Shown one piece after another: positions 1-64,000 of a stretch of DNA of 64,000 bases. How positions within the stretch are numbered: position 1 is the stretch's first letter; every line of letters begins with the position of its first letter. The notes under the pieces were generated by a model, which worked only from the letters and a program-made list of their open reading frames with translations, ran no database searches and had not been told where the DNA came from. The position numbers and the translations under genes are program-made. The DNA comes from Candidatus Kaiserbacteria bacterium. GTDB taxonomy: Bacteria > Patescibacteriota > Minisyncoccia > Phycocordibacterales > Phycocordibacteraceae. The stretch is taken from contig OY969413.1 in the NCBI GenBank assembly GCA_963699165.1, positions 63,506 through 127,505 of the forward strand, given 5' to 3'.

Positions 1-15
1 GGCGCGGCGGCAGGA

Positions 16-807
16 GTGCTTATCGCCGCGCCGTGGCACGTCTACGAGACCGTTGTACGCGGGGCCGTGTTTTGGCAGACCTATCTCGGCGTGCATGTCG
101 TCGAGCGCTTCACGTCAAACATTCTTCCGAGCGGGACCTGGACCGTGATGCAAAGTGCGCAATACCTTTGGACATTCACCGAGCCCTGGTTTCCGCTCTT
201 TATTGGCGTCATCGGTCTTTGCGTCTATGCAGTAGCCCGAAGGAAGATTGAACCGTTTCTGCGTCCGGTTCTCGTGAGTGCGATTACCGCGCTCGTCATT
301 TTTGCGATAGTGTTTGCCTCTGCCACGAGAATACCGACGTATTTCCTCCCCGCATATCCGTTTGTCGCACTCGCAATTGCCACGACCGGCCGGTATCTTT
401 TGACTCGTTTTCCCGTCCTTGCGCAAAGGAAAAATGTATTGCTCTGCATCGGTATCGCGCTATTTGCAATCGGATCTGCGGTCACGATGTATGTATGGCT
501 TCATCTGTCACCCGATCAGCGGGCAGGGGACACGGTCGCTTTGGATGAAAAACGCGCAGGGCTCATCATGGCGCAAAATCCGGAAACGCTCGCGTACACC
601 TACCAATATAATTTCTGGGATGCGCTTGAATTTTACAGCGGCAAGCACTTAACCAAACTTGCCCTCGGCCAAAATCTTTCCCAGCCGATATATGTGATTA
701 TCTGGTCCGTCTATCTTCAGCATTTCTCTTTTCCTCCGGCCCTCGCCGCGCATTTCAAGACGCTCTATAAGGGACGAGCGCTCACGCTTTTTTACTTCTC
801 ACCATAA
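16..807 (+). CDS. membrane glycosyltransferase, GT39/ArnT-like, C-terminal part (5' end lies outside the window)
   Basis: The ORF is open to the window edge. It has many hydrophobic TM segments and resembles the C-terminal portion of PMT_2/ArnT-type glycosyltransferases. Confidence 0.45.
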   Translation: MLIAAPWHVYETVVRGAVFWQTYLGVHVVERFTSNILPSGTWTVMQSAQYLWTFTEPWFPLFIGVIGLCVYAVARRKIEPFLRPVLVSAITALVIFAIVFASATRIPTYFLPAYPFVALAIATTGRYLLTRFPVLAQRKNVLLCIGIALFAIGSAVTMYVWLHLSPDQRAGDTVALDEKRAGLIMAQNPETLAYTYQYNFWDALEFYSGKHLTKLALGQNLSQPIYVIIWSVYLQHFSFPPALAAHFKTLYKGRALTLFYFSP

Positions 808-822
808 TCAAACAGTGAACTT

Positions 823-1029
823 ATGAAATGGAAAAAGCCGCCGGTTATAAAAATCTACGAGGCGCTCGGCGCCGTTGCCGACGGCCGAATCGAAGTCGAC
901 GGAAACGCGGCCAAGGTGTATTCGTCGAGCGGCCCCCGTGATGGTTCGTGGTATGTGCCACAAATTCGGAAAAGAGAAAATTCATTCAGGAAAGGCGGGG
1001 GAGAGAAGGAGAAGGGGCAAAAAATTTGA
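823..1029 (+). CDS. small hypothetical protein
   Basis: A 68-aa ORF lies directly downstream of the preceding gene. Its 3' end overlaps a direct repeat and support is weak. Confidence 0.25.
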   Translation: MKWKKPPVIKIYEALGAVADGRIEVDGNAAKVYSSSGPRDGSWYVPQIRKRENSFRKGGGEKEKGQKI

Positions 1030-1214
1030 AGGTGGGTTTGAGAGGGGCGTTTTGAATCGGTGAATTAGAGGTTGAGTACAAGGTCGAACCTTGTAAGTAT
1101 TAAAATTCGGCACTTTCCGATTACAAGGTTCGACCTTGTAGCAAGTTCTGGAAGGTCAGACCTTCCAGAACGAAAATTTGAAGGTGGGTTTGGGGGCGAT
1201 TTGAATCGGTGAAT
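1021..1214. promoter_or_regulatory. operator-like palindrome cluster bracketed by ~42-45 bp direct repeats, ~180 bp upstream of dinB
   Basis: Two perfect 19-bp palindromes are present: TACAAGGTCGAACCTTGTA (~1077-1095) and TACAAGGTTCGACCTTGTA (~1122-1140). A 25-bp palindrome TTCTGGAAGGTCAGACCTTCCAGAA lies at ~1146-1170. Near-identical direct repeats AAAATTTGAAGGTGGGTTTG..TTGAATCGGTGAAT flank them at ~1021-1065 and ~1173-1214. Confidence 0.5.
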
Positions 1215-1391
1215 GGGCGATGGTGGGGGAAATAGTGACCACCCCCCATTTTTTGCTAATGAACCAGTATTTGCGCAAAGGACCGCGGGGGTATTTTCTC
1301 GAACCGGCAAATGCAAAGTACAAACCAATCTATCCGGAAAACACGCTCAACATCGAAGCGGTCGTGACTGCCGTCGTGCGCAAATACTAGT

Positions 1392-2699
1392 ATGGCGTGG
1401 GGCTCACTGGGGTCGTATCCGCGAGCCATCCTCCACGTCGACGGGGACGCTTTCTTTGCGTCGTGCGAAGTGGCGAAGAATCCGTCGCTTCGCGGCAAGC
1501 CGGTCATCACGGGGAAAGAGCGCGGGATTGTCTCGGCCGCGTCGTATGAAGCAAAAGCGCGCGGGGTGAAGCGAGGGATGCGTTTGAGCGAGGTGCGGAA
1601 GGTGTGTCCGGACGCGGTGATACTTCCGTCTGACTACGAAACGTACAGCATTTTTTCCGAGCGCATGTACGCGATAGTGCGGAGGTACACGCCCGCGGTT
1701 GAGGAATACAGCATTGATGAATGTTTTGCTGACCTTACGGGGTTGCGCGGCCGTTTGCACATGAGCTATGGGCAAATGGCCGCGAAGATGAAGCACGAGC
1801 TTGATACCGAACTCGGGATGACTTTTTCAATCGGCGTGTCGGCCACGAAGACGCTCGCAAAAATCGGCTCGAAGTGGCAGAAGCCGTCCGGACTCACGAT
1901 GATTCCGCTTCGGGACAGTGCGGCTTTTTTGGCGAAGACGCCGGTCGGCGCGGTGTGGGGTATTGGGCCGAACACGTCTGCTTTGCTCGCAAAATTTGGC
2001 ATACAAACGGCGCTCGACTTCGCAAAGAAGCCGGAAGCGTGGGTGAAGGAGCACGTCGCAAAACCGTACTTCGAAACGTGGCAGGAGCTGAACGGTTTTG
2101 CCGTAAACGAGCTCGATGTCGCGGGCAGAAAAGGGTACCAGTCCATCAGCAAGACCAAAACATTTACGCCGCCGTCGACGAACCCCGCCTTTGTGTTTGC
2201 CCAGCTTTCAAAAAATATCGAGAACGCGTGCATCAAGGCGCGCCGGTGGGACCTCGCGAGCCCCGTGATTTTCTTTTTCCTCAAGACGCAAGAGTTTGCC
2301 TATCACGGCTACGAAATCAAACTCGCGTACCCGACCAACATTCCGCAGGACATTTTGAAAGAAGTGTCGCGCTACTTTCCGAAAGTGTTTAAGAAGGGCA
2401 CGCCGTATCGGGCGACCGGCATCACGCTCATGGGACTCTCGCACACGGGAGAAACACAGCTCGACCTCTTCGGCTCGGTGCAAAAGTCGGAGGCCATCAA
2501 ACACGTCTTTGCGAGCGTCGACAAGGTCTCCGCGAAATACGGGAAGCACGCTGTTTTTCTCGGTTCGAGTTTCGGCGCGATGACGCACGCGGCGCACTTG
2601 GGCGACCGAGGCGACGTGGCAAAACGCGTTTCAACTTTGTTTAAAGGAGAAACGAACCGCCGCCGCTTGGCGATACCGATGCTGGGGGATGTGCGGTAG
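1392..2699 (+). CDS. dinB: Y-family DNA polymerase IV (DinB/UmuC-like)
   Basis: The N-terminal HVDGDAFFASCE motif is typical of Y-family polymerases (UmuC/DinB domain). It is followed by little-finger-like C-terminal region. Confidence 0.85.
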   Translation: MAWGSLGSYPRAILHVDGDAFFASCEVAKNPSLRGKPVITGKERGIVSAASYEAKARGVKRGMRLSEVRKVCPDAVILPSDYETYSIFSERMYAIVRRYTPAVEEYSIDECFADLTGLRGRLHMSYGQMAAKMKHELDTELGMTFSIGVSATKTLAKIGSKWQKPSGLTMIPLRDSAAFLAKTPVGAVWGIGPNTSALLAKFGIQTALDFAKKPEAWVKEHVAKPYFETWQELNGFAVNELDVAGRKGYQSISKTKTFTPPSTNPAFVFAQLSKNIENACIKARRWDLASPVIFFFLKTQEFAYHGYEIKLAYPTNIPQDILKEVSRYFPKVFKKGTPYRATGITLMGLSHTGETQLDLFGSVQKSEAIKHVFASVDKVSAKYGKHAVFLGSSFGAMTHAAHLGDRGDVAKRVSTLFKGETNRRRLAIPMLGDVR

Positions 2700-2752
2700 G
2701 GGCAACGCATCGAGAAATTTGACCGGCCGCCGGTGGTATAGTTAGGTGATCC

Positions 2753-3415
2753 ATGTGTTTCTCCGCGACCGCGAGCATTGCCGCCGGAGCCGCTTTGAGC
2801 GCGACGGGCGCCGTTACTCTCTCGAAAGTCAGAAAACGAAAAGAGATTCTATTTGCAAGCATTCCGCTTCTCTTCGGCATTCAACAGATTATCGATGGGG
2901 TCGTGTGGCTCTCGTTTGCATCTCCCATTCTCAATACCGTTGCCACGTACGCGTATGCGGTTTTTGCGTTTGCACTTTGGCCGGTATACGTTCCGTGGGC
3001 GGCGCTCCTGCTTGAAACGAAGCGAAAGCGCCGAGAAGTGCTCGAGGCGCTTGCCGTAGTCGGCGCATGCGTGGGAATTGTTTTTGCGTACGCCATCATT
3101 GCCGGCGGAGTGACGGCGCGCGTGCTGAATCATTGTGTCGCGTACGACACGCCGCACCCGCATCCGATTGGAATTCTCGCGTTTTACCTTCTTGCGACCT
3201 GCGGACCTTTTTTCGTCTCGAGCAAAAAATTGCTTAACGTGCTCGGCGCCGTGCTTCTCGTTTCTTTCGGCATCGCGGGATGGTTTTATTTCGATACGTT
3301 TTCTTCAACATGGTGCTTTTTCTCCGCAATTATAAGCGGAATCATTTATTGGTATTTCGAACAGACGTCCACGGTTCGTTCCCGCCGCATCCGTACGCGA
3401 AACGCGGCGGCATAA
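2753..3415 (+). CDS. hypothetical polytopic membrane protein
   Basis: 220-aa ORF with ~6 predicted hydrophobic helices and no recognisable catalytic motif. Confidence 0.5.
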   Translation: MCFSATASIAAGAALSATGAVTLSKVRKRKEILFASIPLLFGIQQIIDGVVWLSFASPILNTVATYAYAVFAFALWPVYVPWAALLLETKRKRREVLEALAVVGACVGIVFAYAIIAGGVTARVLNHCVAYDTPHPHPIGILAFYLLATCGPFFVSSKKLLNVLGAVLLVSFGIAGWFYFDTFSSTWCFFSAIISGIIYWYFEQTSTVRSRRIRTRNAAA

Positions 3416-3987
3416 AAACTGCCCCGTTTGCGGCGGGGCAGTTTGAATGTGCTTGGCGTTATGCGAATACTTCGTAGATTGCGCGAATTGCCTCCTCAAG
3501 ATCGTCCTCATCGACTCCGATGGTGATGTTGCGTTCGCTTCCTCCCTGAATAATCAGCCGTACGTTTATGCCGCGCGCCGCGAGAGCGTCTTTGAAAACC
3601 TTGCCAGCGACACCCGGCGTGTGCGACATCGTATTTCCAACGACGCAGATGAGAGACAGGGGAGGTTCGACTTTGATAGTGTCGGGGTTGAGTTTGTTTT
3701 TAAGGCCCGACAGAACGACCTCGAGTTTGCCGTTTAAACTCTCGCTGCTCACCACGAAACTCGCGTCATCGATGCTCGTCGGAATGTGTTCGAGATTTAC
3801 TCCATATTCCAAAAACACATCGCAAGCGTCTCTCAAGAATCCGCTCAATTCGTTCATTGCGAACTTCGACACTGTTAACGCCATGAATCCTTTGCGTCCC
3901 GCGATGCCGGCGATTGTTCCCGGCGTTCTCGGCCGGGCTTTTTCATCTGGTACAATCCACGTGCCTTCGTCGTGGCACCCAAACCCC

Positions 3988-4911
3988 TCAATTCGAACGA
4001 CGGTTTTTTGCGCTCCTCTGAGCGCGTTGTTTCTTTTCCGCAGCATACGCCTCATCTGGCGTGAGTGAACCGAGCACATCCATGAAGCGGCGATTCATCT
4101 TTGCTTCGAGTTTCTGCACAAATCTTTTTGAATACTTTGAAATATCCGAGCTTTTCGGGATGTACCGCCGCAAGTCCTTGTTCAGATTCTCGATTGATGG
4201 CTTCTCCCATGGCGCATGCACATGACAGAAATATATCTTCACCCCAAGCACCTTCTCTAGCCGTTTGTGTTCGAGAAAGAGAATATCGTTGTCGAATGTG
4301 ATGGTCTGCATCTCGGGATACCGCTTTTTCATTCTGCGAAGCGCTCGCTCCACGTTTCGCACTGACACTGGCAGGATCCGCTCCAGCAGGTTTTTGCGCA
4401 CCCTGCGATCCCGCAGACCAAGAATGATGCCTTGACCGCTCTTGCCCGACACGATGAAGTCGCCCTCCATGTGACCCAATCCCCATCGCTTGTTGATTTT
4501 GCTCGGTCGTTTGTCGATCAGGCGCTTGTCGGCAATGTGTGGTTTCGATGGCCGAGAGCGTCGCCTCTTCTTGAATACCTTTGCTCGATGCGACTCGATC
4601 CGTCTGCCATACGGGCTCTTGATATATCGGCGTATAGCCGAGGATGAAGCATATCCGATATCCTTCTCGATCCGCTTCAATCGAAGTGAGATGTTTTCGG
4701 GCGACTGATCGTCGAAGAGATGCGCCTCGATGAACTTCCGGAGCTTCGGGTCGAGAGCAATCATCTTGCCGACCGCTCGGCTGTATTTCCTTCGTACGTA
4801 TGAAATGTGATGCGCATATGCAGCATCATACGGCCGTCCCTTCCTCTTCTTTTGCGTCTCGTACCATATGACACTCTTCGGTCGGTCGAGTGCATCTCCG
4901 ACATCTTGCAA
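3988..4911 (-). CDS. IS30-family DDE transposase
   Basis: The 307-aa protein has a basic N-terminal HTH region and the GHMEGDFI motif, matching the HWEGDLV signature of IS30 transposases. Confidence 0.8.
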   Translation of the reverse strand: MQDVGDALDRPKSVIWYETQKKRKGRPYDAAYAHHISYVRRKYSRAVGKMIALDPKLRKFIEAHLFDDQSPENISLRLKRIEKDIGYASSSAIRRYIKSPYGRRIESHRAKVFKKRRRSRPSKPHIADKRLIDKRPSKINKRWGLGHMEGDFIVSGKSGQGIILGLRDRRVRKNLLERILPVSVRNVERALRRMKKRYPEMQTITFDNDILFLEHKRLEKVLGVKIYFCHVHAPWEKPSIENLNKDLRRYIPKSSDISKYSKRFVQKLEAKMNRRFMDVLGSLTPDEAYAAEKKQRAQRSAKNRRSN

Positions 4912-5022
4912 AGAGTATCCCTTCGCTAACAGTATCTGTATTTCGTCTCGTTCGGACCTTGTGAAGTGCGCACCGCCGGAGGTTTTTTCATTCGCTCAAT
5001 GTATCAAACGTTCGAATTCAAA
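3988..5022 (-). mobile_element. IS30-family insertion sequence (~1.03 kb) inside lysC
   Basis: It has a single transposase ORF. Terminal inverted repeats ..GAATTCGAACG.. are found at ~3990-4000 and, in reverse complement, at ~5009-5019. Its size fits IS30. Confidence 0.75.
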
Positions 5023-6211
5023 AGACCAGTCGCCCGTCAGGACAGTTCGTGCTTCGCAAATTTACGGGAATGCCGGCCTCCCTCAAAGGAGCCATTGCAA
5101 GCGGATGGAATACTTCCGCTCCGCTGTATGCAAGCTCTCGAATCTCTTTAAAGGTGACTTCGCGAACTTGCTTTGCATGCGGGACTATCCGAGGGGGCGC
5201 GCCGAGAAGGCCCGGGACATCCGTCCAATTCTGATATACGTCCGCGCCTATGAGTGCCGCGACAATCGCACCCGTGAGGTCCGAGCCCCCGCGGGTGAAT
5301 GTTTTAATCGTCCCGTCGGGATTTGCGCCATAGAAACCCGGAATGACGCACTTCGCATCCTTCAAATCGAGAGCGTTCCAGCGCCACCGTGTTTCCTCCA
5401 TGTCGAGCTCGCCGTCTTTGAAGCTGACAAAGTCCACCGCGTCGATGCACTTATACCCAAGCACCTCCGCCATGACGATGGCGTTCAGATACTCGCCTCT
5501 GCTGACGAAATGATCGACGGAACAGTCCGGCTTGAAAGCGAGCCGTCGAAGCTCTTTCAAATCCAAATCGAGCAGATTCGGCGACAGACGCAGACCGGAA
5601 ATGATCTTGCGGTATCGTTTTTCGATGTCAACGAAGATGCTCCTGATTTCGGCTTCCGACAGGCGGCCTCGGTGAATCCTATAGAGCATGTCGGTGACTT
5701 TTTGCCCGTTTTTTCTCAGTTGTCCGGGGGCCGAGACGACTACACATTGGATTTTCCAGTCGTAAACGATTTGACGCACCTTGGCGACTTCTTCGGGTCC
5801 GGCGACCGAGGACCCGCCGAACTTGGCTGCTATCTTAGGCCCGTTCATAGGGACCTCCTTTTAAGGAACGAGAGTAATCTGACTCGAAGGTACCGAAAAA
5901 CACACCTCTCCGCAAGCGCGCTTCACTGACGCCACATGCACCATGCGAAACAATAGGGATTATTTCTAACCATCACGAACATGCTGTACACCATTGCCGC
6001 GATACTCATTGTTCTCTGGCTCCTCGGTCTTGCTACGGCGTATACGCTCGGCGGATTCATTCATATCCTGCTCGTAGTCGCCGTCATCATGATTCTTATT
6101 CGGCTTATACGCGGAGAAAGTCCGGCATAGCGCGCGGAAGACGCGCGTATCACGCTATCTTCAGAGACCTGTCGGTATGATGCGCAGTATTAGCAGTAAT
6201 AGATATCCGGT

Positions 6212-6430
6212 ATGGAAACGTACGAAATGACTTGCACGTGCGGACACGTCATGACGGTCGACGCTTCGAGCCAGTGGGAGGCGGAAGCGAAGATGAAAAA
6301 AATGATGAACGAGCGGGCAGTGCAGAAGCATTGGCAGGAGATGCACGAGGGAAGCGGTCCGGTGCCAAGCGTGAAGGATGTGCACCGCATGATTGAGACG
6401 GAGCTAATTCCTTCGTTCGCCACCGCGTAG
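6212..6430 (+). CDS. small cysteine-containing protein (possible DUF1059-like metal-binding protein)
   Basis: A 72-aa ORF begins ..MTCTCGHVMTVD.. and is followed by a hairpin terminator at ~6437-6468. It is paralogous to the next ORF. Confidence 0.5.
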   Translation: METYEMTCTCGHVMTVDASSQWEAEAKMKKMMNERAVQKHWQEMHEGSGPVPSVKDVHRMIETELIPSFATA

Positions 6431-6436
6431 CGCAAG

Positions 6437-6468
6437 AAAAACCGTTCCGCTTGCGGGACGGTTTTTCT
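6437..6468 (+). terminator. rho-independent terminator-like hairpin
   Basis: Sequence AAAAACCGTTCCGC-TTGC-GGGACGGTTTTT: a GC-rich stem followed by a T-run. Confidence 0.55.
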
Positions 6469-6499
6469 TTCATGCAAATATCAGAGCCATGCGTGTAAA

Positions 6500-6706
6500 A
6501 TGCGCGCTATGAAATTTCTTATGACTTGCGGCGCATGCGGACATCAAATGCAGGGCGACGAAGGCCGCGAGTTGATGAATCGCATCAAGCTGCTGAGCCA
6601 TATCGAAAAATGCCATCCGGAGCGGGTCGCGAGGTTCCGGGAGGCGCTTCGCGCGCACGCCGACAGGCCGATTGCGTCCATCGACACTATCCTCGCGGCC
6701 GCCTAG
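6500..6706 (+). CDS. small cysteine-containing protein, paralog of 6212..6430
   Basis: A 68-aa ORF begins ..MTCGACGHQMQGD.. It shares the CxCGH-M motif and downstream HxxM/H-rich helices with the upstream gene. Confidence 0.5.
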   Translation: MRAMKFLMTCGACGHQMQGDEGRELMNRIKLLSHIEKCHPERVARFREALRAHADRPIASIDTILAAA

Positions 6707-6740
6707 AATGCAAAACCACATACGGTATACTTACCGCAAT

Positions 6741-8834
<2,094 letters not shown>

Positions 8835-8851
8835 AGCATAGATGTCGATAG

Positions 8852-8891
8852 GACGAGAGCGCACCGCCCCGTAGGGGCGGTGCGCTCTCGT
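8852..8891. terminator. bidirectional hairpin between convergent genes
   Basis: GACGAGAGCGCACCGCCCC-GTAG-GGGCGGTGCGCTCTCGT forms a 19-bp perfect stem. Confidence 0.6.
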
Positions 8892-8913
8892 TGCACTCTA
8901 ATCAAATCCCCGA

Positions 8914-10107
8914 TTAATTATTCCATCCGTTTCCGGAACCGTGCCGGTCAGTTGTGTTGCGGATCCCTCCTTGTTGCTGTTGTCCGGATCTGTTGCCCCC
9001 GCCGCCGAATCCGGAGAGCGACGACAATTCCCGTTCAAGCGCCCGCACGCGGTTTTGCAGGTCTCTGATTTCGCTCTGTAAGGTTGCGAGGTCCGGTGTC
9101 GAAGTTGCCGGCGGCGTCACCGTCGTCACGGTTGTCATGAACGTCTGATCCGACGACGTCGCAAGCGTTCCCGACGCATCTGCCGACCATACTTCGTAGT
9201 GATACGCCGTATTAGGCACGAGATCGGCAAGTGTCACCGAATGGTTCGTGACATCGGCCGGGTCGAGCGTGCTCGAAAAGCCGTAAGCCGTTGTCGTGCC
9301 GTAGGTGACTTGCGACGTTGCCGCTTGGTCGGTGGTCCACGCGATGACCGCGGTCGTATCCGCAGGTTTCGCGGCGATTCCCGAAATCACGGGGGCAGCC
9401 GTTGTCGTTGTTGCCGTCTCCTCGGTTGTCACGAACGTTCCATCCGACGAGGTCGCAAGCGTTCCCGACGCATTTCCCGACAGCACCTGGAAGTGATACA
9501 ACGTTCCGGGCGTAAGAGACGTCAGTGAGACCGAATGGCTCGTAACGTCGGCGTTGTCGAGCGCGGAGTAGTTGTCATACGCCGTCGTGGTTCCGAATGC
9601 GACCTCGGAGCTCGACGGCTGGTCGGTGGTCCATGCAATCGTTGCGGCAGTGTCGGTCGCAGTCGCTATGATTCCGGAAATGACGGGCGGACTGTTTACC
9701 GTCGGCGATGTTCCCGTTGTCGTGAACGTCTCATCCGATGATGTTGCCAGCGTGCTCGACGCATTTCCCGACAGCACCTGGAAGTAATACAACGTTCCGG
9801 GCGTAAGAGACGTCAGTGAGACCGAATGGCTTGTAACGTCCGTCATGTCGAGTGTGCTCGATGCGCCGTAACTCGTCGTGGTTCCGTACGCAACCTGCGT
9901 CGTTGCGGCTTGGTCGGTGGTCCACGTGACCGTAGCAGAAGTGTCAGCCGGAACCGCGAAGATTGCCGAGATAACCGGCGGCGTCGAAGATGCCTCCTGC
10001 GCCTCTGCCGAAAGCGGCAGAATTACGCCGCCGGCGAACGTTATTGCCGCAAGAGGGAGCAATCCTCCGGCGTGCAACAGCATTCTGCGAAATATATTTT
10101 TCGTCAT
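8914..10107 (-). CDS. secreted protein with four tandem fibronectin-III / purple-acid-phosphatase-N-like repeats and a C-terminal coiled-coil plus Gly-rich tail
   Basis: A signal-peptide-like N-terminus (MTKNIFRRMLLHAGGLLPLAAITFAGG..) is followed by four ~90-aa repeats (PVISxI.A.PADT.A.I.WTTDQ..TSQV.YGTT..Y..S..D...T.HSV.L..L.P.T.Y.FQV.S..ASG). The annotated start is inferred from the signal peptide; the longest ORF extends to 10218. Confidence 0.7.
   Translation of the reverse strand: MTKNIFRRMLLHAGGLLPLAAITFAGGVILPLSAEAQEASSTPPVISAIFAVPADTSATVTWTTDQAATTQVAYGTTTSYGASSTLDMTDVTSHSVSLTSLTPGTLYYFQVLSGNASSTLATSSDETFTTTGTSPTVNSPPVISGIIATATDTAATIAWTTDQPSSSEVAFGTTTAYDNYSALDNADVTSHSVSLTSLTPGTLYHFQVLSGNASGTLATSSDGTFVTTEETATTTTAAPVISGIAAKPADTTAVIAWTTDQAATSQVTYGTTTAYGFSSTLDPADVTNHSVTLADLVPNTAYHYEVWSADASGTLATSSDQTFMTTVTTVTPPATSTPDLATLQSEIRDLQNRVRALERELSSLSGFGGGGNRSGQQQQGGIRNTTDRHGSGNGWNN
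9100..9990. repeat. four ~270-bp tandem coding repeats (FN3-like modules)
   Basis: Protein-level periodicity is seen in the ORF 8914..10107. The many antisense ORFs here are repeat artefacts. Confidence 0.7.
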
Positions 10108-10283
10108 ACGCGTTTGTAAGTTAGCTGGTAACTCGCAAATTTTGCGATGTTCTCGAGTGTTTGGTGGGCACACAAAGCGGTCTTGTTGCGAGAACAGACA
10201 GTATGGCGCGTATGCCATTAAAGGAGCGTGAATCGAGATACCGAATCATTCATTCGGCGAGCATACGGGCATGTGCCTATATG

Positions 10284-10328
10284 CCGAGGGGGTCGTCTTT
10301 CTTTTAAAAAAGAAGACGACCCCCTCGG
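10284..10328. terminator. bidirectional hairpin terminator
   Basis: CCGAGGGGGTCGTCTTT-CTTTT-AAAAAAGAAGACGACCCCCTCGG. Confidence 0.55.
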
Positions 10329-10488
10329 CTAGACCATACACGTATTTGCCATACAGCAATCTAGTTACACTACAATTGCCAGTAATCGATTTTTCGATTA
10401 GAAGAGACAGTGGCGCGCAAGACGCTTTTCACCGTCGCAACTTCCGGGGCAACTATACAAACGAGCCGCTGAAGACCCGATGAATTTT

Positions 10489-10872
10489 CTACACGATTAC
10501 CGCTTCGTAGAGAAGAATCAAACCCAACAGCAGCGCGATGAATCCGGAAAAAGCGATAACGCCGGCGGTATTCGATTTTTTATAAAGCGAGACGGAAGAA
10601 TCCGGGAGCACAAGTATCCATGCCCCCTTGAGCAGGGCGAGCCAGCCGATAATCGAGACGAGCGACTCCAGTTCGGAGTTCCAGGAATTGTGGACCGCAA
10701 CGAGCACGGAACCGAAAAGCAGGGCTATAAATCCGCCGAACCAAAGAAGGCCATGGCTGCGGGACAATTCATCGAGGAGCCCCGACGCGCTTTTCCTGTT
10801 GATGAGAAGCGAGAGACCTGCGACGGTAAAAATAATACCGAGCACCTCTGCAAGAACCGAAGTTGTATCCAT
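10489..10872 (-). CDS. small integral membrane protein (4 TM)
   Basis: A 127-aa hydrophobic ORF starts MDTTSVLAEVLGIIFTVAG.. The longer 328-aa ORF upstream in this frame is not protein-like. Confidence 0.5.
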   Translation of the reverse strand: MDTTSVLAEVLGIIFTVAGLSLLINRKSASGLLDELSRSHGLLWFGGFIALLFGSVLVAVHNSWNSELESLVSIIGWLALLKGAWILVLPDSSVSLYKKSNTAGVIAFSGFIALLLGLILLYEAVIV

Positions 10873-10986
10873 ACAAGTGTGATTTTGCAACGAATAATAG
10901 AAACTGGTTCGACTGCCGCTAGCATAGCACCGGAAACGGTCCGATTTGCATTTCGCGCTTTGGCGAAAGTCGGCTAAAATGAATGC

Positions 10987-11478
10987 ATGCCGCAACGGAA
11001 ATATCTCTGGATTCTTTTGGCGGCCATTCTTCTCGCAGCCGTTTTTTTCTATAGGACAATTCCGCAGAACTTTTCGACGGGGTCTGCGAGTTCGACGGCG
11101 CAAACCCATGCCGCGCAGTTTGGCGGAGTGTCCTTGAATTTGGAGTATGCGATGACCGAAGCGGAACGAGAGAGAGGGCTTGGCGGCCGCAGCACGCTGG
11201 CGCCGGATGACGCCATGCTCTTTGTCTTCCCGCAGGATGGATATTACGGTTTCTGGATGAAAGATACCCTCATACCGCTCGATATGCTTTGGCTCGATGC
11301 TCAAGGACATGTCGTATATATCGCCGCAAACGTGGCGACCTCCTCCTATCCGAATGTCTTTTATCCGAGCGCGCCCGCTCGGTATGTCCTTGAGACGGCT
11401 GCCGGATTTTCCGCCGCCCACTCGATTGCGACCGGCACGCCGCTTTTGTTGAAAAATCTTCCGACTGTTTCGCAATAA
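10987..11478 (+). CDS. DUF192 domain protein
   Basis: It has an N-terminal TM/signal segment followed by DUF192-like motifs (..FWMKDTLIPLDMLWLDAQGHVVYI..). Confidence 0.65.
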   Translation: MPQRKYLWILLAAILLAAVFFYRTIPQNFSTGSASSTAQTHAAQFGGVSLNLEYAMTEAERERGLGGRSTLAPDDAMLFVFPQDGYYGFWMKDTLIPLDMLWLDAQGHVVYIAANVATSSYPNVFYPSAPARYVLETAAGFSAAHSIATGTPLLLKNLPTVSQ

Positions 11479-11568
11479 CGCTGTCCACAGTATGAGTTTG
11501 GGAGGAGCGGGAGTAAACTGATGTCAACGGAAAATTTTATTAGCGTTTGCCGATAACCGCCACGCCTC

Positions 11569-13959
11569 ATGTCAAAAAACGCGAAAGCAGCCGTTCGCAC
11601 GAAAGCATCGGCAGTCGTTCATGCTCCGAAAGTTGTGCAACCGCCCGTTTCGAAAGACACGCTTCGGTATCGCGAGTACCTTCCGCAAATTGAAAAGCGC
11701 GATGGGCGGCTCGTTGCGTTTGATTTCGACAAAATCGTTACTGCGATTTGGAAGGCGATGGCGGCTTCCGGAGAAGGCACGCAAGCCGATGCGGGACTTA
11801 TCGCGCACCAGGTTGTCGGCGAACTCGGACGTTTCGCGAAAAAATACAAAAACTTTCTGCCGACCGTCGAAGGGATTCAGGACTCGGTCGAGAAGTATCT
11901 CATTCTGAACGACTTCGTAAAAACGGCGAAGTCGTACATTTTGTATCGCGACAAACGGGCGCAGTTGCGCGCATCGCGCGTCGAGGTGCCGGCGCACGTG
12001 AAGAAGCTCGCAGACGAAAGCAAGAAATATTTCGAGGGAAATCCGCTCGGCGAATTCGTGTATTTGCGCACCTATGCGAAATGGATTCCGGCGGAAGGGC
12101 GTCGCGAAACGTGGGTTGAAACCGTTGACCGCTATATGAGTTTTATGCGCGAAAACCTCGGCAACAAACTCACCGATAAAGAGTATGCGGAAGTGCGCAT
12201 GGGCATTTTGAAACAGGAAGTCATGCCCTCGATGCGCCTCATGCAATTTTCGGGCGAAGCCGCGCGCCGCTGCAACACTTGCGCCTATAACTGCAGTTTT
12301 ATCGCTCCGACCAAGCTCGAGGATTTTGCGGAAATCATGTACCTCTCGATGCAGGGTGTCGGCGTCGGATTTGCAATCGAAAGCCAGAACGTCGAGCAGC
12401 TGCCGCAGATTGGAAAACAGCGCGGCGAAAAGCTTCCGACGCATGTCATCGCCGACTCGAAAGAGGGATGGTGCGATGCGCTTACGCTCGGTTTGAAGAC
12501 ATGGTACTCGGGCAAAGACATTTCTTTTGATTTCTCGCAGATTCGTCCCGCGGGAGTGCGCTTGAAGGTGATGGGCGGCAAGGCATCGGGCCCCGAGCCG
12601 CTTCGCTCCCTGCTCGGTTTCGCCCGCGAGCGCATTCTCACTCGCCAGGGACGCCGCCTGCGAACCATCGATGCGCACGACATCATCTGCAAAATCGGCG
12701 AATGTGTCGTTGCGGGCGGCGTGCGCCGCACCGCGATGATTTCGCTTTCCGACCTTGATGACGTGGAGATGCGCGATGCAAAGAAAGGGCAATTCTACAT
12801 GACTGACCCGCATCGCTCGGTTGCGAACAATTCCGCCGTGTACGAAACGCAGCCGACCAATGCGCAGCTCATGGACGAATGGGTTGCGCTCATGAAAAGC
12901 GGCGCCGGCGAACGCGGCATCTTCAATCGCGGTTCTCTTGCCGTGACGTTCCCGAAGCGCCGCGCCGAGCATTTTAAGAAAATCGGTTTCCTCGGCGAAG
13001 ACGGCGTCGTGCACGGACCGATCGGCACGAATCCTTGCGCCGAAATCATTCTGCAATCGAAACAGTTCTGCAATCTTTCGGAAGTCATCGCGCGCGCAAA
13101 CGATACGGAAGCGTCGCTTCTCCGGAAGGCGCGGCTTGCGGCGATTCTCGGCACCTACCAGTCGAGTTTGACAAAGTTCGGCTATATCTCAAAGGAATGG
13201 TCCGAGCACTGCGCGGAAGAACGGCTTCTCGGCGTTTCGATAACGGGGCAGTGGGATTCTCCGGTCGCCCGCGATGAAGCGACTATGCGCAAGGTTCGTG
13301 ATACGGCGGTAAAGACGAACGCATCCTATGCGAAGCGCTTCGGCATTTCGGCGTCGACGTCGGTGACGGCGGTAAAGCCGTCCGGCACCGTGTCGCAGAC
13401 ATTTAATTGTTCTTCCGGCATACATCCGCGCCACGCGCCGTACTATATTCGCCGCGTGCGCATCAGCGCGACCGATTCGCTCTTCAAAATGGTCCGCGAC
13501 CAGGGCGTGCCGTACTACCCGGAAGTGGGGCAGTCGGTCGAGGAAGCGAATACCTTCGTGCTTGAGTTCCCGGTGAAGTCGCCGGATCAGTCGAAAAGCG
13601 CGCATTTCAAGGATAATTTCTCGGCGCTCGAACAGCTCGAATACTGGAAGCGCGTGAAGCTCAATTTCACCGAGCACAATCCTTCCGCGACCATCTCGGT
13701 CGGCGAGGATGAGTGGATTAGCGTCGTCGATTGGGTCCAAAAGAATTGGGACATCATCGGCGGACTTTCATTCCTTCCGCGCTCAAATCACGTGTATCGC
13801 CTTGCGCCGTACGAGACGATTACAAAAGAGGAATATGAGGAACGTTTGTCCCGGTTCCCGAACATCGATTTCGCGCAATTGTACGGGTACGAGCGGCAGG
13901 ACGAAACGGATATGAAGAGGGAGCTCGCGTGCGCCGGCGGCACGTGTGAAATCGTGTAG
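11569..13959 (+). CDS. nrdJ: ribonucleotide reductase, class II (adenosylcobalamin-dependent), monomeric RTPR-like, with N-terminal ATP-cone
   Basis: It has an ATP-cone-like N-terminus and an NPCAEI active-site Cys motif. The C-terminal redox pair CAGGTCEIV resembles the C-terminal CxxxxC tail of L. leichmannii-type RTPR. Confidence 0.7.
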   Translation: MSKNAKAAVRTKASAVVHAPKVVQPPVSKDTLRYREYLPQIEKRDGRLVAFDFDKIVTAIWKAMAASGEGTQADAGLIAHQVVGELGRFAKKYKNFLPTVEGIQDSVEKYLILNDFVKTAKSYILYRDKRAQLRASRVEVPAHVKKLADESKKYFEGNPLGEFVYLRTYAKWIPAEGRRETWVETVDRYMSFMRENLGNKLTDKEYAEVRMGILKQEVMPSMRLMQFSGEAARRCNTCAYNCSFIAPTKLEDFAEIMYLSMQGVGVGFAIESQNVEQLPQIGKQRGEKLPTHVIADSKEGWCDALTLGLKTWYSGKDISFDFSQIRPAGVRLKVMGGKASGPEPLRSLLGFARERILTRQGRRLRTIDAHDIICKIGECVVAGGVRRTAMISLSDLDDVEMRDAKKGQFYMTDPHRSVANNSAVYETQPTNAQLMDEWVALMKSGAGERGIFNRGSLAVTFPKRRAEHFKKIGFLGEDGVVHGPIGTNPCAEIILQSKQFCNLSEVIARANDTEASLLRKARLAAILGTYQSSLTKFGYISKEWSEHCAEERLLGVSITGQWDSPVARDEATMRKVRDTAVKTNASYAKRFGISASTSVTAVKPSGTVSQTFNCSSGIHPRHAPYYIRRVRISATDSLFKMVRDQGVPYYPEVGQSVEEANTFVLEFPVKSPDQSKSAHFKDNFSALEQLEYWKRVKLNFTEHNPSATISVGEDEWISVVDWVQKNWDIIGGLSFLPRSNHVYRLAPYETITKEEYEERLSRFPNIDFAQLYGYERQDETDMKRELACAGGTCEIV

Positions 13960-13976
13960 TTTACCGGTTTGATAGC

Positions 13977-14005
13977 AAAAACCCGCGCAGGAGCGCGGGT
14001 TTTTG
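13977..14005 (+). terminator. rho-independent terminator
   Basis: AAAAACCCGCGC-AGGA-GCGCGGGTTTTTG. Confidence 0.65.
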
Positions 14006-14104
14006 CATTTTCGAAGACCGGGTCGATAAGCCGAATTCTGTCTCGTCCAGCACCAACTTTGCCATCGTTTGGTTTGTGTCAATCCGGACACAATGACAAA
14101 GTTG

Positions 14105-14470
14105 GTGCTGGAGAGCGACGATTATTTATCTGGGACGCCGATTACTCGACGCCTCAAGCGGCACTCCCTAAAACATGCTTCGCATGTTCGCGAAAGCATA
14201 TTTTAAGACACGGCCTTGCATACGGGTAAGGATTTGTTCGTTGCACCTCTTTAGTCACCTAAAGAGCTCATCCCGCTCGATGGCGGGATGCCCGTGCGCT
14301 TTCGCGTACAAGCGTCTCTGTGAGCACCTCTATCCTTGCGGACGACGGGCGTTACCCGCTACCTTGCTCCTGTCGCATCATTACGATGCGCGGATATGTT
14401 CGGACTTTCCTCGCCGAGCATCTTTAAGGTGCTTGGCGCAATCGTCTGACCCGGTCCTCTCTCATTATAC
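14105..14470 (-). ncRNA. rnpB: RNase P RNA (bacterial type A) candidate
   Basis: The minus-strand RNA contains GAGGAAAGUCCGAAC (P4 / CR-I region), GGUAACGCC, GCGAAAGCGCAC and GCUUGAGG elements in canonical order. A P3-like hairpin GCCAAGCA..UGCUCGGC precedes P4, and a possible P2 pairing is GACGAUU / AAUCGUC. It lies in a ~450-bp non-coding gap. Confidence 0.55.
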
Positions 14471-14561
14471 CACAATTATTGGTTGTGGATGAAGGACTAG
14501 ACAAACGTCCGTACGCGGTATACTGGACTCTATTATCATTCAGTAGCATCAAATAATTTAT

Positions 14562-16952
14562 ATGCCCCCGCAACAGACAGGTGATTCAGCGCATGCAACG
14601 TCGCGCCGTTCGCTCGATACCGTCAGCGCACTTGCGCTCATTATTACGTTAGTAGCCGTTCTCTTAATATTTACACCGGGCATTTCAGTCGCTATTACGA
14701 CAAGCAAGACCTTCCTTCTTGCGGCCGGTGCGCTTGTTACGCTTGTAATATACATATTTGCACGTCTTGCGCGCGGGAATGCCGTCTTTCCGCCGTTAGT
14801 TCTTCTCGGGGCAATTTGGTTGCCGGTGCTTGCGTATGCATTCTCGTCCGTTTTCTCGGGCGTTTCTTTCTCGAATGCGTTATGGGGCACCGCGCTTGAA
14901 CCGGATACGCTCGGCGCTCTGCTCATCGTGGCGACCGTCGGGACGCTTTCGGCGCTCACAATCCGCCGTCCCGAACACTACCGAACGTTTCTTAGCGTCG
15001 GCGCGTATACGTTCGGCCTCGTTGCGCTGCTTCAACTTCTCGTGATTCTAGTCGGTCAGTTCGCTCCGAATTTCGTCTCCCCGGCGTTTTCCTTCCTGGG
15101 TTCCTCCGGGGACTTGGCGTCGTTCCTCGGCCTTGGAGTTATCGCCACGCTTGTCTCGGTTCGGTTCACGAAACTGTCACAGCGCACAAAGACGTTGCTT
15201 ATCGTCGCGGGTGCAATTTCGCTTTTCCTTCTGGCAGTTCAGAATTCAACGCTTGTTTGGGTTCTTCTTGCAATTGTATCGCTCGGACTCTTCGTCGAGT
15301 CGGTCATGCGCCGCGGTTCGAAAGGCGCCGATGCCGATATCGACGACTCGGTTGTTCTTGAAGAAGAATCGCCGGTTGAAGCGGGCGGGGGCACGCGTTC
15401 TCTCGTATTCCCGCTTACGGTGCTTGCTATCTCGCTCTTCTTCCTTATTGGGAGCACGCTCGGCAATGCCCTTGCAAGCTCGCTGCACATAACTATCTTG
15501 AATATCCGGCCGTCCTGGCAGTCGACATTCTCGGTCGCGCATTCGGTGTATGGCACGTCGCCGATTTTCGGAACCGGTCCGAGCACGTTTGGCGCCGACT
15601 GGCTCAAATATCGCGATCCTTCCCTCAACACGACGGTATTCTGGGATGTTGACTTTACCTCGGGCATCGGCTTCATTCCGACATCCTTTGCTACTATCGG
15701 CATCCTGGGAATTCTTGCGTGGCTGGCCTTCTTCGGTCTGTTCCTGGTGCTTGGCCTGCGCACACTGATTTTCCGGTCATCGAAGGACGCATATGTCCAA
15801 TATGTCTCGATACTGTCTTTCCTCGCATCGGTGTATCTTTTCACCATTGCGGTGTTTGACCTGCCGAATGTCGTGATTCTCGGTCTGGCATTCGTCTTTG
15901 CGGGCCTGTTCGTCTCTACGACGCGATATGCGGCAAACGGAAAGCAGTGGGGCATTGTCTTCTCGAGAAGTCCGCGGCTTGGCTTCGTGATTGTCTTCTC
16001 GCTCACAATCCTTCTTCTTGCGTCGGTGGTTGCCGCATATGCGCTTGTCGGACGCTATATCGCAGTCAAGGAGCTTGCCGATGCCAGCACCGCATTTGCG
16101 GCCGGCAATTATGCGCTTGCCGAACAGTCGGCGCAGAATGCGGTTGCATTTGCTCCGAACGCGGCCGCGTACCAGGTTGAAGCGGGTGTCGCAACCGCGC
16201 ATCTCAGTCAGATTGCTTCGTCATCGACGCTTCCGGCGGCAGCTGCGCAACAGCAGTTCCAGAACGAACTTTCCGCGGGCATCACGGCTGCGCTTACGGC
16301 AACCCGATACGCGCCGAATGATTATCAGAACTGGCTCGCACTTGGAAATCTCTACGGACAAGCGGTTCCGATAGGAGTTTCCGGCGCATACAGCGCCGCG
16401 GCTACTGCATACAAAAAGGCCGAAACGCTCAATCCGACCAATCCTCAGATTCCGTATATCCTCGCTCAGCTCGATATCGTAAATAAGGATACAAAGTCGG
16501 CCGAGGCGGACCTAAAGACGGCAATTCAACTCAAACCGGACTACACGGCAGCCATCTTCCTTCTTTCGCAGCTTGAAGTTCAGGACGGCAACCTGAAGGA
16601 TGCCCTTACGGCAGCGCTTGCCGCAGCGTACTTCACACCGAACGACCCGAACATTCTGTTCCAGGTCGGACTCTTGAGTGCAGCTTCGGGTGACTACGCG
16701 ACCGCCGAAAAAGCTCTTCAGGGCTCGGTTGCCGCGAATCCTCAGTTCGCAAATGCGCGCTACTTCCTCGCAGCTATCTATGCGAAAAATGGCGACTATT
16801 CGGACGCCACACAGCAGATTCAGGCGGTTTCCGCGATGTCGGCTGACAACGCCAAGTCCGTTGCGACTCAGCTTGCGGCGCTTCAGGCGGGCAAGGATCC
16901 GTTCCCGGCAAATCTGCTCTCCGTAGCGTCTTCGACACCTGTAACGCCTTAG
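14562..16952 (+). CDS. large polytopic membrane protein (O-antigen-ligase/Wzy-like N-terminal region) with C-terminal TPR repeats
   Basis: About 12 TM helices are followed by a periplasmic/cytoplasmic TPR-like Ala/Tyr-rich repeat region (..AYQVEAGVATAHL.., ..ARYFLAAIYAKNGDYSDA..). Confidence 0.65.
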   Translation: MPPQQTGDSAHATSRRSLDTVSALALIITLVAVLLIFTPGISVAITTSKTFLLAAGALVTLVIYIFARLARGNAVFPPLVLLGAIWLPVLAYAFSSVFSGVSFSNALWGTALEPDTLGALLIVATVGTLSALTIRRPEHYRTFLSVGAYTFGLVALLQLLVILVGQFAPNFVSPAFSFLGSSGDLASFLGLGVIATLVSVRFTKLSQRTKTLLIVAGAISLFLLAVQNSTLVWVLLAIVSLGLFVESVMRRGSKGADADIDDSVVLEEESPVEAGGGTRSLVFPLTVLAISLFFLIGSTLGNALASSLHITILNIRPSWQSTFSVAHSVYGTSPIFGTGPSTFGADWLKYRDPSLNTTVFWDVDFTSGIGFIPTSFATIGILGILAWLAFFGLFLVLGLRTLIFRSSKDAYVQYVSILSFLASVYLFTIAVFDLPNVVILGLAFVFAGLFVSTTRYAANGKQWGIVFSRSPRLGFVIVFSLTILLLASVVAAYALVGRYIAVKELADASTAFAAGNYALAEQSAQNAVAFAPNAAAYQVEAGVATAHLSQIASSSTLPAAAAQQQFQNELSAGITAALTATRYAPNDYQNWLALGNLYGQAVPIGVSGAYSAAATAYKKAETLNPTNPQIPYILAQLDIVNKDTKSAEADLKTAIQLKPDYTAAIFLLSQLEVQDGNLKDALTAALAAAYFTPNDPNILFQVGLLSAASGDYATAEKALQGSVAANPQFANARYFLAAIYAKNGDYSDATQQIQAVSAMSADNAKSVATQLAALQAGKDPFPANLLSVASSTPVTP

Positions 16953-16974
16953 TAAATTAGGGTATTATAGGGCA

Positions 16975-18654
16975 ATGGTTCGACGTATTTTCGAACGCAT
17001 TGCTGCACCGATACGCGGCCTGCATCAGGCCGCGTATCTGCTTGCAGCATTGACGCTCGCATCCCAAATTCTCGCGCTTTTGCGCGACCGGACATTTGCG
17101 CACGCCTTTGGGGCAGGGCAGACGCTCGACCTCTACTATGCGGCATTTCGCGTGCCCGACCTCGTGTTTGCGCTCGTTTCGTCGCTTGTGAGCGCGTATG
17201 TCATCATTCCGCGTATCGCCGGCATGGATAAAGAATCGACGAAAGAATTACTCTCCGAATCGGCAACGTTCTTATTGGTTGCCGGCGGCGCCATCTGTTT
17301 TCTCTTCGCCGTGTTCATGCCGCAATTCCTCGCGTTTCTGTATCCGAGCTTAAGCGCCTCGCCGCAGCAGGGCTCGTTCATCATGCTTGCGCGACTGCTT
17401 CTCTTGCAGCCGATTTTGCTTGGCCTATCGGGCGTGCTCGGAAGCGTCACGCAAGTGCACCGGCGATTCGTGCTGTTTGCGATGTCGCCGGTGCTCTATA
17501 ACCTCGGCATTATCCTCGGCACCGTTTTCCTCTATCCGTATTTCGGACTGGTCGGCATCGGCATCGGCGTAATCGCGGGAGCGGTCGCGCATCTTGCGGT
17601 CAATCTTCCGATTATCGCCGAGGCGGGAGTTACGCCGAAGCTTCGCATCCCGCGCTTTGCGCGCATGATGCCGGTGATACGGAGTTCGGTGCCGCGTTCT
17701 CTTGCGCTCGGCATGAGCTCGATTACGGCGCTTGTTCTCACCGCCCTCGCTTCGAGAGTCGGAACCGGCGCCGTTTCCGTCTTTACACTCGCGGGCAATC
17801 TCGAGGCGGTGCCGCTCGCGCTCATCGGTTCATCGTACGCGATTGCGACATTTCCCGCGCTTTCCGAAGCTAGCGCGCTCGAAAAACGCGCGGAATTCAC
17901 GCAGATTCTTTCAGCGGCTTCGCGGCACATCATTCTTTGGTCGCTCGTTTTCATCGGACTCATCGCCGTGCTTCGCGCGCATATCGTTCGCGTGATTCTC
18001 GGCAGCGGCGCATTCGATTGGAATGCGACGCGGCTCACCGCCGCGCTGCTTATTGTGTTTGCCGCCGGCTTGGTTGCGCAGGGATTGGTGCTGCTTTTTT
18101 CCCGCGCGTTGTATGCCGCGCGGCAATCATGGCGGCCGCTCCTGTATCAGCTTATCGGCGGAACATTGACCGTGCTTCTGGCAATCTGTTTCCTCAATAT
18201 GAATCCGGCGCAGCTGTCGTTGCCGCTTGCGGATTATCTTCGCGTCGGCGATGTTCCGGGCACAAACATTTTGCTTCTTGCGCTTGCATCCACGCTCGGA
18301 CAAATTTTTCTCGTCTTTCTCTCTTTGTTTGCGCTTCGCAGCACGGCAGCGCAGCTCGGGCGAATGTTGTGGCGGCCGTTTATTGACGGCTGCATCGCCG
18401 CAATTGCGGGCGGCACGGCGGCGTACGCGACACTTGCGCTTCTCGGCGGCATCGCGCCGCTGACGACGCTGCTCGCCGTTTTTACGCAGGGACTCCTTGC
18501 GGGAATCGTCGGCCTTGCGGTTTCCGCGCTTGCGCTCGTGCTCGTAAAAAATAGGGAGTTTGGCGCAATGGTCGTTGCGTTTGATAAGCTTGCACAGCGA
18601 AGAATGCCTACCGCGGTTTTGTCGCCCTCAGCGGAAGAACCATTACAACCGTGA
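16975..18654 (+). CDS. murJ: lipid II flippase MurJ/MviN family
   Basis: 559-aa protein with 14 TM helices. The N-terminal conserved region (..LRDRTFAHAFGAGQTLDLYYAAFRVPDL..) matches the MurJ signature. Confidence 0.7.
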   Translation: MVRRIFERIAAPIRGLHQAAYLLAALTLASQILALLRDRTFAHAFGAGQTLDLYYAAFRVPDLVFALVSSLVSAYVIIPRIAGMDKESTKELLSESATFLLVAGGAICFLFAVFMPQFLAFLYPSLSASPQQGSFIMLARLLLLQPILLGLSGVLGSVTQVHRRFVLFAMSPVLYNLGIILGTVFLYPYFGLVGIGIGVIAGAVAHLAVNLPIIAEAGVTPKLRIPRFARMMPVIRSSVPRSLALGMSSITALVLTALASRVGTGAVSVFTLAGNLEAVPLALIGSSYAIATFPALSEASALEKRAEFTQILSAASRHIILWSLVFIGLIAVLRAHIVRVILGSGAFDWNATRLTAALLIVFAAGLVAQGLVLLFSRALYAARQSWRPLLYQLIGGTLTVLLAICFLNMNPAQLSLPLADYLRVGDVPGTNILLLALASTLGQIFLVFLSLFALRSTAAQLGRMLWRPFIDGCIAAIAGGTAAYATLALLGGIAPLTTLLAVFTQGLLAGIVGLAVSALALVLVKNREFGAMVVAFDKLAQRRMPTAVLSPSAEEPLQP

Positions 18655-20453
18655 ACCAGAAAAACATCCGCAACTTTTCAATCATCGCGCACGTCGACCA
18701 CGGCAAATCGACGCTGGCCGACCGTCTGCTCGAACGCACGGGAACGATTCCTGCGCGTCTGATGCGCGACCAGGTGCTCGACCGCATGGACCTTGAACGC
18801 GAACGCGGTATTACCATCAAAATGCAGCCGGTGCGAATGCAGTACGGCGAATTCACGCTGAACCTCATCGACACTCCTGGACATATTGATTTTTCGTACG
18901 AGGTCTCGCGCGCGCTCCATGCGGTCGAAGGCGTGCTCCTTTTGGTCGATTCGACGCAAGGCGTTCAGGCGCAGACCTTGACCACCTTCGCCGCCGCGCG
19001 CGCCCAGCAGTGCACCATCATTCCCGTCGTTTCAAAAATCGATTCGCCCTCCGCGCGCGTGCAGGAAGTGAAGAATGAACTTGCACAGCTGGTCGGGGTC
19101 TCTGCCGATGATGTGCTCGCGGTTTCCGGCAAAAGCGGGGAAGGCGTCGACAAGCTGCTTCAAGCCATCATTGAGCGCGTCCCGCCTCCGCACGATGCGA
19201 CGACTGCGCAGGTTCACACCGACGAGCCGCGCGGTCTCATTTTCGACTTTTCGTATTCCGCGCATCGCGGCGTCATCGTGTACATGCGCGTGTTCGACGG
19301 CATTTTCAAAAAGGGACAATCGCTTGCGTTTCGCGCCGCAGACAAGGACTTCATCTCGCTTGAAACGGGAATTTTCACGCCGGGAGAAACGCCCTCCGAA
19401 TCGCTTTCCGCCGGAGAAATCGGCTACATCGTGACCGGCATCAAGGAACCGGGCGTCGTCGCCGTCGGCGATACTATCGGCGCGGCAAAGGGCGCACTGC
19501 CCGCGCTTCCGGGCTACGAACGGCCGCGGCCGGTCGTGTGGGCGTCCGTGTACCCCGAAAGTCAGGATGACCTTCCACTTTTGCGCCACTCGCTCGAGCG
19601 ATTGCGCCTTTCCGACTCGTCGCTATCGTTTGAGGAGGAATCCTCGGGCGTGCTCGGCAGGGGATTCCGGTGCGGTTTTCTCGGACTGCTGCATCTTGAA
19701 ATCATCACCGAGCGATTGAAACGCGAATTCAATCTCTCGCTTATCGTCACCATTCCGACCATTTCGTACGTCGTGACGCGCACAAACGGCGTGCGCGAGA
19801 TTGTGTACACGCCCGCAAAATTTCCGGAACACGGCGACATACTAAAAATCGAAGAACCGTGGGCGAAGGTCGTCATCATCACGCCGCCCGATTCGGTGAG
19901 TTCGCTCATACAATTGCTCTACGAGCACGAAGCACAAACACTTTCGACCGAAACATTCCACGACGGCCGCATCGAGATGATTGTCGAGATGCCGCTTCGC
20001 GAACTCATGCGCGGCTTTTTCGACACGCTCAAAAACATTTCTTCCGGGTATGCGTCGCTCTCGTACGAAATTCTTCCCGAGCGGGAAGCTGATGTGGTGC
20101 GGCTTGATGTGCTTGTCGCGGAAGAGCCGGTGCCGGCGTTTGCGCGCGTCGTTGCGGCGCGCCGCGTGCAGGAAGAAGCGGAGAAGATGGTTGAGAAATT
20201 GCACGGGCTGCTGCCGAAGCAATTGTTCGTCACAAAGATTCAAGCCCGAACCGGCGGCCGTATCATTGCCTCGCGTTCGCTTTCCGCGATGCGCAAAGAC
20301 GTGACGGGATATTTGTACGGCGGCGATGTCTCGCGCAAACTGAAATTATTGCAAAAGCAAAAGCGCGGCAAAAAGAAAATGCTGGAGCGAGGCACGGGCA
20401 AAGTAAATATTCCCGAAGAGGTGTTTATGAAGATGGTGCGGTCGGGCGAGTAA
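18651..20453 (+). CDS. lepA: elongation factor 4 (LepA)
   Basis: G-domain motifs AHVDHGKST, DTPGH and SKID are present. The LepA-specific C-terminal domain carries the GGDVSRKLKLLQKQKRGKKKM motif. Confidence 0.9.
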   Translation: MNQKNIRNFSIIAHVDHGKSTLADRLLERTGTIPARLMRDQVLDRMDLERERGITIKMQPVRMQYGEFTLNLIDTPGHIDFSYEVSRALHAVEGVLLLVDSTQGVQAQTLTTFAAARAQQCTIIPVVSKIDSPSARVQEVKNELAQLVGVSADDVLAVSGKSGEGVDKLLQAIIERVPPPHDATTAQVHTDEPRGLIFDFSYSAHRGVIVYMRVFDGIFKKGQSLAFRAADKDFISLETGIFTPGETPSESLSAGEIGYIVTGIKEPGVVAVGDTIGAAKGALPALPGYERPRPVVWASVYPESQDDLPLLRHSLERLRLSDSSLSFEEESSGVLGRGFRCGFLGLLHLEIITERLKREFNLSLIVTIPTISYVVTRTNGVREIVYTPAKFPEHGDILKIEEPWAKVVIITPPDSVSSLIQLLYEHEAQTLSTETFHDGRIEMIVEMPLRELMRGFFDTLKNISSGYASLSYEILPEREADVVRLDVLVAEEPVPAFARVVAARRVQEEAEKMVEKLHGLLPKQLFVTKIQARTGGRIIASRSLSAMRKDVTGYLYGGDVSRKLKLLQKQKRGKKKMLERGTGKVNIPEEVFMKMVRSGE

Positions 20454-20490
20454 GATCGGCGCACCCCGCCTCTCGCGGTATACTAAAAGC

Positions 20491-20829
20491 ATGCGCGCGA
20501 AACAGTGGCAAAACGGATTCCTCATAGGATTTTTGTTGCTTGTGGCCTTCTGGCTTAGCTGGCTGATTTGGGGGCTTGCGGGGAAAGCGCGGATAGCGGT
20601 TTCGCAGGCGCGTGAGGCGAAAGGGCAGTATGAGGCGCTTGAACAGCGCAAGGCGACGCTTGAGGCAAACTTAAGCGCGCTTGGCACGAGCCGAGGACAA
20701 GACGCCGCCATTCGCACGGCGTTCGGGGTTGCGCGGCCCGGCGAAGAGGTTATCGTGGTTGTGCCGCCGGCAACGGCGACGCCGACAACAACGCCGCCGT
20801 GGTGGCGGCGCATACTGGATTGGTTCTGA
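20491..20829 (+). CDS. septum formation initiator (FtsB/DivIC-like) family protein
   Basis: It has a single N-terminal TM helix followed by a coiled-coil segment, then a Thr/Pro-rich tail. Confidence 0.4.
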   Translation: MRAKQWQNGFLIGFLLLVAFWLSWLIWGLAGKARIAVSQAREAKGQYEALEQRKATLEANLSALGTSRGQDAAIRTAFGVARPGEEVIVVVPPATATPTTTPPWWRRILDWF

Positions 20830-20831
20830 TT

Positions 20832-20902
20832 GCGGGTATGGTTCAGTGGCAGAACGATTGCTTCCCAAGCAATAAACGCGAGTTCGATTCTCGCTACCCG
20901 CA
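20832..20902 (+). tRNA. tRNA-Gly (anticodon CCC)
   Basis: The cloverleaf is GCGGGTA/TACCCGC acceptor, GTTC/GAAC D-stem, ATTGC-TTCCCAA-GCAAT anticodon arm and GCGAG-TTCGATT-CTCGC T-arm. No CCA is encoded. Confidence 0.85.
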
Positions 20903-20962
20903 CAAAACGAATGAAGTGAGATTTCTGCAGTAGGCCGACGTTCGGTTTGACAGCGGCGGCGT

Positions 20963-21475
20963 TTGCAAGCATTATCGAAAATAGGCACACGTGCTGTAAG
21001 CCTGTTCGCATTCTTTAGAGGGAGAAACAAGGTGGATGAAATCCAAGAGCTCATTCAAATAGCGAATGACGGGAAAAATGAGGGGTACTACGCGCCTGCT
21101 AATATTGTTTTCGTAGTGTTGCTGTTACGATATCTAGCAAATGAAGCAGGACTAGTTTTGAAAGTGGAAACCAACGATCCGGAAGGAGCAAATCCGAGCG
21201 AAGCATATTACGACCTGCTGGTTTTGTGCTACGGAGAGCACGAGATCTGCATTCCGGTGACGCTCATCGAGCGTACCTTGCTTTTTACAGCCATGAAAAC
21301 AAAACCGCAGTGTGTTGCCCGGAGGAATCATAGACGTCAGGTCAGCGTAGGAGAACCCGCAAGGGAAATTTGTCGTCAAGAGAGGATCTGTGAACTTCTC
21401 GGTGAAAATCTCATACGATACGCTGTGGATCGCATCGAATCGCCCATGAAATCGGTACGTTCTCACGGGTATTAA
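20963..21475 (+). CDS. hypothetical protein whose 3' end lies inside the IS1595 terminal repeat (probably disrupted)
   Basis: 170-aa ORF with no recognisable domain. Its last codons are encoded by the IS inverted repeat. Confidence 0.3.
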   Translation: MQALSKIGTRAVSLFAFFRGRNKVDEIQELIQIANDGKNEGYYAPANIVFVVLLLRYLANEAGLVLKVETNDPEGANPSEAYYDLLVLCYGEHEICIPVTLIERTLLFTAMKTKPQCVARRNHRRQVSVGEPAREICRQERICELLGENLIRYAVDRIESPMKSVRSHGY

Positions 21476-22320
21476 GAACGAGTTGGCACAAGCGTTAATG
21501 ATTTTAATAAGTAAGTGCGCGGATTTCCGAACAATTCCGGTGAGGAAAATCTGAAGCAGAATTCCCTCACGTATTGCTCGAGGTTCTCGCTCCAGTGATG
21601 ATGATACATCCTCCGCACAAAGGTGCGGTATACGCCGAACACGCCTTCGATTTCGGAGGTATGTTCGAACTCGAATTTTGAATGAATGTCTCTGCTGTGG
21701 GAGACCGGCCATCGCTTGCCGACACCCCGGTATATCGAACCGCCATCGGTCCACAACTCGCTCCCCGGCTTCACTTTGGCAAAGAGAAAGTCCATCACGT
21801 CCGTCTTGTTCGGGAAGCGATTGTGCATGACGGTATAGGCAAGCTTTCTCGTTCCTTTCTGCTTGGCCATCACGAGAGCTGCGTTCTTGAAATATGCCTC
21901 GTCCATCTGCACGATACGCTCGAGAATATGCTCTTCTTGGGGCAAATGCTCACGAAAGGTGGCATACCAGCGGCGTATCGTTCGTTCAGGCAAATGCGTG
22001 AGCTCCATGGCCTGCAAGACGGGTTCTCGTATCGTCCAGCACCAGAGGAGCATCCACCACGTCTGGAGCGGAAGCTTGAGGTTTGAGAGCCAGGTATGCG
22101 AGAGGAGCGAGAACCTTCGGCGGCAGGCAACACACCGGTACCGGTCTTCGTACCGCACAATCCTGCGCGAGCGGCAGAGCGGGCAAAACACATTCTTTCC
22201 GAACAACGTTCGCCGCAAAAACTTTCTAATCTGCACTTCAGACGGAATTTGTTTGAGCGTGTACATAGCTTCCATGATACGGGAGCTGTGCCAACAGAGT
22301 CTGAATACCCGTTCTCACGC
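21456..22320 (-). mobile_element. IS1595-family insertion sequence (~0.87 kb)
   Basis: It has a single transposase ORF. Imperfect terminal inverted repeats CGTTCTCACGGGTATTAAGAACGAGTTGGCACA are found at ~21458 and TGTGCCAAC..AATACCCGTTCTCACG at ~22319. Confidence 0.7.
21472..22275 (-). CDS. IS1595-family transposase (N-terminal Zn-ribbon + DDE domain)
   Basis: It has an N-terminal CPLC..CVAC zinc ribbon and the QMDEAYF DDE core typical of ISXO2/IS1595 transposases. Confidence 0.8.
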   Translation of the reverse strand: MEAMYTLKQIPSEVQIRKFLRRTLFGKNVFCPLCRSRRIVRYEDRYRCVACRRRFSLLSHTWLSNLKLPLQTWWMLLWCWTIREPVLQAMELTHLPERTIRRWYATFREHLPQEEHILERIVQMDEAYFKNAALVMAKQKGTRKLAYTVMHNRFPNKTDVMDFLFAKVKPGSELWTDGGSIYRGVGKRWPVSHSRDIHSKFEFEHTSEIEGVFGVYRTFVRRMYHHHWSENLEQYVREFCFRFSSPELFGNPRTYLLKSLTLVPTRS

Positions 22321-22422
22321 GCTGTAAAGTTTCGGGGCGGCTGCAAGGCAGCCGCCCCGATGTGTTTCTGTGGATAACTCCAAATGGTATACTCTGCTCA
22401 CTCGCCTATAACTTTATCCACT

Positions 22423-22665
22423 ATGGACAAAACAATTACCATCTACAGCACACCGACCTGTCATTTCTGCCAAATGACAAAGGATTTTCTCAAGGAAAAG
22501 GGCATCGGCTATACCGAATACGACGTTGCGCACGACCTCGATAAGCGCCAGGAAATGATTCAAAAGTCAGGCCAGATGGGGGTGCCGGTCATTCTAGTGG
22601 GCGAAGAAGTGATTGTCGGCTTCGACAAGGAAAGGTTGCAGTCCTCCCTTGGTGTCGCCGTATAA
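22423..22665 (+). CDS. glutaredoxin / NrdH-like redoxin
   Basis: 81 aa with the CHFC active site in a thioredoxin fold (..ITIYSTPTCHFCQMTKDFL..GVPVILVG..). The start is chosen at MDKTITIY. Confidence 0.7.
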   Translation: MDKTITIYSTPTCHFCQMTKDFLKEKGIGYTEYDVAHDLDKRQEMIQKSGQMGVPVILVGEEVIVGFDKERLQSSLGVAV

Positions 22666-22674
22666 CTTACTTCG

Positions 22675-22746
22675 GCCCCTTTAGTTCAATGGATAGAACG
22701 GCTCACTCCTAACGAGCTGATTCAGGTTCGACTCCTGGAGGGGGCA
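22675..22746 (+). tRNA. tRNA-Arg (anticodon CCT)
   Basis: Acceptor GCCCCTT/AGGGGGC (one G-U pair), D-stem GTTC/GAAC, anticodon loop CTCCTAA, T-arm TCAGG-TTCGACT-CCTGG. It has a 4-nt variable loop and encodes no CCA. Confidence 0.75.
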
Positions 22747-22795
22747 CAAAAGACACGGAGAAGCGCTCTGCTGCGCTTCTCCGTGCTTTTGTGTC
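22747..22795 (+). terminator. long hairpin directly after tRNA-Arg
   Basis: CACAAAAGACACGGAGAAGCGC-TCTGCT-GCGCTTCTCCGTGCTTTTGTG forms a ~21-bp stem. Confidence 0.55.
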
Positions 22796-22825
22796 TGACG
22801 GAGCCATGTCCGAGTCTTCGAGGAC

Positions 22826-22885
22826 GGCGAGTCGGGGTCGAGAGCGCTTAGCAAAATGCGAATGCTTGGAGCATTTTACTTAGCG
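22826..22885 (+). other. conserved hairpin element, copy 1 (paralogous to 40060..40110)
   Basis: GCGCTTAGCAAAATGC-GAATGCTTGGA-GCATTTTACTTAGCGACTCGTGACC shares ~85% identity with copy 2. Stem substitutions are compensatory (AAAATGC/GCATTTT here versus AGAATGC/GCATTCT in copy 2). Confidence 0.45.
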
Positions 22886-23003
22886 ACTCGTGACCACAAA
22901 CGAGTGGGCCGACTCAGCTCATCAACTGCTTGCCGTGCGCCCAGGAGTCGATTCCTGCCAGTGGCACCAAAATCGCCGCGACGAGATGCTACACTAAAAG
23001 CAT

Positions 23004-23291
23004 ATGGACCCGGAAACTCGACGATTGCTTGAGGAGACGCACGCGCTTGCGCGCGACAATAACCAAATGCTCCGCGCCATACGGCGGCATCAGTGGCTCA
23101 GCTTTTTCTCCAACGTTATCTTCTGGATACTGATGATTGTCTTGCCGTTATATTTTTATCAGCAGTATCTTCAACCCGAAATAGCGAAGTTTTTGGCGAG
23201 CTATGGTATAAACACAAGCCCAAGCCCGCTCAATTTGCCATCTTCCGCAGATCTGCAAAAGCTGATAAACTCGTATAAAGCGGGGAAGTAG
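23004..23291 (+). CDS. small hypothetical membrane protein
   Basis: 95-aa ORF with one hydrophobic stretch (FFSNVIFWILMIVLPLYFY), immediately upstream of tRNA-Phe. Confidence 0.4.
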   Translation: MDPETRRLLEETHALARDNNQMLRAIRRHQWLSFFSNVIFWILMIVLPLYFYQQYLQPEIAKFLASYGINTSPSPLNLPSSADLQKLINSYKAGK

Positions 23292-23301
23292 CCCGCCGTT
23301 T

Positions 23302-23374
23302 GCTTGGATAGCTCAGTTGGTAGAGCACTTCCCTGAAGAGGAAGGGGTCCCCGGTTCGAGCCCGGGTCCAAGCA
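23302..23374 (+). tRNA. tRNA-Phe (anticodon GAA); integration site (attL) of the downstream element
   Basis: GCTTGGATAGCTCAGTTGGTAGAGCACTTCCCTGAAGAGGAAGGGGTCCCCGGTTCGAGCCCGGGTCCAAGCA. Its 3'-terminal 19 bp is duplicated at ~40111..40129. Confidence 0.9.
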
Positions 23375-23534
23375 CACACTAGTGACAAGTCGAGTGACCG
23401 AGTCACCTCGAATATTTACGCCGTATTTTTCACATTTGGTTCGAGACCTGGAAACGCAGCTAACTTGAGATAGGTTCGGACTCCGAGGAGCATGCCTCCT
23501 GTCAAATAGGTTCAGTTTGAAGTAATATACGCTC

Positions 23535-23912
23535 ATGCATGACCTGACGCCCTATAAAGACAAACCGTCTGACGAGTGGCTTTCTGTTACAGAGAAGTTG
23601 ATTAAGGAACATCCATTAGGACCTGAAGCGATGGTCGCAGTAGTAAAGAAATCATGGGATCAGATTTTCACGAGCAAAATCGGTGGAGTTATCCAGATAG
23701 GAGAAGAGATCGCCCTTACCCCTCAAATGATTGGTAATTTTCTGCATGTATTAGTTGCACATAATCTTTCAGAGAGCTCGCCGGAACTATGGCGGATAGA
23801 GGCTGCCGCTGGGGAAAAAGATGTTGTGTACGTGCCGGACGACTACTACTCATTGTACCGACCCCTATTCTTCAGACCACTTCCTAGACGAGTGAAGATA
23901 GTGTACGGGTGA
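23535..23912 (+). pseudogene. hypothetical protein, C-terminally truncated by IS-A copy 1
   Basis: The ORF is real-looking up to ~23853. Its last ~19 codons (..RPLFFRPLPRRVKIVYG) are encoded by the IS-A terminal repeat, and the same tail appears wherever IS-A abuts an ORF. Confidence 0.4.
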
Positions 23913-24696
23913 TGTGCGATTTCGCAAACTCTCTCGGTGCCATCTTGAGTGTTGAGTGTATACGCACGGTGTTGTACCGGTGAATTGTCTGATAGATTTC
24001 AGCAACAAGTTCACCAAGCGTATCGAAGCGATTGGGATCGCCCAGATCAGTTTTGAATTTTCCATAGAACGATTCTTGGTACCCGTTCTCCCACGGACAG
24101 CCCTTTTTTGAGCGAGAGATGCTGATGCCGAAATTGATGAGCATCTCTCGGAAGGATGCGGCATTGTATTCCACTCCGTTGTCGCTGTGAAAGATGGTGG
24201 GACGAGGATGGTTGAGAAGTGCCGCGCACAATGCCTGCGTCACAAGTACGGTTCCACCTCGCGTACCAATGGCGAGCCCAACGACACTTCGAGTGTATAC
24301 GTCCATGGTGGTTGCCACACGAATGTCTTTCCCTTTGAAATACACATGAGTGAAATCAGCGACCCATGCTTGATGCGGATAGGCGGGTACAATCCGCATC
24401 AGGAGATTTGGATACTCCACGGCTTGTTTCCTTGATTTCCTCCACCGTCTTCCTCTTCTTCGATATGCTTTGATACCAAAGAGTCGCATGACTCTTTGAA
24501 CCTTCTTTTTGTTCTCCTTGAGATACAGGGCAACTCTCCGGTATCCATACGAAGGAAACTCTCGAAGGACTTCTTCAATACGGCATTTGAGTGCCCAGTC
24601 TTTGTCAGGCTTCTTCTTTTGATACCAGAAGGTGGAACGAGCTATACCAAGAGTACGCGCTGTTGTGCGCGTACCAATCGGAGATTCTTTGCTCAC
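23884..24696 (-). CDS. IS3-family transposase OrfB (DDE integrase core)
   Basis: 270-aa rve domain (..WVADFTHVY..HSDNGVEY..CPWENGYQESFYGKFK..). Confidence 0.85.
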   Translation of the reverse strand: MSKESPIGTRTTARTLGIARSTFWYQKKKPDKDWALKCRIEEVLREFPSYGYRRVALYLKENKKKVQRVMRLFGIKAYRRRGRRWRKSRKQAVEYPNLLMRIVPAYPHQAWVADFTHVYFKGKDIRVATTMDVYTRSVVGLAIGTRGGTVLVTQALCAALLNHPRPTIFHSDNGVEYNAASFREMLINFGISISRSKKGCPWENGYQESFYGKFKTDLGDPNRFDTLGELVAEIYQTIHRYNTVRIHSTLKMAPREFAKSHITRTLSSLV

Positions 24697-24950
24697 TTCT
24701 TTTTTTGGGTTTCAGACAGCTTGAGCGTCATGAGTCCAACAAGACGAAGGAGTTCGTCATTCTCTTTTCGAAGTCTCGCAATCTCAAGAACAGATGCGGT
24801 ACCGTCTTGCACTTTCGCACCAAGCCAGCCATAGATGGTGGTCTCGTGGATACCATGCTCTTTGGCCGCTTGGGCGACAGTGACACCATCGTTCTTGATT
24901 CGATTAATGATTTGTTCCTTCACCTCAGGAGCGATGCGGTATTGCTTCAT
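24693..24950 (-). CDS. IS3-family transposase OrfA (HTH)
   Basis: 85 aa: MKQYRIAPEVKEQIINRIKNDGVTVAQAAKEHGIHETTIYGWL.. with a leucine-zipper tail. Confidence 0.85.
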   Translation of the reverse strand: MKQYRIAPEVKEQIINRIKNDGVTVAQAAKEHGIHETTIYGWLGAKVQDGTASVLEIARLRKENDELLRLVGLMTLKLSETQKKK

Positions 24951-25029
24951 ATGACGTCATTCTAGCGGTTAATCCCGTCTAGAACATGGTCTGAAATTTG
25001 GGGGTCAGGTCAATTGTCATCCATAAGTT

Positions 25030-25587
25030 CTATCTCTGCTTATATTTTCCCACAATCCGCTTTTTAATATCCTCGAGTTCTCGTTCGTTGAAAAGTTTAT
25101 CGTACTTCCATATTTTTCCTCCTGTGTCGAAAGCGCCGATGTATTGTTCACAATAAATTCTCGGATTAATGGCATACGCAGCGCCGCGTCGTTCCCAACC
25201 CGATGTCATGCCGTAGTCGTAGATGATATCGTGACCCAACGATCCTATCCATTGATGCGCGAGAATATTTCGCCAGTCGTGGATTATTTCGGCGATCTTG
25301 GAGAATTTTGTATCCTCAGAGTCACCATCGACATATGTCTCCAAGAACCATTTATATCCATCGAGTCCATTTTGGTCGACAAACACCTCCGCAATTGTCA
25401 GGGCGACGGCATGAATGCCGAGAAAAAGAAGTGTCGTTTGAGCCTGTCCGACCGTGAGCTCGATTTCATTATTGAAAAAATTGTCGATGGAATTCAGTAA
25501 TGTCTCGATAGCTTCAATCGGATGACCGTTTTGAAGACGTTGCAATCGATGTTCTTTTGACTCCGATTCGTGGGCGTTATTTCTCAT
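25030..25587 (-). CDS. hypothetical protein downstream of the serine recombinase
   Basis: 185-aa ORF with protein-like composition and no recognisable domain. Confidence 0.45.
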   Translation of the reverse strand: MRNNAHESESKEHRLQRLQNGHPIEAIETLLNSIDNFFNNEIELTVGQAQTTLLFLGIHAVALTIAEVFVDQNGLDGYKWFLETYVDGDSEDTKFSKIAEIIHDWRNILAHQWIGSLGHDIIYDYGMTSGWERRGAAYAINPRIYCEQYIGAFDTGGKIWKYDKLFNERELEDIKKRIVGKYKQR

Positions 25588-25633
25588 ATCTCTGGAGTAT
25601 AGAGCAAATTTCTGGTAAGGAAATTCCCAGATG

Positions 25634-26983
25634 CTAGATATTGCTCAGATCAACGTTTCCCATTATTACTTCTCGGTCTTTTAGTATCAACTGACTTTTA
25701 AGGCATGACAGTAGTTCTCGCTTTTCCGTAATCGTACCGTCCTTAAGTAAATATTTTGCATAGGTACGTATGTCGATATCGGGTGCACGATCTTTTTTCT
25801 TCGCACCGAGCACGCCCATTCGGAATTTGTTATATCGCACGATCTCTTCTTCTATTTTTTCTCGCATACCAATCTCATCCAGGTCGAGTGTGTCAAGCAG
25901 TTTCGATAGTTCTTCGATTAGTGCAGTCTCGTTAATGGCCGGATTCGTGCAGTCGGTTTTTGTACTTCGCGTACACATATAGTACACATGGCGATTCGCG
26001 CCTCCATTCTTCAGTTTCTTGAATTTCTCATCGGCAGTGATGCCGCTTCCGCAGTATCCGCATTTAATGAGTTTCGTAAATGCGAACTCCTTGCTCTCGG
26101 TCTTGGGGATATAGCGATCAGTGACCGCTTCATGTACTTTGTCGAATAATTCCTTCGTAATGAGTGGCTCATGTTTACCTTGATACCAATTGCCGCTCTC
26201 GACCGGGTATTCAAATTCGCCGTAGTAGAAGGAGTTGTGAAGAAGGAGAAAGATATTCCCTAAGGAAAGTGTTTTGCCGGTTCGTGTCTTGAATCCCATT
26301 TTCTTGAGCCACCGAAATACATCTCTACCACTCCATCCATCGTTACCAACTTTCTCGAATATCTGACGCACTACAATTGCGCGTTTCGGATCAGGTCGTA
26401 CTTGGCACTTCTTGTCGACATTCTTTTCTGGAAGATATCCGGTTGGTGCAACGCTCGGCCGCCATCCCGTTTCGCAACGTGCTCGCAGTCCGCGCTTCAC
26501 ATTGATTATTTTTTGATCGTTCTCGAGCTTCGCCTGCGAGCCGAGAATCATGAGCATGAATTTCTCGTTCGGATTGTTTGTGAATGTCTGACTATAGGTG
26601 CGGATCTCAACGAGCTTCTTTTGGTCAAACAGATCCACGACGGCGCCAAGGTCTCCGGCGTTACGACTTAACCGATCCGGTGCCCACGTCAGAATGCCGT
26701 TGAATTTGCCACATCGAATATCATCGAGAAGTTGGTTGTATATCGGCCTTTGGCCGACTTCCTTAGAGGAGTGCGATTCGCGCTTGATCTCAACGATCTC
26801 GAGACTTTCGCGCGAAGCGATGTCCGTCATTTCTTTCACTTGTGATTCGATGGAAAGAATTTGCCGATCTTCTTCCAAAGTACTTTTTCTTGCATAAAGG
26901 CAGTATTTAACCTTGATGGGTTCCGGTTTGACGGCCTGCCTCATAATGCCGCTAAAGGGTGCCCGAATTGCTGTTTGTGTCAT
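25634..26983 (-). CDS. large serine recombinase (integrase of the tRNA-Phe element)
   Basis: An N-terminal resolvase catalytic domain (YARKST..S..Q..) is followed by a recombinase domain, a Cys-rich zinc ribbon (CGYCGSGI..YYMCTRS) and a C-terminal coiled-coil. It reads toward tRNA-Phe. Confidence 0.85.
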   Translation of the reverse strand: MTQTAIRAPFSGIMRQAVKPEPIKVKYCLYARKSTLEEDRQILSIESQVKEMTDIASRESLEIVEIKRESHSSKEVGQRPIYNQLLDDIRCGKFNGILTWAPDRLSRNAGDLGAVVDLFDQKKLVEIRTYSQTFTNNPNEKFMLMILGSQAKLENDQKIINVKRGLRARCETGWRPSVAPTGYLPEKNVDKKCQVRPDPKRAIVVRQIFEKVGNDGWSGRDVFRWLKKMGFKTRTGKTLSLGNIFLLLHNSFYYGEFEYPVESGNWYQGKHEPLITKELFDKVHEAVTDRYIPKTESKEFAFTKLIKCGYCGSGITADEKFKKLKNGGANRHVYYMCTRSTKTDCTNPAINETALIEELSKLLDTLDLDEIGMREKIEEEIVRYNKFRMGVLGAKKKDRAPDIDIRTYAKYLLKDGTITEKRELLSCLKSQLILKDREVIMGNVDLSNI

Positions 26984-27135
26984 ACAGACACAAGGAATGA
27001 CGCTGACCGCTCTAGGAGTCCAGAGCGTCCGATGCCCTGAGTTGATAAGAAACGGCTTTATTTCAGGTCATTTTTGTGCTAAAATCACAAAATCCACTCA
27101 CTCTGTGGTCACTTTAAATTGGAGAAAAATAGCTA

Positions 27136-28586
27136 TGTTTGAAAATTCATTCAAAAATATAGACCAAATACTTCATACAGATTCTGGTTCAGCCACTGAA
27201 CTGGACTATGTCGAGCAGACATCGTGGATTCTCTTTTTGAAATACCTTGACGATTTGGACGAGGCAAAGAAAACGGAATCGGCCTTAGCAGGCAAAAAAT
27301 ACAGCTATATTCTTGATCCGCAGTATCGTTGGAACACTTGGGCTGCTCCAAAAACCGCTGATGGGAAAATAGATCATAACAAGACGCTCGACGGTGATGA
27401 TTTAAATGATTTCGTGAATCAAAAGCTATTTCCGTATTTGAAAAAATTTAAAGCCGAGGAACCGAATACTATTGAATATAAGATTGGTGAGATTTTTAGC
27501 GAGCTTAAGAATAAGATTTCTAGCGGCTATAAGTTGCGTGAGATTTTGAATATTGTTGATCGGATGCACTTCCGTCTATATGAAGAGAAGCATGAGCTGT
27601 CGCACCTCTACGAGGCAAAAATTAAAAATATGGGAAATGCCGGTAGAAATGGTGGCGAATACTACACACCGCGACCTCTTATTAAAACCATTGTAAAAGT
27701 AGTCGCGCCGACCATCGGCGAGACAATCTATGACGGTGCCTGTGGCTCGGCAGGATTCTTGGTGGAGTCGTTTAATTTTCTTACGCAGAATCAAGCCAAG
27801 CTGTCATCGGCGCAGATGGCGACACTTCAGAACAAGACGTTTTATGGAAAAGAAATAAAATCCCTTGCCTACATTATCGGCATCATGAATATGATCCTGC
27901 ACGGTATTGAAGCGCCGAACATCAGGCATATGAACACGCTCGCGCAGAACATTAACGACATTCAAGAAAAAGACCGCTACGATATTGTTCTAGCCAACCC
28001 TCCTTTTGGTGCGGGTATTGGGCGAGAGATTCAGCAAAACTTCCCCATAAAGACTGGCGAGACGGCATTTCTATTTCTTCAACACTTCATAAAAATACTC
28101 AAAGCTGGTGGTCGCGCGGGAATTGTTATTAAAAATACATTCCTATCCAACACCGACAATGCTTCTGTCAGTCTCCGCAAACTCCTTCTGGAGAACTGCA
28201 ACCTACATACCGTACTCGATCTGCCGGGAGGTGTTTTCGCCGGGGCAGGAGTGAAGACGGTCGTGCTCTTCTTTGAGAAAGGAAAGCCGACGAAGAAGGT
28301 GTGGTTCTATCAGCTGAATCTAAAGCGCAACCTCGGCAAGACCAATCCCCTTAATGAAGCAGACTTGGCAGAGTTTGTGGCGCTACAGAAGACGAAGGCG
28401 GATAGCGAGAATTCATGGAGCGTTGATATCTCAAGTGTTGATCAAAACACCTTTGACCTGTCAGTGAAGAATCCAAACAAAGGTGATGGGGTAGCTCTTC
28501 GTAGCCCTAAAGAGATTTTGAAACAAATGAAGGATTTAGATAAGGAAAGTGAAAAAATAGTGGCATCTCTAGAAAAACAACTATGA
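27136..28586 (+). CDS. HsdM-like N6-adenine DNA methyltransferase (type I RM M-subunit family) with no HsdS/HsdR partner
   Basis: It has an HsdM_N-like N-terminus, an NPPFG catalytic motif and a SAM-binding GACGSAGFL. An RBS GGAGAAAAA precedes the ATG at 27136. Its stop overlaps the start of the SIR2 gene (cTATGA). Confidence 0.8.
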
Positions 28587-29012
28587 AAGAACTAAAAGAT
28601 ATTAAAAAAACAATAGATAGCGCAAACATTAATTTCTTAATTGGATCAGGGTTGTCTAGTCCTTTTCTAGAAATTCTCAACCAAATTGAAACCAAGCTAA
28701 CGAAAGCAGAAAACGAAAAGAACGATGTTGAAGTTTTAAGATTAATGAAGGAATACTTTGAGAAATCGATGCTTGGAAACCTAAAAATCGTTGCTGAAAT
28801 TACTGATAAGGTTAAAGATGGAGTTCTAAAAAATTATGAAGATTTTTATAAGAAAATTAATCACATAGTTTTAAAGAGGGAGAGTTCCATTCTAACAAAA
28901 CAAATTAATGTCTTTACCACAAACGTAGATATTTTCTCTGAAAAGGCGCTAGAAAATACAGGGATTGGAAGGTACCCCTTTCTTCGTACACTCATTCTAT
29001 AAGTATAGGATA

Positions 29013-29795
29013 CTATGCTCTGCTCAGAGCAACAAACTCTCTTGGCGCCATACGCAGTGCTGAGTGAATGCGAGCGGTATTGTGATAGTGGATGGTGAGG
29101 TAGATCTCAGCCACTAATTCACCTAACGTGTCGAATCGGTTCGGATCACCCAGGTCAATCTTGAACCCTTTGTAGAAGGACTCTTGGTAGCCATTCTCCC
29201 AGGGACATCCAGGACGAGACATAGATTGCTGTATGCCGATCGTTGCCACGAGCATCGCATAATCCTTTGAGGCATACTCGCTGCCTTGATCCGAATGGAT
29301 GACACGAGGTGGCGATTTGTGATGCAATGCAGAGAGAAGTGCATTCATGATGAGTTGCGTGCTGTGGGTGGTGAGGACTGACACACCGACAATCTCTCGG
29401 GAATAGACGTCAAGGATGGTAGCGACGTATACCCAGTACCCGTGGTACTTGAGGTAGGTGAAGTCACTCGCCCAGATGTCACCGTCCTGCTCGGGAGTTT
29501 GATGGAGCAAGAAGTTCGGGAATATACTGTCTTTTGTCTTTAGCACAAATCGCTTCTTTGCGGTCCTCCGATATGGTTTGATACCGAACAATTTCATCAC
29601 ACGCAGAATGCGCTTTTTGTTGACTTTGAGGTAGAGTGCCAACCGTTTGTGCCCATAGGCGGGATGGCTATGCAGAGCTTCTTCGATGAGTTGCTTTGTG
29701 TGCCAATCCCTCCGAGCCTGCTTCGGCTCGTAGTACAGCGTACTGCGAGCAATACCGCTCTCGCGTGCAAGAGCACTCTTGTTTTCTCTCATCAA
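29013..29795 (-). CDS. IS3-family transposase OrfB (IS-B)
   Basis: 260-aa rve integrase core (..HSDQGSEYAS..CPWENGYQESFYKGFK..). Confidence 0.85.
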   Translation of the reverse strand: MMRENKSALARESGIARSTLYYEPKQARRDWHTKQLIEEALHSHPAYGHKRLALYLKVNKKRILRVMKLFGIKPYRRTAKKRFVLKTKDSIFPNFLLHQTPEQDGDIWASDFTYLKYHGYWVYVATILDVYSREIVGVSVLTTHSTQLIMNALLSALHHKSPPRVIHSDQGSEYASKDYAMLVATIGIQQSMSRPGCPWENGYQESFYKGFKIDLGDPNRFDTLGELVAEIYLTIHYHNTARIHSALRMAPREFVALSRA

Positions 29796-30052
29796 GAGCC
29801 CCTTTTTTCTCCGTTTGAGAGTTTAAACGTCAATTCTCCGATGAGTGCTTTAAGGAGACCGTTCTCCTTCTTCACTCTGTTGTGCTCAATGATACTCACT
29901 CCTTTTGCAGAGGTGCCAAGCCAAGCATAGATAGTGACGGTACTGACTCCGTGTTCTTTCGCTGCCTCAGCGACACTGATGCCATCGTTTTTGATACGGT
30001 TGATAATCTGCTCCTTAATCTCAGGAGCAATACGGTATGCTTTCTTTGCCAT
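29792..30052 (-). CDS. IS3-family transposase OrfA (IS-B)
   Basis: 86 aa: MAKKAYRIAPEIKEQIINRIKNDGISVAEAAKEHGVSTVTIYAWL.. Confidence 0.85.
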   Translation of the reverse strand: MAKKAYRIAPEIKEQIINRIKNDGISVAEAAKEHGVSTVTIYAWLGTSAKGVSIIEHNRVKKENGLLKALIGELTFKLSNGEKRGS

Positions 30053-31010
30053 AGGTACATTCTAAATTAGCTGCTGGTATTTAGAATGAGTGTCCGACGT
30101 TTGGGGTACCTTGCAGATCGATTTTAATGATGGTTTCAACGGAAGATTCAATCCTAAATATGATGTGGGAAATTTCAAGAAGTCTTATTTCAAGAAGAGT
30201 CTTCATTATGAGAACACGTCCGAAATACCTGTATTTAATATACTGAAGTTACACGGGTCTCTTTCTTGGAAAGAAACTGATAGAGAGATTTATTTGGATA
30301 GTGTCTTGGAACAAGTAAAAGAAGTCGAAAATAATAAAGTGTCTGAATTTTATGATTGTTTCAAAAAATTGATGGTCGTTAATCCAACTAAACAAAAGTT
30401 TGGAGACACATTATTAAATCAACGCTACTACGACTTGCTCAGAATTTTCTCTAACGAACTAGAGAAGGATAATACCGTACTATTCGCGATGGGCTTTTCA
30501 TTTATGGATGAGCACATTTACGACCTAACATTGAGAGTTGCAAATTCTAATCCTACTCTGAATATTTACATATTTAGTCACGGCTCCAAACCGAGTGATA
30601 CCTATCTAAAACTGGAAGCGGATGCTAAAAATAAAAATATAAAAATCCTTATTCCGGAAAGTGGAAAAGAGTACAGTCTAGAAACAATAACTTCAGACTG
30701 TTTTGATAAGATTATTCTCCCTGAAAAAGAGGTTGGCAAAGGGCTTATAGATACTTCATTGCCACAAAAAGATGACTGACGACCTTACCTTAATGGAGAA
30801 ATACATAATTGATAACTCAATTTTTAGAATTGGGAAGGTTATTGAAATATCAGGTCAATCTGTAAAAGTAAAAGTAGATACTGGGAAAAACACATCCTCA
30901 ATCTTGTATAAGGGGGAGATAATGCAAAATATTTCTGTACAAGGATATGTGAAAATAAAGAAGTGGAAGGTACCCCTTTCTTCGTACACTCATTCTATAA
31001 GTATAGGATA

Positions 31011-31793
31011 CTATGCTCTGCTCAGAGCAACAAACTCTCTTGGCGCCATACGCAGTGCTGAGTGAATGCGAGCGGTATTGTGATAGTGGATGGTGAGGTA
31101 GATCTCAGCCACTAATTCACCTAACGTGTCGAATCGGTTCGGATCACCCAGGTCAATCTTGAACCCTTTGTAGAAGGACTCTTGGTAGCCATTCTCCCAG
31201 GGACATCCAGGACGAGACATAGATTGCTGTATGCCGATCGTTGCCACGAGCATCGCATAATCCTTTGAGGCATACTCGCTGCCTTGATCCGAATGGATGA
31301 CACGAGGTGGCGATTTGTGATGTAGCGCAGAGAGAAGTGCATTCATGATGAGTTGCGTGCTGTGGGTGGTGAGGACTGACACACCGACAATCTCTCGGGA
31401 ATAGACGTCAAGGATGGTAGCGACGTATACCCAGTACCCGTGGTACTTGAGGTAGGTGAAGTCACTCGCCCAGATGTCACCGTCCTGCTCGGGAGTTTGA
31501 TGGAGCAAGAAGTTCGGGAATATACTGTCTTTTGTCTTTAGCACAAATCGCTTCTTTGCGGTCCTCCGATATGGTTTGATACCGAACAATTTCATCACAC
31601 GCAGAATGCGCTTTTTGTTGACTTTGAGGTAGAGTGCCAACCGTTTGTGCCCATAGGCGGGATGGCTATGCAGAGCTTCTTCGATGAGTTGCTTTGTGTG
31701 CCAATCCCTCCGAGCCTGCTTCGGCTCGTAGTACAGCGTACTGCGAGCAATACCGCTCTCGCGTGCAAGAGCACTCTTGTTTTCTCTCATCAA
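31011..31793 (-). CDS. IS3-family transposase OrfB (IS-B copy 2)
   Basis: Identical to 29013..29795. Confidence 0.85.
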   Translation of the reverse strand: MMRENKSALARESGIARSTLYYEPKQARRDWHTKQLIEEALHSHPAYGHKRLALYLKVNKKRILRVMKLFGIKPYRRTAKKRFVLKTKDSIFPNFLLHQTPEQDGDIWASDFTYLKYHGYWVYVATILDVYSREIVGVSVLTTHSTQLIMNALLSALHHKSPPRVIHSDQGSEYASKDYAMLVATIGIQQSMSRPGCPWENGYQESFYKGFKIDLGDPNRFDTLGELVAEIYLTIHYHNTARIHSALRMAPREFVALSRA

Positions 31794-32050
31794 GAGCCCC
31801 TTTTTTCTCCGTTTGAGAGTTTAAACGTCAATTCTCCGATGAGTGCTTTAAGGAGACCGTTCTCCTTCTTCACTCTGTTGTGCTCAATGATACTCACTCC
31901 TTTTGCAGAGGTGCCAAGCCAAGCATAGATAGTGACGGTACTGACTCCGTGTTCTTTCGCTGCCTCAGCGACACTGATGCCATCGTTTTTGATACGGTTG
32001 ATAATCTGCTCCTTAATCTCAGGAGCAATACGGTATGCTTTCTTTGCCAT
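31790..32050 (-). CDS. IS3-family transposase OrfA (IS-B copy 2)
   Basis: Identical to 29792..30052. Confidence 0.85.
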   Translation of the reverse strand: MAKKAYRIAPEIKEQIINRIKNDGISVAEAAKEHGVSTVTIYAWLGTSAKGVSIIEHNRVKKENGLLKALIGELTFKLSNGEKRGS

Positions 32051-33246
32051 AGGTACATTCTAAATTAGCTGCTGGTATTTAGAATGAGTGTCCGACGTTT
32101 GGGGTACCTTGCATAAAGAATTGCCATTAATAGACAATACTTGTTTTTTACTCACAAAAGAGGAGTTTAATAAAATCCATGAATTTGTTAATAAAGATGA
32201 CAAACCTATCGAAATAGGAAGATTGGAATACGACGATGGTCAAAAAATAGAACTAGGCATAAACAAATTATTTGCTAGCCATATAGGTATATTTGGTAAT
32301 ACTGGAAGCGGTAAATCATATACGCTCGCAAAAATCTATAGAGAATTATTCAAAATCTTTAAAGATAGTCCGAAATTTCAAAAAAATGCAAAGATCTTCC
32401 TGATTGATTTTAATGGCGAATATATTGGAGAACTGGAAGAGAGTACTGGTAAATACAAAAGTAGAGATGTAATCGTTGAAGAGAAATATAAGAATATATA
32501 CGAACTAACGACGAGAAAAAAGATTGAAGATATTACGGAAGAAGAAAAGTTTCCTATCCACGAATCAGCAATAAAAGATTCTACGTTTTGGTCAATTTTT
32601 CTCTCGGCAACTGAAAAGACCCAGATACCTTTTTTGGAGAGAGCTATTAGAGATACTTATATTGAAGAAAGATTGAAGAAAGAGAAATCTTTTAAAGACC
32701 TTCTTAGTGCCAAGATATTTGATGCAGTAACACAAATAGACAAAAAGACCGAGAAGAGTGTAATAACGGATTTGTTAAACGAATTATTTCATTATTTAGA
32801 TAAAAACGAATCTATAAAAGAAGCGGAGAAATACTTCAGAGAGAACTACGGTATTTTCCAAAAGGAGGGAAAATCAGTATTTAAGTTAAATAAAAATAAT
32901 GCAGATCACTACTCGGATAATGCTAATGACATAAAGACATTTCAGGATGATATAAATGAGCAGGTTGCAAAAATATCGGAAGTAAAAGTCGACGAACTGT
33001 CCACAATAAAGAGATTGGGGCTACAAATCATAATTAAATACTACGATGAAATGATTCGTGGATTTTCAAACAGAGAACATCTCTCTCCTTTGATCAAGCG
33101 ACTTGACCAAAGGATTTTGGATCTAGAGAAGGTCTTAGTAGTAGTGGAAAAAATCAGTAAATCTGAAAAGAACTTCACTGTTATTGACCTGACCCCCAAA
33201 TTTCAGACCATGTTCTAGACGGGATTAACCGCTAGAATGACGTCAT

Positions 33247-33504
33247 ATGAAGCAATACCGCATCGCTCCTGAGGTGAAGGAACAAATCATTAATCGAATC
33301 AAGAACGATGGTGTCACTGTCGCCCAAGCGGCCAAAGAGCATGGTATCCACGAGACCACCATCTATGGCTGGCTTGGTGCGAAAGTGCAAGACGGTACCG
33401 CATCTGTTCTTGAGATTGCGAGACTTCGAAAAGAGAATGACGAACTCCTTCGTCTTGTTGGACTCATGACGCTCAAGCTGTCTGAAACCCAAAAAAAGAA
33501 GTGA
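33247..33504 (+). CDS. IS3-family transposase OrfA (IS-A copy 2)
   Basis: Identical to 24693..24950. Confidence 0.85.
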   Translation: MKQYRIAPEVKEQIINRIKNDGVTVAQAAKEHGIHETTIYGWLGAKVQDGTASVLEIARLRKENDELLRLVGLMTLKLSETQKKK

Positions 33505-34313
33505 GCAAAGAATCTCCGATTGGTACGCGCACAACAGCGCGTACTCTTGGTATAGCTCGTTCCACCTTCTGGTATCAAAAGAAGAAGCCTGACAAAGACT
33601 GGGCACTCAAATGCCGTATTGAAGAAGTCCTTCGAGAGTTTCCTTCGTATGGATACCGGAGAGTTGCCCTGTATCTCAAGGAGAACAAAAAGAAGGTTCA
33701 AAGAGTCATGCGACTCTTTGGTATCAAAGCATATCGAAGAAGAGGAAGACGGTGGAGGAAATCAAGGAAACAAGCCGTGGAGTATCCAAATCTCCTGATG
33801 CGGATTGTACCCGCCTATCCGCATCAAGCATGGGTCGCTGATTTCACTCATGTGTATTTCAAAGGGAAAGACATTCGTGTGGCAACCACCATGGACGTAT
33901 ACACTCGAAGTGTCGTTGGGCTCGCCATTGGTACGCGAGGTGGAACCGTACTTGTGACGCAGGCATTGTGCGCGGCACTTCTCAACCATCCTCGTCCCAC
34001 CATCTTTCACAGCGACAACGGAGTGGAATACAATGCCGCATCCTTCCGAGAGATGCTCATCAATTTCGGCATCAGCATCTCTCGCTCAAAAAAGGGCTGT
34101 CCGTGGGAGAACGGGTACCAAGAATCGTTCTATGGAAAATTCAAAACTGATCTGGGCGATCCCAATCGCTTCGATACGCTTGGTGAACTTGTTGCTGAAA
34201 TCTATCAGACAATTCACCGGTACAACACCGTGCGTATACACTCAACACTCAAGATGGCACCGAGAGAGTTTGCGAAATCGCACATCACCCGTACACTATC
34301 TTCACTCGTCTAG
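33501..34313 (+). CDS. IS3-family transposase OrfB (IS-A copy 2)
   Basis: Identical to 23884..24696. Confidence 0.85.
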   Translation: MSKESPIGTRTTARTLGIARSTFWYQKKKPDKDWALKCRIEEVLREFPSYGYRRVALYLKENKKKVQRVMRLFGIKAYRRRGRRWRKSRKQAVEYPNLLMRIVPAYPHQAWVADFTHVYFKGKDIRVATTMDVYTRSVVGLAIGTRGGTVLVTQALCAALLNHPRPTIFHSDNGVEYNAASFREMLINFGISISRSKKGCPWENGYQESFYGKFKTDLGDPNRFDTLGELVAEIYQTIHRYNTVRIHSTLKMAPREFAKSHITRTLSSLV

Positions 34314-36083
34314 GAAGTGGTCTGAAGAATAGGGGTCGGTACACTTTGCCTCCTTCGCTCTTATAAGAAGATTCTGTGCGGGATTGTATCCACCTCTCGT
34401 TGTTTCCTGCTTTACGATAAGTTCTTGGTCGGCATCCTTCTCGTTTAACGGATATGGCGGCGGAGGCGTATATGAACCTTCTGGAATGCGAATCTTTCCC
34501 GCCAAACGATCGCGCATTTCCGAAAACGCAAACCATAGCGCCATCAGTGCATCGCCAGTGTGGCCATCGGGGAACGCTCGCATTTCATTTACGAGTTGCG
34601 CGACGAGTTGTCGCGTTCGCGCGTCACTCTGACTATAAGGAAGGATGATCTTCCTCTGTTCAAAGAGAACCGCTAAACTATTCACGCCGATCGCTGGGTC
34701 ATTCTTTTCTCCGCCGGTCTTGTAGCTGGTGACGAGTGCACCGGAGTCGCCCAAGTCGCGATACATCATTTCCTGAAATCCGTTCGTCTCGACACGAGTT
34801 GCGGTCGGTCTCACGATCGCTTCATTGCGGATGACCATATCGCACGTTTCTTTCGGTGAGAACTTCCCGCGCCGTATGTTGCGAAGCACATAGTCGCCAA
34901 CTTTAAAAGTTCCGTCCGTTGAGCCGCGGAGAACACGGTCGAGAGTGAGAAGAACGGTGTCGTCATTCCAATTCTCGGTAGCGATAGCGAGATCGAGACC
35001 AGCGGTTGTCATTTCCACGTCATACTCGGTATACGGCGCGTCTTGCAAGATCAAGTCCTTGCCCTTAGCAAGTGCTGCTTCAATGTCCTTCTCAAGGAAC
35101 TTCTGATTCGGACGAATTGAAGGATCACACATATACATGCGTGCGAAGGCATATGGATTGGCGATGCGTTTCAGATAAAGATCTCCGTACGAGAAACGCT
35201 CCGGCCAGAGGACATCTATACCTTCCTCCATTTCCGCTTTATGCTCGGCACGATACTCGCTCGCTTTTGCTGTTTTTTCTTCAGGTGAAAGCGATTCATC
35301 GAGATGGATATTTGCCCATTCCTGCCACATATCCTGACGATTCGCTTCGTGCAGTATCGATGGTACGCGTTTTCTCACTTGAAATTGCGGGTCCTTGAGA
35401 AGATTGTTCATCAAGTCGTCCATGTGCCATGTGTTGCCAAGACAGATGAGACGACCGTCCGTCATTAAGACCGGCAGAAGCGTCGTGTATACCCAATCCT
35501 TGATCTTCGCACGCTGCTCCTCGGTCGCGGCGTTTTCCTGCGTCACCACATCATCAAGAATGATGATATCGGCACGCTTGGAAACGATTGACCCGAAGAG
35601 ACCGACGGCATTTACAGTCGGATCTTTTAGATTCAGTCCTTCGCGCTCGACCGTGAAAGAACTTCCGGTCCAATGTTCCTCACGTTTCTTTCCGTGACGC
35701 AGGCGCGGGGCGACACTGCGACGCTTCGGGTCGATCATCTTCGACCAAAGTCGATATTTCGGATTGCGCTCGATGTGCCCAATGATATCTGAAACGAATC
35801 CACGCGCGATTTCGCCAGTGCTCGATACGAGAAGAATGCGAATCTCGCGATTTTTGGCGATCTCCCAGAGAGGGTATGCGATGGAGCTATGGGTTGATTT
35901 ACCAAAACCGCGCGGCATCGCGATGGCGAGTTTTTGATAGGTATAGTTGGAGAGAGCATCGTCAAGTTCGTCCTGAAACGGCGCATTGTTTAGACCAATA
36001 ATTTCGGACACGAAGACGCGAAAATGCTCGGCCGCTATCGCGCAAAAGACGGCCGCTTCTTCAAGTTTTGGAATGTTACCCAT
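34302..36083 (-). CDS. terL: phage terminase large subunit (ATPase + nuclease); last ~14 codons supplied by IS-A copy 2 (C-terminally truncated)
   Basis: It has Walker A AMPRGFGKST and Walker B IIILDDV, followed by a C-terminal RNaseH-like nuclease domain. The start is taken at MGNIPKLEEAAVF; the longest ORF begins at 36122. Confidence 0.75.
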   Translation of the reverse strand: MGNIPKLEEAAVFCAIAAEHFRVFVSEIIGLNNAPFQDELDDALSNYTYQKLAIAMPRGFGKSTHSSIAYPLWEIAKNREIRILLVSSTGEIARGFVSDIIGHIERNPKYRLWSKMIDPKRRSVAPRLRHGKKREEHWTGSSFTVEREGLNLKDPTVNAVGLFGSIVSKRADIIILDDVVTQENAATEEQRAKIKDWVYTTLLPVLMTDGRLICLGNTWHMDDLMNNLLKDPQFQVRKRVPSILHEANRQDMWQEWANIHLDESLSPEEKTAKASEYRAEHKAEMEEGIDVLWPERFSYGDLYLKRIANPYAFARMYMCDPSIRPNQKFLEKDIEAALAKGKDLILQDAPYTEYDVEMTTAGLDLAIATENWNDDTVLLTLDRVLRGSTDGTFKVGDYVLRNIRRGKFSPKETCDMVIRNEAIVRPTATRVETNGFQEMMYRDLGDSGALVTSYKTGGEKNDPAIGVNSLAVLFEQRKIILPYSQSDARTRQLVAQLVNEMRAFPDGHTGDALMALWFAFSEMRDRLAGKIRIPEGSYTPPPPYPLNEKDADQELIVKQETTRGGYNPAQNLLIRAKEAKCTDPYSSDHFLDE

Positions 36084-36495
36084 GGTCGTTTGTTTTAGGG
36101 TGATTAAGATACGGTTCGACAAGCCGCTTGGTTTCGGGTTTCAGTGTTCCGAACACTTCGAAGAAGATATTTTCATCTTCATCACGAGCGATGGCGAAGG
36201 CGGACTCGAAGGCGCGCTGACGATAATCGGGATGCTTATTTTTCAACCAGAATATCGTTGCCGTGAGATTGCCGTTTTTGATGCCGGAGAGTATCTGACT
36301 CTCGGCGGCATCGTTCATGAGCGCCGTGCCTTCGGCGAGCGCGTCATCAACGAACTTCGCGAATTCCGAATCTTCTTTCTTCCACCTGTACAGGCTCGCG
36401 CGACTCATGCCGGTTTTCTGACATGCGACTTCAATGATCGGCGTTTTGCGTAATTGTTCAAGCAACAATTCTTTGGTACGAATAGTCTTTTTCAT
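36076..36495 (-). CDS. phage terminase small subunit-like HTH DNA-binding protein
   Basis: 139 aa with an N-terminal HTH (..KTGMSRASLYRWKKEDSEF..) immediately upstream of terL. Confidence 0.5.
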   Translation of the reverse strand: MKKTIRTKELLLEQLRKTPIIEVACQKTGMSRASLYRWKKEDSEFAKFVDDALAEGTALMNDAAESQILSGIKNGNLTATIFWLKNKHPDYRQRAFESAFAIARDEDENIFFEVFGTLKPETKRLVEPYLNHPKTNDHG

Positions 36496-37274
36496 ATTTG
36501 TTTTGCTTTAAGGTTGGTACAGTGCTCCCAGCGAGAAATCGCTGTGAGGCAATATTCGAGATCAATTTCGACCGCGAAGCATCGACGCTTCGTTTGCTCG
36601 CACGCTAACAGCGTGGTACCGCTGCCAAGAAATCCGTCGTATACCACATCGCCGATTTCGCTTGAGTTGAGAATCAAACGACGAATAAGTCCGATGGGTT
36701 TGGTTGTCGGATGAAATTTGCTTTTGACAGGACGCGGATAGAACAAAACCGACTTATCTTTTGAGTGACGGAATATATGCGTGCCATGCCAGCCGTAAAG
36801 GATCAATTCATGTTGGGGTGCGTAATCGAGGCGACCGATAACCGCTTGCGATTTCACCCACACAAGAAGCTGCGCGACCTTGAATCCAGCGTCTAACATT
36901 CCTTCGCGAAGCGACCACACCATTTTGTCTGCATTGAACACATACGCGGCGTTTTTTCGGGCGAGATAAGGAGCGATTGTTTCAAGCCATGCGCGGTTGA
37001 ACGCCCGATATGATTCATCGGATTGTAGTTCGTCGTTCGCAACAATTTTATCTTTTGAGAGTTTTGAGAATCCGCGTTTAGATTCCACTGCCGAGACGGC
37101 ATACGGTACGTCACAACATACGAGATTTATATGGATATTACCTATAAGCCTCTCCAGCAGTTTTTTGTCACGTGCGTCGCCGTATGCGATGCGGTGATCG
37201 CCAAGTTGCCAGATAGTGCCAGGCTTAATTGAGTTTGCGGGCTTTGATTCCAGTTGCGTTTTCATACCGTTCAA
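36492..37274 (-). CDS. DNA methyltransferase (N6_N4_Mtase family, phage-type)
   Basis: It has a DVPY (DPPY-like) motif and the C-terminal SAM-binding motif VVYDGFLGSGTTLLACEQTKRRCFAVEID. Confidence 0.8.
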   Translation of the reverse strand: MNGMKTQLESKPANSIKPGTIWQLGDHRIAYGDARDKKLLERLIGNIHINLVCCDVPYAVSAVESKRGFSKLSKDKIVANDELQSDESYRAFNRAWLETIAPYLARKNAAYVFNADKMVWSLREGMLDAGFKVAQLLVWVKSQAVIGRLDYAPQHELILYGWHGTHIFRHSKDKSVLFYPRPVKSKFHPTTKPIGLIRRLILNSSEIGDVVYDGFLGSGTTLLACEQTKRRCFAVEIDLEYCLTAISRWEHCTNLKAKQI

Positions 37275-38508
37275 TAATTACGTCCACGAATATCGGCTCT
37301 GCTTCGACCATGTAGCAGATTCGTTTCATCTGATCGGCGGCCATGAGCGTACTACCCGAGCCACCAAAGAGATCCAGCACCGCATCACCCGGCTTCGTAC
37401 AACGCTTGAGTGGCCGTTCGTGCAAGGTCACTGGCTTTTGCGTCGGATGACAATATTCTTGACTGGCGACGCGTTTCGCTAACCAAATATCCGCTTGATC
37501 CATGATGTCGTCGAGCAGTTTATTGCCTGACGGTCCAAGTTCTTTGTTCAGAACTTCTGCGAAGTTCTGCCCGACGGGTGCGATGTACGGCTTATTGCGC
37601 GTCGCATAGACGCAGGGCTCGTAACACTTTCCGAAGGCTACGCCAGGTACAGGGTTGGCGGGTCCCTTAATCCACAAACAAACTCGGCGATTTACGAGAC
37701 CAGCATCGGCAGAAAGTGACTGCACCATACCAATATATTTTTGGTCGCAGAAAAAGAATATGTGACAATCAGGGTCGCATACAACAAGCGCGTTCTCCAT
37801 CGAGCGTTTCAAGAAAGAACGATATTCTTCGTCTGGTTTCGAGTCGTCTACATTTCCGCCATACGAACCTTTGCCGCCAACGCCACGATCGTAATCAAGC
37901 GAGATGTTATAGGGCGGATCACAATAAATCATTCCGATTTTTGCCCCACAGGTAACTTTCTTTACAGTTTCGATATCGAGCGAACTTCCGCAGGCAAGAC
38001 GGTGCGACCCGAGCGCGTATAGATCGCCAGTTTTCGCCTTCGGTTCCTTCACGCGCTTTACCGCCTCGTCAAAATCAAATTCATCATCCGAAGTTTCAAG
38101 CGCGTCCGCAAAGATAATCGACAGATCCGAATCATCGAAGCCCGATGCGAGCATCGTATCGATATCGAAGTATTGGGAAATGAGACCATAATCCCAATCG
38201 CCATGAATACGATTACTTGAAAGCAGGTAACGATCGTACTCCGCCTTTGTGAGCTTTCTCGAAGGAACGCGTACTGGAATTTCTTCATCGATACGACCCA
38301 TGGCGGCTAACGCGGCGATACGCTGATGACCTGCAACTAGAGAGTTATCAAGGTCTATAACAGGAGCTTCAACAATTCCGAATTCTTTCAAGCTCTTTTT
38401 GAGGTCTGTCATCTGTTTCGGACTCATAATCCTTGGATTGTGTGGATTCTGAACGAGGTCGGAAACTTTTCTCGTCTCCGTCGTCCACGTGAGCGGCTGC
38501 TTTTTCAT
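37225..38508 (-). CDS. ParB-like nuclease domain fused to DNA methyltransferase
   Basis: It has an N-terminal ParB/Srx domain (..IVEAPVIDLDNSLVAGHQRIAA..) and a C-terminal MTase (..MIYCDPPYNISLDYD.., ..VLDLFGGSGSTLMAA..). The start is chosen at MKKQPLTW; the longest ORF begins at 38613. Confidence 0.75.
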   Translation of the reverse strand: MKKQPLTWTTETRKVSDLVQNPHNPRIMSPKQMTDLKKSLKEFGIVEAPVIDLDNSLVAGHQRIAALAAMGRIDEEIPVRVPSRKLTKAEYDRYLLSSNRIHGDWDYGLISQYFDIDTMLASGFDDSDLSIIFADALETSDDEFDFDEAVKRVKEPKAKTGDLYALGSHRLACGSSLDIETVKKVTCGAKIGMIYCDPPYNISLDYDRGVGGKGSYGGNVDDSKPDEEYRSFLKRSMENALVVCDPDCHIFFFCDQKYIGMVQSLSADAGLVNRRVCLWIKGPANPVPGVAFGKCYEPCVYATRNKPYIAPVGQNFAEVLNKELGPSGNKLLDDIMDQADIWLAKRVASQEYCHPTQKPVTLHERPLKRCTKPGDAVLDLFGGSGSTLMAADQMKRICYMVEAEPIFVDVIIERYENATGIKARKLN

Positions 38509-38627
38509 ATCGGTATATTTGCTGTTAAAAGGCGCATCGCGCGCCCTACAGCAGATACCCACGACTTTCGGCATTTTTGTGACATATAAAAAGCCGCATG
38601 GAAGCGGCTTCAACGGGGAATCCTATT

Positions 38628-39689
38628 TTAGGACAGTAATGGCTTCAGTTTCGGGAGAGCGCGGCTTTTCGCCTTTCGTTCGGTAGCAGTGAGAATTTCA
38701 CCGCGATAATCTTTTTCTATGGCCAGTCGCTCTTTTGGAGGGAGCTTTGTGATCGCACGAGCGATATCGATTTCTTGGATATTGATGGTATCAGTATGCC
38801 TTGCGAGTACCGCATCTGCTCGGGTTTCATCATTGAGAATTTTATCCAACGATTCTTCCAAAAAATTATCTTTGATTTCGTACTTGCCGCGCCCGAGGTT
38901 GTAATCTTTATGGCGGAGACGAAGCCTCTCCGGAAGTTCCGATAGATACAAAGGTTTTCGACGCGGCTTAGCAAGCAGTTTCTGCGTCTCATCTACTGCA
39001 AACGTGAGATTGCCAAGGGAAGTTGAGGCATAGAGATACTGGTAGGTCGATTTGAAACCGCTCCATGCGCGCGTAAGACGCCGCATTAAATCTGCACGAT
39101 GAGGCCCACACGGATCCTTTTCCTTTACACGAGCGAGGAGAGCTCCAACCTCAACAATTTCTGCCCGCCTTATTTCGAGCTCTTTAATGGTTTTGCACCA
39201 GCCGCGAATCATTTCTTTTGTAACGGATGGATACTTTCCCCGGATTTCATTCCATGCTTCTGGAGTGAATTGGTCTTCCCATGACCAAAGAATCTCCGAT
39301 TGATGATCTGGAGAGAACGGCGGTTCGGATTCTTCAGAGATTTGCAATAATGGATTATGTAAAGTTTTGCTCTCTTCGTCCAAATATCCTTCGTATAAAA
39401 TTTCGGTTAGGGAATGCAGAGATGCTAAAACTTCGGGCGATTCTTCACAATCTTTGGCCGCAAAAAGGAAGTACTGTAGGCAAATCAATTGCAATTGAAG
39501 GTCGTTGAGGAAGAAAAGATCTGGGTGTTGAGCCCGCTTCAGTGCGAATTCTTTCATAACAAGACCCAGATCTGCCCATACATCTTCTGCCGTGCGTGAG
39601 GGCAGACGCAAACGCAGTTGGAAGTTATGAATGGCTTGATCGAACTTCGTTCGTTCGTGATTGATAACGGTGCTGTGCGGAGTGGTCAT
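38628..39689 (-). CDS. hypothetical protein (phage-like cargo)
   Basis: 353-aa ORF with protein-like composition and no recognisable domain. Confidence 0.5.
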   Translation of the reverse strand: MTTPHSTVINHERTKFDQAIHNFQLRLRLPSRTAEDVWADLGLVMKEFALKRAQHPDLFFLNDLQLQLICLQYFLFAAKDCEESPEVLASLHSLTEILYEGYLDEESKTLHNPLLQISEESEPPFSPDHQSEILWSWEDQFTPEAWNEIRGKYPSVTKEMIRGWCKTIKELEIRRAEIVEVGALLARVKEKDPCGPHRADLMRRLTRAWSGFKSTYQYLYASTSLGNLTFAVDETQKLLAKPRRKPLYLSELPERLRLRHKDYNLGRGKYEIKDNFLEESLDKILNDETRADAVLARHTDTINIQEIDIARAITKLPPKERLAIEKDYRGEILTATERKAKSRALPKLKPLLS

Positions 39690-40059
39690 ACTCTAATTTT
39701 ACCCCCAATTCAAGCTTTTTATTACGAGAGTGTCGTGAGACACGGCTTCGTAGATTCAGCTACTTTTTTATAGCGCTTCATTCGTTTCAATTCTTAGTGA
39801 ATACGCCATATTCCGCCAAGAATGCTACATCAGTCGCATTCTTCGATTTTGACCCCCAGACCGAGTGGCTTCGTCATGCTACACTGAAAGGATGTCAAAA
39901 ACCCTTACGGTGCCTCGCCGGGCAAGGTTCTAGACGGACTTGGGGCACCTGAACGCGAGTGAAAGGCATTGGACAGCATGCCGACTGCTCGGCATGTGGC
40001 CGGGCTCGAATGCCGGAGCGATGTTCGGCTGAAAGCCGAACCGCGAGGCGGGGTAGCGA

Positions 40060-40110
40060 ATCTTAGCAGAATGCGAATGCGTGGAGCATTCTGCTTAGCA
40101 ATTCGTGACC
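40060..40110 (+). other. conserved hairpin element, copy 2, abutting attR
   Basis: GAATCTTAGCAGAATGC-GAATGCGTGGA-GCATTCTGCTTAGCAATTCGTGACC forms a 13-bp near-perfect stem and lies immediately 5' of the 19-bp tRNA-Phe repeat. Confidence 0.45.
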
Positions 40111-40129
40111 GAGCCCGGGTCCAAGCACT
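40111..40129 (+). repeat. attR: 19-bp direct repeat of the tRNA-Phe 3' end
   Basis: CGAGCCCGGGTCCAAGCAC is identical to tRNA-Phe positions ~23357-23375. The upstream T-arm sequence is not conserved, so only the tRNA 3' fragment is present. Confidence 0.7.
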
Positions 40130-40184
40130 TGAACGTCAGTGGAAGGGGTGCACGATACGCGACCGGTTCGTAGTCCTGGGAGGC

Positions 40185-40285
40185 GCATCGCCTCACTGTC
40201 GAGTGCGATGTCTCATCGCACTGTCGAGTGCAATGCTTCATCGCACTGTCGAGTGCGACGCATCGTCGTGCTGTCGAGTACAGAA
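40185..40285 (+). repeat. four tandem ~25-bp repeats (YCATCGCACTGTCGAGTGCRATG-like)
   Basis: The units are cctcactgtcgagtgcgatgtc / tcatcgcactgtcgagtgcaatgct / tcatcgcactgtcgagtgcgacgca / tcgtcgtgctgtcgagtacagaagca. Copies of the GCACYTGAACG motif flank the array at ~40125 and ~40283, with a third copy at ~39938. Confidence 0.6.
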
Positions 40286-40312
40286 GCACCTGAACGTCAG
40301 CGAGAAAATGGG

Positions 40313-40816
40313 TTAGCCGGCTTTCACGCGCAATTTGGTCTGCTTTGCTTTATCCAGTTTCGGAAGAACGATAGTCAAAAGGCCGTCTTTTGCGCTTGCC
40401 GTTGCCGCTTCAACATCCACTTCTTCGGGAAGAAGAATTGTGCGCGAGAATGAACCCCAAAAAAGCTCTCGGATAAAATAGTCGGGACCTGCGATTTGGC
40501 TGCGTTCGCTGCGCGAGCCGCTTATTTCAACCATATCGCGCCGTATGGAAATATTTAATTCGTCGGGTCGGACGCCCGCGACAAATGCCCGCACGATAAT
40601 TTCCAGAGGGGTCTGATGCACGTCTACCGGCAATTGGCCTTCGCCCGAAGAAGCGTCGTCTTCAAGCGGAGCGGGTCGAGTTCCGTACTCCTCGCGCCGG
40701 GGCGGTATTTCTTTGCGCACCGGCGCGGAGACCGGTTCGTCATCGAAAGAATCGAACGCATCGTCAGCGCTTGGGGTGCCGGAAAGGCGTTCGAAAAAAG
40801 AGCGTTTATTTGTCAT
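40313..40816 (-). CDS. Hsp20/alpha-crystallin family small heat-shock protein
   Basis: It has a C-terminal alpha-crystallin domain (..GLLTIVLPK..) and an acidic disordered N-terminus. Confidence 0.8.
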   Translation of the reverse strand: MTNKRSFFERLSGTPSADDAFDSFDDEPVSAPVRKEIPPRREEYGTRPAPLEDDASSGEGQLPVDVHQTPLEIIVRAFVAGVRPDELNISIRRDMVEISGSRSERSQIAGPDYFIRELFWGSFSRTILLPEEVDVEAATASAKDGLLTIVLPKLDKAKQTKLRVKAG

Positions 40817-41526
40817 GATGAGCGGGTAGGGTTAGGAAAATTATGATACTGAAAATATTTGAGGACCTCGAATGCGGCGAAGAAGACGACGGCAATCATC
40901 CAAATAAGGAAGAATGCGGTCAGAGTGGTCGAAGTGCCTGCACCCATAATAATAGTGTTGAAGGCGGTATGCAATGCGATTGCGAGGATAAGTCCGACAG
41001 CCGCGGCGAAAATCCGCGCGTCCGCGCGGTACCGCTCCGAAAATGCGAGCGCGAAACCGATTGTCGCCGATGAAAGCACATGACAGAGCGTCGAACCGAG
41101 AAAGCGCAGGTCGCCGGTTACAAATGAAGTCGCGATTTGACCGTTCAGAAGCGGTTCTAGAATAAAGAGCGTGTTTTCGAGCGCGGCAAAACCGAGCGCG
41201 ACCGTGAGCATGTAAATGACATAGTCGGGCGTTTCGTCGACCGCTCTGCGCCAGAAGATGAAAATCGCCGCCATTGCATATTTCACTACTTCTTCGATGG
41301 TTGCCCAGCCGAGCATCACGGAGAAATTGTTTTGCAGATTTGCGCGCACATACTGTTCCATCGGAATCGCAATCGGCACCGCGAGCATGCCGACAATAAA
41401 CGCAAAGGCAATCAGTTTTTTCGGTTCGGGATGGCGCGCGTCCTCTCGAAGCAGAAAATAGAGCCAGATGAACGACGGAAGAATCCCGCCGAGAAATGCG
41501 TAACCGAGGGCAGTAAGAATCACCAC
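40813..41526 (-). CDS. PrsW-family intramembrane protease
   Basis: 237 aa with 7 TM helices and the conserved EExxK (IEEVVKYAM), FxxxE (FAALENTLF) and HxxxN (HTAFN) motifs. Confidence 0.6.
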   Translation of the reverse strand: MVILTALGYAFLGGILPSFIWLYFLLREDARHPEPKKLIAFAFIVGMLAVPIAIPMEQYVRANLQNNFSVMLGWATIEEVVKYAMAAIFIFWRRAVDETPDYVIYMLTVALGFAALENTLFILEPLLNGQIATSFVTGDLRFLGSTLCHVLSSATIGFALAFSERYRADARIFAAAVGLILAIALHTAFNTIIMGAGTSTTLTAFFLIWMIAVVFFAAFEVLKYFQYHNFPNPTRSS

Positions 41527-41527
41527 T

Positions 41528-43693
41528 CTATTCTAACGCATCTTCGATGGTCCATTTCGCCACCATGAGGAAAGCGGCGTCTTTTGTCGGTAGCGATTGC
41601 CAGATTTCTTCGGTGACAAACGGCATGAAGGGGTGCAGCATGCGAAGTGTGCGGTCGAGAAGAACGAGGAGAAGCCGCGCGCGCGAAGCGCGCGCGGCTT
41701 CATCCGCTCCCGCAAAAATCGGCTTCGATTCTTCAAGAATCTTGTCGGCGAGCTCGTGCCACGCATAGTGGTACAGTTTTTCGGCCGCAAGATACACGCG
41801 GAATTCTTCCATGTCGCTGGTCACATCTTTTGAAAGTTCTTCAAATGCCGAGAGAATTTCCGTATCTGCCGGTGACAGCGATGCATCCATCTTTGCATCC
41901 TGCGCGTTCTCCAAAATAAACCGCGCAATATTCCACAGCTTGTTTGCAAAATGCTTGTAACCCTTCACTTTATCCTCGCTGATGCGCATGTCGGTACCGG
42001 GTGTATTGCCGACGATGAGCGCCATGCGCGCGGCGTCTGCGCCAAATTTCGCCGAAACATCGAGCGGGTCGAGATTATTGCCGAGCGACTTGGACATCTT
42101 TCGCCCTTGCGCATCGCGGACAAGACCGTGCAGATAAATCGTCTTGAAAGGAATCGTGTTGAGCGTAAACTCGGTCATAAGAATCATTCGCGCAATCCAA
42201 AAGAAAAGAATGTCATAGCCGGTCTCGATGAGGTCGGTTGGGTGATACACATTGAGGTCTTTCGTTTTATCCGGCCATCCAAGCGTCGAGAATGTCCACA
42301 ATCCGGAAGAGAACCACGTATCAAGAGTGTCCTCGTCCTGTACCCAGCCCGCATCTTTCGGCTCAACACCGACGATAATGTCTTCGCCCTTGTACCACAC
42401 CGGAACACGATGCCCGTACCAAATCTGCCGGCTGATGCACCAGTCGCGAAGATTTTCTATCCAATGGTAGTACGTTTTTTCGAAATGCTCCGGAATGATC
42501 TTGATGGCGCCCGAGCGTACCGGTTCAAGCATCAGTTCCTTAAGCGTCTTTTCGCGCCCGGGCACTTTTTTATTGACGTCGACCCACCATTGCATTTTCG
42601 GCAGCGGTTCAATGACGCCGCCCGTGCGTTCCGCAGTCGCGATATTTTGCAAAACATCTTCTTCCTTCTCGAACAATCCCTCGCTTTTGAGCCATTCGAC
42701 GATAATGTCGCGCGCGTCGGCAACCTTCTTTCCTTCAAGACGGCCGGGGACGGCCATCTTTGCGTACTCGTTTATAACGATGACTTCGTGCGATAGCTCG
42801 TGACGGTCGGCAATTGCCCAGTCGATATGGCTGTGCGCGGGAGTGATGCCGACGGCTCCCGTTCCGAATGCAGGGTCGACTTCTTTGTCTGCAACGATTT
42901 TTATGTGAATCGGCACATCGCAAAAAACCGCGTCGTATTCTTTTCCGATAAACGCCGCATAGCGCGCGTCGTCCGGATGCACTGCAACGCCCACATCGCC
43001 GACCTTTGTTTCCGGACGCGTCGTTGCAACCGGAATAGGGAAGTCCTTCGAGTAGCGGAACGTATACAGTTTACCCTTGCGCTCCTCGTACACTATTTCA
43101 TCGTCGGAAATAGTCGTCTGGCCTTTCGGGTCCCAGTTCACGATGCGCTGTCCGCGGTAAATGAGACCGGCGTCATACATTTGTTTGAAAACGGTGCGCA
43201 CCGCAAGGTTGCGGTCTTCGTCGAGCGTAAATGCTTCGCGCGACCAATCAAGCGACGCGCCCATCGTCTTTACCTGATTCACAATGGCGTCGTGGCTCTG
43301 CGTTGCAAATGCTTCGATGCGCTTCAATAATTCTTCGCGGCCGATGTCATGCCTGCCTTTCCCCTCGTCTTTTTTGATTTGTTTTTCAACGACCGACTGC
43401 GTCGCGATGGCCGCGTGGTCCGTGCCGGGAATCCAAAGCGTGCGGAAGCCGCGCATGCGCTTATAGCGGATAAAAATGTCCTCAATAGCGAGCATGAGCG
43501 CATGACCCATGTGAAGGCGTCCGGTCACGTTCGGCGGCGGCAGCACGATTGAATACGGCGTTGCGTCTGCTTTTGTCGCGCCTTGCTTCACGCATTCGTC
43601 CGGATTAAAAAGTCCGCTTTTCTCCCACGCGGCATAGGTGCGTGGCTCGGTTTCGTTGGAATCGTAGGGCTTTAGGAATTTATCGGGCACCAT
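41528..43693 (-). CDS. valS: valine--tRNA ligase (compact form lacking the C-terminal coiled-coil)
   Basis: It has PPPNVTGRLHMGHAL (HIGH) and KMSKSLGN motifs with editing-domain-like insert architecture. The 721-aa length is short for ValRS. Confidence 0.85.
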   Translation of the reverse strand: MVPDKFLKPYDSNETEPRTYAAWEKSGLFNPDECVKQGATKADATPYSIVLPPPNVTGRLHMGHALMLAIEDIFIRYKRMRGFRTLWIPGTDHAAIATQSVVEKQIKKDEGKGRHDIGREELLKRIEAFATQSHDAIVNQVKTMGASLDWSREAFTLDEDRNLAVRTVFKQMYDAGLIYRGQRIVNWDPKGQTTISDDEIVYEERKGKLYTFRYSKDFPIPVATTRPETKVGDVGVAVHPDDARYAAFIGKEYDAVFCDVPIHIKIVADKEVDPAFGTGAVGITPAHSHIDWAIADRHELSHEVIVINEYAKMAVPGRLEGKKVADARDIIVEWLKSEGLFEKEEDVLQNIATAERTGGVIEPLPKMQWWVDVNKKVPGREKTLKELMLEPVRSGAIKIIPEHFEKTYYHWIENLRDWCISRQIWYGHRVPVWYKGEDIIVGVEPKDAGWVQDEDTLDTWFSSGLWTFSTLGWPDKTKDLNVYHPTDLIETGYDILFFWIARMILMTEFTLNTIPFKTIYLHGLVRDAQGRKMSKSLGNNLDPLDVSAKFGADAARMALIVGNTPGTDMRISEDKVKGYKHFANKLWNIARFILENAQDAKMDASLSPADTEILSAFEELSKDVTSDMEEFRVYLAAEKLYHYAWHELADKILEESKPIFAGADEAARASRARLLLVLLDRTLRMLHPFMPFVTEEIWQSLPTKDAAFLMVAKWTIEDALE

Positions 43694-43720
43694 TAATGAG
43701 AATATAGCAAATACGCGAGA

Positions 43721-44950
43721 TTACGCGAGCGGCAGGTTGCCGTTTGCGCGAATATCGGTTGCAAATTCTTTTCGTAGAGCGCGGTAGAAACTGGCGAGCG
43801 CAATCATGACGGCGTTGTCGGTAGTAAGTTCCTTGGAGGGAATGCGGAGCGAAACATGCGGATGTTCCGTCTTAATGTGTTCCGTAAACTCGCGGCGAAT
43901 GTGCGTATTTGCGGAAACACCGCCGCCGAGCACGAGCGTTTGCGCGCCGGTCAGGTCGAGCGCGCGCGATGTTTTCTTCCAGAGCACTTCCGTGACGGCA
44001 TTTTCAAATTCGAGTGCAATCTGCTGTTTGTCGACTTCTCCGACCGCGGGCATTTTTTTCAACAGGTACAGGACAGCCGTTTTCAGCCCCGCAAAAGAAA
44101 AATCGCAGGAGTCATCGTGCAGCATCGGGCGGGGCAGAACGATTTCAGAAGATGCGCTTGACGCCGACCGCGCGATTTCGGCGAGGCGAGAGATTTCCGG
44201 ACCGCCCGGGTAAGGAAGGTCGAGCATGCGCGCGACCTTATCAAACGCTTCACCGACTGCATCGTCGCGCGTGCGCCCGATGAGTTCGTACGAAAGCCAC
44301 TCACGCATGAGCACAAGCTCGGTGTGTCCGCCGGAAATGAGAAGCGCGAGAACGGGCATTGCGATGTTTTCGATGACGAGTTTGCCGTTCTCACTCCGAG
44401 CCAATGCCGACAAGTCGTCGTGTTCGTCCCGAAGGGACGCGACGTGATGGCGGCTAGTTAAGGCCGCCATCAAGTGCCCCTCCATGTGATTCACCGCAAC
44501 GAGCGGTTTGTTCCACAAAAGCGAAAGTGCCATCGCAAAGTTAACGCCGACCCAAAGCGCCGGCTCAAGCCCCGGACCTGCCGTAACCGCGATGACGTCA
44601 ATCGCGGGCGGTTCGCATTCGCTCACAAATTCGAAAAACTGTTCTTCGAGGCCGGGTTCGCGCGACAAAATCGCTGCGATTTTGTCGCGCGTCTCTTCCG
44701 GTATCACCTGCGCGTCCTCATGCAAAAGTTCCGCTTCTTCGAGCGCCGCTTCCAAAATCGGCACAAGATTTTTTGCGTGCTCGCGCTTTGCGAGCGCCGG
44801 GAAGACCCCGCCGTACTCTTTGTGGATTTCTATCTGCGAAAGCAGCGCATTCCCGAGCACCTCGAATTCCGCTTTTTGCTCGTCGCCATTTGCTTCGACG
44901 ACCGCTATTGCGGTCTCATCGCAACTGGTCTCAATCGCGAGGATTTTCAT
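43721..44950 (-). CDS. tsaD: tRNA N6-adenosine threonylcarbamoyltransferase TsaD (Kae1/Gcp family), with a C-terminal extension
   Basis: It begins MKILAIETSCDETAIAVVE.. and carries HMEGH metal-binding motifs. Confidence 0.85.
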   Translation of the reverse strand: MKILAIETSCDETAIAVVEANGDEQKAEFEVLGNALLSQIEIHKEYGGVFPALAKREHAKNLVPILEAALEEAELLHEDAQVIPEETRDKIAAILSREPGLEEQFFEFVSECEPPAIDVIAVTAGPGLEPALWVGVNFAMALSLLWNKPLVAVNHMEGHLMAALTSRHHVASLRDEHDDLSALARSENGKLVIENIAMPVLALLISGGHTELVLMREWLSYELIGRTRDDAVGEAFDKVARMLDLPYPGGPEISRLAEIARSASSASSEIVLPRPMLHDDSCDFSFAGLKTAVLYLLKKMPAVGEVDKQQIALEFENAVTEVLWKKTSRALDLTGAQTLVLGGGVSANTHIRREFTEHIKTEHPHVSLRIPSKELTTDNAVMIALASFYRALRKEFATDIRANGNLPLA

Positions 44951-45809
44951 TTTCTTTTTCTATCGGCGTCCACGGTACTTTTTCTCCAAATCGCACCCGA
45001 AATGCCGCCGCCGCCGGGTGGCCGTTGCCGCCGTATTTCCGGGCAATCGCCGCGACGTCTACGGTTTTGTCGCTTCGCAATGATACTTGCATTTCGGTCG
45101 CATCGACTGAAACAATGAGCGCGATGGGCGGTTTTTGCTCAACCAATGTGTGACCCACATCGCTCTTAAATTCTCCCGTCGCGCACACGAGATAGCATTC
45201 GTATCCTTCAAACGTTACCAATTCTGCATGCCGTACGGCATTGCTGATGATGTGTTCGTGATACTGATTAAAAAGAGAGCCGGTGTGAATGATTCGTTCG
45301 CGTTCCTTGTCATTTTCCATTTCGGCAACGAATACATCCCAATCCTCAAAAGATGAGGCAAGCAGTGGCGAGGTATACGCGTATGCGAGAATCGCGCGCG
45401 AATCCGGCAGCTCGAAGCGATACAAATCCCCGTCGGCAATGTACTGCAGCAAAGTTGGCACGGGCGTGTCGGGGTGAAAATAACTCCATGCGATGGTCGC
45501 GCCGGAGCGGTTCGCGTCAAACACAAAGTGCGGCATGCTCTGGACGATTTCCTTCGTGCCGAGGTGGTGGTCCAGCACGGTGACGGATTTCGCCTCCGCA
45601 ACGATGGCGTCCATGATTTCCTGTGGATAACAAAAATCGATAAAGTAGAGCGTGCGCCCGGCGAGTCCGTCAGGCGCCGGTCGGCCGTGTTTTGCGGGAA
45701 TGTATTCGGTAGCGTCACCAAACTTTTTCCACGCCGCGTACGCGCCGCCGAGTCCGTCCGGGCATCCGCCGTGATACAGAACGGCAATCTCTTTATGTTC
45801 TTCGTGCAT
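44931..45809 (-). CDS. DHH-family phosphoesterase (NrnA-like)
   Basis: It has HGGCPDGLGGA and a DHH motif (VLDHHLG). The C-terminal DHHA1-like region carries GGNGHPAAA. Confidence 0.7.
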   Translation of the reverse strand: MHEEHKEIAVLYHGGCPDGLGGAYAAWKKFGDATEYIPAKHGRPAPDGLAGRTLYFIDFCYPQEIMDAIVAEAKSVTVLDHHLGTKEIVQSMPHFVFDANRSGATIAWSYFHPDTPVPTLLQYIADGDLYRFELPDSRAILAYAYTSPLLASSFEDWDVFVAEMENDKERERIIHTGSLFNQYHEHIISNAVRHAELVTFEGYECYLVCATGEFKSDVGHTLVEQKPPIALIVSVDATEMQVSLRSDKTVDVAAIARKYGGNGHPAAAAFRVRFGEKVPWTPIEKENENPRD

Positions 45810-45846
45810 GCGCTTAGTGTACCGCGGAGTGGTTCAAACCTCTACA

Positions 45847-45889
45847 ACCCGCGCCTGTGAAGGTCAGACCTTCACAGGCGCGGGTTGAC
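45847..45889. promoter_or_regulatory. 43-bp near-perfect palindrome in a divergent promoter region
   Basis: CAACCCGCGCCTGTGAAGGTCAGACCTTCACAGGCGCGGGTTG has the same GAAGGTCAGACCTTC core as ~1150-1166. A related site lies at ~46797-46820. Confidence 0.55.
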
Positions 45890-46065
45890 AAGCTACATCT
45901 AGCAGTTGTATTGTATAAATAGCAAGAACGTTGAGATACATAGCTGTTTCGTCACAGCAGAAAGTGGCATAGTATCTGGGCCATTTCCTGCTGTGGCGAA
46001 TCGCCATCAGTCCCTTAACTCACGGACAGTGAGACACTCATGAGCACCCAGCTCAAGGAGATACC

Positions 46066-46683
46066 ATGAAATACGGCAACCTTACGCTCGGCCAAATCGA
46101 GGCGGGAATCAACAAACTCGGCATCGCACTCAGTATCCCCGGTGAAGAAGCATTTATGCGACTTCTCCGAGACCAGCTGGTGATTTCCGAAGCGGCTGCG
46201 AAGAAGCTTCTCGAACGCCTCCCCGCAACCATCGCTGTTCCGGCCATGACGCAATTCATTGCCGCGGACAACTTCGTCGTCGATACGTCGGCAAGGGCGA
46301 AGGTTAAGATCAGCGGCCTCGGCGACAACCTCAAGAAGCACTTCCTGAAGAAAATCGAGAGCTACGAAGTCGCCGCCGAAAACCTCGCCGTCAACAAGCT
46401 GCTCGAATTCGCCTACGATCCCGCCATCATCACCGCTCTCGGCGGCGAACCGAAGGTGGAGATCACGCTCGGCCAGTTCTTTGCGGTCTTCGCGAAGCAA
46501 CCGAACGGCGAAGCAGGTACGCTCCTGACGAACGGATACGCCAACGTCGGCTACATCCCCGACATCAATGGCGTTCTGGGGGCGGTCTACGGCTACTGGT
46601 GCGTCGGCGGCTGGTTCTTCGAGGCGGGCCCATTCGTTCACCGGTACAGGTGGATCGACGGCCTTCAGTTCCTCTCTCGCTGA
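46066..46683 (+). CDS. hypothetical protein
   Basis: 205-aa ORF with protein-like composition and a good RBS context (GGAGATACC ATG). Confidence 0.5.
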   Translation: MKYGNLTLGQIEAGINKLGIALSIPGEEAFMRLLRDQLVISEAAAKKLLERLPATIAVPAMTQFIAADNFVVDTSARAKVKISGLGDNLKKHFLKKIESYEVAAENLAVNKLLEFAYDPAIITALGGEPKVEITLGQFFAVFAKQPNGEAGTLLTNGYANVGYIPDINGVLGAVYGYWCVGGWFFEAGPFVHRYRWIDGLQFLSR

Positions 46684-46829
46684 TTCTTAATGCCTCAGGG
46701 CATTTGAATCAGACTCTTTGATCCTCCGAATCTTTCCGCGCATTCGTTTGCGTTGCAGAGGTTCGGAGGGTTTTGTTTTATACTGAACGATGGGGAAGTC
46801 CCACCTGTGAAGGTCTGACCTCCACAATG

Positions 46830-47771
46830 CTATCGCACAAAGCGCACATAGATGCCGGCGGGGACGACACGATCCGATGCAGATTCCTTTATGAAAAGCT
46901 CACCGCATTCGCCGTTTGATTCGCCGAAGACACTTTCAATTGCTTGTGCAAACGAGCGCGGCGCGTAGCCGGCGGCGTAGCCGTTTACCAAAAAGAATGA
47001 GCCGGATTTTTTTGAAAGCAGTTGCGAAAGCGCTTCGATGAGCGGAGTAAAATCTTCCTCGATTTTCCATACCTCGCCCTTTGCGCCGCGGCCGAATGCC
47101 GGCGGGTCGAGAATGATACCGTCGTAGCTTGCGCCGCGGCGCACTTCGCGTTTTACAAAAGCGAATGCGTCGTCGAGTATCCAACGGACTGAAGTTTCGG
47201 GAATGTCGGAAAGCCGTGCGTTTTCGTGCGCCCAGTCGAGTGACTGCTTTGATGCGTCAACATGCGTCACGAATGCGCCCGCTTGCGCGGCGGCGAGCGA
47301 GGCGATGCCGGTATAGCCGAAAAGGTTGAGCACGCTCACGACAGGAGACTGCTGCGAAAAAGTCCTCGGTTCTCCCGACTGCGTCGGGCCAGACTGTTTT
47401 CTCGCAGTCTCCTGTCGTTCGCCCAGCGCATTGACCTGATCATGTATCCAAACCCAATTCGGTTCTTGCTCCGGGAAGATGCCGGTGTGTTTAAACCCGG
47501 TAAGTCGCGCGAGGAATTTCGTGTCCTTCCAAGAAAGCTCCCATGATTCCGGAACCGGTTTTCGCGTCGTCCATTTTCCTTTCTTATCTTTAAATGCAAA
47601 TTCGGCCTGCGCGGTTTTCCAAAGTTCGGGACGCTTCTTTTGCCAGAGTGCTTGCGTTTCGGGACGCGCGACAACGATTTCGCCAAAGCGCTCAAGCTTC
47701 ATCGAGTCGCCGGAGTCGAGAAGTTCGTAGTCGCTCCACGGCAGGGCAGTGAGGTGTTGGTCGTATTTCAT
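46830..47771 (-). CDS. class I SAM-dependent rRNA methyltransferase (RlmI/RlmK-like, PUA + MTase)
   Basis: SAM-binding motif LNLFGYTGIASLAAAQAG plus the ILDPPAF motif. Confidence 0.7.
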   Translation of the reverse strand: MKYDQHLTALPWSDYELLDSGDSMKLERFGEIVVARPETQALWQKKRPELWKTAQAEFAFKDKKGKWTTRKPVPESWELSWKDTKFLARLTGFKHTGIFPEQEPNWVWIHDQVNALGERQETARKQSGPTQSGEPRTFSQQSPVVSVLNLFGYTGIASLAAAQAGAFVTHVDASKQSLDWAHENARLSDIPETSVRWILDDAFAFVKREVRRGASYDGIILDPPAFGRGAKGEVWKIEEDFTPLIEALSQLLSKKSGSFFLVNGYAAGYAPRSFAQAIESVFGESNGECGELFIKESASDRVVPAGIYVRFVR

Positions 47772-48229
47772 AATCGGTATATGCGCTTGATGCAGTCGTC
47801 AAGGTCTTCTACGAGCGGCATGGATAGAGCGTCAATGGGAGACACCCATTCGAAATCCTCGTGCTCATCTTTTTTTGTGAGTACTTCCGGTCGGGATTGG
47901 AGCAGCAACGAAAACATGTGATAGATAAAATCATAACCCCCATGGCGCACGTACAGTGTCTCTAGAAATGAAATATGTTCGGGAAGGACTGAAATGCCGG
48001 TTTCTTCGGCAAGCTCGCGAACCATGCCGTCAAGAGGAGTTTCCCCGACCTCGAGTTTTCCAGCCGGCACTCCCCATTTTCCGCCTTGAGATTTAGTCGG
48101 AAGTCGCAGAAGCATGAGGATTGCGCCCTCGTGTTCCGTAAAACAACTAACCACCTCAAAACGAGGGCTAAATCCGTCGATTTTGGTTTCGAAAATCATA
48201 TAAGCGCTTCGGGGTGCTTCTTTGACCAT
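47768..48229 (-). CDS. NUDIX hydrolase
   Basis: Nudix box GKWGVPAGKLEVGETPLDGMVRELAEETGI. Confidence 0.7.
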   Translation of the reverse strand: MVKEAPRSAYMIFETKIDGFSPRFEVVSCFTEHEGAILMLLRLPTKSQGGKWGVPAGKLEVGETPLDGMVRELAEETGISVLPEHISFLETLYVRHGGYDFIYHMFSLLLQSRPEVLTKKDEHEDFEWVSPIDALSMPLVEDLDDCIKRIYRL

Positions 48230-49005
48230 TCGTAAAAAACTACCGCGGCCGAGACGGCGGCGTTTAAGGATTCGGTGCGCTTATGCATCGGAATCGAAAG
48301 CGTGACATCGCATGCCTCGAGCGTTTTCTCGCGGATGCCCGCGCCTTCATTGCCGACGACAAATGCGCTCGGCGCATCGAACGCGTCCGTGCCGAGCGTG
48401 GTTTTGCCGTCCATCGCGAGGCCGTAAATCCAAAAACCTTTTTCTTTGAGTACCGAAATCGCGTGATTTACATTGCCGATGGAAACGAGCGGAATGCGAA
48501 ATGCCATGCCTGCGGATGTTTTGACGACTGCGCCGGTTACGCCTGCCTGATTGTGTTCGGGAATGAGCACGGCCGCAAAACCGAACGCAGCCGCAGAGCG
48601 GATGATGGCGCCGACATTGTGCGGGTCCTGCACTTCAGCGAGCACGGCGACTGCAGGATGTTTTGTGAGGTCGACTTTAGAAAGAAATTCGTCGAGAGAA
48701 ATGAGAAGGGCAGATGTGTCGATGGTGAAAATGACGCCTTGGTGCGCGGTGTCTCGCCCAACAAGCTCGTTGCCCCGGCCCGCCGCGAGCGGCGCAGTCG
48801 AAATGGAGTTTTTCTCAAGAAGAGCGCGCAACTCGCTGTCCCGCAAGTCGGACGCGAGGAAAACTTTTCGAATGATGCGCGGCGTGTTTTGGAGCGCTTC
48901 GACAAGCGCGTGTTTGCCGTACACATAGACCTTGCTGTCCGCGGCGCGCTTCGCGCGCCGCGGCTCCTTCCTATCCGTATGTCTCGCCTTTCTCTTTGGT
49001 CGCAT
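48196..49005 (-). CDS. rlmB: SpoU/TrmH-family RNA 2'-O-methyltransferase (RlmB-like)
   Basis: It has an N-terminal L30e-like substrate-binding domain and the SPOUT motifs ..DPHNVGAIIRSAAAFG.. and ..NLNAAVSAAVV.. Confidence 0.8.
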   Translation of the reverse strand: MRPKRKARHTDRKEPRRAKRAADSKVYVYGKHALVEALQNTPRIIRKVFLASDLRDSELRALLEKNSISTAPLAAGRGNELVGRDTAHQGVIFTIDTSALLISLDEFLSKVDLTKHPAVAVLAEVQDPHNVGAIIRSAAAFGFAAVLIPEHNQAGVTGAVVKTSAGMAFRIPLVSIGNVNHAISVLKEKGFWIYGLAMDGKTTLGTDAFDAPSAFVVGNEGAGIREKTLEACDVTLSIPMHKRTESLNAAVSAAVVFYEWSKKHPEALI

Positions 49006-49078
49006 TAAGTAACGTTATACCACGAAATCAAGTTGCCGGAAAAAGAAAATGCCGCCTCAACGGCGGCATCGGGAATTG

Positions 49079-49546
49079 TTATGGCCTTCCCTCATATTGA
49101 CGAACTGCGGTTTGAACGATTCTCGCAGCGTTTTTGAGCGATGGAATATCGTCTACGGAGAACCATCGTATGTGACCAATTTCCCCATCCCGCTTATTGC
49201 CGGGTTTCGCATTATCGACGACGGCAAGAAATATTTTGACGGTATCTTTCTTTCCCTCTGCCTCGGTGTAGTATTCGCCGAGAGCTTCGACTGTAAGCGG
49301 CGTCAAACCTAACTCTTCGCCTAGTTCTCGTTGGAGTGCATGTATCGCGGATTCTTTCTTTGGATTGTATCCACCACCGGGAAGGTTCCAAAGTAACACA
49401 TCACCATAGGTATGTCGTACAAGCAGGATCTCGTGCGCATTGCCTCTTTGCACAATTACCGCCTTCACGCCAAATGTAGCTGGACGAAAGAGTTTCCAGT
49501 ACATTTGAGCGAAAGGCAGGAGAATTTTGTAGAGGGTTCCTTTCAT
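49079..49546 (-). CDS. NUDIX hydrolase
   Basis: Nudix box GGGYNPKKESAIHALQRELGEELGL. Confidence 0.7.
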   Translation of the reverse strand: MKGTLYKILLPFAQMYWKLFRPATFGVKAVIVQRGNAHEILLVRHTYGDVLLWNLPGGGYNPKKESAIHALQRELGEELGLTPLTVEALGEYYTEAEGKKDTVKIFLAVVDNAKPGNKRDGEIGHIRWFSVDDIPSLKNAARIVQTAVRQYEGRP

Positions 49547-49547
49547 G

Positions 49548-50312
49548 TCAATACCTAAGCGAAGTGTTCAGAGGATCATCAAATCTGACTCTCACCATTA
49601 TTCTTTCCCCTTCGTACGGCATTCTACCATGCAGAGTCAGCTTATTATCAACGAGCAAGATGTCACCTCGTTCCCATGTATGACTGGCAATCAGGCATTT
49701 CTTCAAAGAATGCTCAACTGCTCCATATAGGTCGTCTTCTGTGTAACCCCTCGGGAGTTGCAGTATGCGGTTTCCGAATGTTAGTCCCCGATACCGCAGA
49801 TATTCTCGCTCGCATAGAGGGTGAATTGCCTTTTCCCCAACATACGATGCACTGGAATACTCGATGTCGACATCTACAATCTCAGGGTAATCGCTTCGAA
49901 TCAGGCAGGCAGCTTTCCGGGCGTCATACACATTTGTCATGCCGCCAGTTTCAGAAGGTTTGACGCATCCCAAAGCAAAATATGGGGTTATGCCCGCCCG
50001 CGCATATATGCCTTCCGTATGTATCGCCAAACTATCCTTATCCCTCCGGGCCTGCAGGGTTATATATGACGCCGAACTAGCGATTCTTTGACCAAAAAGG
50101 ACAGCGATTAGAATTATGTACGTCGCCAGGTTGGCATCAGTTTCCGGGAGAGAACCTGGTTTAATCAATACACATCCGAATTCTCTTAATTGTTTTAGAA
50201 CGGGAACGGTCGCCTCATTGATTGACGTCTCGCTGTTTATTGAAGCAATTCCAATCATACACGAACACCTTTCCTGACAAGAAACTTTTAGTTCCCGCAT
50301 GTACAATATCAA
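49548..50312 (-). CDS. TauD/TfdA-like Fe(II)/2-oxoglutarate dioxygenase family protein
   Basis: It has a HTEG (HxD/E) motif and a C-terminal LVDNKLTLHGR matching the TfdA-family WDNRxxxHxR signature. Confidence 0.5.
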   Translation of the reverse strand: MILYMRELKVSCQERCSCMIGIASINSETSINEATVPVLKQLREFGCVLIKPGSLPETDANLATYIILIAVLFGQRIASSASYITLQARRDKDSLAIHTEGIYARAGITPYFALGCVKPSETGGMTNVYDARKAACLIRSDYPEIVDVDIEYSSASYVGEKAIHPLCEREYLRYRGLTFGNRILQLPRGYTEDDLYGAVEHSLKKCLIASHTWERGDILLVDNKLTLHGRMPYEGERIMVRVRFDDPLNTSLRY

Positions 50313-50340
50313 ATAACTACGGACCGCAAGTATTTGTCTT

Positions 50341-51042
50341 GGCCACGCATAATTTTCTGCTGAAAATTTGCGCGGCTCCTAAAGGACTGCGGTTTGTATG
50401 CCAATCGCTTCGCTCTTGGACAAACCGGAAGCCCTCCTCGGGCCTCATTCAGCAGAATGACCTACTGGGGTCGCCCTGCGGCTTTCGAGTCCCTTACTGC
50501 GCTACAAAACAATAATCGCCACACGCTTCGCGTATGACTCGTTTGTTTTGTGGCGGGACTCGGTCACGAATAATTCGTTCGCCGCCGCTCACGAATTTTC
50601 GCGACCCCGTCTCGGCCACGCACTCGCTTCGCTCGCGCGGCTTCGCGGCCTCCGACTTTCGAGTCCCTTACCGCGCTACAAAATGATAGTCGCCGGTCAC
50701 TTTCGTGACCGGCTCCTTCATTTTGTGCGCGGGCTCGGCCACGCATAATTTTCTGCTGAAAATTTGCGCGGCCCCGCCTCCGGCCGTCGCCGTCCGGCTT
50801 TCGAGTCCCTTACCGCGCTACAAAACAATAATCGCCACACGCTTCGCGTATGGCTCGTTTGTTTTGTGGCGGGACTCGGTCACGAATAATTCGTTCGCCG
50901 CCACTCACGAATTTTCGCGACCCCGTCTCGGCCACGCGCTCGCTTCGCTCGCGCGGCTTCGCGGCCTCCGACTCTCGAGTCCCTTACTGCGCTACAAAAC
51001 AATAATCGCCACACGCTTCGCGTATGGCTCGTTTGTTTTGTG
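50341..51042 (+). repeat. complex tandem repeat array containing four copies of a tRNA-Val 3'-end fragment (TTCGAGTCCCTTACCGCGC)
   Basis: There are two full 174-bp units (~50483-50656 and ~50800-50973) plus a 67-bp partial unit, interleaved with a variant unit (~50657-50799). Each unit starts with CTTTCGAGTCCCTTACYGCGCTACAAAA. The motif GGCCACGCATAATTTTCTGCTGAAAATTTGCGCGGC recurs at ~50341 and ~50737. The ORFs here are repeat artefacts. Confidence 0.7.
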
Positions 51043-51106
51043 CCCCCTAACGGTACCGCAAGACACCAAGTGAGGCAATTGCAAGGCCTTTGGGCGACCT
51101 ATACAA

Positions 51107-51125
51107 CGTACGGCTTGAGGCCTAA
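51107..51125 (+). repeat. 19/20-bp direct repeat (left copy) TTGAGG-CCTAACGGTCACG; right copy at ~58281-58300 next to tRNA-Val
   Basis: The two copies are 19/20 identical and 7.2 kb apart. They bracket the DGR, the IS481-like element, two IS-A copies, the IS-B fragments and a serine-recombinase gene fragment. Confidence 0.5.
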
Positions 51126-51537
51126 CGGTCACGATCAGAACTGGACACTTTAGACACTACATAGCGTGTTCCACCAGTGTCCTGTTTTCGGGATTCCAGC
51201 AAGCCTTTCAAGGGTATTTGAGAGATTCGGAGCCTTAACCCACCATCCCGGAGGGAGTCCAACGGTACCGCACCAAAAAACGAACAAACCGAACACGAAA
51301 GCGCATATTTTGAGTGTTCGTATTCTGTTCGGTTCTGGAGGCTCATAGGCACCCAATTCGTGAGACAGGTGTCTCATTTGCCCTCCACAGCATGGCTTAT
51401 TTGCTCAATATGAGACAAATGAGACACAAAAGAGGGGTATTTGGGGTGTCTCATTTGTCGAAGTTAAAATGCCAATAAATGCCAATTTTTGAGAATGTGT
51501 AAGAAATAAAAACAAGGATACATATGTTGCATATGTG

Positions 51538-52563
51538 TCAAAGATTTCGGCTTCGGTTTGTATCTGCGCCGAGGGTGATTGCCACCTTGGTTTTAGGGAT
51601 AAGCGCCGCGAGCGTGTGCGCGTTGCCGTGCGAGAGCAGTCCTCGGTACGATGCGAGTGTAGCCTCCTCCGGTTCTCCTTGGAGCGCCTTGAGCATCCTT
51701 CGCTTGGTGCTGGTGCGCAGCACGTCGTGATCGGGGAAATGCACCCAGCCGAGAAAGTCGATGCCTGACGCGAGGGTGGAGATGGAGACCTTGTTCGGGT
51801 GCAGCTCGAGCTTGAGCGTATCGCGCAGGTATTCGCGTATGTGCGGCAGTAGCGCTTCAAGCTCGATTCGATCCATTGAGAGCACTACGAAGTCGTCGGC
51901 ATAACGGAGGTAGTAGCGGGCTTTGAGGCGATGCTTCACCCATTGGTCGAACTCGTTCATGTACACGTTCACGAGGAGCTGGCTGGTGAGGTTGCCGAGC
52001 GGGAGACCCTTCCCCGGCGTGCCGGAGCGGAAGCTCTCGATTACGTTTTGGAGCAGGGCGAGCGTGCGCTCGTCGTTGACGTGATTGCGCAAAATGCCGA
52101 GGAGCACTTCGTGATCGATGGAGGCGAAGAACTTGCGCACGTCGCACTTGAGTACCCACAGCGTCTTGGTGTGATTCTTGCTCGCTTTGTACGCATAGCG
52201 CTTGAAGGCGGCTATGGCGCGATGGGTACCCTTGTCGAGGCGGCAGGAGTACGAGTCGGGAATGAAGGTGCGATTGAAATAGGGATAGAGAACTCGATAG
52301 ATGGCGTGATGCGTGAGGCGGTCGCGCACTCGTGCCTTGTGAATGTCGCGGGGCTTGGGGTCACTAATCCTGAAATGCGAATACGGGCCGTGGCGATAGG
52401 TGCCGGACGCCAGCTCGTCATGGAGTTGCGAGATGTTTTCAACAAGGTTGTACTCGAAAGCCTGCACATCTTTCTTCTGCCGCTTGCCGCGTATAAATTC
52501 TTTCCATGCGTCGAGCAGATTATTGGGAGAAATGATACTTTCGTATGTATGAGTGATTTCCAT
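51538..52563 (-). CDS. diversity-generating retroelement (DGR) reverse transcriptase
   Basis: The RT domain carries the YADDFVV (YxDD) box and the DGR-specific LPLGNLTSQLLVNVYMNEFD motif. The N-terminus resembles DGR RTs (..RGKRQKKDVQAFEYNLVENISQLHDELASGTYRHGPYSHFRISDPKPRDI..). The start is taken at MEITHTYE; the longest ORF to 52779 adds a GC-rich low-complexity leader. Confidence 0.85.
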   Translation of the reverse strand: MEITHTYESIISPNNLLDAWKEFIRGKRQKKDVQAFEYNLVENISQLHDELASGTYRHGPYSHFRISDPKPRDIHKARVRDRLTHHAIYRVLYPYFNRTFIPDSYSCRLDKGTHRAIAAFKRYAYKASKNHTKTLWVLKCDVRKFFASIDHEVLLGILRNHVNDERTLALLQNVIESFRSGTPGKGLPLGNLTSQLLVNVYMNEFDQWVKHRLKARYYLRYADDFVVLSMDRIELEALLPHIREYLRDTLKLELHPNKVSISTLASGIDFLGWVHFPDHDVLRTSTKRRMLKALQGEPEEATLASYRGLLSHGNAHTLAALIPKTKVAITLGADTNRSRNL

Positions 52564-52604
52564 TCTTTTAGTTCCCCCCCCCCGCAATCGCCCCTGACAA
52601 GCTC

Positions 52605-52964
52605 GTGCCGGTGGTGTTGAAACTAAAGGAAGCATACCTCGCGTGGCAGCAGGCGCTTCCGCATGTCGCCAAGGCGCGGCGGCAGACCGTGGGGGCGCGG
52701 ATCGATGGGGCGCTCCTCGACACGCTTGAGCACGCCTTTCGTGCCGGGTATGCCTCGGGCACTCGCAAGCTGGAGGCACTTGAGTATTCGATCGAGAAAC
52801 TCGATGCCGCGAGGTTCTTCCTGCTTGTGGGCTGGGAAAGCGCCGCGCTCACGAACGCGCAGTACATGCGCATAGCAGGACTCTTAGTGGATGCGAGTAA
52901 GATGCTCGTCGGGTGGAAGGCGTATATGGAAAAGAAAACTCCCGCGAATAGCGAGAGAAAGTAA
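52605..52964 (+). CDS. putative Avd-like four-helix-bundle accessory protein, encoded on the strand opposite to RT/TR
   Basis: 119 aa with a GTG start. Its helical heptad pattern (LKEAYLAWQQA.., ..LEALEYSIEKLDAARFFLLVGWESAALTNAQYMRIAGLLVDASKMLVGWKAYM) resembles DGR Avd / 23S-IVS four-helix-bundle proteins. The same-strand ORF over this region (52568..53062) is Ser-rich and not protein-like. Confidence 0.4.
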   Translation: MPVVLKLKEAYLAWQQALPHVAKARRQTVGARIDGALLDTLEHAFRAGYASGTRKLEALEYSIEKLDAARFFLLVGWESAALTNAQYMRIAGLLVDASKMLVGWKAYMEKKTPANSERK

Positions 52965-52967
52965 GAC

Positions 52968-53079
52968 GAGTTTCGGACGAGGAGTCGATTGTCAGCGTTC
53001 CAGCGATTGTCGTTGCCGAGCCTGTTGACGTTCGCGTTCCACCTCGAGTCGTCGCGATTCACGTTGGCGACCGAGACGC
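52968..53079 (-). repeat. DGR template repeat (TR), 112 bp
   Basis: It is 102/112 identical to the VR. All 10 differences sit at adenines of the TR sense (minus) strand: 9 A->G and 1 A->C. TR codons are rich in AAC/AAT (Asn). Confidence 0.85.
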
Positions 53080-53319
53080 TATGTGCCGCTCACCATCCAT
53101 ACCACCGCCCATCGAATGCTCTCCGGGCTGTATCTGATTTGAGGCCGTGAGCCCGCAAGCGGGCGACACCAACTTGAATTTCTTTTTTCGGGCGTTTATA
53201 CCCGGAACCTCGCCACCCGAAGCCCGAGGGCCGCAAATGCCAGCGTGTTCGTATAAAATTATACCCCTCTTCGCGCAAGCGCGAAGAGGGGTAATTCGAG
53301 GAAGCCCGAATACAGGGAC

Positions 53320-54015
53320 TTAGGATCCCAGTTTCGAAGCGTCCAAGTTGCGGACGAGGAGCCGATCGTCAGCGTCCCAGCGATCGTCGTTGCCGAGCCT
53401 GCTGACGTCCGCGTTCCACCTCGAGTCGCCGCGATTCACGCCGGCGACCGAGACGCTGCCGTTCTTGTCTTCGACGAAGAACCAGTTGGCCCAGCCGTCG
53501 GTGCGCATGCCGGTATTGCCCGGCTTGCTCTCCGTGGCCTCGACCATGGCCTCGGCTTGCGCCAACGTCATGGTGTGGCCGCGCTCTATGAGGAGCGCTG
53601 CCAGCTTCTCGATCGAAGTGTCCGCGGGAACGCCGAGGACAAACGCTGCCCATTGCGCGAACGTCGCGTCCCGCGAGGGAGTGAGCGTCGTGATGGTGCA
53701 GGCGGCCGCTTCAGGCTGTTCCTTGGGGAGCCAGCCGTCGAAGTCGCTGTCGCGGTACGCATAGCGCGAGGCGGTGAAGCACTTCTTCGTCGGCTTGCCA
53801 ACGACCACAGCGAGCTCTGTCGTCGCGGAAGCGGAAAGCAATGCGGCCGGTGCAGTTGCGCTCTCCGGTGGCACGAGGCCAGCAAGGAACTTCTTGGTCG
53901 CGGCGGGATTGTTCATCCAGCCGTCCATGATCTCGTCGGTCAGCGTGTCGGGAAAATTCTGGATCATGAACCCCGCGAATGCGGCGGTTTTCTTGTCGTA
54001 GGCCTTCGCACTCAT
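53320..54015 (-). CDS. DGR target (variable) protein with a C-terminal ligand-binding VR, probably a C-type-lectin/FGE-like fold
   Basis: 231 aa. The C-terminal ~40 residues are encoded by the VR, with the upstream ..GWANWFFVED.. motif common in DGR targets. Confidence 0.75.
   Translation of the reverse strand: MSAKAYDKKTAAFAGFMIQNFPDTLTDEIMDGWMNNPAATKKFLAGLVPPESATAPAALLSASATTELAVVVGKPTKKCFTASRYAYRDSDFDGWLPKEQPEAAACTITTLTPSRDATFAQWAAFVLGVPADTSIEKLAALLIERGHTMTLAQAEAMVEATESKPGNTGMRTDGWANWFFVEDKNGSVSVAGVNRGDSRWNADVSRLGNDDRWDADDRLLVRNLDASKLGS
53346..53457 (-). repeat. DGR variable repeat (VR) at the 3' end of the target gene
   Basis: It encodes ..NRGDSRWNADVSRLGNDDRWDADDRLLVRN.., where TR would encode NRDDSRWNANVNRLGNDNRWNADNRLLVRN. 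It ends ~24 nt before the target stop codon. Confidence 0.85.
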
Positions 54016-54133
54016 GTGCGCTTCTCCTTATGACAGTGGTTACTCAGGCCGGATGGCGCGAGTTGAAGCCCTATGTCCGTAACGGAATCAAGGTGCTTCT
54101 GAGATACATTATACACATAGAATAGAGGTTGCG

Positions 54134-55033
54134 TCAAGGCGTTGTACGCGTCCAGTACTTTTGGCAGTCCCCGACGGTTAATGTCGACACAATATACCGC
54201 AAGGGGGACACCATGCCGAGCGACTGGTGCGGGCGTTTGGTGTTGTACCAGATCAGCCAGTCGACAAGCTTCAGATTGAAGGAATGAATATCGTCCCGCA
54301 GCAGGCCCCGATTCAGCATGATGAAGTCCTCGGAGACGGTGCGATTGAATCGTTCGACGTGGGCATTCATCTTGGGAGTGCGGGGGCGGGTGTGAAAGTG
54401 CGTGAGCCCGAGTTCGGCACAGGCATCCTCGAAGTGTTTGGCGAACTCGCTCCCGTTGTCGGTCTGCAACTCGTCGATATCGAAGGGGCAAACCTCGATG
54501 ACTCGGCGAAGGAAGTCGTCCGCGCTTCTCGACGAGTGGTTCGTATACGCGCCCGCAAAGGCGAACTTCCGCTCCACGTCCACTGCCGTGAGGACGTACC
54601 GCTTCACGCCGTCGATGAAGCGGACGACGGTATCGAGCTCCATGCCGCGCTTGCCGGTGCGGCGAAGCTTGGTACGGCGTTTCTGCGGTGTTTCCGTGTG
54701 ATTGCCCGTACGTGCGTGGAACGAGAGCCGGCTCTGCTGCGGGAGCAGACCGCGGTTCTTCAAATCCAGAATGACCCGCCCAACGTATGACTCCGACACG
54801 GAGTACCCTTCTTCGCGCAGGAGAACGGCAAGCTTTGCTTTCCCAAGCCGGGGATGCGCCTGTCGTTCGCGGATGATGAAATCCTCGACCTCGGGCAGAA
54901 CAGTCCTCCTTCGACGCGCCTTCGGCGCAGTGCTCTTCGGGTCAAGTGCATCAATGCGGCCCTCGTGGGCTTTGAGTTCCTCCTTCCAGCGATACAAGGT
55001 GCGCTCCGAGGTGCCAAAGGCGTCGTATGCGGC
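54134..55033 (-). pseudogene. IS481-family transposase, 5'-truncated by IS-A copy 3
   Basis: rve integrase core (..LQTDNGSEFAKHF.., ..HVERFNRTV..). The N-terminal HTH begins abruptly at the IS-A boundary (~55034). Confidence 0.7.
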
Positions 55034-55095
55034 TGACCTGACCCCCAAATTTCAGACCATGTTCTAGACGGGATTAACCGCTAGAATGACGTCAT

Positions 55096-55353
55096 ATGAA
55101 GCAATACCGCATCGCTCCTGAGGTGAAGGAACAAATCATTAATCGAATCAAGAACGATGGTGTCACTGTCGCCCAAGCGGCCAAAGAGCATGGTATCCAC
55201 GAGACCACCATCTATGGCTGGCTTGGTGCGAAAGTGCAAGACGGTACCGCATCTGTTCTTGAGATTGCGAGACTTCGAAAAGAGAATGACGAACTCCTTC
55301 GTCTTGTTGGACTCATGACGCTCAAGCTGTCTGAAACCCAAAAAAAGAAGTGA
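55096..55353 (+). CDS. IS3-family transposase OrfA (IS-A copy 3)
   Basis: Identical to the other IS-A orfA copies. Confidence 0.85.
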   Translation: MKQYRIAPEVKEQIINRIKNDGVTVAQAAKEHGIHETTIYGWLGAKVQDGTASVLEIARLRKENDELLRLVGLMTLKLSETQKKK

Positions 55354-56162
55354 GCAAAGAATCTCCGATTGGTACGCGCACAACAGCGCGTACTCTTGGT
55401 ATAGCTCGTTCCACCTTCTGGTATCAAAAGAAGAAGCCTGACAAAGACTGGGCACTCAAATGCCGTATTGAAGAAGTCCTTCGAGAGTTTCCTTCGTATG
55501 GATACCGGAGAGTTGCCCTGTATCTCAAGGAGAACAAAAAGAAGGTTCAAAGAGTCATGCGACTCTTTGGTATCAAAGCATATCGAAGAAGAGGAAGACG
55601 GTGGAGGAAATCAAGGAAACAAGCCGTGGAGTATCCAAATCTCCTGATGCGGATTGTACCCGCCTATCCGCATCAAGCATGGGTCGCTGATTTCACTCAT
55701 GTGTATTTCAAAGGGAAAGACATTCGTGTGGCAACCACCATGGACGTATACACTCGAAGTGTCGTTGGGCTCGCCATTGGTACGCGAGGTGGAACCGTAC
55801 TTGTGACGCAGGCATTGTGCGCGGCACTTCTCAACCATCCTCGTCCCACCATCTTTCACAGCGACAACGGAGTGGAATACAATGCCGCATCCTTCCGAGA
55901 GATGCTCATCAATTTCGGCATCAGCATCTCTCGCTCAAAAAAGGGCTGTCCGTGGGAGAACGGGTACCAAGAATCGTTCTATGGAAAATTCAAAACTGAT
56001 CTGGGCGATCCCAATCGCTTCGATACGCTTGGTGAACTTGTTGCTGAAATCTATCAGACAATTCACCGGTACAACACCGTGCGTATACACTCAACACTCA
56101 AGATGGCACCGAGAGAGTTTGCGAAATCGCACATCACCCGTACACTATCTTCACTCGTCTAG
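55350..56162 (+). CDS. IS3-family transposase OrfB (IS-A copy 3)
   Basis: Identical to the other IS-A orfB copies. Confidence 0.85.
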   Translation: MSKESPIGTRTTARTLGIARSTFWYQKKKPDKDWALKCRIEEVLREFPSYGYRRVALYLKENKKKVQRVMRLFGIKAYRRRGRRWRKSRKQAVEYPNLLMRIVPAYPHQAWVADFTHVYFKGKDIRVATTMDVYTRSVVGLAIGTRGGTVLVTQALCAALLNHPRPTIFHSDNGVEYNAASFREMLINFGISISRSKKGCPWENGYQESFYGKFKTDLGDPNRFDTLGELVAEIYQTIHRYNTVRIHSTLKMAPREFAKSHITRTLSSLV

Positions 56163-56192
56163 GAAGTGGTCTGAAGAATAGGGGTCGGTACA

Positions 56193-56756
56193 AGTTTAAA
56201 CGTCAATTCTCCGATGAGTGCTTTAAGGAGACCGTTCTCCTTCTTCACTCTGTTGTGCTCAATGATACTCACTCCTTTTGCAGAGGTGCCAAGCCAAGCA
56301 TAGATAGTGACGGTACTGACTCCGTGTTCTTTCGCTGCCTCAGCGACACTGATGCCATCGTTTTTGATACGGTTGATAATCTGCTCCTTAATCTCAGGAG
56401 CAATACGGTATGCTTTCTTTGCCATAGGTACATTCTAAATTAGCTGCTGGTATTTAGAATGAGTGTCCGACGTTTGGGGTACCTTGCATACTGACTCCGT
56501 GTTCTTTCGCTGCCTCAGCGACACTGATGCCATCGTTTTTGATACGGTTGATAATCTGCTCCTTAATCTCAGGAGCAATACGGTATGCTTTCTTTGCCAT
56601 AGGTACATTCTAAATTAGCTGCTGGTATTTAGAATGAGTGTCCGACGTTTGGGGTACCTTGCAACGGTTGATAATCTGCTCCTTAATCTCAGGAGCAATA
56701 CGGTATGCTTTCTTTGCCATAGGTACATTCTAAATTAGCTGCTGGTATTTAGAATG
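56193..56756 (-). mobile_element. three nested/tandem partial copies of the IS-B orfA-proximal end (~294, ~172 and ~93+30 bp)
   Basis: All three fragments share the IS-B end ...GTCCGACGTTTGGGGTACCTTGCA. The first (56193..~56488) includes a truncated orfA (56159..56425, different C-terminus). The second is ~56489..56663. The third (~56664..56756) is split by IS-A copy 4 and continues at ~57916..57945. Confidence 0.7.
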
Positions 56757-56786
56757 TGTACCGACCCCTATTCTTCAGACCACTTC

Positions 56787-57599
56787 CTAGACGAGTGAAG
56801 ATAGTGTACGGGTGATGTGCGATTTCGCAAACTCTCTCGGTGCCATCTTGAGTGTTGAGTGTATACGCACGGTGTTGTACCGGTGAATTGTCTGATAGAT
56901 TTCAGCAACAAGTTCACCAAGCGTATCGAAGCGATTGGGATCGCCCAGATCAGTTTTGAATTTTCCATAGAACGATTCTTGGTACCCGTTCTCCCACGGA
57001 CAGCCCTTTTTTGAGCGAGAGATGCTGATGCCGAAATTGATGAGCATCTCTCGGAAGGATGCGGCATTGTATTCCACTCCGTTGTCGCTGTGAAAGATGG
57101 TGGGACGAGGATGGTTGAGAAGTGCCGCGCACAATGCCTGCGTCACAAGTACGGTTCCACCTCGCGTACCAATGGCGAGCCCAACGACACTTCGAGTGTA
57201 TACGTCCATGGTGGTTGCCACACGAATGTCTTTCCCTTTGAAATACACATGAGTGAAATCAGCGACCCATGCTTGATGCGGATAGGCGGGTACAATCCGC
57301 ATCAGGAGATTTGGATACTCCACGGCTTGTTTCCTTGATTTCCTCCACCGTCTTCCTCTTCTTCGATATGCTTTGATACCAAAGAGTCGCATGACTCTTT
57401 GAACCTTCTTTTTGTTCTCCTTGAGATACAGGGCAACTCTCCGGTATCCATACGAAGGAAACTCTCGAAGGACTTCTTCAATACGGCATTTGAGTGCCCA
57501 GTCTTTGTCAGGCTTCTTCTTTTGATACCAGAAGGTGGAACGAGCTATACCAAGAGTACGCGCTGTTGTGCGCGTACCAATCGGAGATTCTTTGCTCAC
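56787..57599 (-). CDS. IS3-family transposase OrfB (IS-A copy 4)
   Basis: Identical to the other copies. Confidence 0.85.
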   Translation of the reverse strand: MSKESPIGTRTTARTLGIARSTFWYQKKKPDKDWALKCRIEEVLREFPSYGYRRVALYLKENKKKVQRVMRLFGIKAYRRRGRRWRKSRKQAVEYPNLLMRIVPAYPHQAWVADFTHVYFKGKDIRVATTMDVYTRSVVGLAIGTRGGTVLVTQALCAALLNHPRPTIFHSDNGVEYNAASFREMLINFGISISRSKKGCPWENGYQESFYGKFKTDLGDPNRFDTLGELVAEIYQTIHRYNTVRIHSTLKMAPREFAKSHITRTLSSLV

Positions 57600-57853
57600 T
57601 TCTTTTTTTGGGTTTCAGACAGCTTGAGCGTCATGAGTCCAACAAGACGAAGGAGTTCGTCATTCTCTTTTCGAAGTCTCGCAATCTCAAGAACAGATGC
57701 GGTACCGTCTTGCACTTTCGCACCAAGCCAGCCATAGATGGTGGTCTCGTGGATACCATGCTCTTTGGCCGCTTGGGCGACAGTGACACCATCGTTCTTG
57801 ATTCGATTAATGATTTGTTCCTTCACCTCAGGAGCGATGCGGTATTGCTTCAT
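57596..57853 (-). CDS. IS3-family transposase OrfA (IS-A copy 4)
   Basis: Identical to the other copies. Confidence 0.85.
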   Translation of the reverse strand: MKQYRIAPEVKEQIINRIKNDGVTVAQAAKEHGIHETTIYGWLGAKVQDGTASVLEIARLRKENDELLRLVGLMTLKLSETQKKK

Positions 57854-57945
57854 ATGACGTCATTCTAGCGGTTAATCCCGTCTAGAACATGGTCTGAAAT
57901 TTGGGGGTCAGGTCAATGAGTGTCCGACGTTTGGGGTACCTTGCA

Positions 57946-58196
57946 TACTGTTAGAGAGCATCAGCATCGACGAGATTGGGGCTCGGCATCTCATCGAAAG
58001 AGAGGTATCCCGGTACAACAAGCTCCGGGCGGCCATGCAGGACAAAAGTGAGAAGGTGAAGGCAGACGAAATGGATATACGGAAGTACGCAAAGTATCTT
58101 CTTGAGAACGGGACACCATCGGAACAGCGGGAACTACTCGGGCATCTCAAGGGAAGGATCATCCTGAAAGACCGGAAGGTGGCTATCGAAAATTAG
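57946..58196 (+). pseudogene. 3'-terminal fragment (~80 codons) of a large serine recombinase gene, truncated by the IS-B/IS-A cluster
   Basis: The in-frame translation ..[76 protein letters not shown]-stop is homologous to the C-terminus of the recombinase at 25634..26983 (..[56 protein letters not shown]..). Confidence 0.65.
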
Positions 58197-58210
58197 AGCG
58201 CCCAAAGCAA

Positions 58211-58245
58211 AACCTCGCGATGAAAATCGCGAGGTTTTGCGTCAA
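58211..58245. terminator. bidirectional hairpin terminator
   Basis: AAAACCTCGCGATTTTCATCGCGAGGTTTTG. Confidence 0.6.
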
Positions 58246-58321
58246 ACACCCCGAAAGGTACCGAACCACCTATTCTCATTTTGAGGGCCTAACGGTCACG
58301 TTTTTAGGCCGCTGACTGCTG

Positions 58322-58394
58322 TGCGCGGTAAGGGACTCGAACCCCTGACCCTCTCAACGTCAATGAGATGCTCTACCAACTGAGCTAACCGCGC
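58322..58394 (-). tRNA. tRNA-Val (anticodon GAC)
   Basis: The minus strand reads GCGCGGTTAGCTCAGTTGGTAGAGCATCTCATTGACGTTGAGAGGGTCAGGGGTTCGAGTCCCTTACCGCGCA with anticodon loop TTGACGT. No CCA is encoded. Confidence 0.85.
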
Positions 58395-58453
58395 GTCAGT
58401 GGACTATACCACGACATCTTTTCGGACGAAATACGGCGTTTCAATATTGTGTT

Positions 58454-58981
58454 TTGGTGGTAAAATCCGACCAATCTATGAATTCTTCAACTGAAATTCC
58501 CGAGTTTGGCACGAAGCGAGAAAATGAAGAACGGCGCGACGGCGGCTGTGCGATTGTATTTGACCCCGAAACAAAGCGGTACGCGGTCGGCAGGCACACG
58601 GCCGACGGCAAGCTGCGGCTTTTTTCGGGCGGCGTCGGAGACGACGAAGATATTCAAGCCGGCATTCTTCGCGAGGTTGTCGAGGAAAGCGGTTTGCATG
58701 ATTTTTCGCATGTCGAAGTCATAGGCGAAGCGTTTACGCACTATTACAACATTTTGAAAAAGGTGAACCGGGTGGGGAAGGCGACGTGTCTGCTCGTCAT
58801 TTTGAAAAGCAGGAATCTTGTCGAAACAAAACTCGAGGAGCACGAGAAATTTACGCTTGCGTGGGTGACGGCCGAAGAATTATTTTCAAATTGGAACGCG
58901 CACAACGAAACAAACAATTACGACCACTGGATTTATTTTATGAACATCGCCGTTCGGCGTCTGAAGGAATTGGGATATTAA
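58454..58981 (+). CDS. NUDIX hydrolase
   Basis: Nudix-box-like motif GGVGDDEDIQAGILREVVEESGL. Confidence 0.6.
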   Translation: MVVKSDQSMNSSTEIPEFGTKRENEERRDGGCAIVFDPETKRYAVGRHTADGKLRLFSGGVGDDEDIQAGILREVVEESGLHDFSHVEVIGEAFTHYYNILKKVNRVGKATCLLVILKSRNLVETKLEEHEKFTLAWVTAEELFSNWNAHNETNNYDHWIYFMNIAVRRLKELGY

Positions 58982-59036
58982 AGGGGCGGGGAAACCCGAA
59001 GGTTCCGCCCGCCCGGCATTGTCTGCGCGATGGATA

Positions 59037-59378
59037 TTACTCCGTCTTTCCGCAGTTGCGGAGCCGCTCCGCTGCCGCACCTTCGAAAATTATCTTGAAA
59101 TTACCCGTTGAGTAGAATTCCACCGCAGCGGATTCCGAGTCGAAGAATCCATAAGCGACGAGTTTGCCTCCCGCCCTCGTCCACACGACATCTGTGTCAA
59201 ATTCTCCTTCAAACATAGCCCGATTACACGAGTCAAGTAGCTCCTTTGCTTTTTCAAAAGCCGTTGGCTCATTCGGCAGGGAGCCGGTCGGTTCTTTCAC
59301 GTCAGCATCTCCTTTGTCGCAAGGGGTCTGCACGCGTAATACCAAATGCGGCAAGCGGTGTAAAGCTTCGGGCGACAC
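59037..59378 (-). CDS. hypothetical protein
   Basis: 113-aa ORF with no recognisable motif. Confidence 0.3.
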   Translation of the reverse strand: MSPEALHRLPHLVLRVQTPCDKGDADVKEPTGSLPNEPTAFEKAKELLDSCNRAMFEGEFDTDVVWTRAGGKLVAYGFFDSESAAVEFYSTGNFKIIFEGAAAERLRNCGKTE

Positions 59379-59901
59379 CCCCTATTTGGAAAGCGGGGGT
59401 GTCGCCATTAGGCAGGCGATGGAATTGAGGGCATGAATAGCAAGCAGGTGTGCCCGGCTGACGACGGCGGCCTTGACAGCAGTCCAAGATGGTGTATCTT
59501 GCAAAAAGATCGATGTGGGGATAAGCCAAGTTTTAACCCCACTCGTTGGTACCATTTAAATAGCCCCGCTCTTCACAAAAAGGAAATTTTCGATGCCAGG
59601 CATGATGGTCTTCTCCTCGCTCGGTGAAGCACTGAGAGCCGGATTCCAGGTGTACGACCGGACTCCGGACGGATACCTCGTCCGACGGCTCACATCCAGA
59701 GGATGGGCGTTGGCAGTCGTCGTCGTCCGCCAGGAGGTATACGCCTAGACGTGTACTCCTACCGCTCCCCAGCAGGCCCCCATTTTTATGTGGGGGTCTG
59801 TCTATGTAAAACGACCATTAAATCATTTAATACTCACTGTTCGGCATCTGTTTAATACGTGTGTGGCCGATTGGCGCGCTATTGTTACAATTACTGTAAT
59901 G

Positions 59902-61125
59902 GAATTGGATACGGCTAATCTCGCAAAGGCGCGCGCATACATCGATTCGTACTGGCAGCGTCTCGTTCGAAAAAATGAAACCGATTCGGGCACGCTCATC
60001 GGACTGCCGAATCCGTATCTGGTGCCGTCATACCCGGAAGACAGCGAGTTTAATTACGACGAACTCTACTATTGGGACAGCTACTTCATGGTGCAGGGCA
60101 TGCTCGATGAGCCACACAAGGACTTGGTGCTCGGAATTCTCGACGACCTCATTTACCTGTTCCAGCGGTTCAACATCATTCCGAACGGTTCGCGCTTGTA
60201 TTACACCAGCCGCACCCAGCCGCCATTCCTGACGAGTTTCATTTTCGACGTATACGACGCGTACAATCTCGACGCCGAATGGCTGCGAGAAAAGATTTTT
60301 GTCGCAATGCAAGAATACGAGACGGTGTGGATGGGAACAAAGAAGCCGAATGCGCGGCAGGTCTACCAAGGACTCAGCCGCTACTACGACTTCAATTATC
60401 TGAACGACCTTGCCGAGGCCGAAAGCGGGTGGGACATGACGCCGCGATTCGAGCGGAAGGCGCTCGATTATCTTCCCATCGACCTCAACACGCTTTTGTA
60501 TAAATACGAAAAGGATTTTGCGCGCGCCGCTCGCATACTGGGCGACACTGACGAGGCAGCCGCATGGGATGAGCGCGCGCAGCGCCGGAAGGAAACGATA
60601 GACAAGCTCATGTGGAGCGAGCGCGACGGTTTGTATTACGATTACAATTATGCGACCAAAAAACGGGGAACCGTCGCGTCGCTCGCGAGCTTTTATCCCT
60701 TGTGGGCGGGCATGGTTGATGAAAAAAGAGCCGCGCGTCTGGTCCGTTCTCTCGCACGTTTCGAAAAAGCGGGCGGGCTGGTGACTGCCGTTTTGCAACC
60801 GCTCACGCACCGTTTTCGACGCAGCATTCCTTTGCAGTGGGCATATCCGAACGGCTGGGCGCCGCTGCAATTTTTGATAATCAAAGGCCTTGAGCGGTAT
60901 GGCTTTCATGCCGAATCGAAAAGGATTGCGCTCAAATGGCTGCAGACCAATCTGAATTGGTTCACCGCGCACGGCGAATTTTTGGAAAAATATAACGTGG
61001 TACATCCCGCCGAGGAACCCGCAAAGGGTTTGTACCCGCCGCAAACGGGCTTCGGGTGGAGCAACGCGGTCTTCGAGCGGCTGTGCAGGGATTATGTGGA
61101 TGGGGGCGGACGGAGCGGGGAATGA
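59902..61125 (+). CDS. treA: trehalase (glycoside hydrolase family 37)
   Basis: It carries GH37 signatures: ..DELYYWDSYFMVQGML.., ..SRTQPPFLT.. and a C-terminal ..PQTGFGWSNAV.. The start is chosen at MELDTANLAKA; the longest ORF begins at 59788. Confidence 0.75.
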   Translation, partial: ELDTANLAKARAYIDSYWQRLVRKNETDSGTLIGLPNPYLVPSYPEDSEFNYDELYYWDSYFMVQGMLDEPHKDLVLGILDDLIYLFQRFNIIPNGSRLYYTSRTQPPFLTSFIFDVYDAYNLDAEWLREKIFVAMQEYETVWMGTKKPNARQVYQGLSRYYDFNYLNDLAEAESGWDMTPRFERKALDYLPIDLNTLLYKYEKDFARAARILGDTDEAAAWDERAQRRKETIDKLMWSERDGLYYDYNYATKKRGTVASLASFYPLWAGMVDEKRAARLVRSLARFEKAGGLVTAVLQPLTHRFRRSIPLQWAYPNGWAPLQFLIIKGLERYGFHAESKRIALKWLQTNLNWFTAHGEFLEKYNVVHPAEEPAKGLYPPQTGFGWSNAVFERLCRDYVDGGGRSGE

Positions 61126-61182
61126 CATGCAAACACCGCCCGCGCTAAAGCGCGGGCGGTGTTTTTTGATGGATCTGATGCG

Positions 61183-61476
61183 TTAGCTTATGGAAATGGA
61201 ATGTGAAATCATTGAGTTATGTATCTCCGTGAATTCGCTAAAAGTGATGATGGTGATTTTGTCCAAGTCAAAACCGTAGTGCCGGAAAACTTCCCGCGCA
61301 TCTCCGTCAAATCTTTTTTCCCAATCAAAACCGACTCGCAAGCATAGTTTTTTCAGTGACTCCACCGACGGTCCTTCGATTTCTACGTAGGCGGGAATTT
61401 TCGGCCAGCTGTCGATGTCAATCGTGACATCATCCGGTACTATTTCGTAACAGGGAATCGGGCAAGCGCTCGTCAA
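61183..61476 (-). pseudogene. C-terminal fragment of a CYTH-like (CyaB/thiamine-triphosphatase-type) protein, possibly truncated at an att-repeat zone
   Basis: The region ..YVEIEGPSVESLKKLCLRVGFDWEKRFDGDAREVFRHYGFDL resembles CYTH C-terminal strands. Its N-terminus starts inside repeated tRNA-Glu 3'-end fragments. Confidence 0.3.
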
Positions 61477-61482
61477 AAAATC

Positions 61483-61606
61483 GACCCCACGGGGAATCGG
61501 TCAAGCGCTCGTTCGTCGCCGTCGCTCCTCACTCCGCCTGACCACGCTCGCGCGACCCGACCTGCTGGCCGGGTGCCCGCGCTCGCCTTCGATTCCCCGT
61601 GGGGTC
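61483..61606. repeat. 17-bp inverted pair of the tRNA-Glu 3' end (GACCCCACGGGGAATCG) flanking a 90-bp GC-rich spacer, plus a 20-bp direct repeat GGAATCGGKCAAGCGCTCGT
   Basis: The direct copy lies at ~61483-61499 and the inverted copy at ~61590-61606, both identical to the tRNA-Glu gene 3' end at ~61658-61674. GGAATCGGGCAAGCGCTCGT occurs at ~61454 and GGAATCGGTCAAGCGCTCGT at ~61492. Confidence 0.6.
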
Positions 61607-61656
61607 TACAAAAATATAATCGCCCGATGCTCATCGCATCGTTCTCATTATTTTTG

Positions 61657-61728
61657 TGACCCCACGGGGAATCGAACCCCGATTTACGCCGTGAAAGGGC
61701 GCTGTCCTAACCGTTAGACGATGGGGCC
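61657..61728 (-). tRNA. tRNA-Glu (anticodon TTC)
   Basis: The minus strand reads GGCCCCATCGTCTAACGGTTAGGACAGCGCCCTTTCACGGCGTAAATCGGGGTTCGATTCCCCGTGGGGTCA. No CCA is encoded. Confidence 0.8.
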
Positions 61729-61778
61729 GTCTACAGGCGCACAAACTAGGAGTTGTGTGCACATGTATTGAAACCTTA

Positions 61779-63476
61779 TCATTTCCGCCACGAAATGCTA
61801 GGATAGCCAGCACGGGCTACGGCGAAAACTGACCTTTCGCTCGTCCAGACATCGCATGCGATGCAAATAAGGAGAGGTGGCAGAGTGGTCGAATGCACTG
61901 GTTTCGAAAACCAGCAGGGGTGTAAGCTCCTCGTGGGTTCAAATCCCACCCTCTCCGCAATAGGTAGGACAGTACTAGATTTATCAAAATTATTTTGGGC
62001 TTCACGCAGTGAAGCCCATTGGGGTTGAGCCACGCCGCGCGCTTCGCGCGTATGTAAGGAAAGGTTGGAGCCGAAGATTTTTTGGAGGGAGAGTTTTTTG
62101 GAGCGGAGGTCGCTGCTTTTTCGTATTTCGTCCAGCATTGAAGCGTCCTTTATGAAATCACGCAGAGGTTGGAGCCAAAGCGTAGCGTCATGCTCCAGTC
62201 GGACGATCTGTTCCTCGGCCGACTTGCGCTCAGACATGAGCGCACGCCTCCGCTCAAGGTAGGTATCGCGGTCTATGTCCTGCTCGGAATAGAGATCAAC
62301 GAAGCGGCTCATCTTGCCGTCCAGTTGAGCAATCTTCGCTCGGAGTTCTTGCACGGCAGTCATAGCAACGGACTCGGTCTTCTGCTCGTCTTCGTTAGCC
62401 ATGCGGTATAGCTCTTGCGTCCAATCCGTAGGCATAACATAGAGCGAAAGTAGATCGGAGAGTTGAGCACTCAATACCTCCTCGCGGACATAGGACTGCG
62501 AACAGATACCGCGTTTCTTGGTACAACGGTAGTAGACGTAGCGGTGGACGTTGCCGTTCTTCTGGTGCTTGGTTATCACTTCTCCCGTTATCATCCCGCC
62601 GCACTCGCCGCAACGCATAATGCCGCACAGAGGCTGCGGCTCATTCTTGGGCTTGTGTCGCTGTCTGCCGCGTAGCTCCAAAACGTCCTGCACTTTGTCG
62701 AAAGTGGCTTTTGAAACTAGGGGCGTATGCACACCTTTGTACACCTCTCCGGCGTACTCGAAATGACCGTAGTAGAAGACGTTGGTGAGCATCTTCTTTA
62801 TGCTGTCCTTTTTCAAAGGCTTGTCGCCGCTACTACCGGACTTCTTGATCTTCTTACTTCTGATACCACGCTCATACAGAAAAGTGGCAATGTCCTCGAA
62901 GCGTGATTTGTTCTCAGCGTACAGCTCAAAGGCCGTTCGGATGGCCGGAGCCTTGCGACGATCAACTTCGACGCGCTTCGTTCTGGGATTGTTGATATAG
63001 CCCAACGGAGCAAGCCCCGGATACTCGCCGCGTCTCGCTTTCTCCCGTTGTCCCCGTTTCGTATTCGCACTCAAGTCGCGGATGTAGTGGTTCGCCATTC
63101 CAAGCTCGACAGACATCATCAGCACGTTATCGGCGGGAAGAAAACTGCGATCGTGAGTTTGTATGTGTTGAATTACGGACTGCTGCAAAAGCCAACTGAT
63201 CTGGCCGCCGTCCACCGGATTACGGGCAAGGCGATCTATCTTCCAACACACGATGCCCTGCGCTTCGCCCGCGATGATACGTCGGATTATATCGTTAAAG
63301 ACGGGACGACCCGGCTTCTTCGCGGATTGCTTCTCCACGAACTCGGCCGCAATCTCCAACCCCTCGCGCTTAGCGAGGGAGCGCAACTCAGAGAGCTGCG
63401 CGTCTATCGAGAGGACTTGCTTGTCCTCGACATCGGTACTCTTGCGGGCGTAGAGGAAGTAGTGGGGCATAGGCAT
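61779..63476 (-). CDS. large serine recombinase (integrase of a tRNA-Ser-associated element); ORF reads through the opposite strand of tRNA-Ser
   Basis: It begins MPMPHYFLYARKSTDVEDKQVLSIDAQ.. (resolvase domain), followed by a recombinase domain, a zinc ribbon (CGIMRCGECGG..YYRCTKKRGIC) and a coiled-coil. The last ~58 codons (..ERVGFEPTRSLHP..) overlap tRNA-Ser antisense, so the true C-terminus may lie near 61960. Confidence 0.8.
   Translation of the reverse strand: MPMPHYFLYARKSTDVEDKQVLSIDAQLSELRSLAKREGLEIAAEFVEKQSAKKPGRPVFNDIIRRIIAGEAQGIVCWKIDRLARNPVDGGQISWLLQQSVIQHIQTHDRSFLPADNVLMMSVELGMANHYIRDLSANTKRGQREKARRGEYPGLAPLGYINNPRTKRVEVDRRKAPAIRTAFELYAENKSRFEDIATFLYERGIRSKKIKKSGSSGDKPLKKDSIKKMLTNVFYYGHFEYAGEVYKGVHTPLVSKATFDKVQDVLELRGRQRHKPKNEPQPLCGIMRCGECGGMITGEVITKHQKNGNVHRYVYYRCTKKRGICSQSYVREEVLSAQLSDLLSLYVMPTDWTQELYRMANEDEQKTESVAMTAVQELRAKIAQLDGKMSRFVDLYSEQDIDRDTYLERRRALMSERKSAEEQIVRLEHDATLWLQPLRDFIKDASMLDEIRKSSDLRSKKLSLQKIFGSNLSLHTREARGVAQPQWASLREAQNNFDKSSTVLPIAERVGFEPTRSLHPCWFSKPVHSTTLPPLLICIACDVWTSERSVFAVARAGYPSISWRK
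61871..61957 (+). tRNA. tRNA-Ser (anticodon CGA), class II with a long variable arm
   Basis: GGAGAGGTGGCAGAGTGGTCGAATGCACTGGTTTCGAAAACCAGCAGGGGTGTAAGCTCCTCGTGGGTTCAAATCCCACCCTCTCCG. No CCA is encoded. Confidence 0.85.
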
Positions 63477-63530
63477 TACATTATAGTGTAATACTACCTA
63501 TATAATATAACAAGCTATATACTCTGGATA

Positions 63531-63737
63531 ATGAAAAGTGAGTCCGAGAAACTTGGCAGAAATCTGAAGAGGATTCGGAAAGCGAAGGGTATAACGCAGG
63601 GCGACATAGTCCGTGCACTAGGAGTTGGGAGAGGATATATCAGCAACATTGAGAACGGTAAAATGAATCCTACACTCTCGACAATCACAAGGTTGGCGAA
63701 GGCTCTCGGTGTATCATCTAATGAGTTGCTGAAATAA
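63531..63737 (+). CDS. XRE-family helix-turn-helix transcriptional regulator
   Basis: 68 aa with HTH_3 (..ITQGDIVRALGVGRGYISNIENGKMNPTLSTITRLAKALGVS..). It is divergent from the recombinase, as in phage cI/Cro-like regulators. Confidence 0.8.
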   Translation: MKSESEKLGRNLKRIRKAKGITQGDIVRALGVGRGYISNIENGKMNPTLSTITRLAKALGVSSNELLK

Positions 63738-63740
63738 TTT

Positions 63741-64000
63741 ATGAAATTTGAACTAGAAGAATTCCACAGAAATACATCAGAGGAAGAAATGCTTGCCGAT
63801 GTTAGACGTGTTGCAGAAAAAATAAACAAGAATTCTGTAACAATGGACGAATATAAAGAATTTGGGAAATATCACCCATCAACACTAACTCGTAAGATGG
63901 GTAGTTGGTTTAATATTCTCGAAAAAGCTGGAATGAAAATAAACCGTAGCCCGATGAATATACCTGAGGAGGAGCTTTTTAAGAACTTAGAAGAAGTGTG
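63741..64000 (+). CDS. hypothetical protein (3' end outside the window), in an AT-richer foreign-looking segment
   Basis: The ORF from ATG 63741 (MKFELEEFHRNTSEEEMLADVRRVAEKINKNS..) runs to the window end. Base composition is visibly lower in GC than the flanking chromosome. Confidence 0.4.
   Translation, partial: MKFELEEFHRNTSEEEMLADVRRVAEKINKNSVTMDEYKEFGKYHPSTLTRKMGSWFNILEKAGMKINRSPMNIPEEELFKNLEEV

Follow-up and report, generated by a model that had tools for sequence, protein, structure and literature searches.

With an attP crossover inside its own ORF, such that integration swaps the tail of the protein, the large serine recombinase rec565 is very probably the integrase of an element that has entered tRNA-Ser(cga) at its outermost 3′ end. 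This assignment draws on the geometry of the locus, its family-wide recurrence, two junction states, a common core and an empty site. The gene (61779..63476, minus strand, 565 aa; identified from the ORF list and a domain search) lies near the end of the window, the whole 64,000-nt stretch of Candidatus Kaiserbacteria DNA analysed here, and represents the integrated, attL-type form. Residue 506 (Ile) ends at 61959, next to the intact tRNA-Ser(cga) (61871..61958, plus strand) that forms the target, or B′ arm. Residues 507–535 are encoded by the tRNA antisense (..AERVGFEPT..), and residues 536–565 and the stop codon (61779-61781) are read from host DNA upstream of the tRNA (61779..61870, minus strand) and predicted to be disordered. 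An earlier note on this DNA had claimed an ORF without a stop before tRNA-Ser that continues through its antisense for about 58 codons; this was borne out, with 59 extra codons that cross the tRNA and continue past it. The last ~52 conserved codons (residues ~455–506; 61959..62114, minus strand), delimited by locus comparisons and an AF2 model confident to residue ~500, constitute the element-side recombination-site arm, P1, which is duplicated in inverted orientation in relatives.

On the other side of rec565 is a divergent Xre-type HTH gene (63531..63737, plus strand) that belongs to the recombinase module; an identical protein adjoins a related recombinase in two other loci (L165 and L166). 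It is followed by the start of a cargo gene for an HNH-repeat/HNH endonuclease (63741..64000, plus strand; gene 5600-6271 of L167) that runs off the window, and the element is indeed only partly contained, as the earlier note had recognized. The element continues to the right beyond the window, which contains neither its far end nor any attR. In L167, an independent assembly, 5859 nt match the window with 100% identity; this assembly provides the sole public extension of the element, which ends at an IS 1.2 kb further on. The window also carries an unoccupied target of a sister subclade, tRNA-Glu(ttc) (61656..61728, minus strand); in L012 a recombinase reads into this same tRNA. No sign that the window copy is still mobile was found.

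Domain searches assigned Resolvase, Recombinase and Zn_ribbon_recom domains to rec565. The catalytic domain (residues 7–151; 63024-63458) matches PF00239 with E = 1.2e-19, and Y9, R11, K12, S13 and T14, in the region of the serine nucleophile motif, are almost unchanged in 34 homologues. PF07508 and PF13408 both match the protein, which features a Recombinase domain (residues 175–268; 62673-62954) and a Zn ribbon (residues 282–341; 62454-62633); Cys284, 289, 292, 318 and 325 are invariant in the same comparison. The AF2 model places long coiled-coil helices in residues 350–453 (62118-62429), with those at 350–399 and 403–430 forming a coiled coil inserted in the Zn ribbon. A resolvase-type N-terminus together with Recombinase and Zn-ribbon domains carrying such a coiled coil places rec565 among the large serine recombinases, and it is probably rec565 itself that catalyses the recombination. 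The nearest solved structures by PDB sequence match are the SPbeta and A118 integrases, at low identity (E about 1e-13). Small serine DNA invertases of the Hin/Gin/Pin type have ~190 aa and a C-terminal HTH, and act on short inverted sites with an enhancer; this identity was ruled out for rec565 by its 506 conserved residues and its recombinase and zinc-ribbon domains. The “DNA invertase Pin-like” names found on homologues are generic annotations.

The read-through recurs across what is apparently an undescribed, whole clade of tRNA-targeting serine integrases. Database relatives of rec565 number 6536 at E ≤ 1e-20, and none were found in IMG/VR viral contigs. Among the best 120 homologues the conserved body ends in ..LV, exactly at the tRNA 3′ terminus, and is followed by a G[FILV]EP-type tRNA-antisense peptide in 82 and by an ARTYF tail in 16. 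We counted 109 distinct related Patescibacteria loci with a complete 3′ end; in 82 of these the recombinase ORF abuts an antisense tRNA (13 amino-acid types, ARAGORN), and of these ORFs 52 stop within the tRNA and 30 past it. At least three further loci abut intron-split tRNAs, as a group I intron directly follows the junction in three cases scored as lacking a tRNA. Genes adjoining the recombinase are not conserved between elements, and no candidate emerged for the directionality factor that reverses the otherwise unidirectional reaction of large serine integrases. No conserved stop before the tRNA was found among homologues of 50–92% identity, where stops vary within or beyond each targeted tRNA; the earlier note had suggested this check, and the outcome defeats the reading as a chance open frame. 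It is this recurrence across homologues that makes the read-through significant, since a single open stretch of 59 codons is not rare alone ((61/64)^59 ~0.06).

A minority of clade copies end instead in a conserved native tail, xLYxxARTYFxxN*, encoded across a junction of P1 with a second arm, Q. The open frame and stop of this tail lie at a conserved distance in ~70 sequences, including variation poor in non-synonymous changes. Two pairs of modules exist in both states: L095 and L093 match perfectly for 2771 nt (100% identity) and then split into Q or tRNA-Val, and L116 and L114 share 99.8% identity along 2054 nt before splitting into Q or tRNA-Arg, thus indicating that the crossover falls inside the ORF and that integration swaps the C-terminus. 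Comparison of three sites gave a junction core of CGCA on the plus strand (TGCG on the gene strand) at 61956..61959. This core is common to site 3 of the window, L086 (which also targets tRNA-Ser(cga)), L002 and L003, to site 2 of L002, L003 and L085, and to an empty site, so that in the Ser subclade it is held in common by attL-type, attP-type and empty attB sites. The empty site, in L012, is an unoccupied tRNA-Ser(cga) with unrelated host DNA starting right after ..CCGCA; comparison with such a site had been proposed in the earlier note. The crossover lies within CGCA, inside the integrase ORF and at tRNA positions ~72–75.

In three further relatives (L023, L029 and L057) the P1|tRNA, P1|Q and trailer|Q junctions have only a 3–6 nt core in common (TGGTGA, GTGA and GTG), which would fit a 2-bp crossover. 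The second junction, attR, is present in these three and in L061, L083 and L165, and complete elements of 4.6–10.7 kb carry defence, R-M, DGR or TraG-like cargo. A near-invariant [CA]GAAC[CT] motif stands 19 nt from the core in Q arms of three subclades versus 15 nt in the tRNA arms; the A-R-T codons of Q (GCT CGA ACC) resemble the antisense of a tRNA T-loop and are shifted 4 bp away from the crossover relative to the genuine loop in the tRNA arm. Such an outward offset between attP and attB half-sites is known for large serine integrases. GAACC spacing is all that is kept in L085 and L088, whose recombinases (86–92% identical) read into non-tRNA sequence. No obvious common motif was seen between the left half-sites, P1 and the tRNA trailer. 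No circular contig was recovered, and all contigs with a P1|Q junction end inside a repeat.

In this clade the attP crossover lies ~13–16 codons before the native stop, with the last ~50 ORF codons (P1) as the P arm and Q, encoding the native tail ..|xLYxxARTYFxxN*, as the P′ arm. In the proposed mechanism, recombination of attP (P1|Q) with attB (tRNA trailer|tRNA 3′ end) would exchange the arms, leaving the tRNA whole and the integrase ORF without its native tail and stop. The integrated ORF would then run antisense through the tRNA to a chance stop, reached after 59 codons in the window. Together with convergent tRNA transcription and hairpins in the ORF, this tail swap may damp integrase expression after integration.

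Most elements also contain, upstream of the integrase gene, an inverted attP-like copy of its 3′ end (rc(P1|Q)), which is surplus to a simple integrase model. Of 64 genome loci that could be evaluated, 55 have such an orphan copy, as do many metagenome loci, 0.1–9 kb upstream. The arms are 98–100% identical within L023 and within L029, elements that are only 78% identical to each other, which points to concerted evolution; the 54 loci whose arms have diverged still show 95–98% identity over the junction-proximal 100 nt. Alternative arrangements were found in L078 (flipped: tRNA-Asn(+)|rc(P1)-gene-recombinase(+)) and in L001, L068 and L095 (recombinase-P1|Q-cargo-rc(Q)), and the repeats are also seen in long-read and complete assemblies (L027 and L061). 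All of this could reflect a recombinase module that is an invertible or two-way insertable cassette rather than only an integrase gene, in which a flip, or use of the orphan site, alternates a tRNA-fused convergent state with a native-tail co-directional one. We consider this possible but hold it only tentatively: no contig pair has the same module in both orientations between identical flanking sequences, L023 is collinear with L029, and some orphan copies are degenerate (the core is deleted in L165, and L134 carries foreign tRNAs). Recombination of attP with attL is moreover not known for large serine integrases. The cassette reading adds to the integrase explanation and does not contradict it. 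Slightly more speculative is the general form of the idea, in which the elements would be two-segment, two-site cassettes, their integrase and cargo modules each bounded by long inverted repeats with an attP-type site overlapping the last integrase codons, and in which recombination between repeats or the choice of attP copy would switch the state of the integrase. The native-tail form would then follow the tRNA promoter and point in the same direction, whereas the tail-swapped form would be convergent with the tRNA. If true, the serine integrase would form, with a tRNA gene and hairpins in its own ORF, a self-limiting on/off switch.

Two hairpins lie within the 3′ part of the ORF, both on the minus strand. 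Hairpin B (61996..62018; GGGCTTCAC-TGC-GTGAAGCCC) encodes WASLREAQ, keeps its structure throughout the clade, with compensatory changes, and was flagged as terminator-like; hairpin A (62036..62050; CGCGCGAAGCGCGCG) encodes REARG and is found, with compensatory variants, in roughly half the subclades. Should transcription end at hairpin B, translation of the tRNA-derived tail may be a rare event. An extreme version holds that the read-through is never expressed: transcription would stop at the hairpin ~40 nt before the junction, giving a non-stop mRNA in every state, with the protein kept low by ribosome rescue. This agrees with the covariation of hairpin B (83% of cells paired versus 64% in shuffles, 0/500 shuffles as high; score 0.476 versus 0.172), with the AAAATAATTTT that follows it in the window, and with a folding advantage of 6 kcal/mol for native arms over synonymously recoded arms. 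However, the T-run is weak, set back by 4–6 A residues and absent in several subclades (for example L010, L011 and L018), and the conserved frame and stop of the native Q tail imply translation past the hairpin at some stage, which makes this version unlikely.

A selected function for the tRNA-encoded tail in the integrated-state enzyme, for example in excision or stability, is more improbable still. All tails do begin with an acceptor/T-arm-derived peptide (x-x-x-G-[FILV]-E-P), and the integrated-form IntX of phage Mx8, which reportedly differs functionally from IntP, would count in favour; the ORF enters the T-loop in one and the same frame across 13 tRNA isotypes, but this follows automatically from a fixed crossover position. 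Against a function, tail length ranges from 3 to 77 codons (median ~21) and clusters only where stops come from tRNA features, ORFs are occasionally fused to a downstream gene, with 892 extra codons at one locus, and tail sequence tracks the target tRNA, not the recombinase. The AF2 model has pLDDT ~90 up to residue ~500 and <50 for residues 502–565. The tail is therefore best described as a probably non-functional, disordered by-product. Of the suggestion in the earlier note that host tRNA sequence completes or terminates the integrase gene, termination stands (no conserved stop, variable stops in or past the tRNA, a different native tail), whereas functional completion does not, the tail being variable and predicted disordered. 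Pure chance, with the real gene ending near residue 506 and the open frame a GC-rich accident or a sequencing error, would suit the disordered tail and the ~0.06 random expectation but is already refuted by the homologue comparison, in which neither the window nor ~100 homologous loci have a stop up to and including the junction, and by the fixed T-loop frame and the identical independent assembly, and retains almost no credibility.

The other two recombinase loci of the window had been described as sharing this layout. Each of the three encodes a serine recombinase directed toward the 3′ end of a tRNA, but they fall into two families, and read-through is confined to the rec565 clade. The second family comprises rec449 (25634..26983, minus strand), a large serine recombinase with its own stop, and a 3′ remnant of 82 codons (57948..58193, plus strand) plus TAG (58194-58196); both are just 35% identical to rec565. 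C-termini in the rec449 family are fixed (length sd 8.8 aa versus 41.4 aa in the rec565 clade), and a tRNA-antisense motif is found in 1 of 120 tails versus 82 of 120. rec449 sits in a defence island of low GC content, 16.7 kb long, with a 19-nt repeat of tRNA-Phe at both ends (23357-23375 and 40110-40128); it points toward tRNA-Phe as claimed but is 2.26 kb away, separated from it by a 185-aa ORF and an IS. The supposed tRNA-Val fragment is an intact tRNA (58321..58394, minus strand), and it is the adjoining recombinase that is fragmentary, truncated by an IS3-type element (56787-57853); its TAG and the hairpin after it (58207-58240) come ~125 nt short of the tRNA.

Like the A118/LI, SPbeta SprA, Bxb1 and phiC31 integrases, rec565 combines Resolvase, Recombinase and Zn-ribbon domains with a coiled coil, a short core and an outward motif shift between attP and attB, an offset that is 5 bp for LI integrase. 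Those enzymes target protein-coding or intergenic sites and have attP outside the int ORF, whereas the rec565 clade targets tRNA genes and has attP inside. Use of tRNA genes by serine integrases has been given as not known (PMC4383910) and as not previously reported, with 14/297 unproven candidates (PMC7192596). A large, coherent clade with hundreds of loci, directed at the terminal nucleotides of 13 or more tRNA types, contrasts with the view that serine integrases do not use tRNA genes. Closely related enzymes switch between isoacceptors, and the arm on the element side mimics the T-loop with a shift of 4 bp; the clade is a natural series for serine integrase re-targeting and a possible source of new orthogonal integrases.

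Prochlorococcus tycheposons are likewise small cargo-carrying elements adjoining tRNA genes in streamlined genomes, and 27/937 have a large serine recombinase (bioRxiv 10.1101/2020.12.28.424599). They mostly use tyrosine recombinases, and the available text of that report describes neither an integrase ORF spanning attP nor an internal inverted attP copy. The present clade identifies a main vehicle of defence and R-M islands in Patescibacteria, and accounts for the breaks of many MAG contigs near these recombinase genes and for genes that gene callers miss or give odd lengths. In the yeast 2-micron Flp/FRT system, as with chloroplast inverted repeats, two long inverted repeats split the molecule into two unique segments. 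The rec565 elements resemble the 2-micron plasmid in having two such repeats, each with a site for its own recombinase and evolving in concert; the plasmid differs in its tyrosine recombinase, in having no overlap between repeat and recombinase ORF and in lacking tRNA integration, and inversion in rec565 elements is only putative.

The closest functional parallels are tyrosine integrases. Phage Mx8 reportedly targets the 3′ end of a tRNA gene. The 3′ part of its integrase ORF contains attP, and integration changes the integrase C-terminus (IntP/IntX; Tojo et al. 1996, as summarized in PMC4383910), as in the rec565 clade. Mx8 Int, however, belongs to the tyrosine recombinases, with an overlap of the 7-bp type and duplication of part of the tRNA, whereas the clade uses a large serine recombinase and a 3–6 nt core at the tRNA end, without tRNA duplication. 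The SSV-type integrases also target tRNA genes. These “suicidal” enzymes of archaeal viruses and plasmids likewise have the recombination site within an ORF that integration alters, and variable target specificity within their clade (PMC7253208). They are tyrosine integrases split into two inactive pseudogenes, whereas only the last 13–16 codons are exchanged in the rec565 clade and the folded domains stay intact. Alternative C-termini in free and integrated forms, the hallmark of an ORF that spans attP, were found here as P1|Q versus P1|tRNA on 99.8–100% identical modules. The tyrosine catalytic fold is absent from rec565, which has only serine recombinase domains and works like Mx8 and SSV Int without being a member of their family, and the device of an integrase ORF spanning attP arose independently in the other recombinase superfamily.

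ARAGORN located six tRNAs in the window, including tRNA-Ser(cga) (61871-61958, + strand) and tRNA-Glu(ttc) (61656-61728, − strand). The ORF list gives rec565 as a 565-aa frame (61779-63476, − strand) whose Resolvase, Recombinase and Zn_ribbon_recom Pfam domains are the three that characterise large serine recombinases (LSRs); the enzyme is assigned to this class on its domain content and its PDB matches. Direct reading of the DNA revealed that codon 506 ends at 61959, that codons 507-535 are the reverse complement of tRNA-Ser(cga) (..A-E-R-V-G-F-E-P-T..) and that codons 536-565 derive from the region upstream of the tRNA, with a TGA stop at 61779-61781. The earlier note had described an extension of about 58 codons antisense through tRNA-Ser, which is borne out by the 59 extra codons counted here. 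Because a single 59-codon open stretch has a chance of ~0.06, the case has to be made by comparing homologues. An exact-sequence look-up did not find the rec565 protein in the protein collection, and in L167, a contig identical to the window region, the recombinase (4049-5350, corresponding to window 62190-63491) is uncalled in the public annotation, three short ORFs on the opposite (+) strand being called instead. The clade is therefore probably under-annotated. L167, which was found via the HTH protein, reaches just 1.28 kb past the window end and stops at an IS copy.

With rec565 as query, a protein search gave 6536 relatives at E ≤ 1e-20; the top-ranking ones are from Patescibacteria MAGs. 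Conservation ends at ..NLVSxLV, after which most relatives carry peptides of very variable length that are translated antisense tRNA T-arms (GFEPT, GIEPR, GLEPP, RLELS); 16 of the 120 best homologues end alternatively in a conserved xLYxxARTYFxxN tail followed by a stop. Comparison of 80 genome and 80 metagenome loci using tblastn and ARAGORN yielded 109 distinct loci with a complete ORF end, and in 82 of these the antisense tRNA begins exactly where conservation ends. Target isotypes in the 82 loci are Leu, Arg, Thr, Val, Tyr, Gln, Gly, Glu, Ser, Ile, Asn, Phe and Ala. The frame stops within the tRNA in 52 of them and past it in 30; tRNA-derived tails span 3-77 codons, with one fusion to a downstream gene. 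At three loci scored as lacking a tRNA, a group I intron lies directly after the junction, which identifies these as intron-split tRNAs, a class known in Patescibacteria (PMC13011429). No stop codon upstream of the tRNA is conserved among the homologues, and the suggestion that the integrated form ends the integrase gene with host tRNA sequence is thus supported. Two recombinases 86-92% identical to rec565 read into non-tRNA sequence with GAACC/GAACT 15 nt from the GCG core (L085 4293-4404, L088 3343-3373); these sequences look like tRNA-like pseudo-sites or decayed fragments.

The same gene is found in two junction states. Loci L095 and L093 come from different metagenomes and share 2771 nt at 100% identity up to the junction, past which L093 continues into tRNA-Val and L095 into Q, the arm encoding the native ARTYF tail and stop, and then cargo. 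L116 and L114 are 99.8% identical over 2054 nt and split in the same way, at tRNA-Arg. Near-identical modules that part at the junction provide direct evidence that the 3′ end of the ORF is a live recombination point and that two alternative C-termini exist for the protein.

A repeat search in L023, L029 and L057 revealed two adjoining pairs of inverted repeats (L023 6077-6317/9467-9707 and 9702-9826/11395-11519; likewise in L029, L057, L061, L003 and L001), and in the first three loci these define three sites. Site 3 joins P1, the last 110-195 nt of the ORF, to the tRNA; site 2 is an inverted P1/Q copy within the element, Q opening with the ARTYF tail and stop; and site 1, further out and in direct orientation, joins the trailer to Q. 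The site 1 trailer contains a terminator-like hairpin, fitting DNA downstream of a tRNA. Sequence common to all three sites is just TGGTGA, GTGA or GTG. Sites 1 and 3 look as attR and attL should after recombination of attP with attB, and a mechanism is proposed where attP (P1/Q) would recombine with attB (trailer/tRNA) through a short core at tRNA positions ~72-75 to give attL and attR. In the Ser subclade (the window, L086, L002, L003 and L165), ..CCTATT-GCG is common up to the junction and is followed by a tRNA-Ser isoacceptor (cga, gct, gga or tga); L086 is 88% identical and shares the tRNA-Ser(cga)/tRNA-Glu(ttc) neighbourhood of the window. Internal copies in this subclade read ..ATTGCG/CAGCTCTAC..AGAAC[TC]..TTTAGC (slash, junction). 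An empty site, of the kind that the earlier note had advised using to locate the att core, was available in L012, where tRNA-Ser(cga) is unoccupied (..GTAT-GCG/GAGAGGG). Together, the subclade junctions and this empty site place the window junction at 61956-61959 (CGCA), and tRNA-Ser(cga) is left intact.

Short direct repeats at tRNA ends (13-15 nt in L023 and L029, and reconstructed "attP-form" tails) were also considered as element boundaries and were overruled by the three-site comparison; the 13-15 nt repeats in L023 and L029 are older tRNA-fragment relics ~175 nt outside the true junction. In the window, the unoccupied tRNA-Glu(ttc) has a 17-nt direct copy of its 3′ end (61483-61499) and a 29-nt inverted copy (61588-61616), both downstream; after the inverted copy come a TACAAAAATATAATCGCC motif, shared with the tRNA-Val 3′-end copies at 50484-50992, and a hairpin. 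A comparable tRNA-Glu fragment lies ~175 nt outside the element in L023 and L029.

Inverted copies of P1 were found in 55 of the 64 evaluable genome loci, at 74-100% identity and 0.1-9 kb upstream of the gene; long-read and complete assemblies show them too. Each orphan copy comprises the final 110-195 nt of the integrase gene together with the native tail; the copies have no start codon and their distal part is frameshifted. Across 54 loci with diverged arms, the junction-proximal 100 nt are still 95-98% identical. L023 and L029 are 78% identical to each other, and the arms within each are 98-100% identical; such agreement within elements differing by 22% indicates concerted evolution of the inverted arms. 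Short-read contigs often stop roughly one k-mer inside the inverted P1 copies, which accounts for the frequent contig breaks. In most clade elements the cargo is itself enclosed by another pair of long inverted repeats. In L165, the closest complete relative of the window element, the orphan copy is degenerate; in the window element an inverted attP-like copy is expected beyond 64000, ~2 kb past the window end. Just inside the orphan P1 copy, many elements carry a conserved GC-rich motif, GCGCACGGGyGGsGTGGGGCAAG (L002 ~300-360, L012, L019, L047, L078 ~2960-2990, L165 11620-11655). The cargo of L084 (1133-4175) is a diversity-generating retroelement with RVT_1, a bAvd-like gene and a 178-nt repeat pair of 91% identity.

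Element arrangement varies: L078 reads tRNA-Asn(+), rc(P1), gene, recombinase(+); L001, L068 and L095 read recombinase, P1/Q, cargo, rc(Q); and in L134 the orphan side bears two foreign tRNAs that have diverged. One model that would fit is a circle in which two attP sites are inverted relative to each other and insertion can occur either way; a search for terminal overlaps found no circular form, and contigs with the P1/Q junction end inside repeats. Flipping of the recombinase module would also fit, although L023 and L029 are collinear. Also rejected was a palindromic attP (P1/rc(P1)) that would make the module an IS-like unit ending in inverted repeats: none of the homologue tails corresponds to a read into rc(P1), and inverted ends are not excisable by conservative recombination. 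Phage origin was dismissed, there being no relatives among IMG/VR viral contigs. No conserved partner gene, such as a directionality factor, was found beside the recombinase, and neighbours are unrelated between elements.

Nearly all P1 arms contain one or two hairpins (alignment A2), both located in the final 100 nt of the sequence that codes for the recombinase: Hairpin B, a 10-bp helix (window 61996-62018, − strand), and a second (62036-62050, − strand). Covariation supports Hairpin B strongly across 64 loci: 83% of cells pair versus 64% in shuffles, with 0 of 500 shuffles reaching the observed value, and the covariation score is 0.476 versus 0.172 in shuffles and 0.06-0.15 in slid controls. 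Over 73 arms, the native sequence has a fold 6 kcal/mol more stable than its synonymous recodings (mean z −1.46). A consensus scan flagged Hairpin B as terminator-like on the gene strand, but the T-run is weak and missing from some arms. Hairpin B may serve to end integrase transcription ahead of antisense entry into the tRNA; alternatively, it may belong to the long P arm as a feature of the DNA itself. The peptide it encodes (W/Y-x-S/A-L-x-x-A-x) is in effect palindrome-encoded.

In ~75 Q arms the R-T-Y-F codons are [CA]GA AC[CT] TAT TT[TC], which include GAACC, the T-loop antisense. In three subclades the distance of this motif from the core is 19 nt in Q versus 15 nt in the tRNA arm, which we read as one putative recognition motif sited 4 bp further out in the attP-type half-site. 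The 4-bp shift agrees with the published attP/attB offset of LI/A118-type integrases. This reading also accounts for the clade's ability to change tRNA targets. Few Arg codons in Q arms are anything but xGA, so the conserved tail peptide is at least partly a DNA constraint; synonymous variation (ACC/ACT/ACA, TAT/TAC, TTT/TTC) with frame and stop kept is also compatible with translation. The AF2 model of rec565 (34 homologues) is confident to about residue 500, the P1-encoded part forming a helix, a beta-hairpin and a final helix. The tRNA-derived tail looks like a by-product because pLDDT is below 50 for residues 502-565 and because tail lengths scatter, tracking the target tRNA. The native 13-16-residue tail, lost on integration, may or may not matter. 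The invariant peptide K-I-F-G-S-N-L (codons ~466-472, window ~62061-62081) is encoded by ..TTCGGCTCGAACCTC.., which contains a second T-loop-antisense-like TCGAACC ~130 nt from the crossover; this stretch is the sole patch of divergence in orphan copies (65% identity).

The earlier note grouped three loci by a shared layout, and all three indeed have LSRs facing tRNA 3′ ends. They fall, however, into two families. In tblastn of both full recombinases against the window, rec449 (25634-26983, − strand), near tRNA-Phe, is 35% identical to rec565, and an 82-codon C-terminal remnant of a rec449-like gene with its own TAG was found at 57948-58193 (+ strand). The best 120 rec449 homologues share a conserved C-terminus (19 letters); length s.d. 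is 8.8 aa versus 41.4 aa among the best 120 of the rec565 family, and a tRNA-antisense-like motif is present in 1 of 120 versus 82 of 120. Read-through is thus confined to the rec565 clade. The supposed tRNA-Val fragment is an intact tRNA-Val (58321-58394); the remnant is the neighbouring recombinase, truncated by an IS3-type element and with a hairpin ~125 nt before the tRNA. A 16.7-kb low-GC island at tRNA-Phe (23376-40128), whose two limits are marked by 19-nt copies of the 3′ end of tRNA-Phe (23357-23375, 40110-40128), carries rec449, HsdM, an N6_N4 methylase, a SIR2-like and HerA-like pair and IS copies. IS3-type elements of the 270-aa-ORF kind occur twice in the island and twice more near 55.3-57.9 kb, and those of the 260-aa-ORF kind three times in the island; for a Patescibacteria genome of roughly 1 Mb, that of the host is unusually rich in IS elements. 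At 50484-50992, four sense copies of the tRNA-Val 3′ end (18-19 nt), opposite in orientation to the tRNA-Val gene, each precede CTACAAAAyrATArTCGCC and a hairpin; the units alternate between 174 and 142 nt and resemble relics of att junctions. The decayed rec449-family element beside tRNA-Val may be bounded by a 15-nt direct repeat (GGCCTAACGGTCACG-like; 51119-51133 and 58286-58300), in which case its att core would sit ~20 nt downstream of the tRNA, not inside it.

Serine integrases are stated in PMC4383910 not to target tRNA genes, and tRNA-targeting members are listed elsewhere as 14 unproven candidates among 297 (PMC7192596). A few tycheposons carry LSRs (bioRxiv 10.1101/2020.12.28.424599). 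Our search of the literature on serine recombinases, tRNA and integration in Patescibacteria, CPR and Saccharibacteria found no description of the rec565 clade. The closest likeness is to the Mx8 and SSV tyrosine integrases, whose ORF spans attP as it does here (PMC4383910, PMC7253208). We rate the rec565 clade as tRNA-targeting LSRs whose gene straddles its own attP, combined with an inverted-site architecture.
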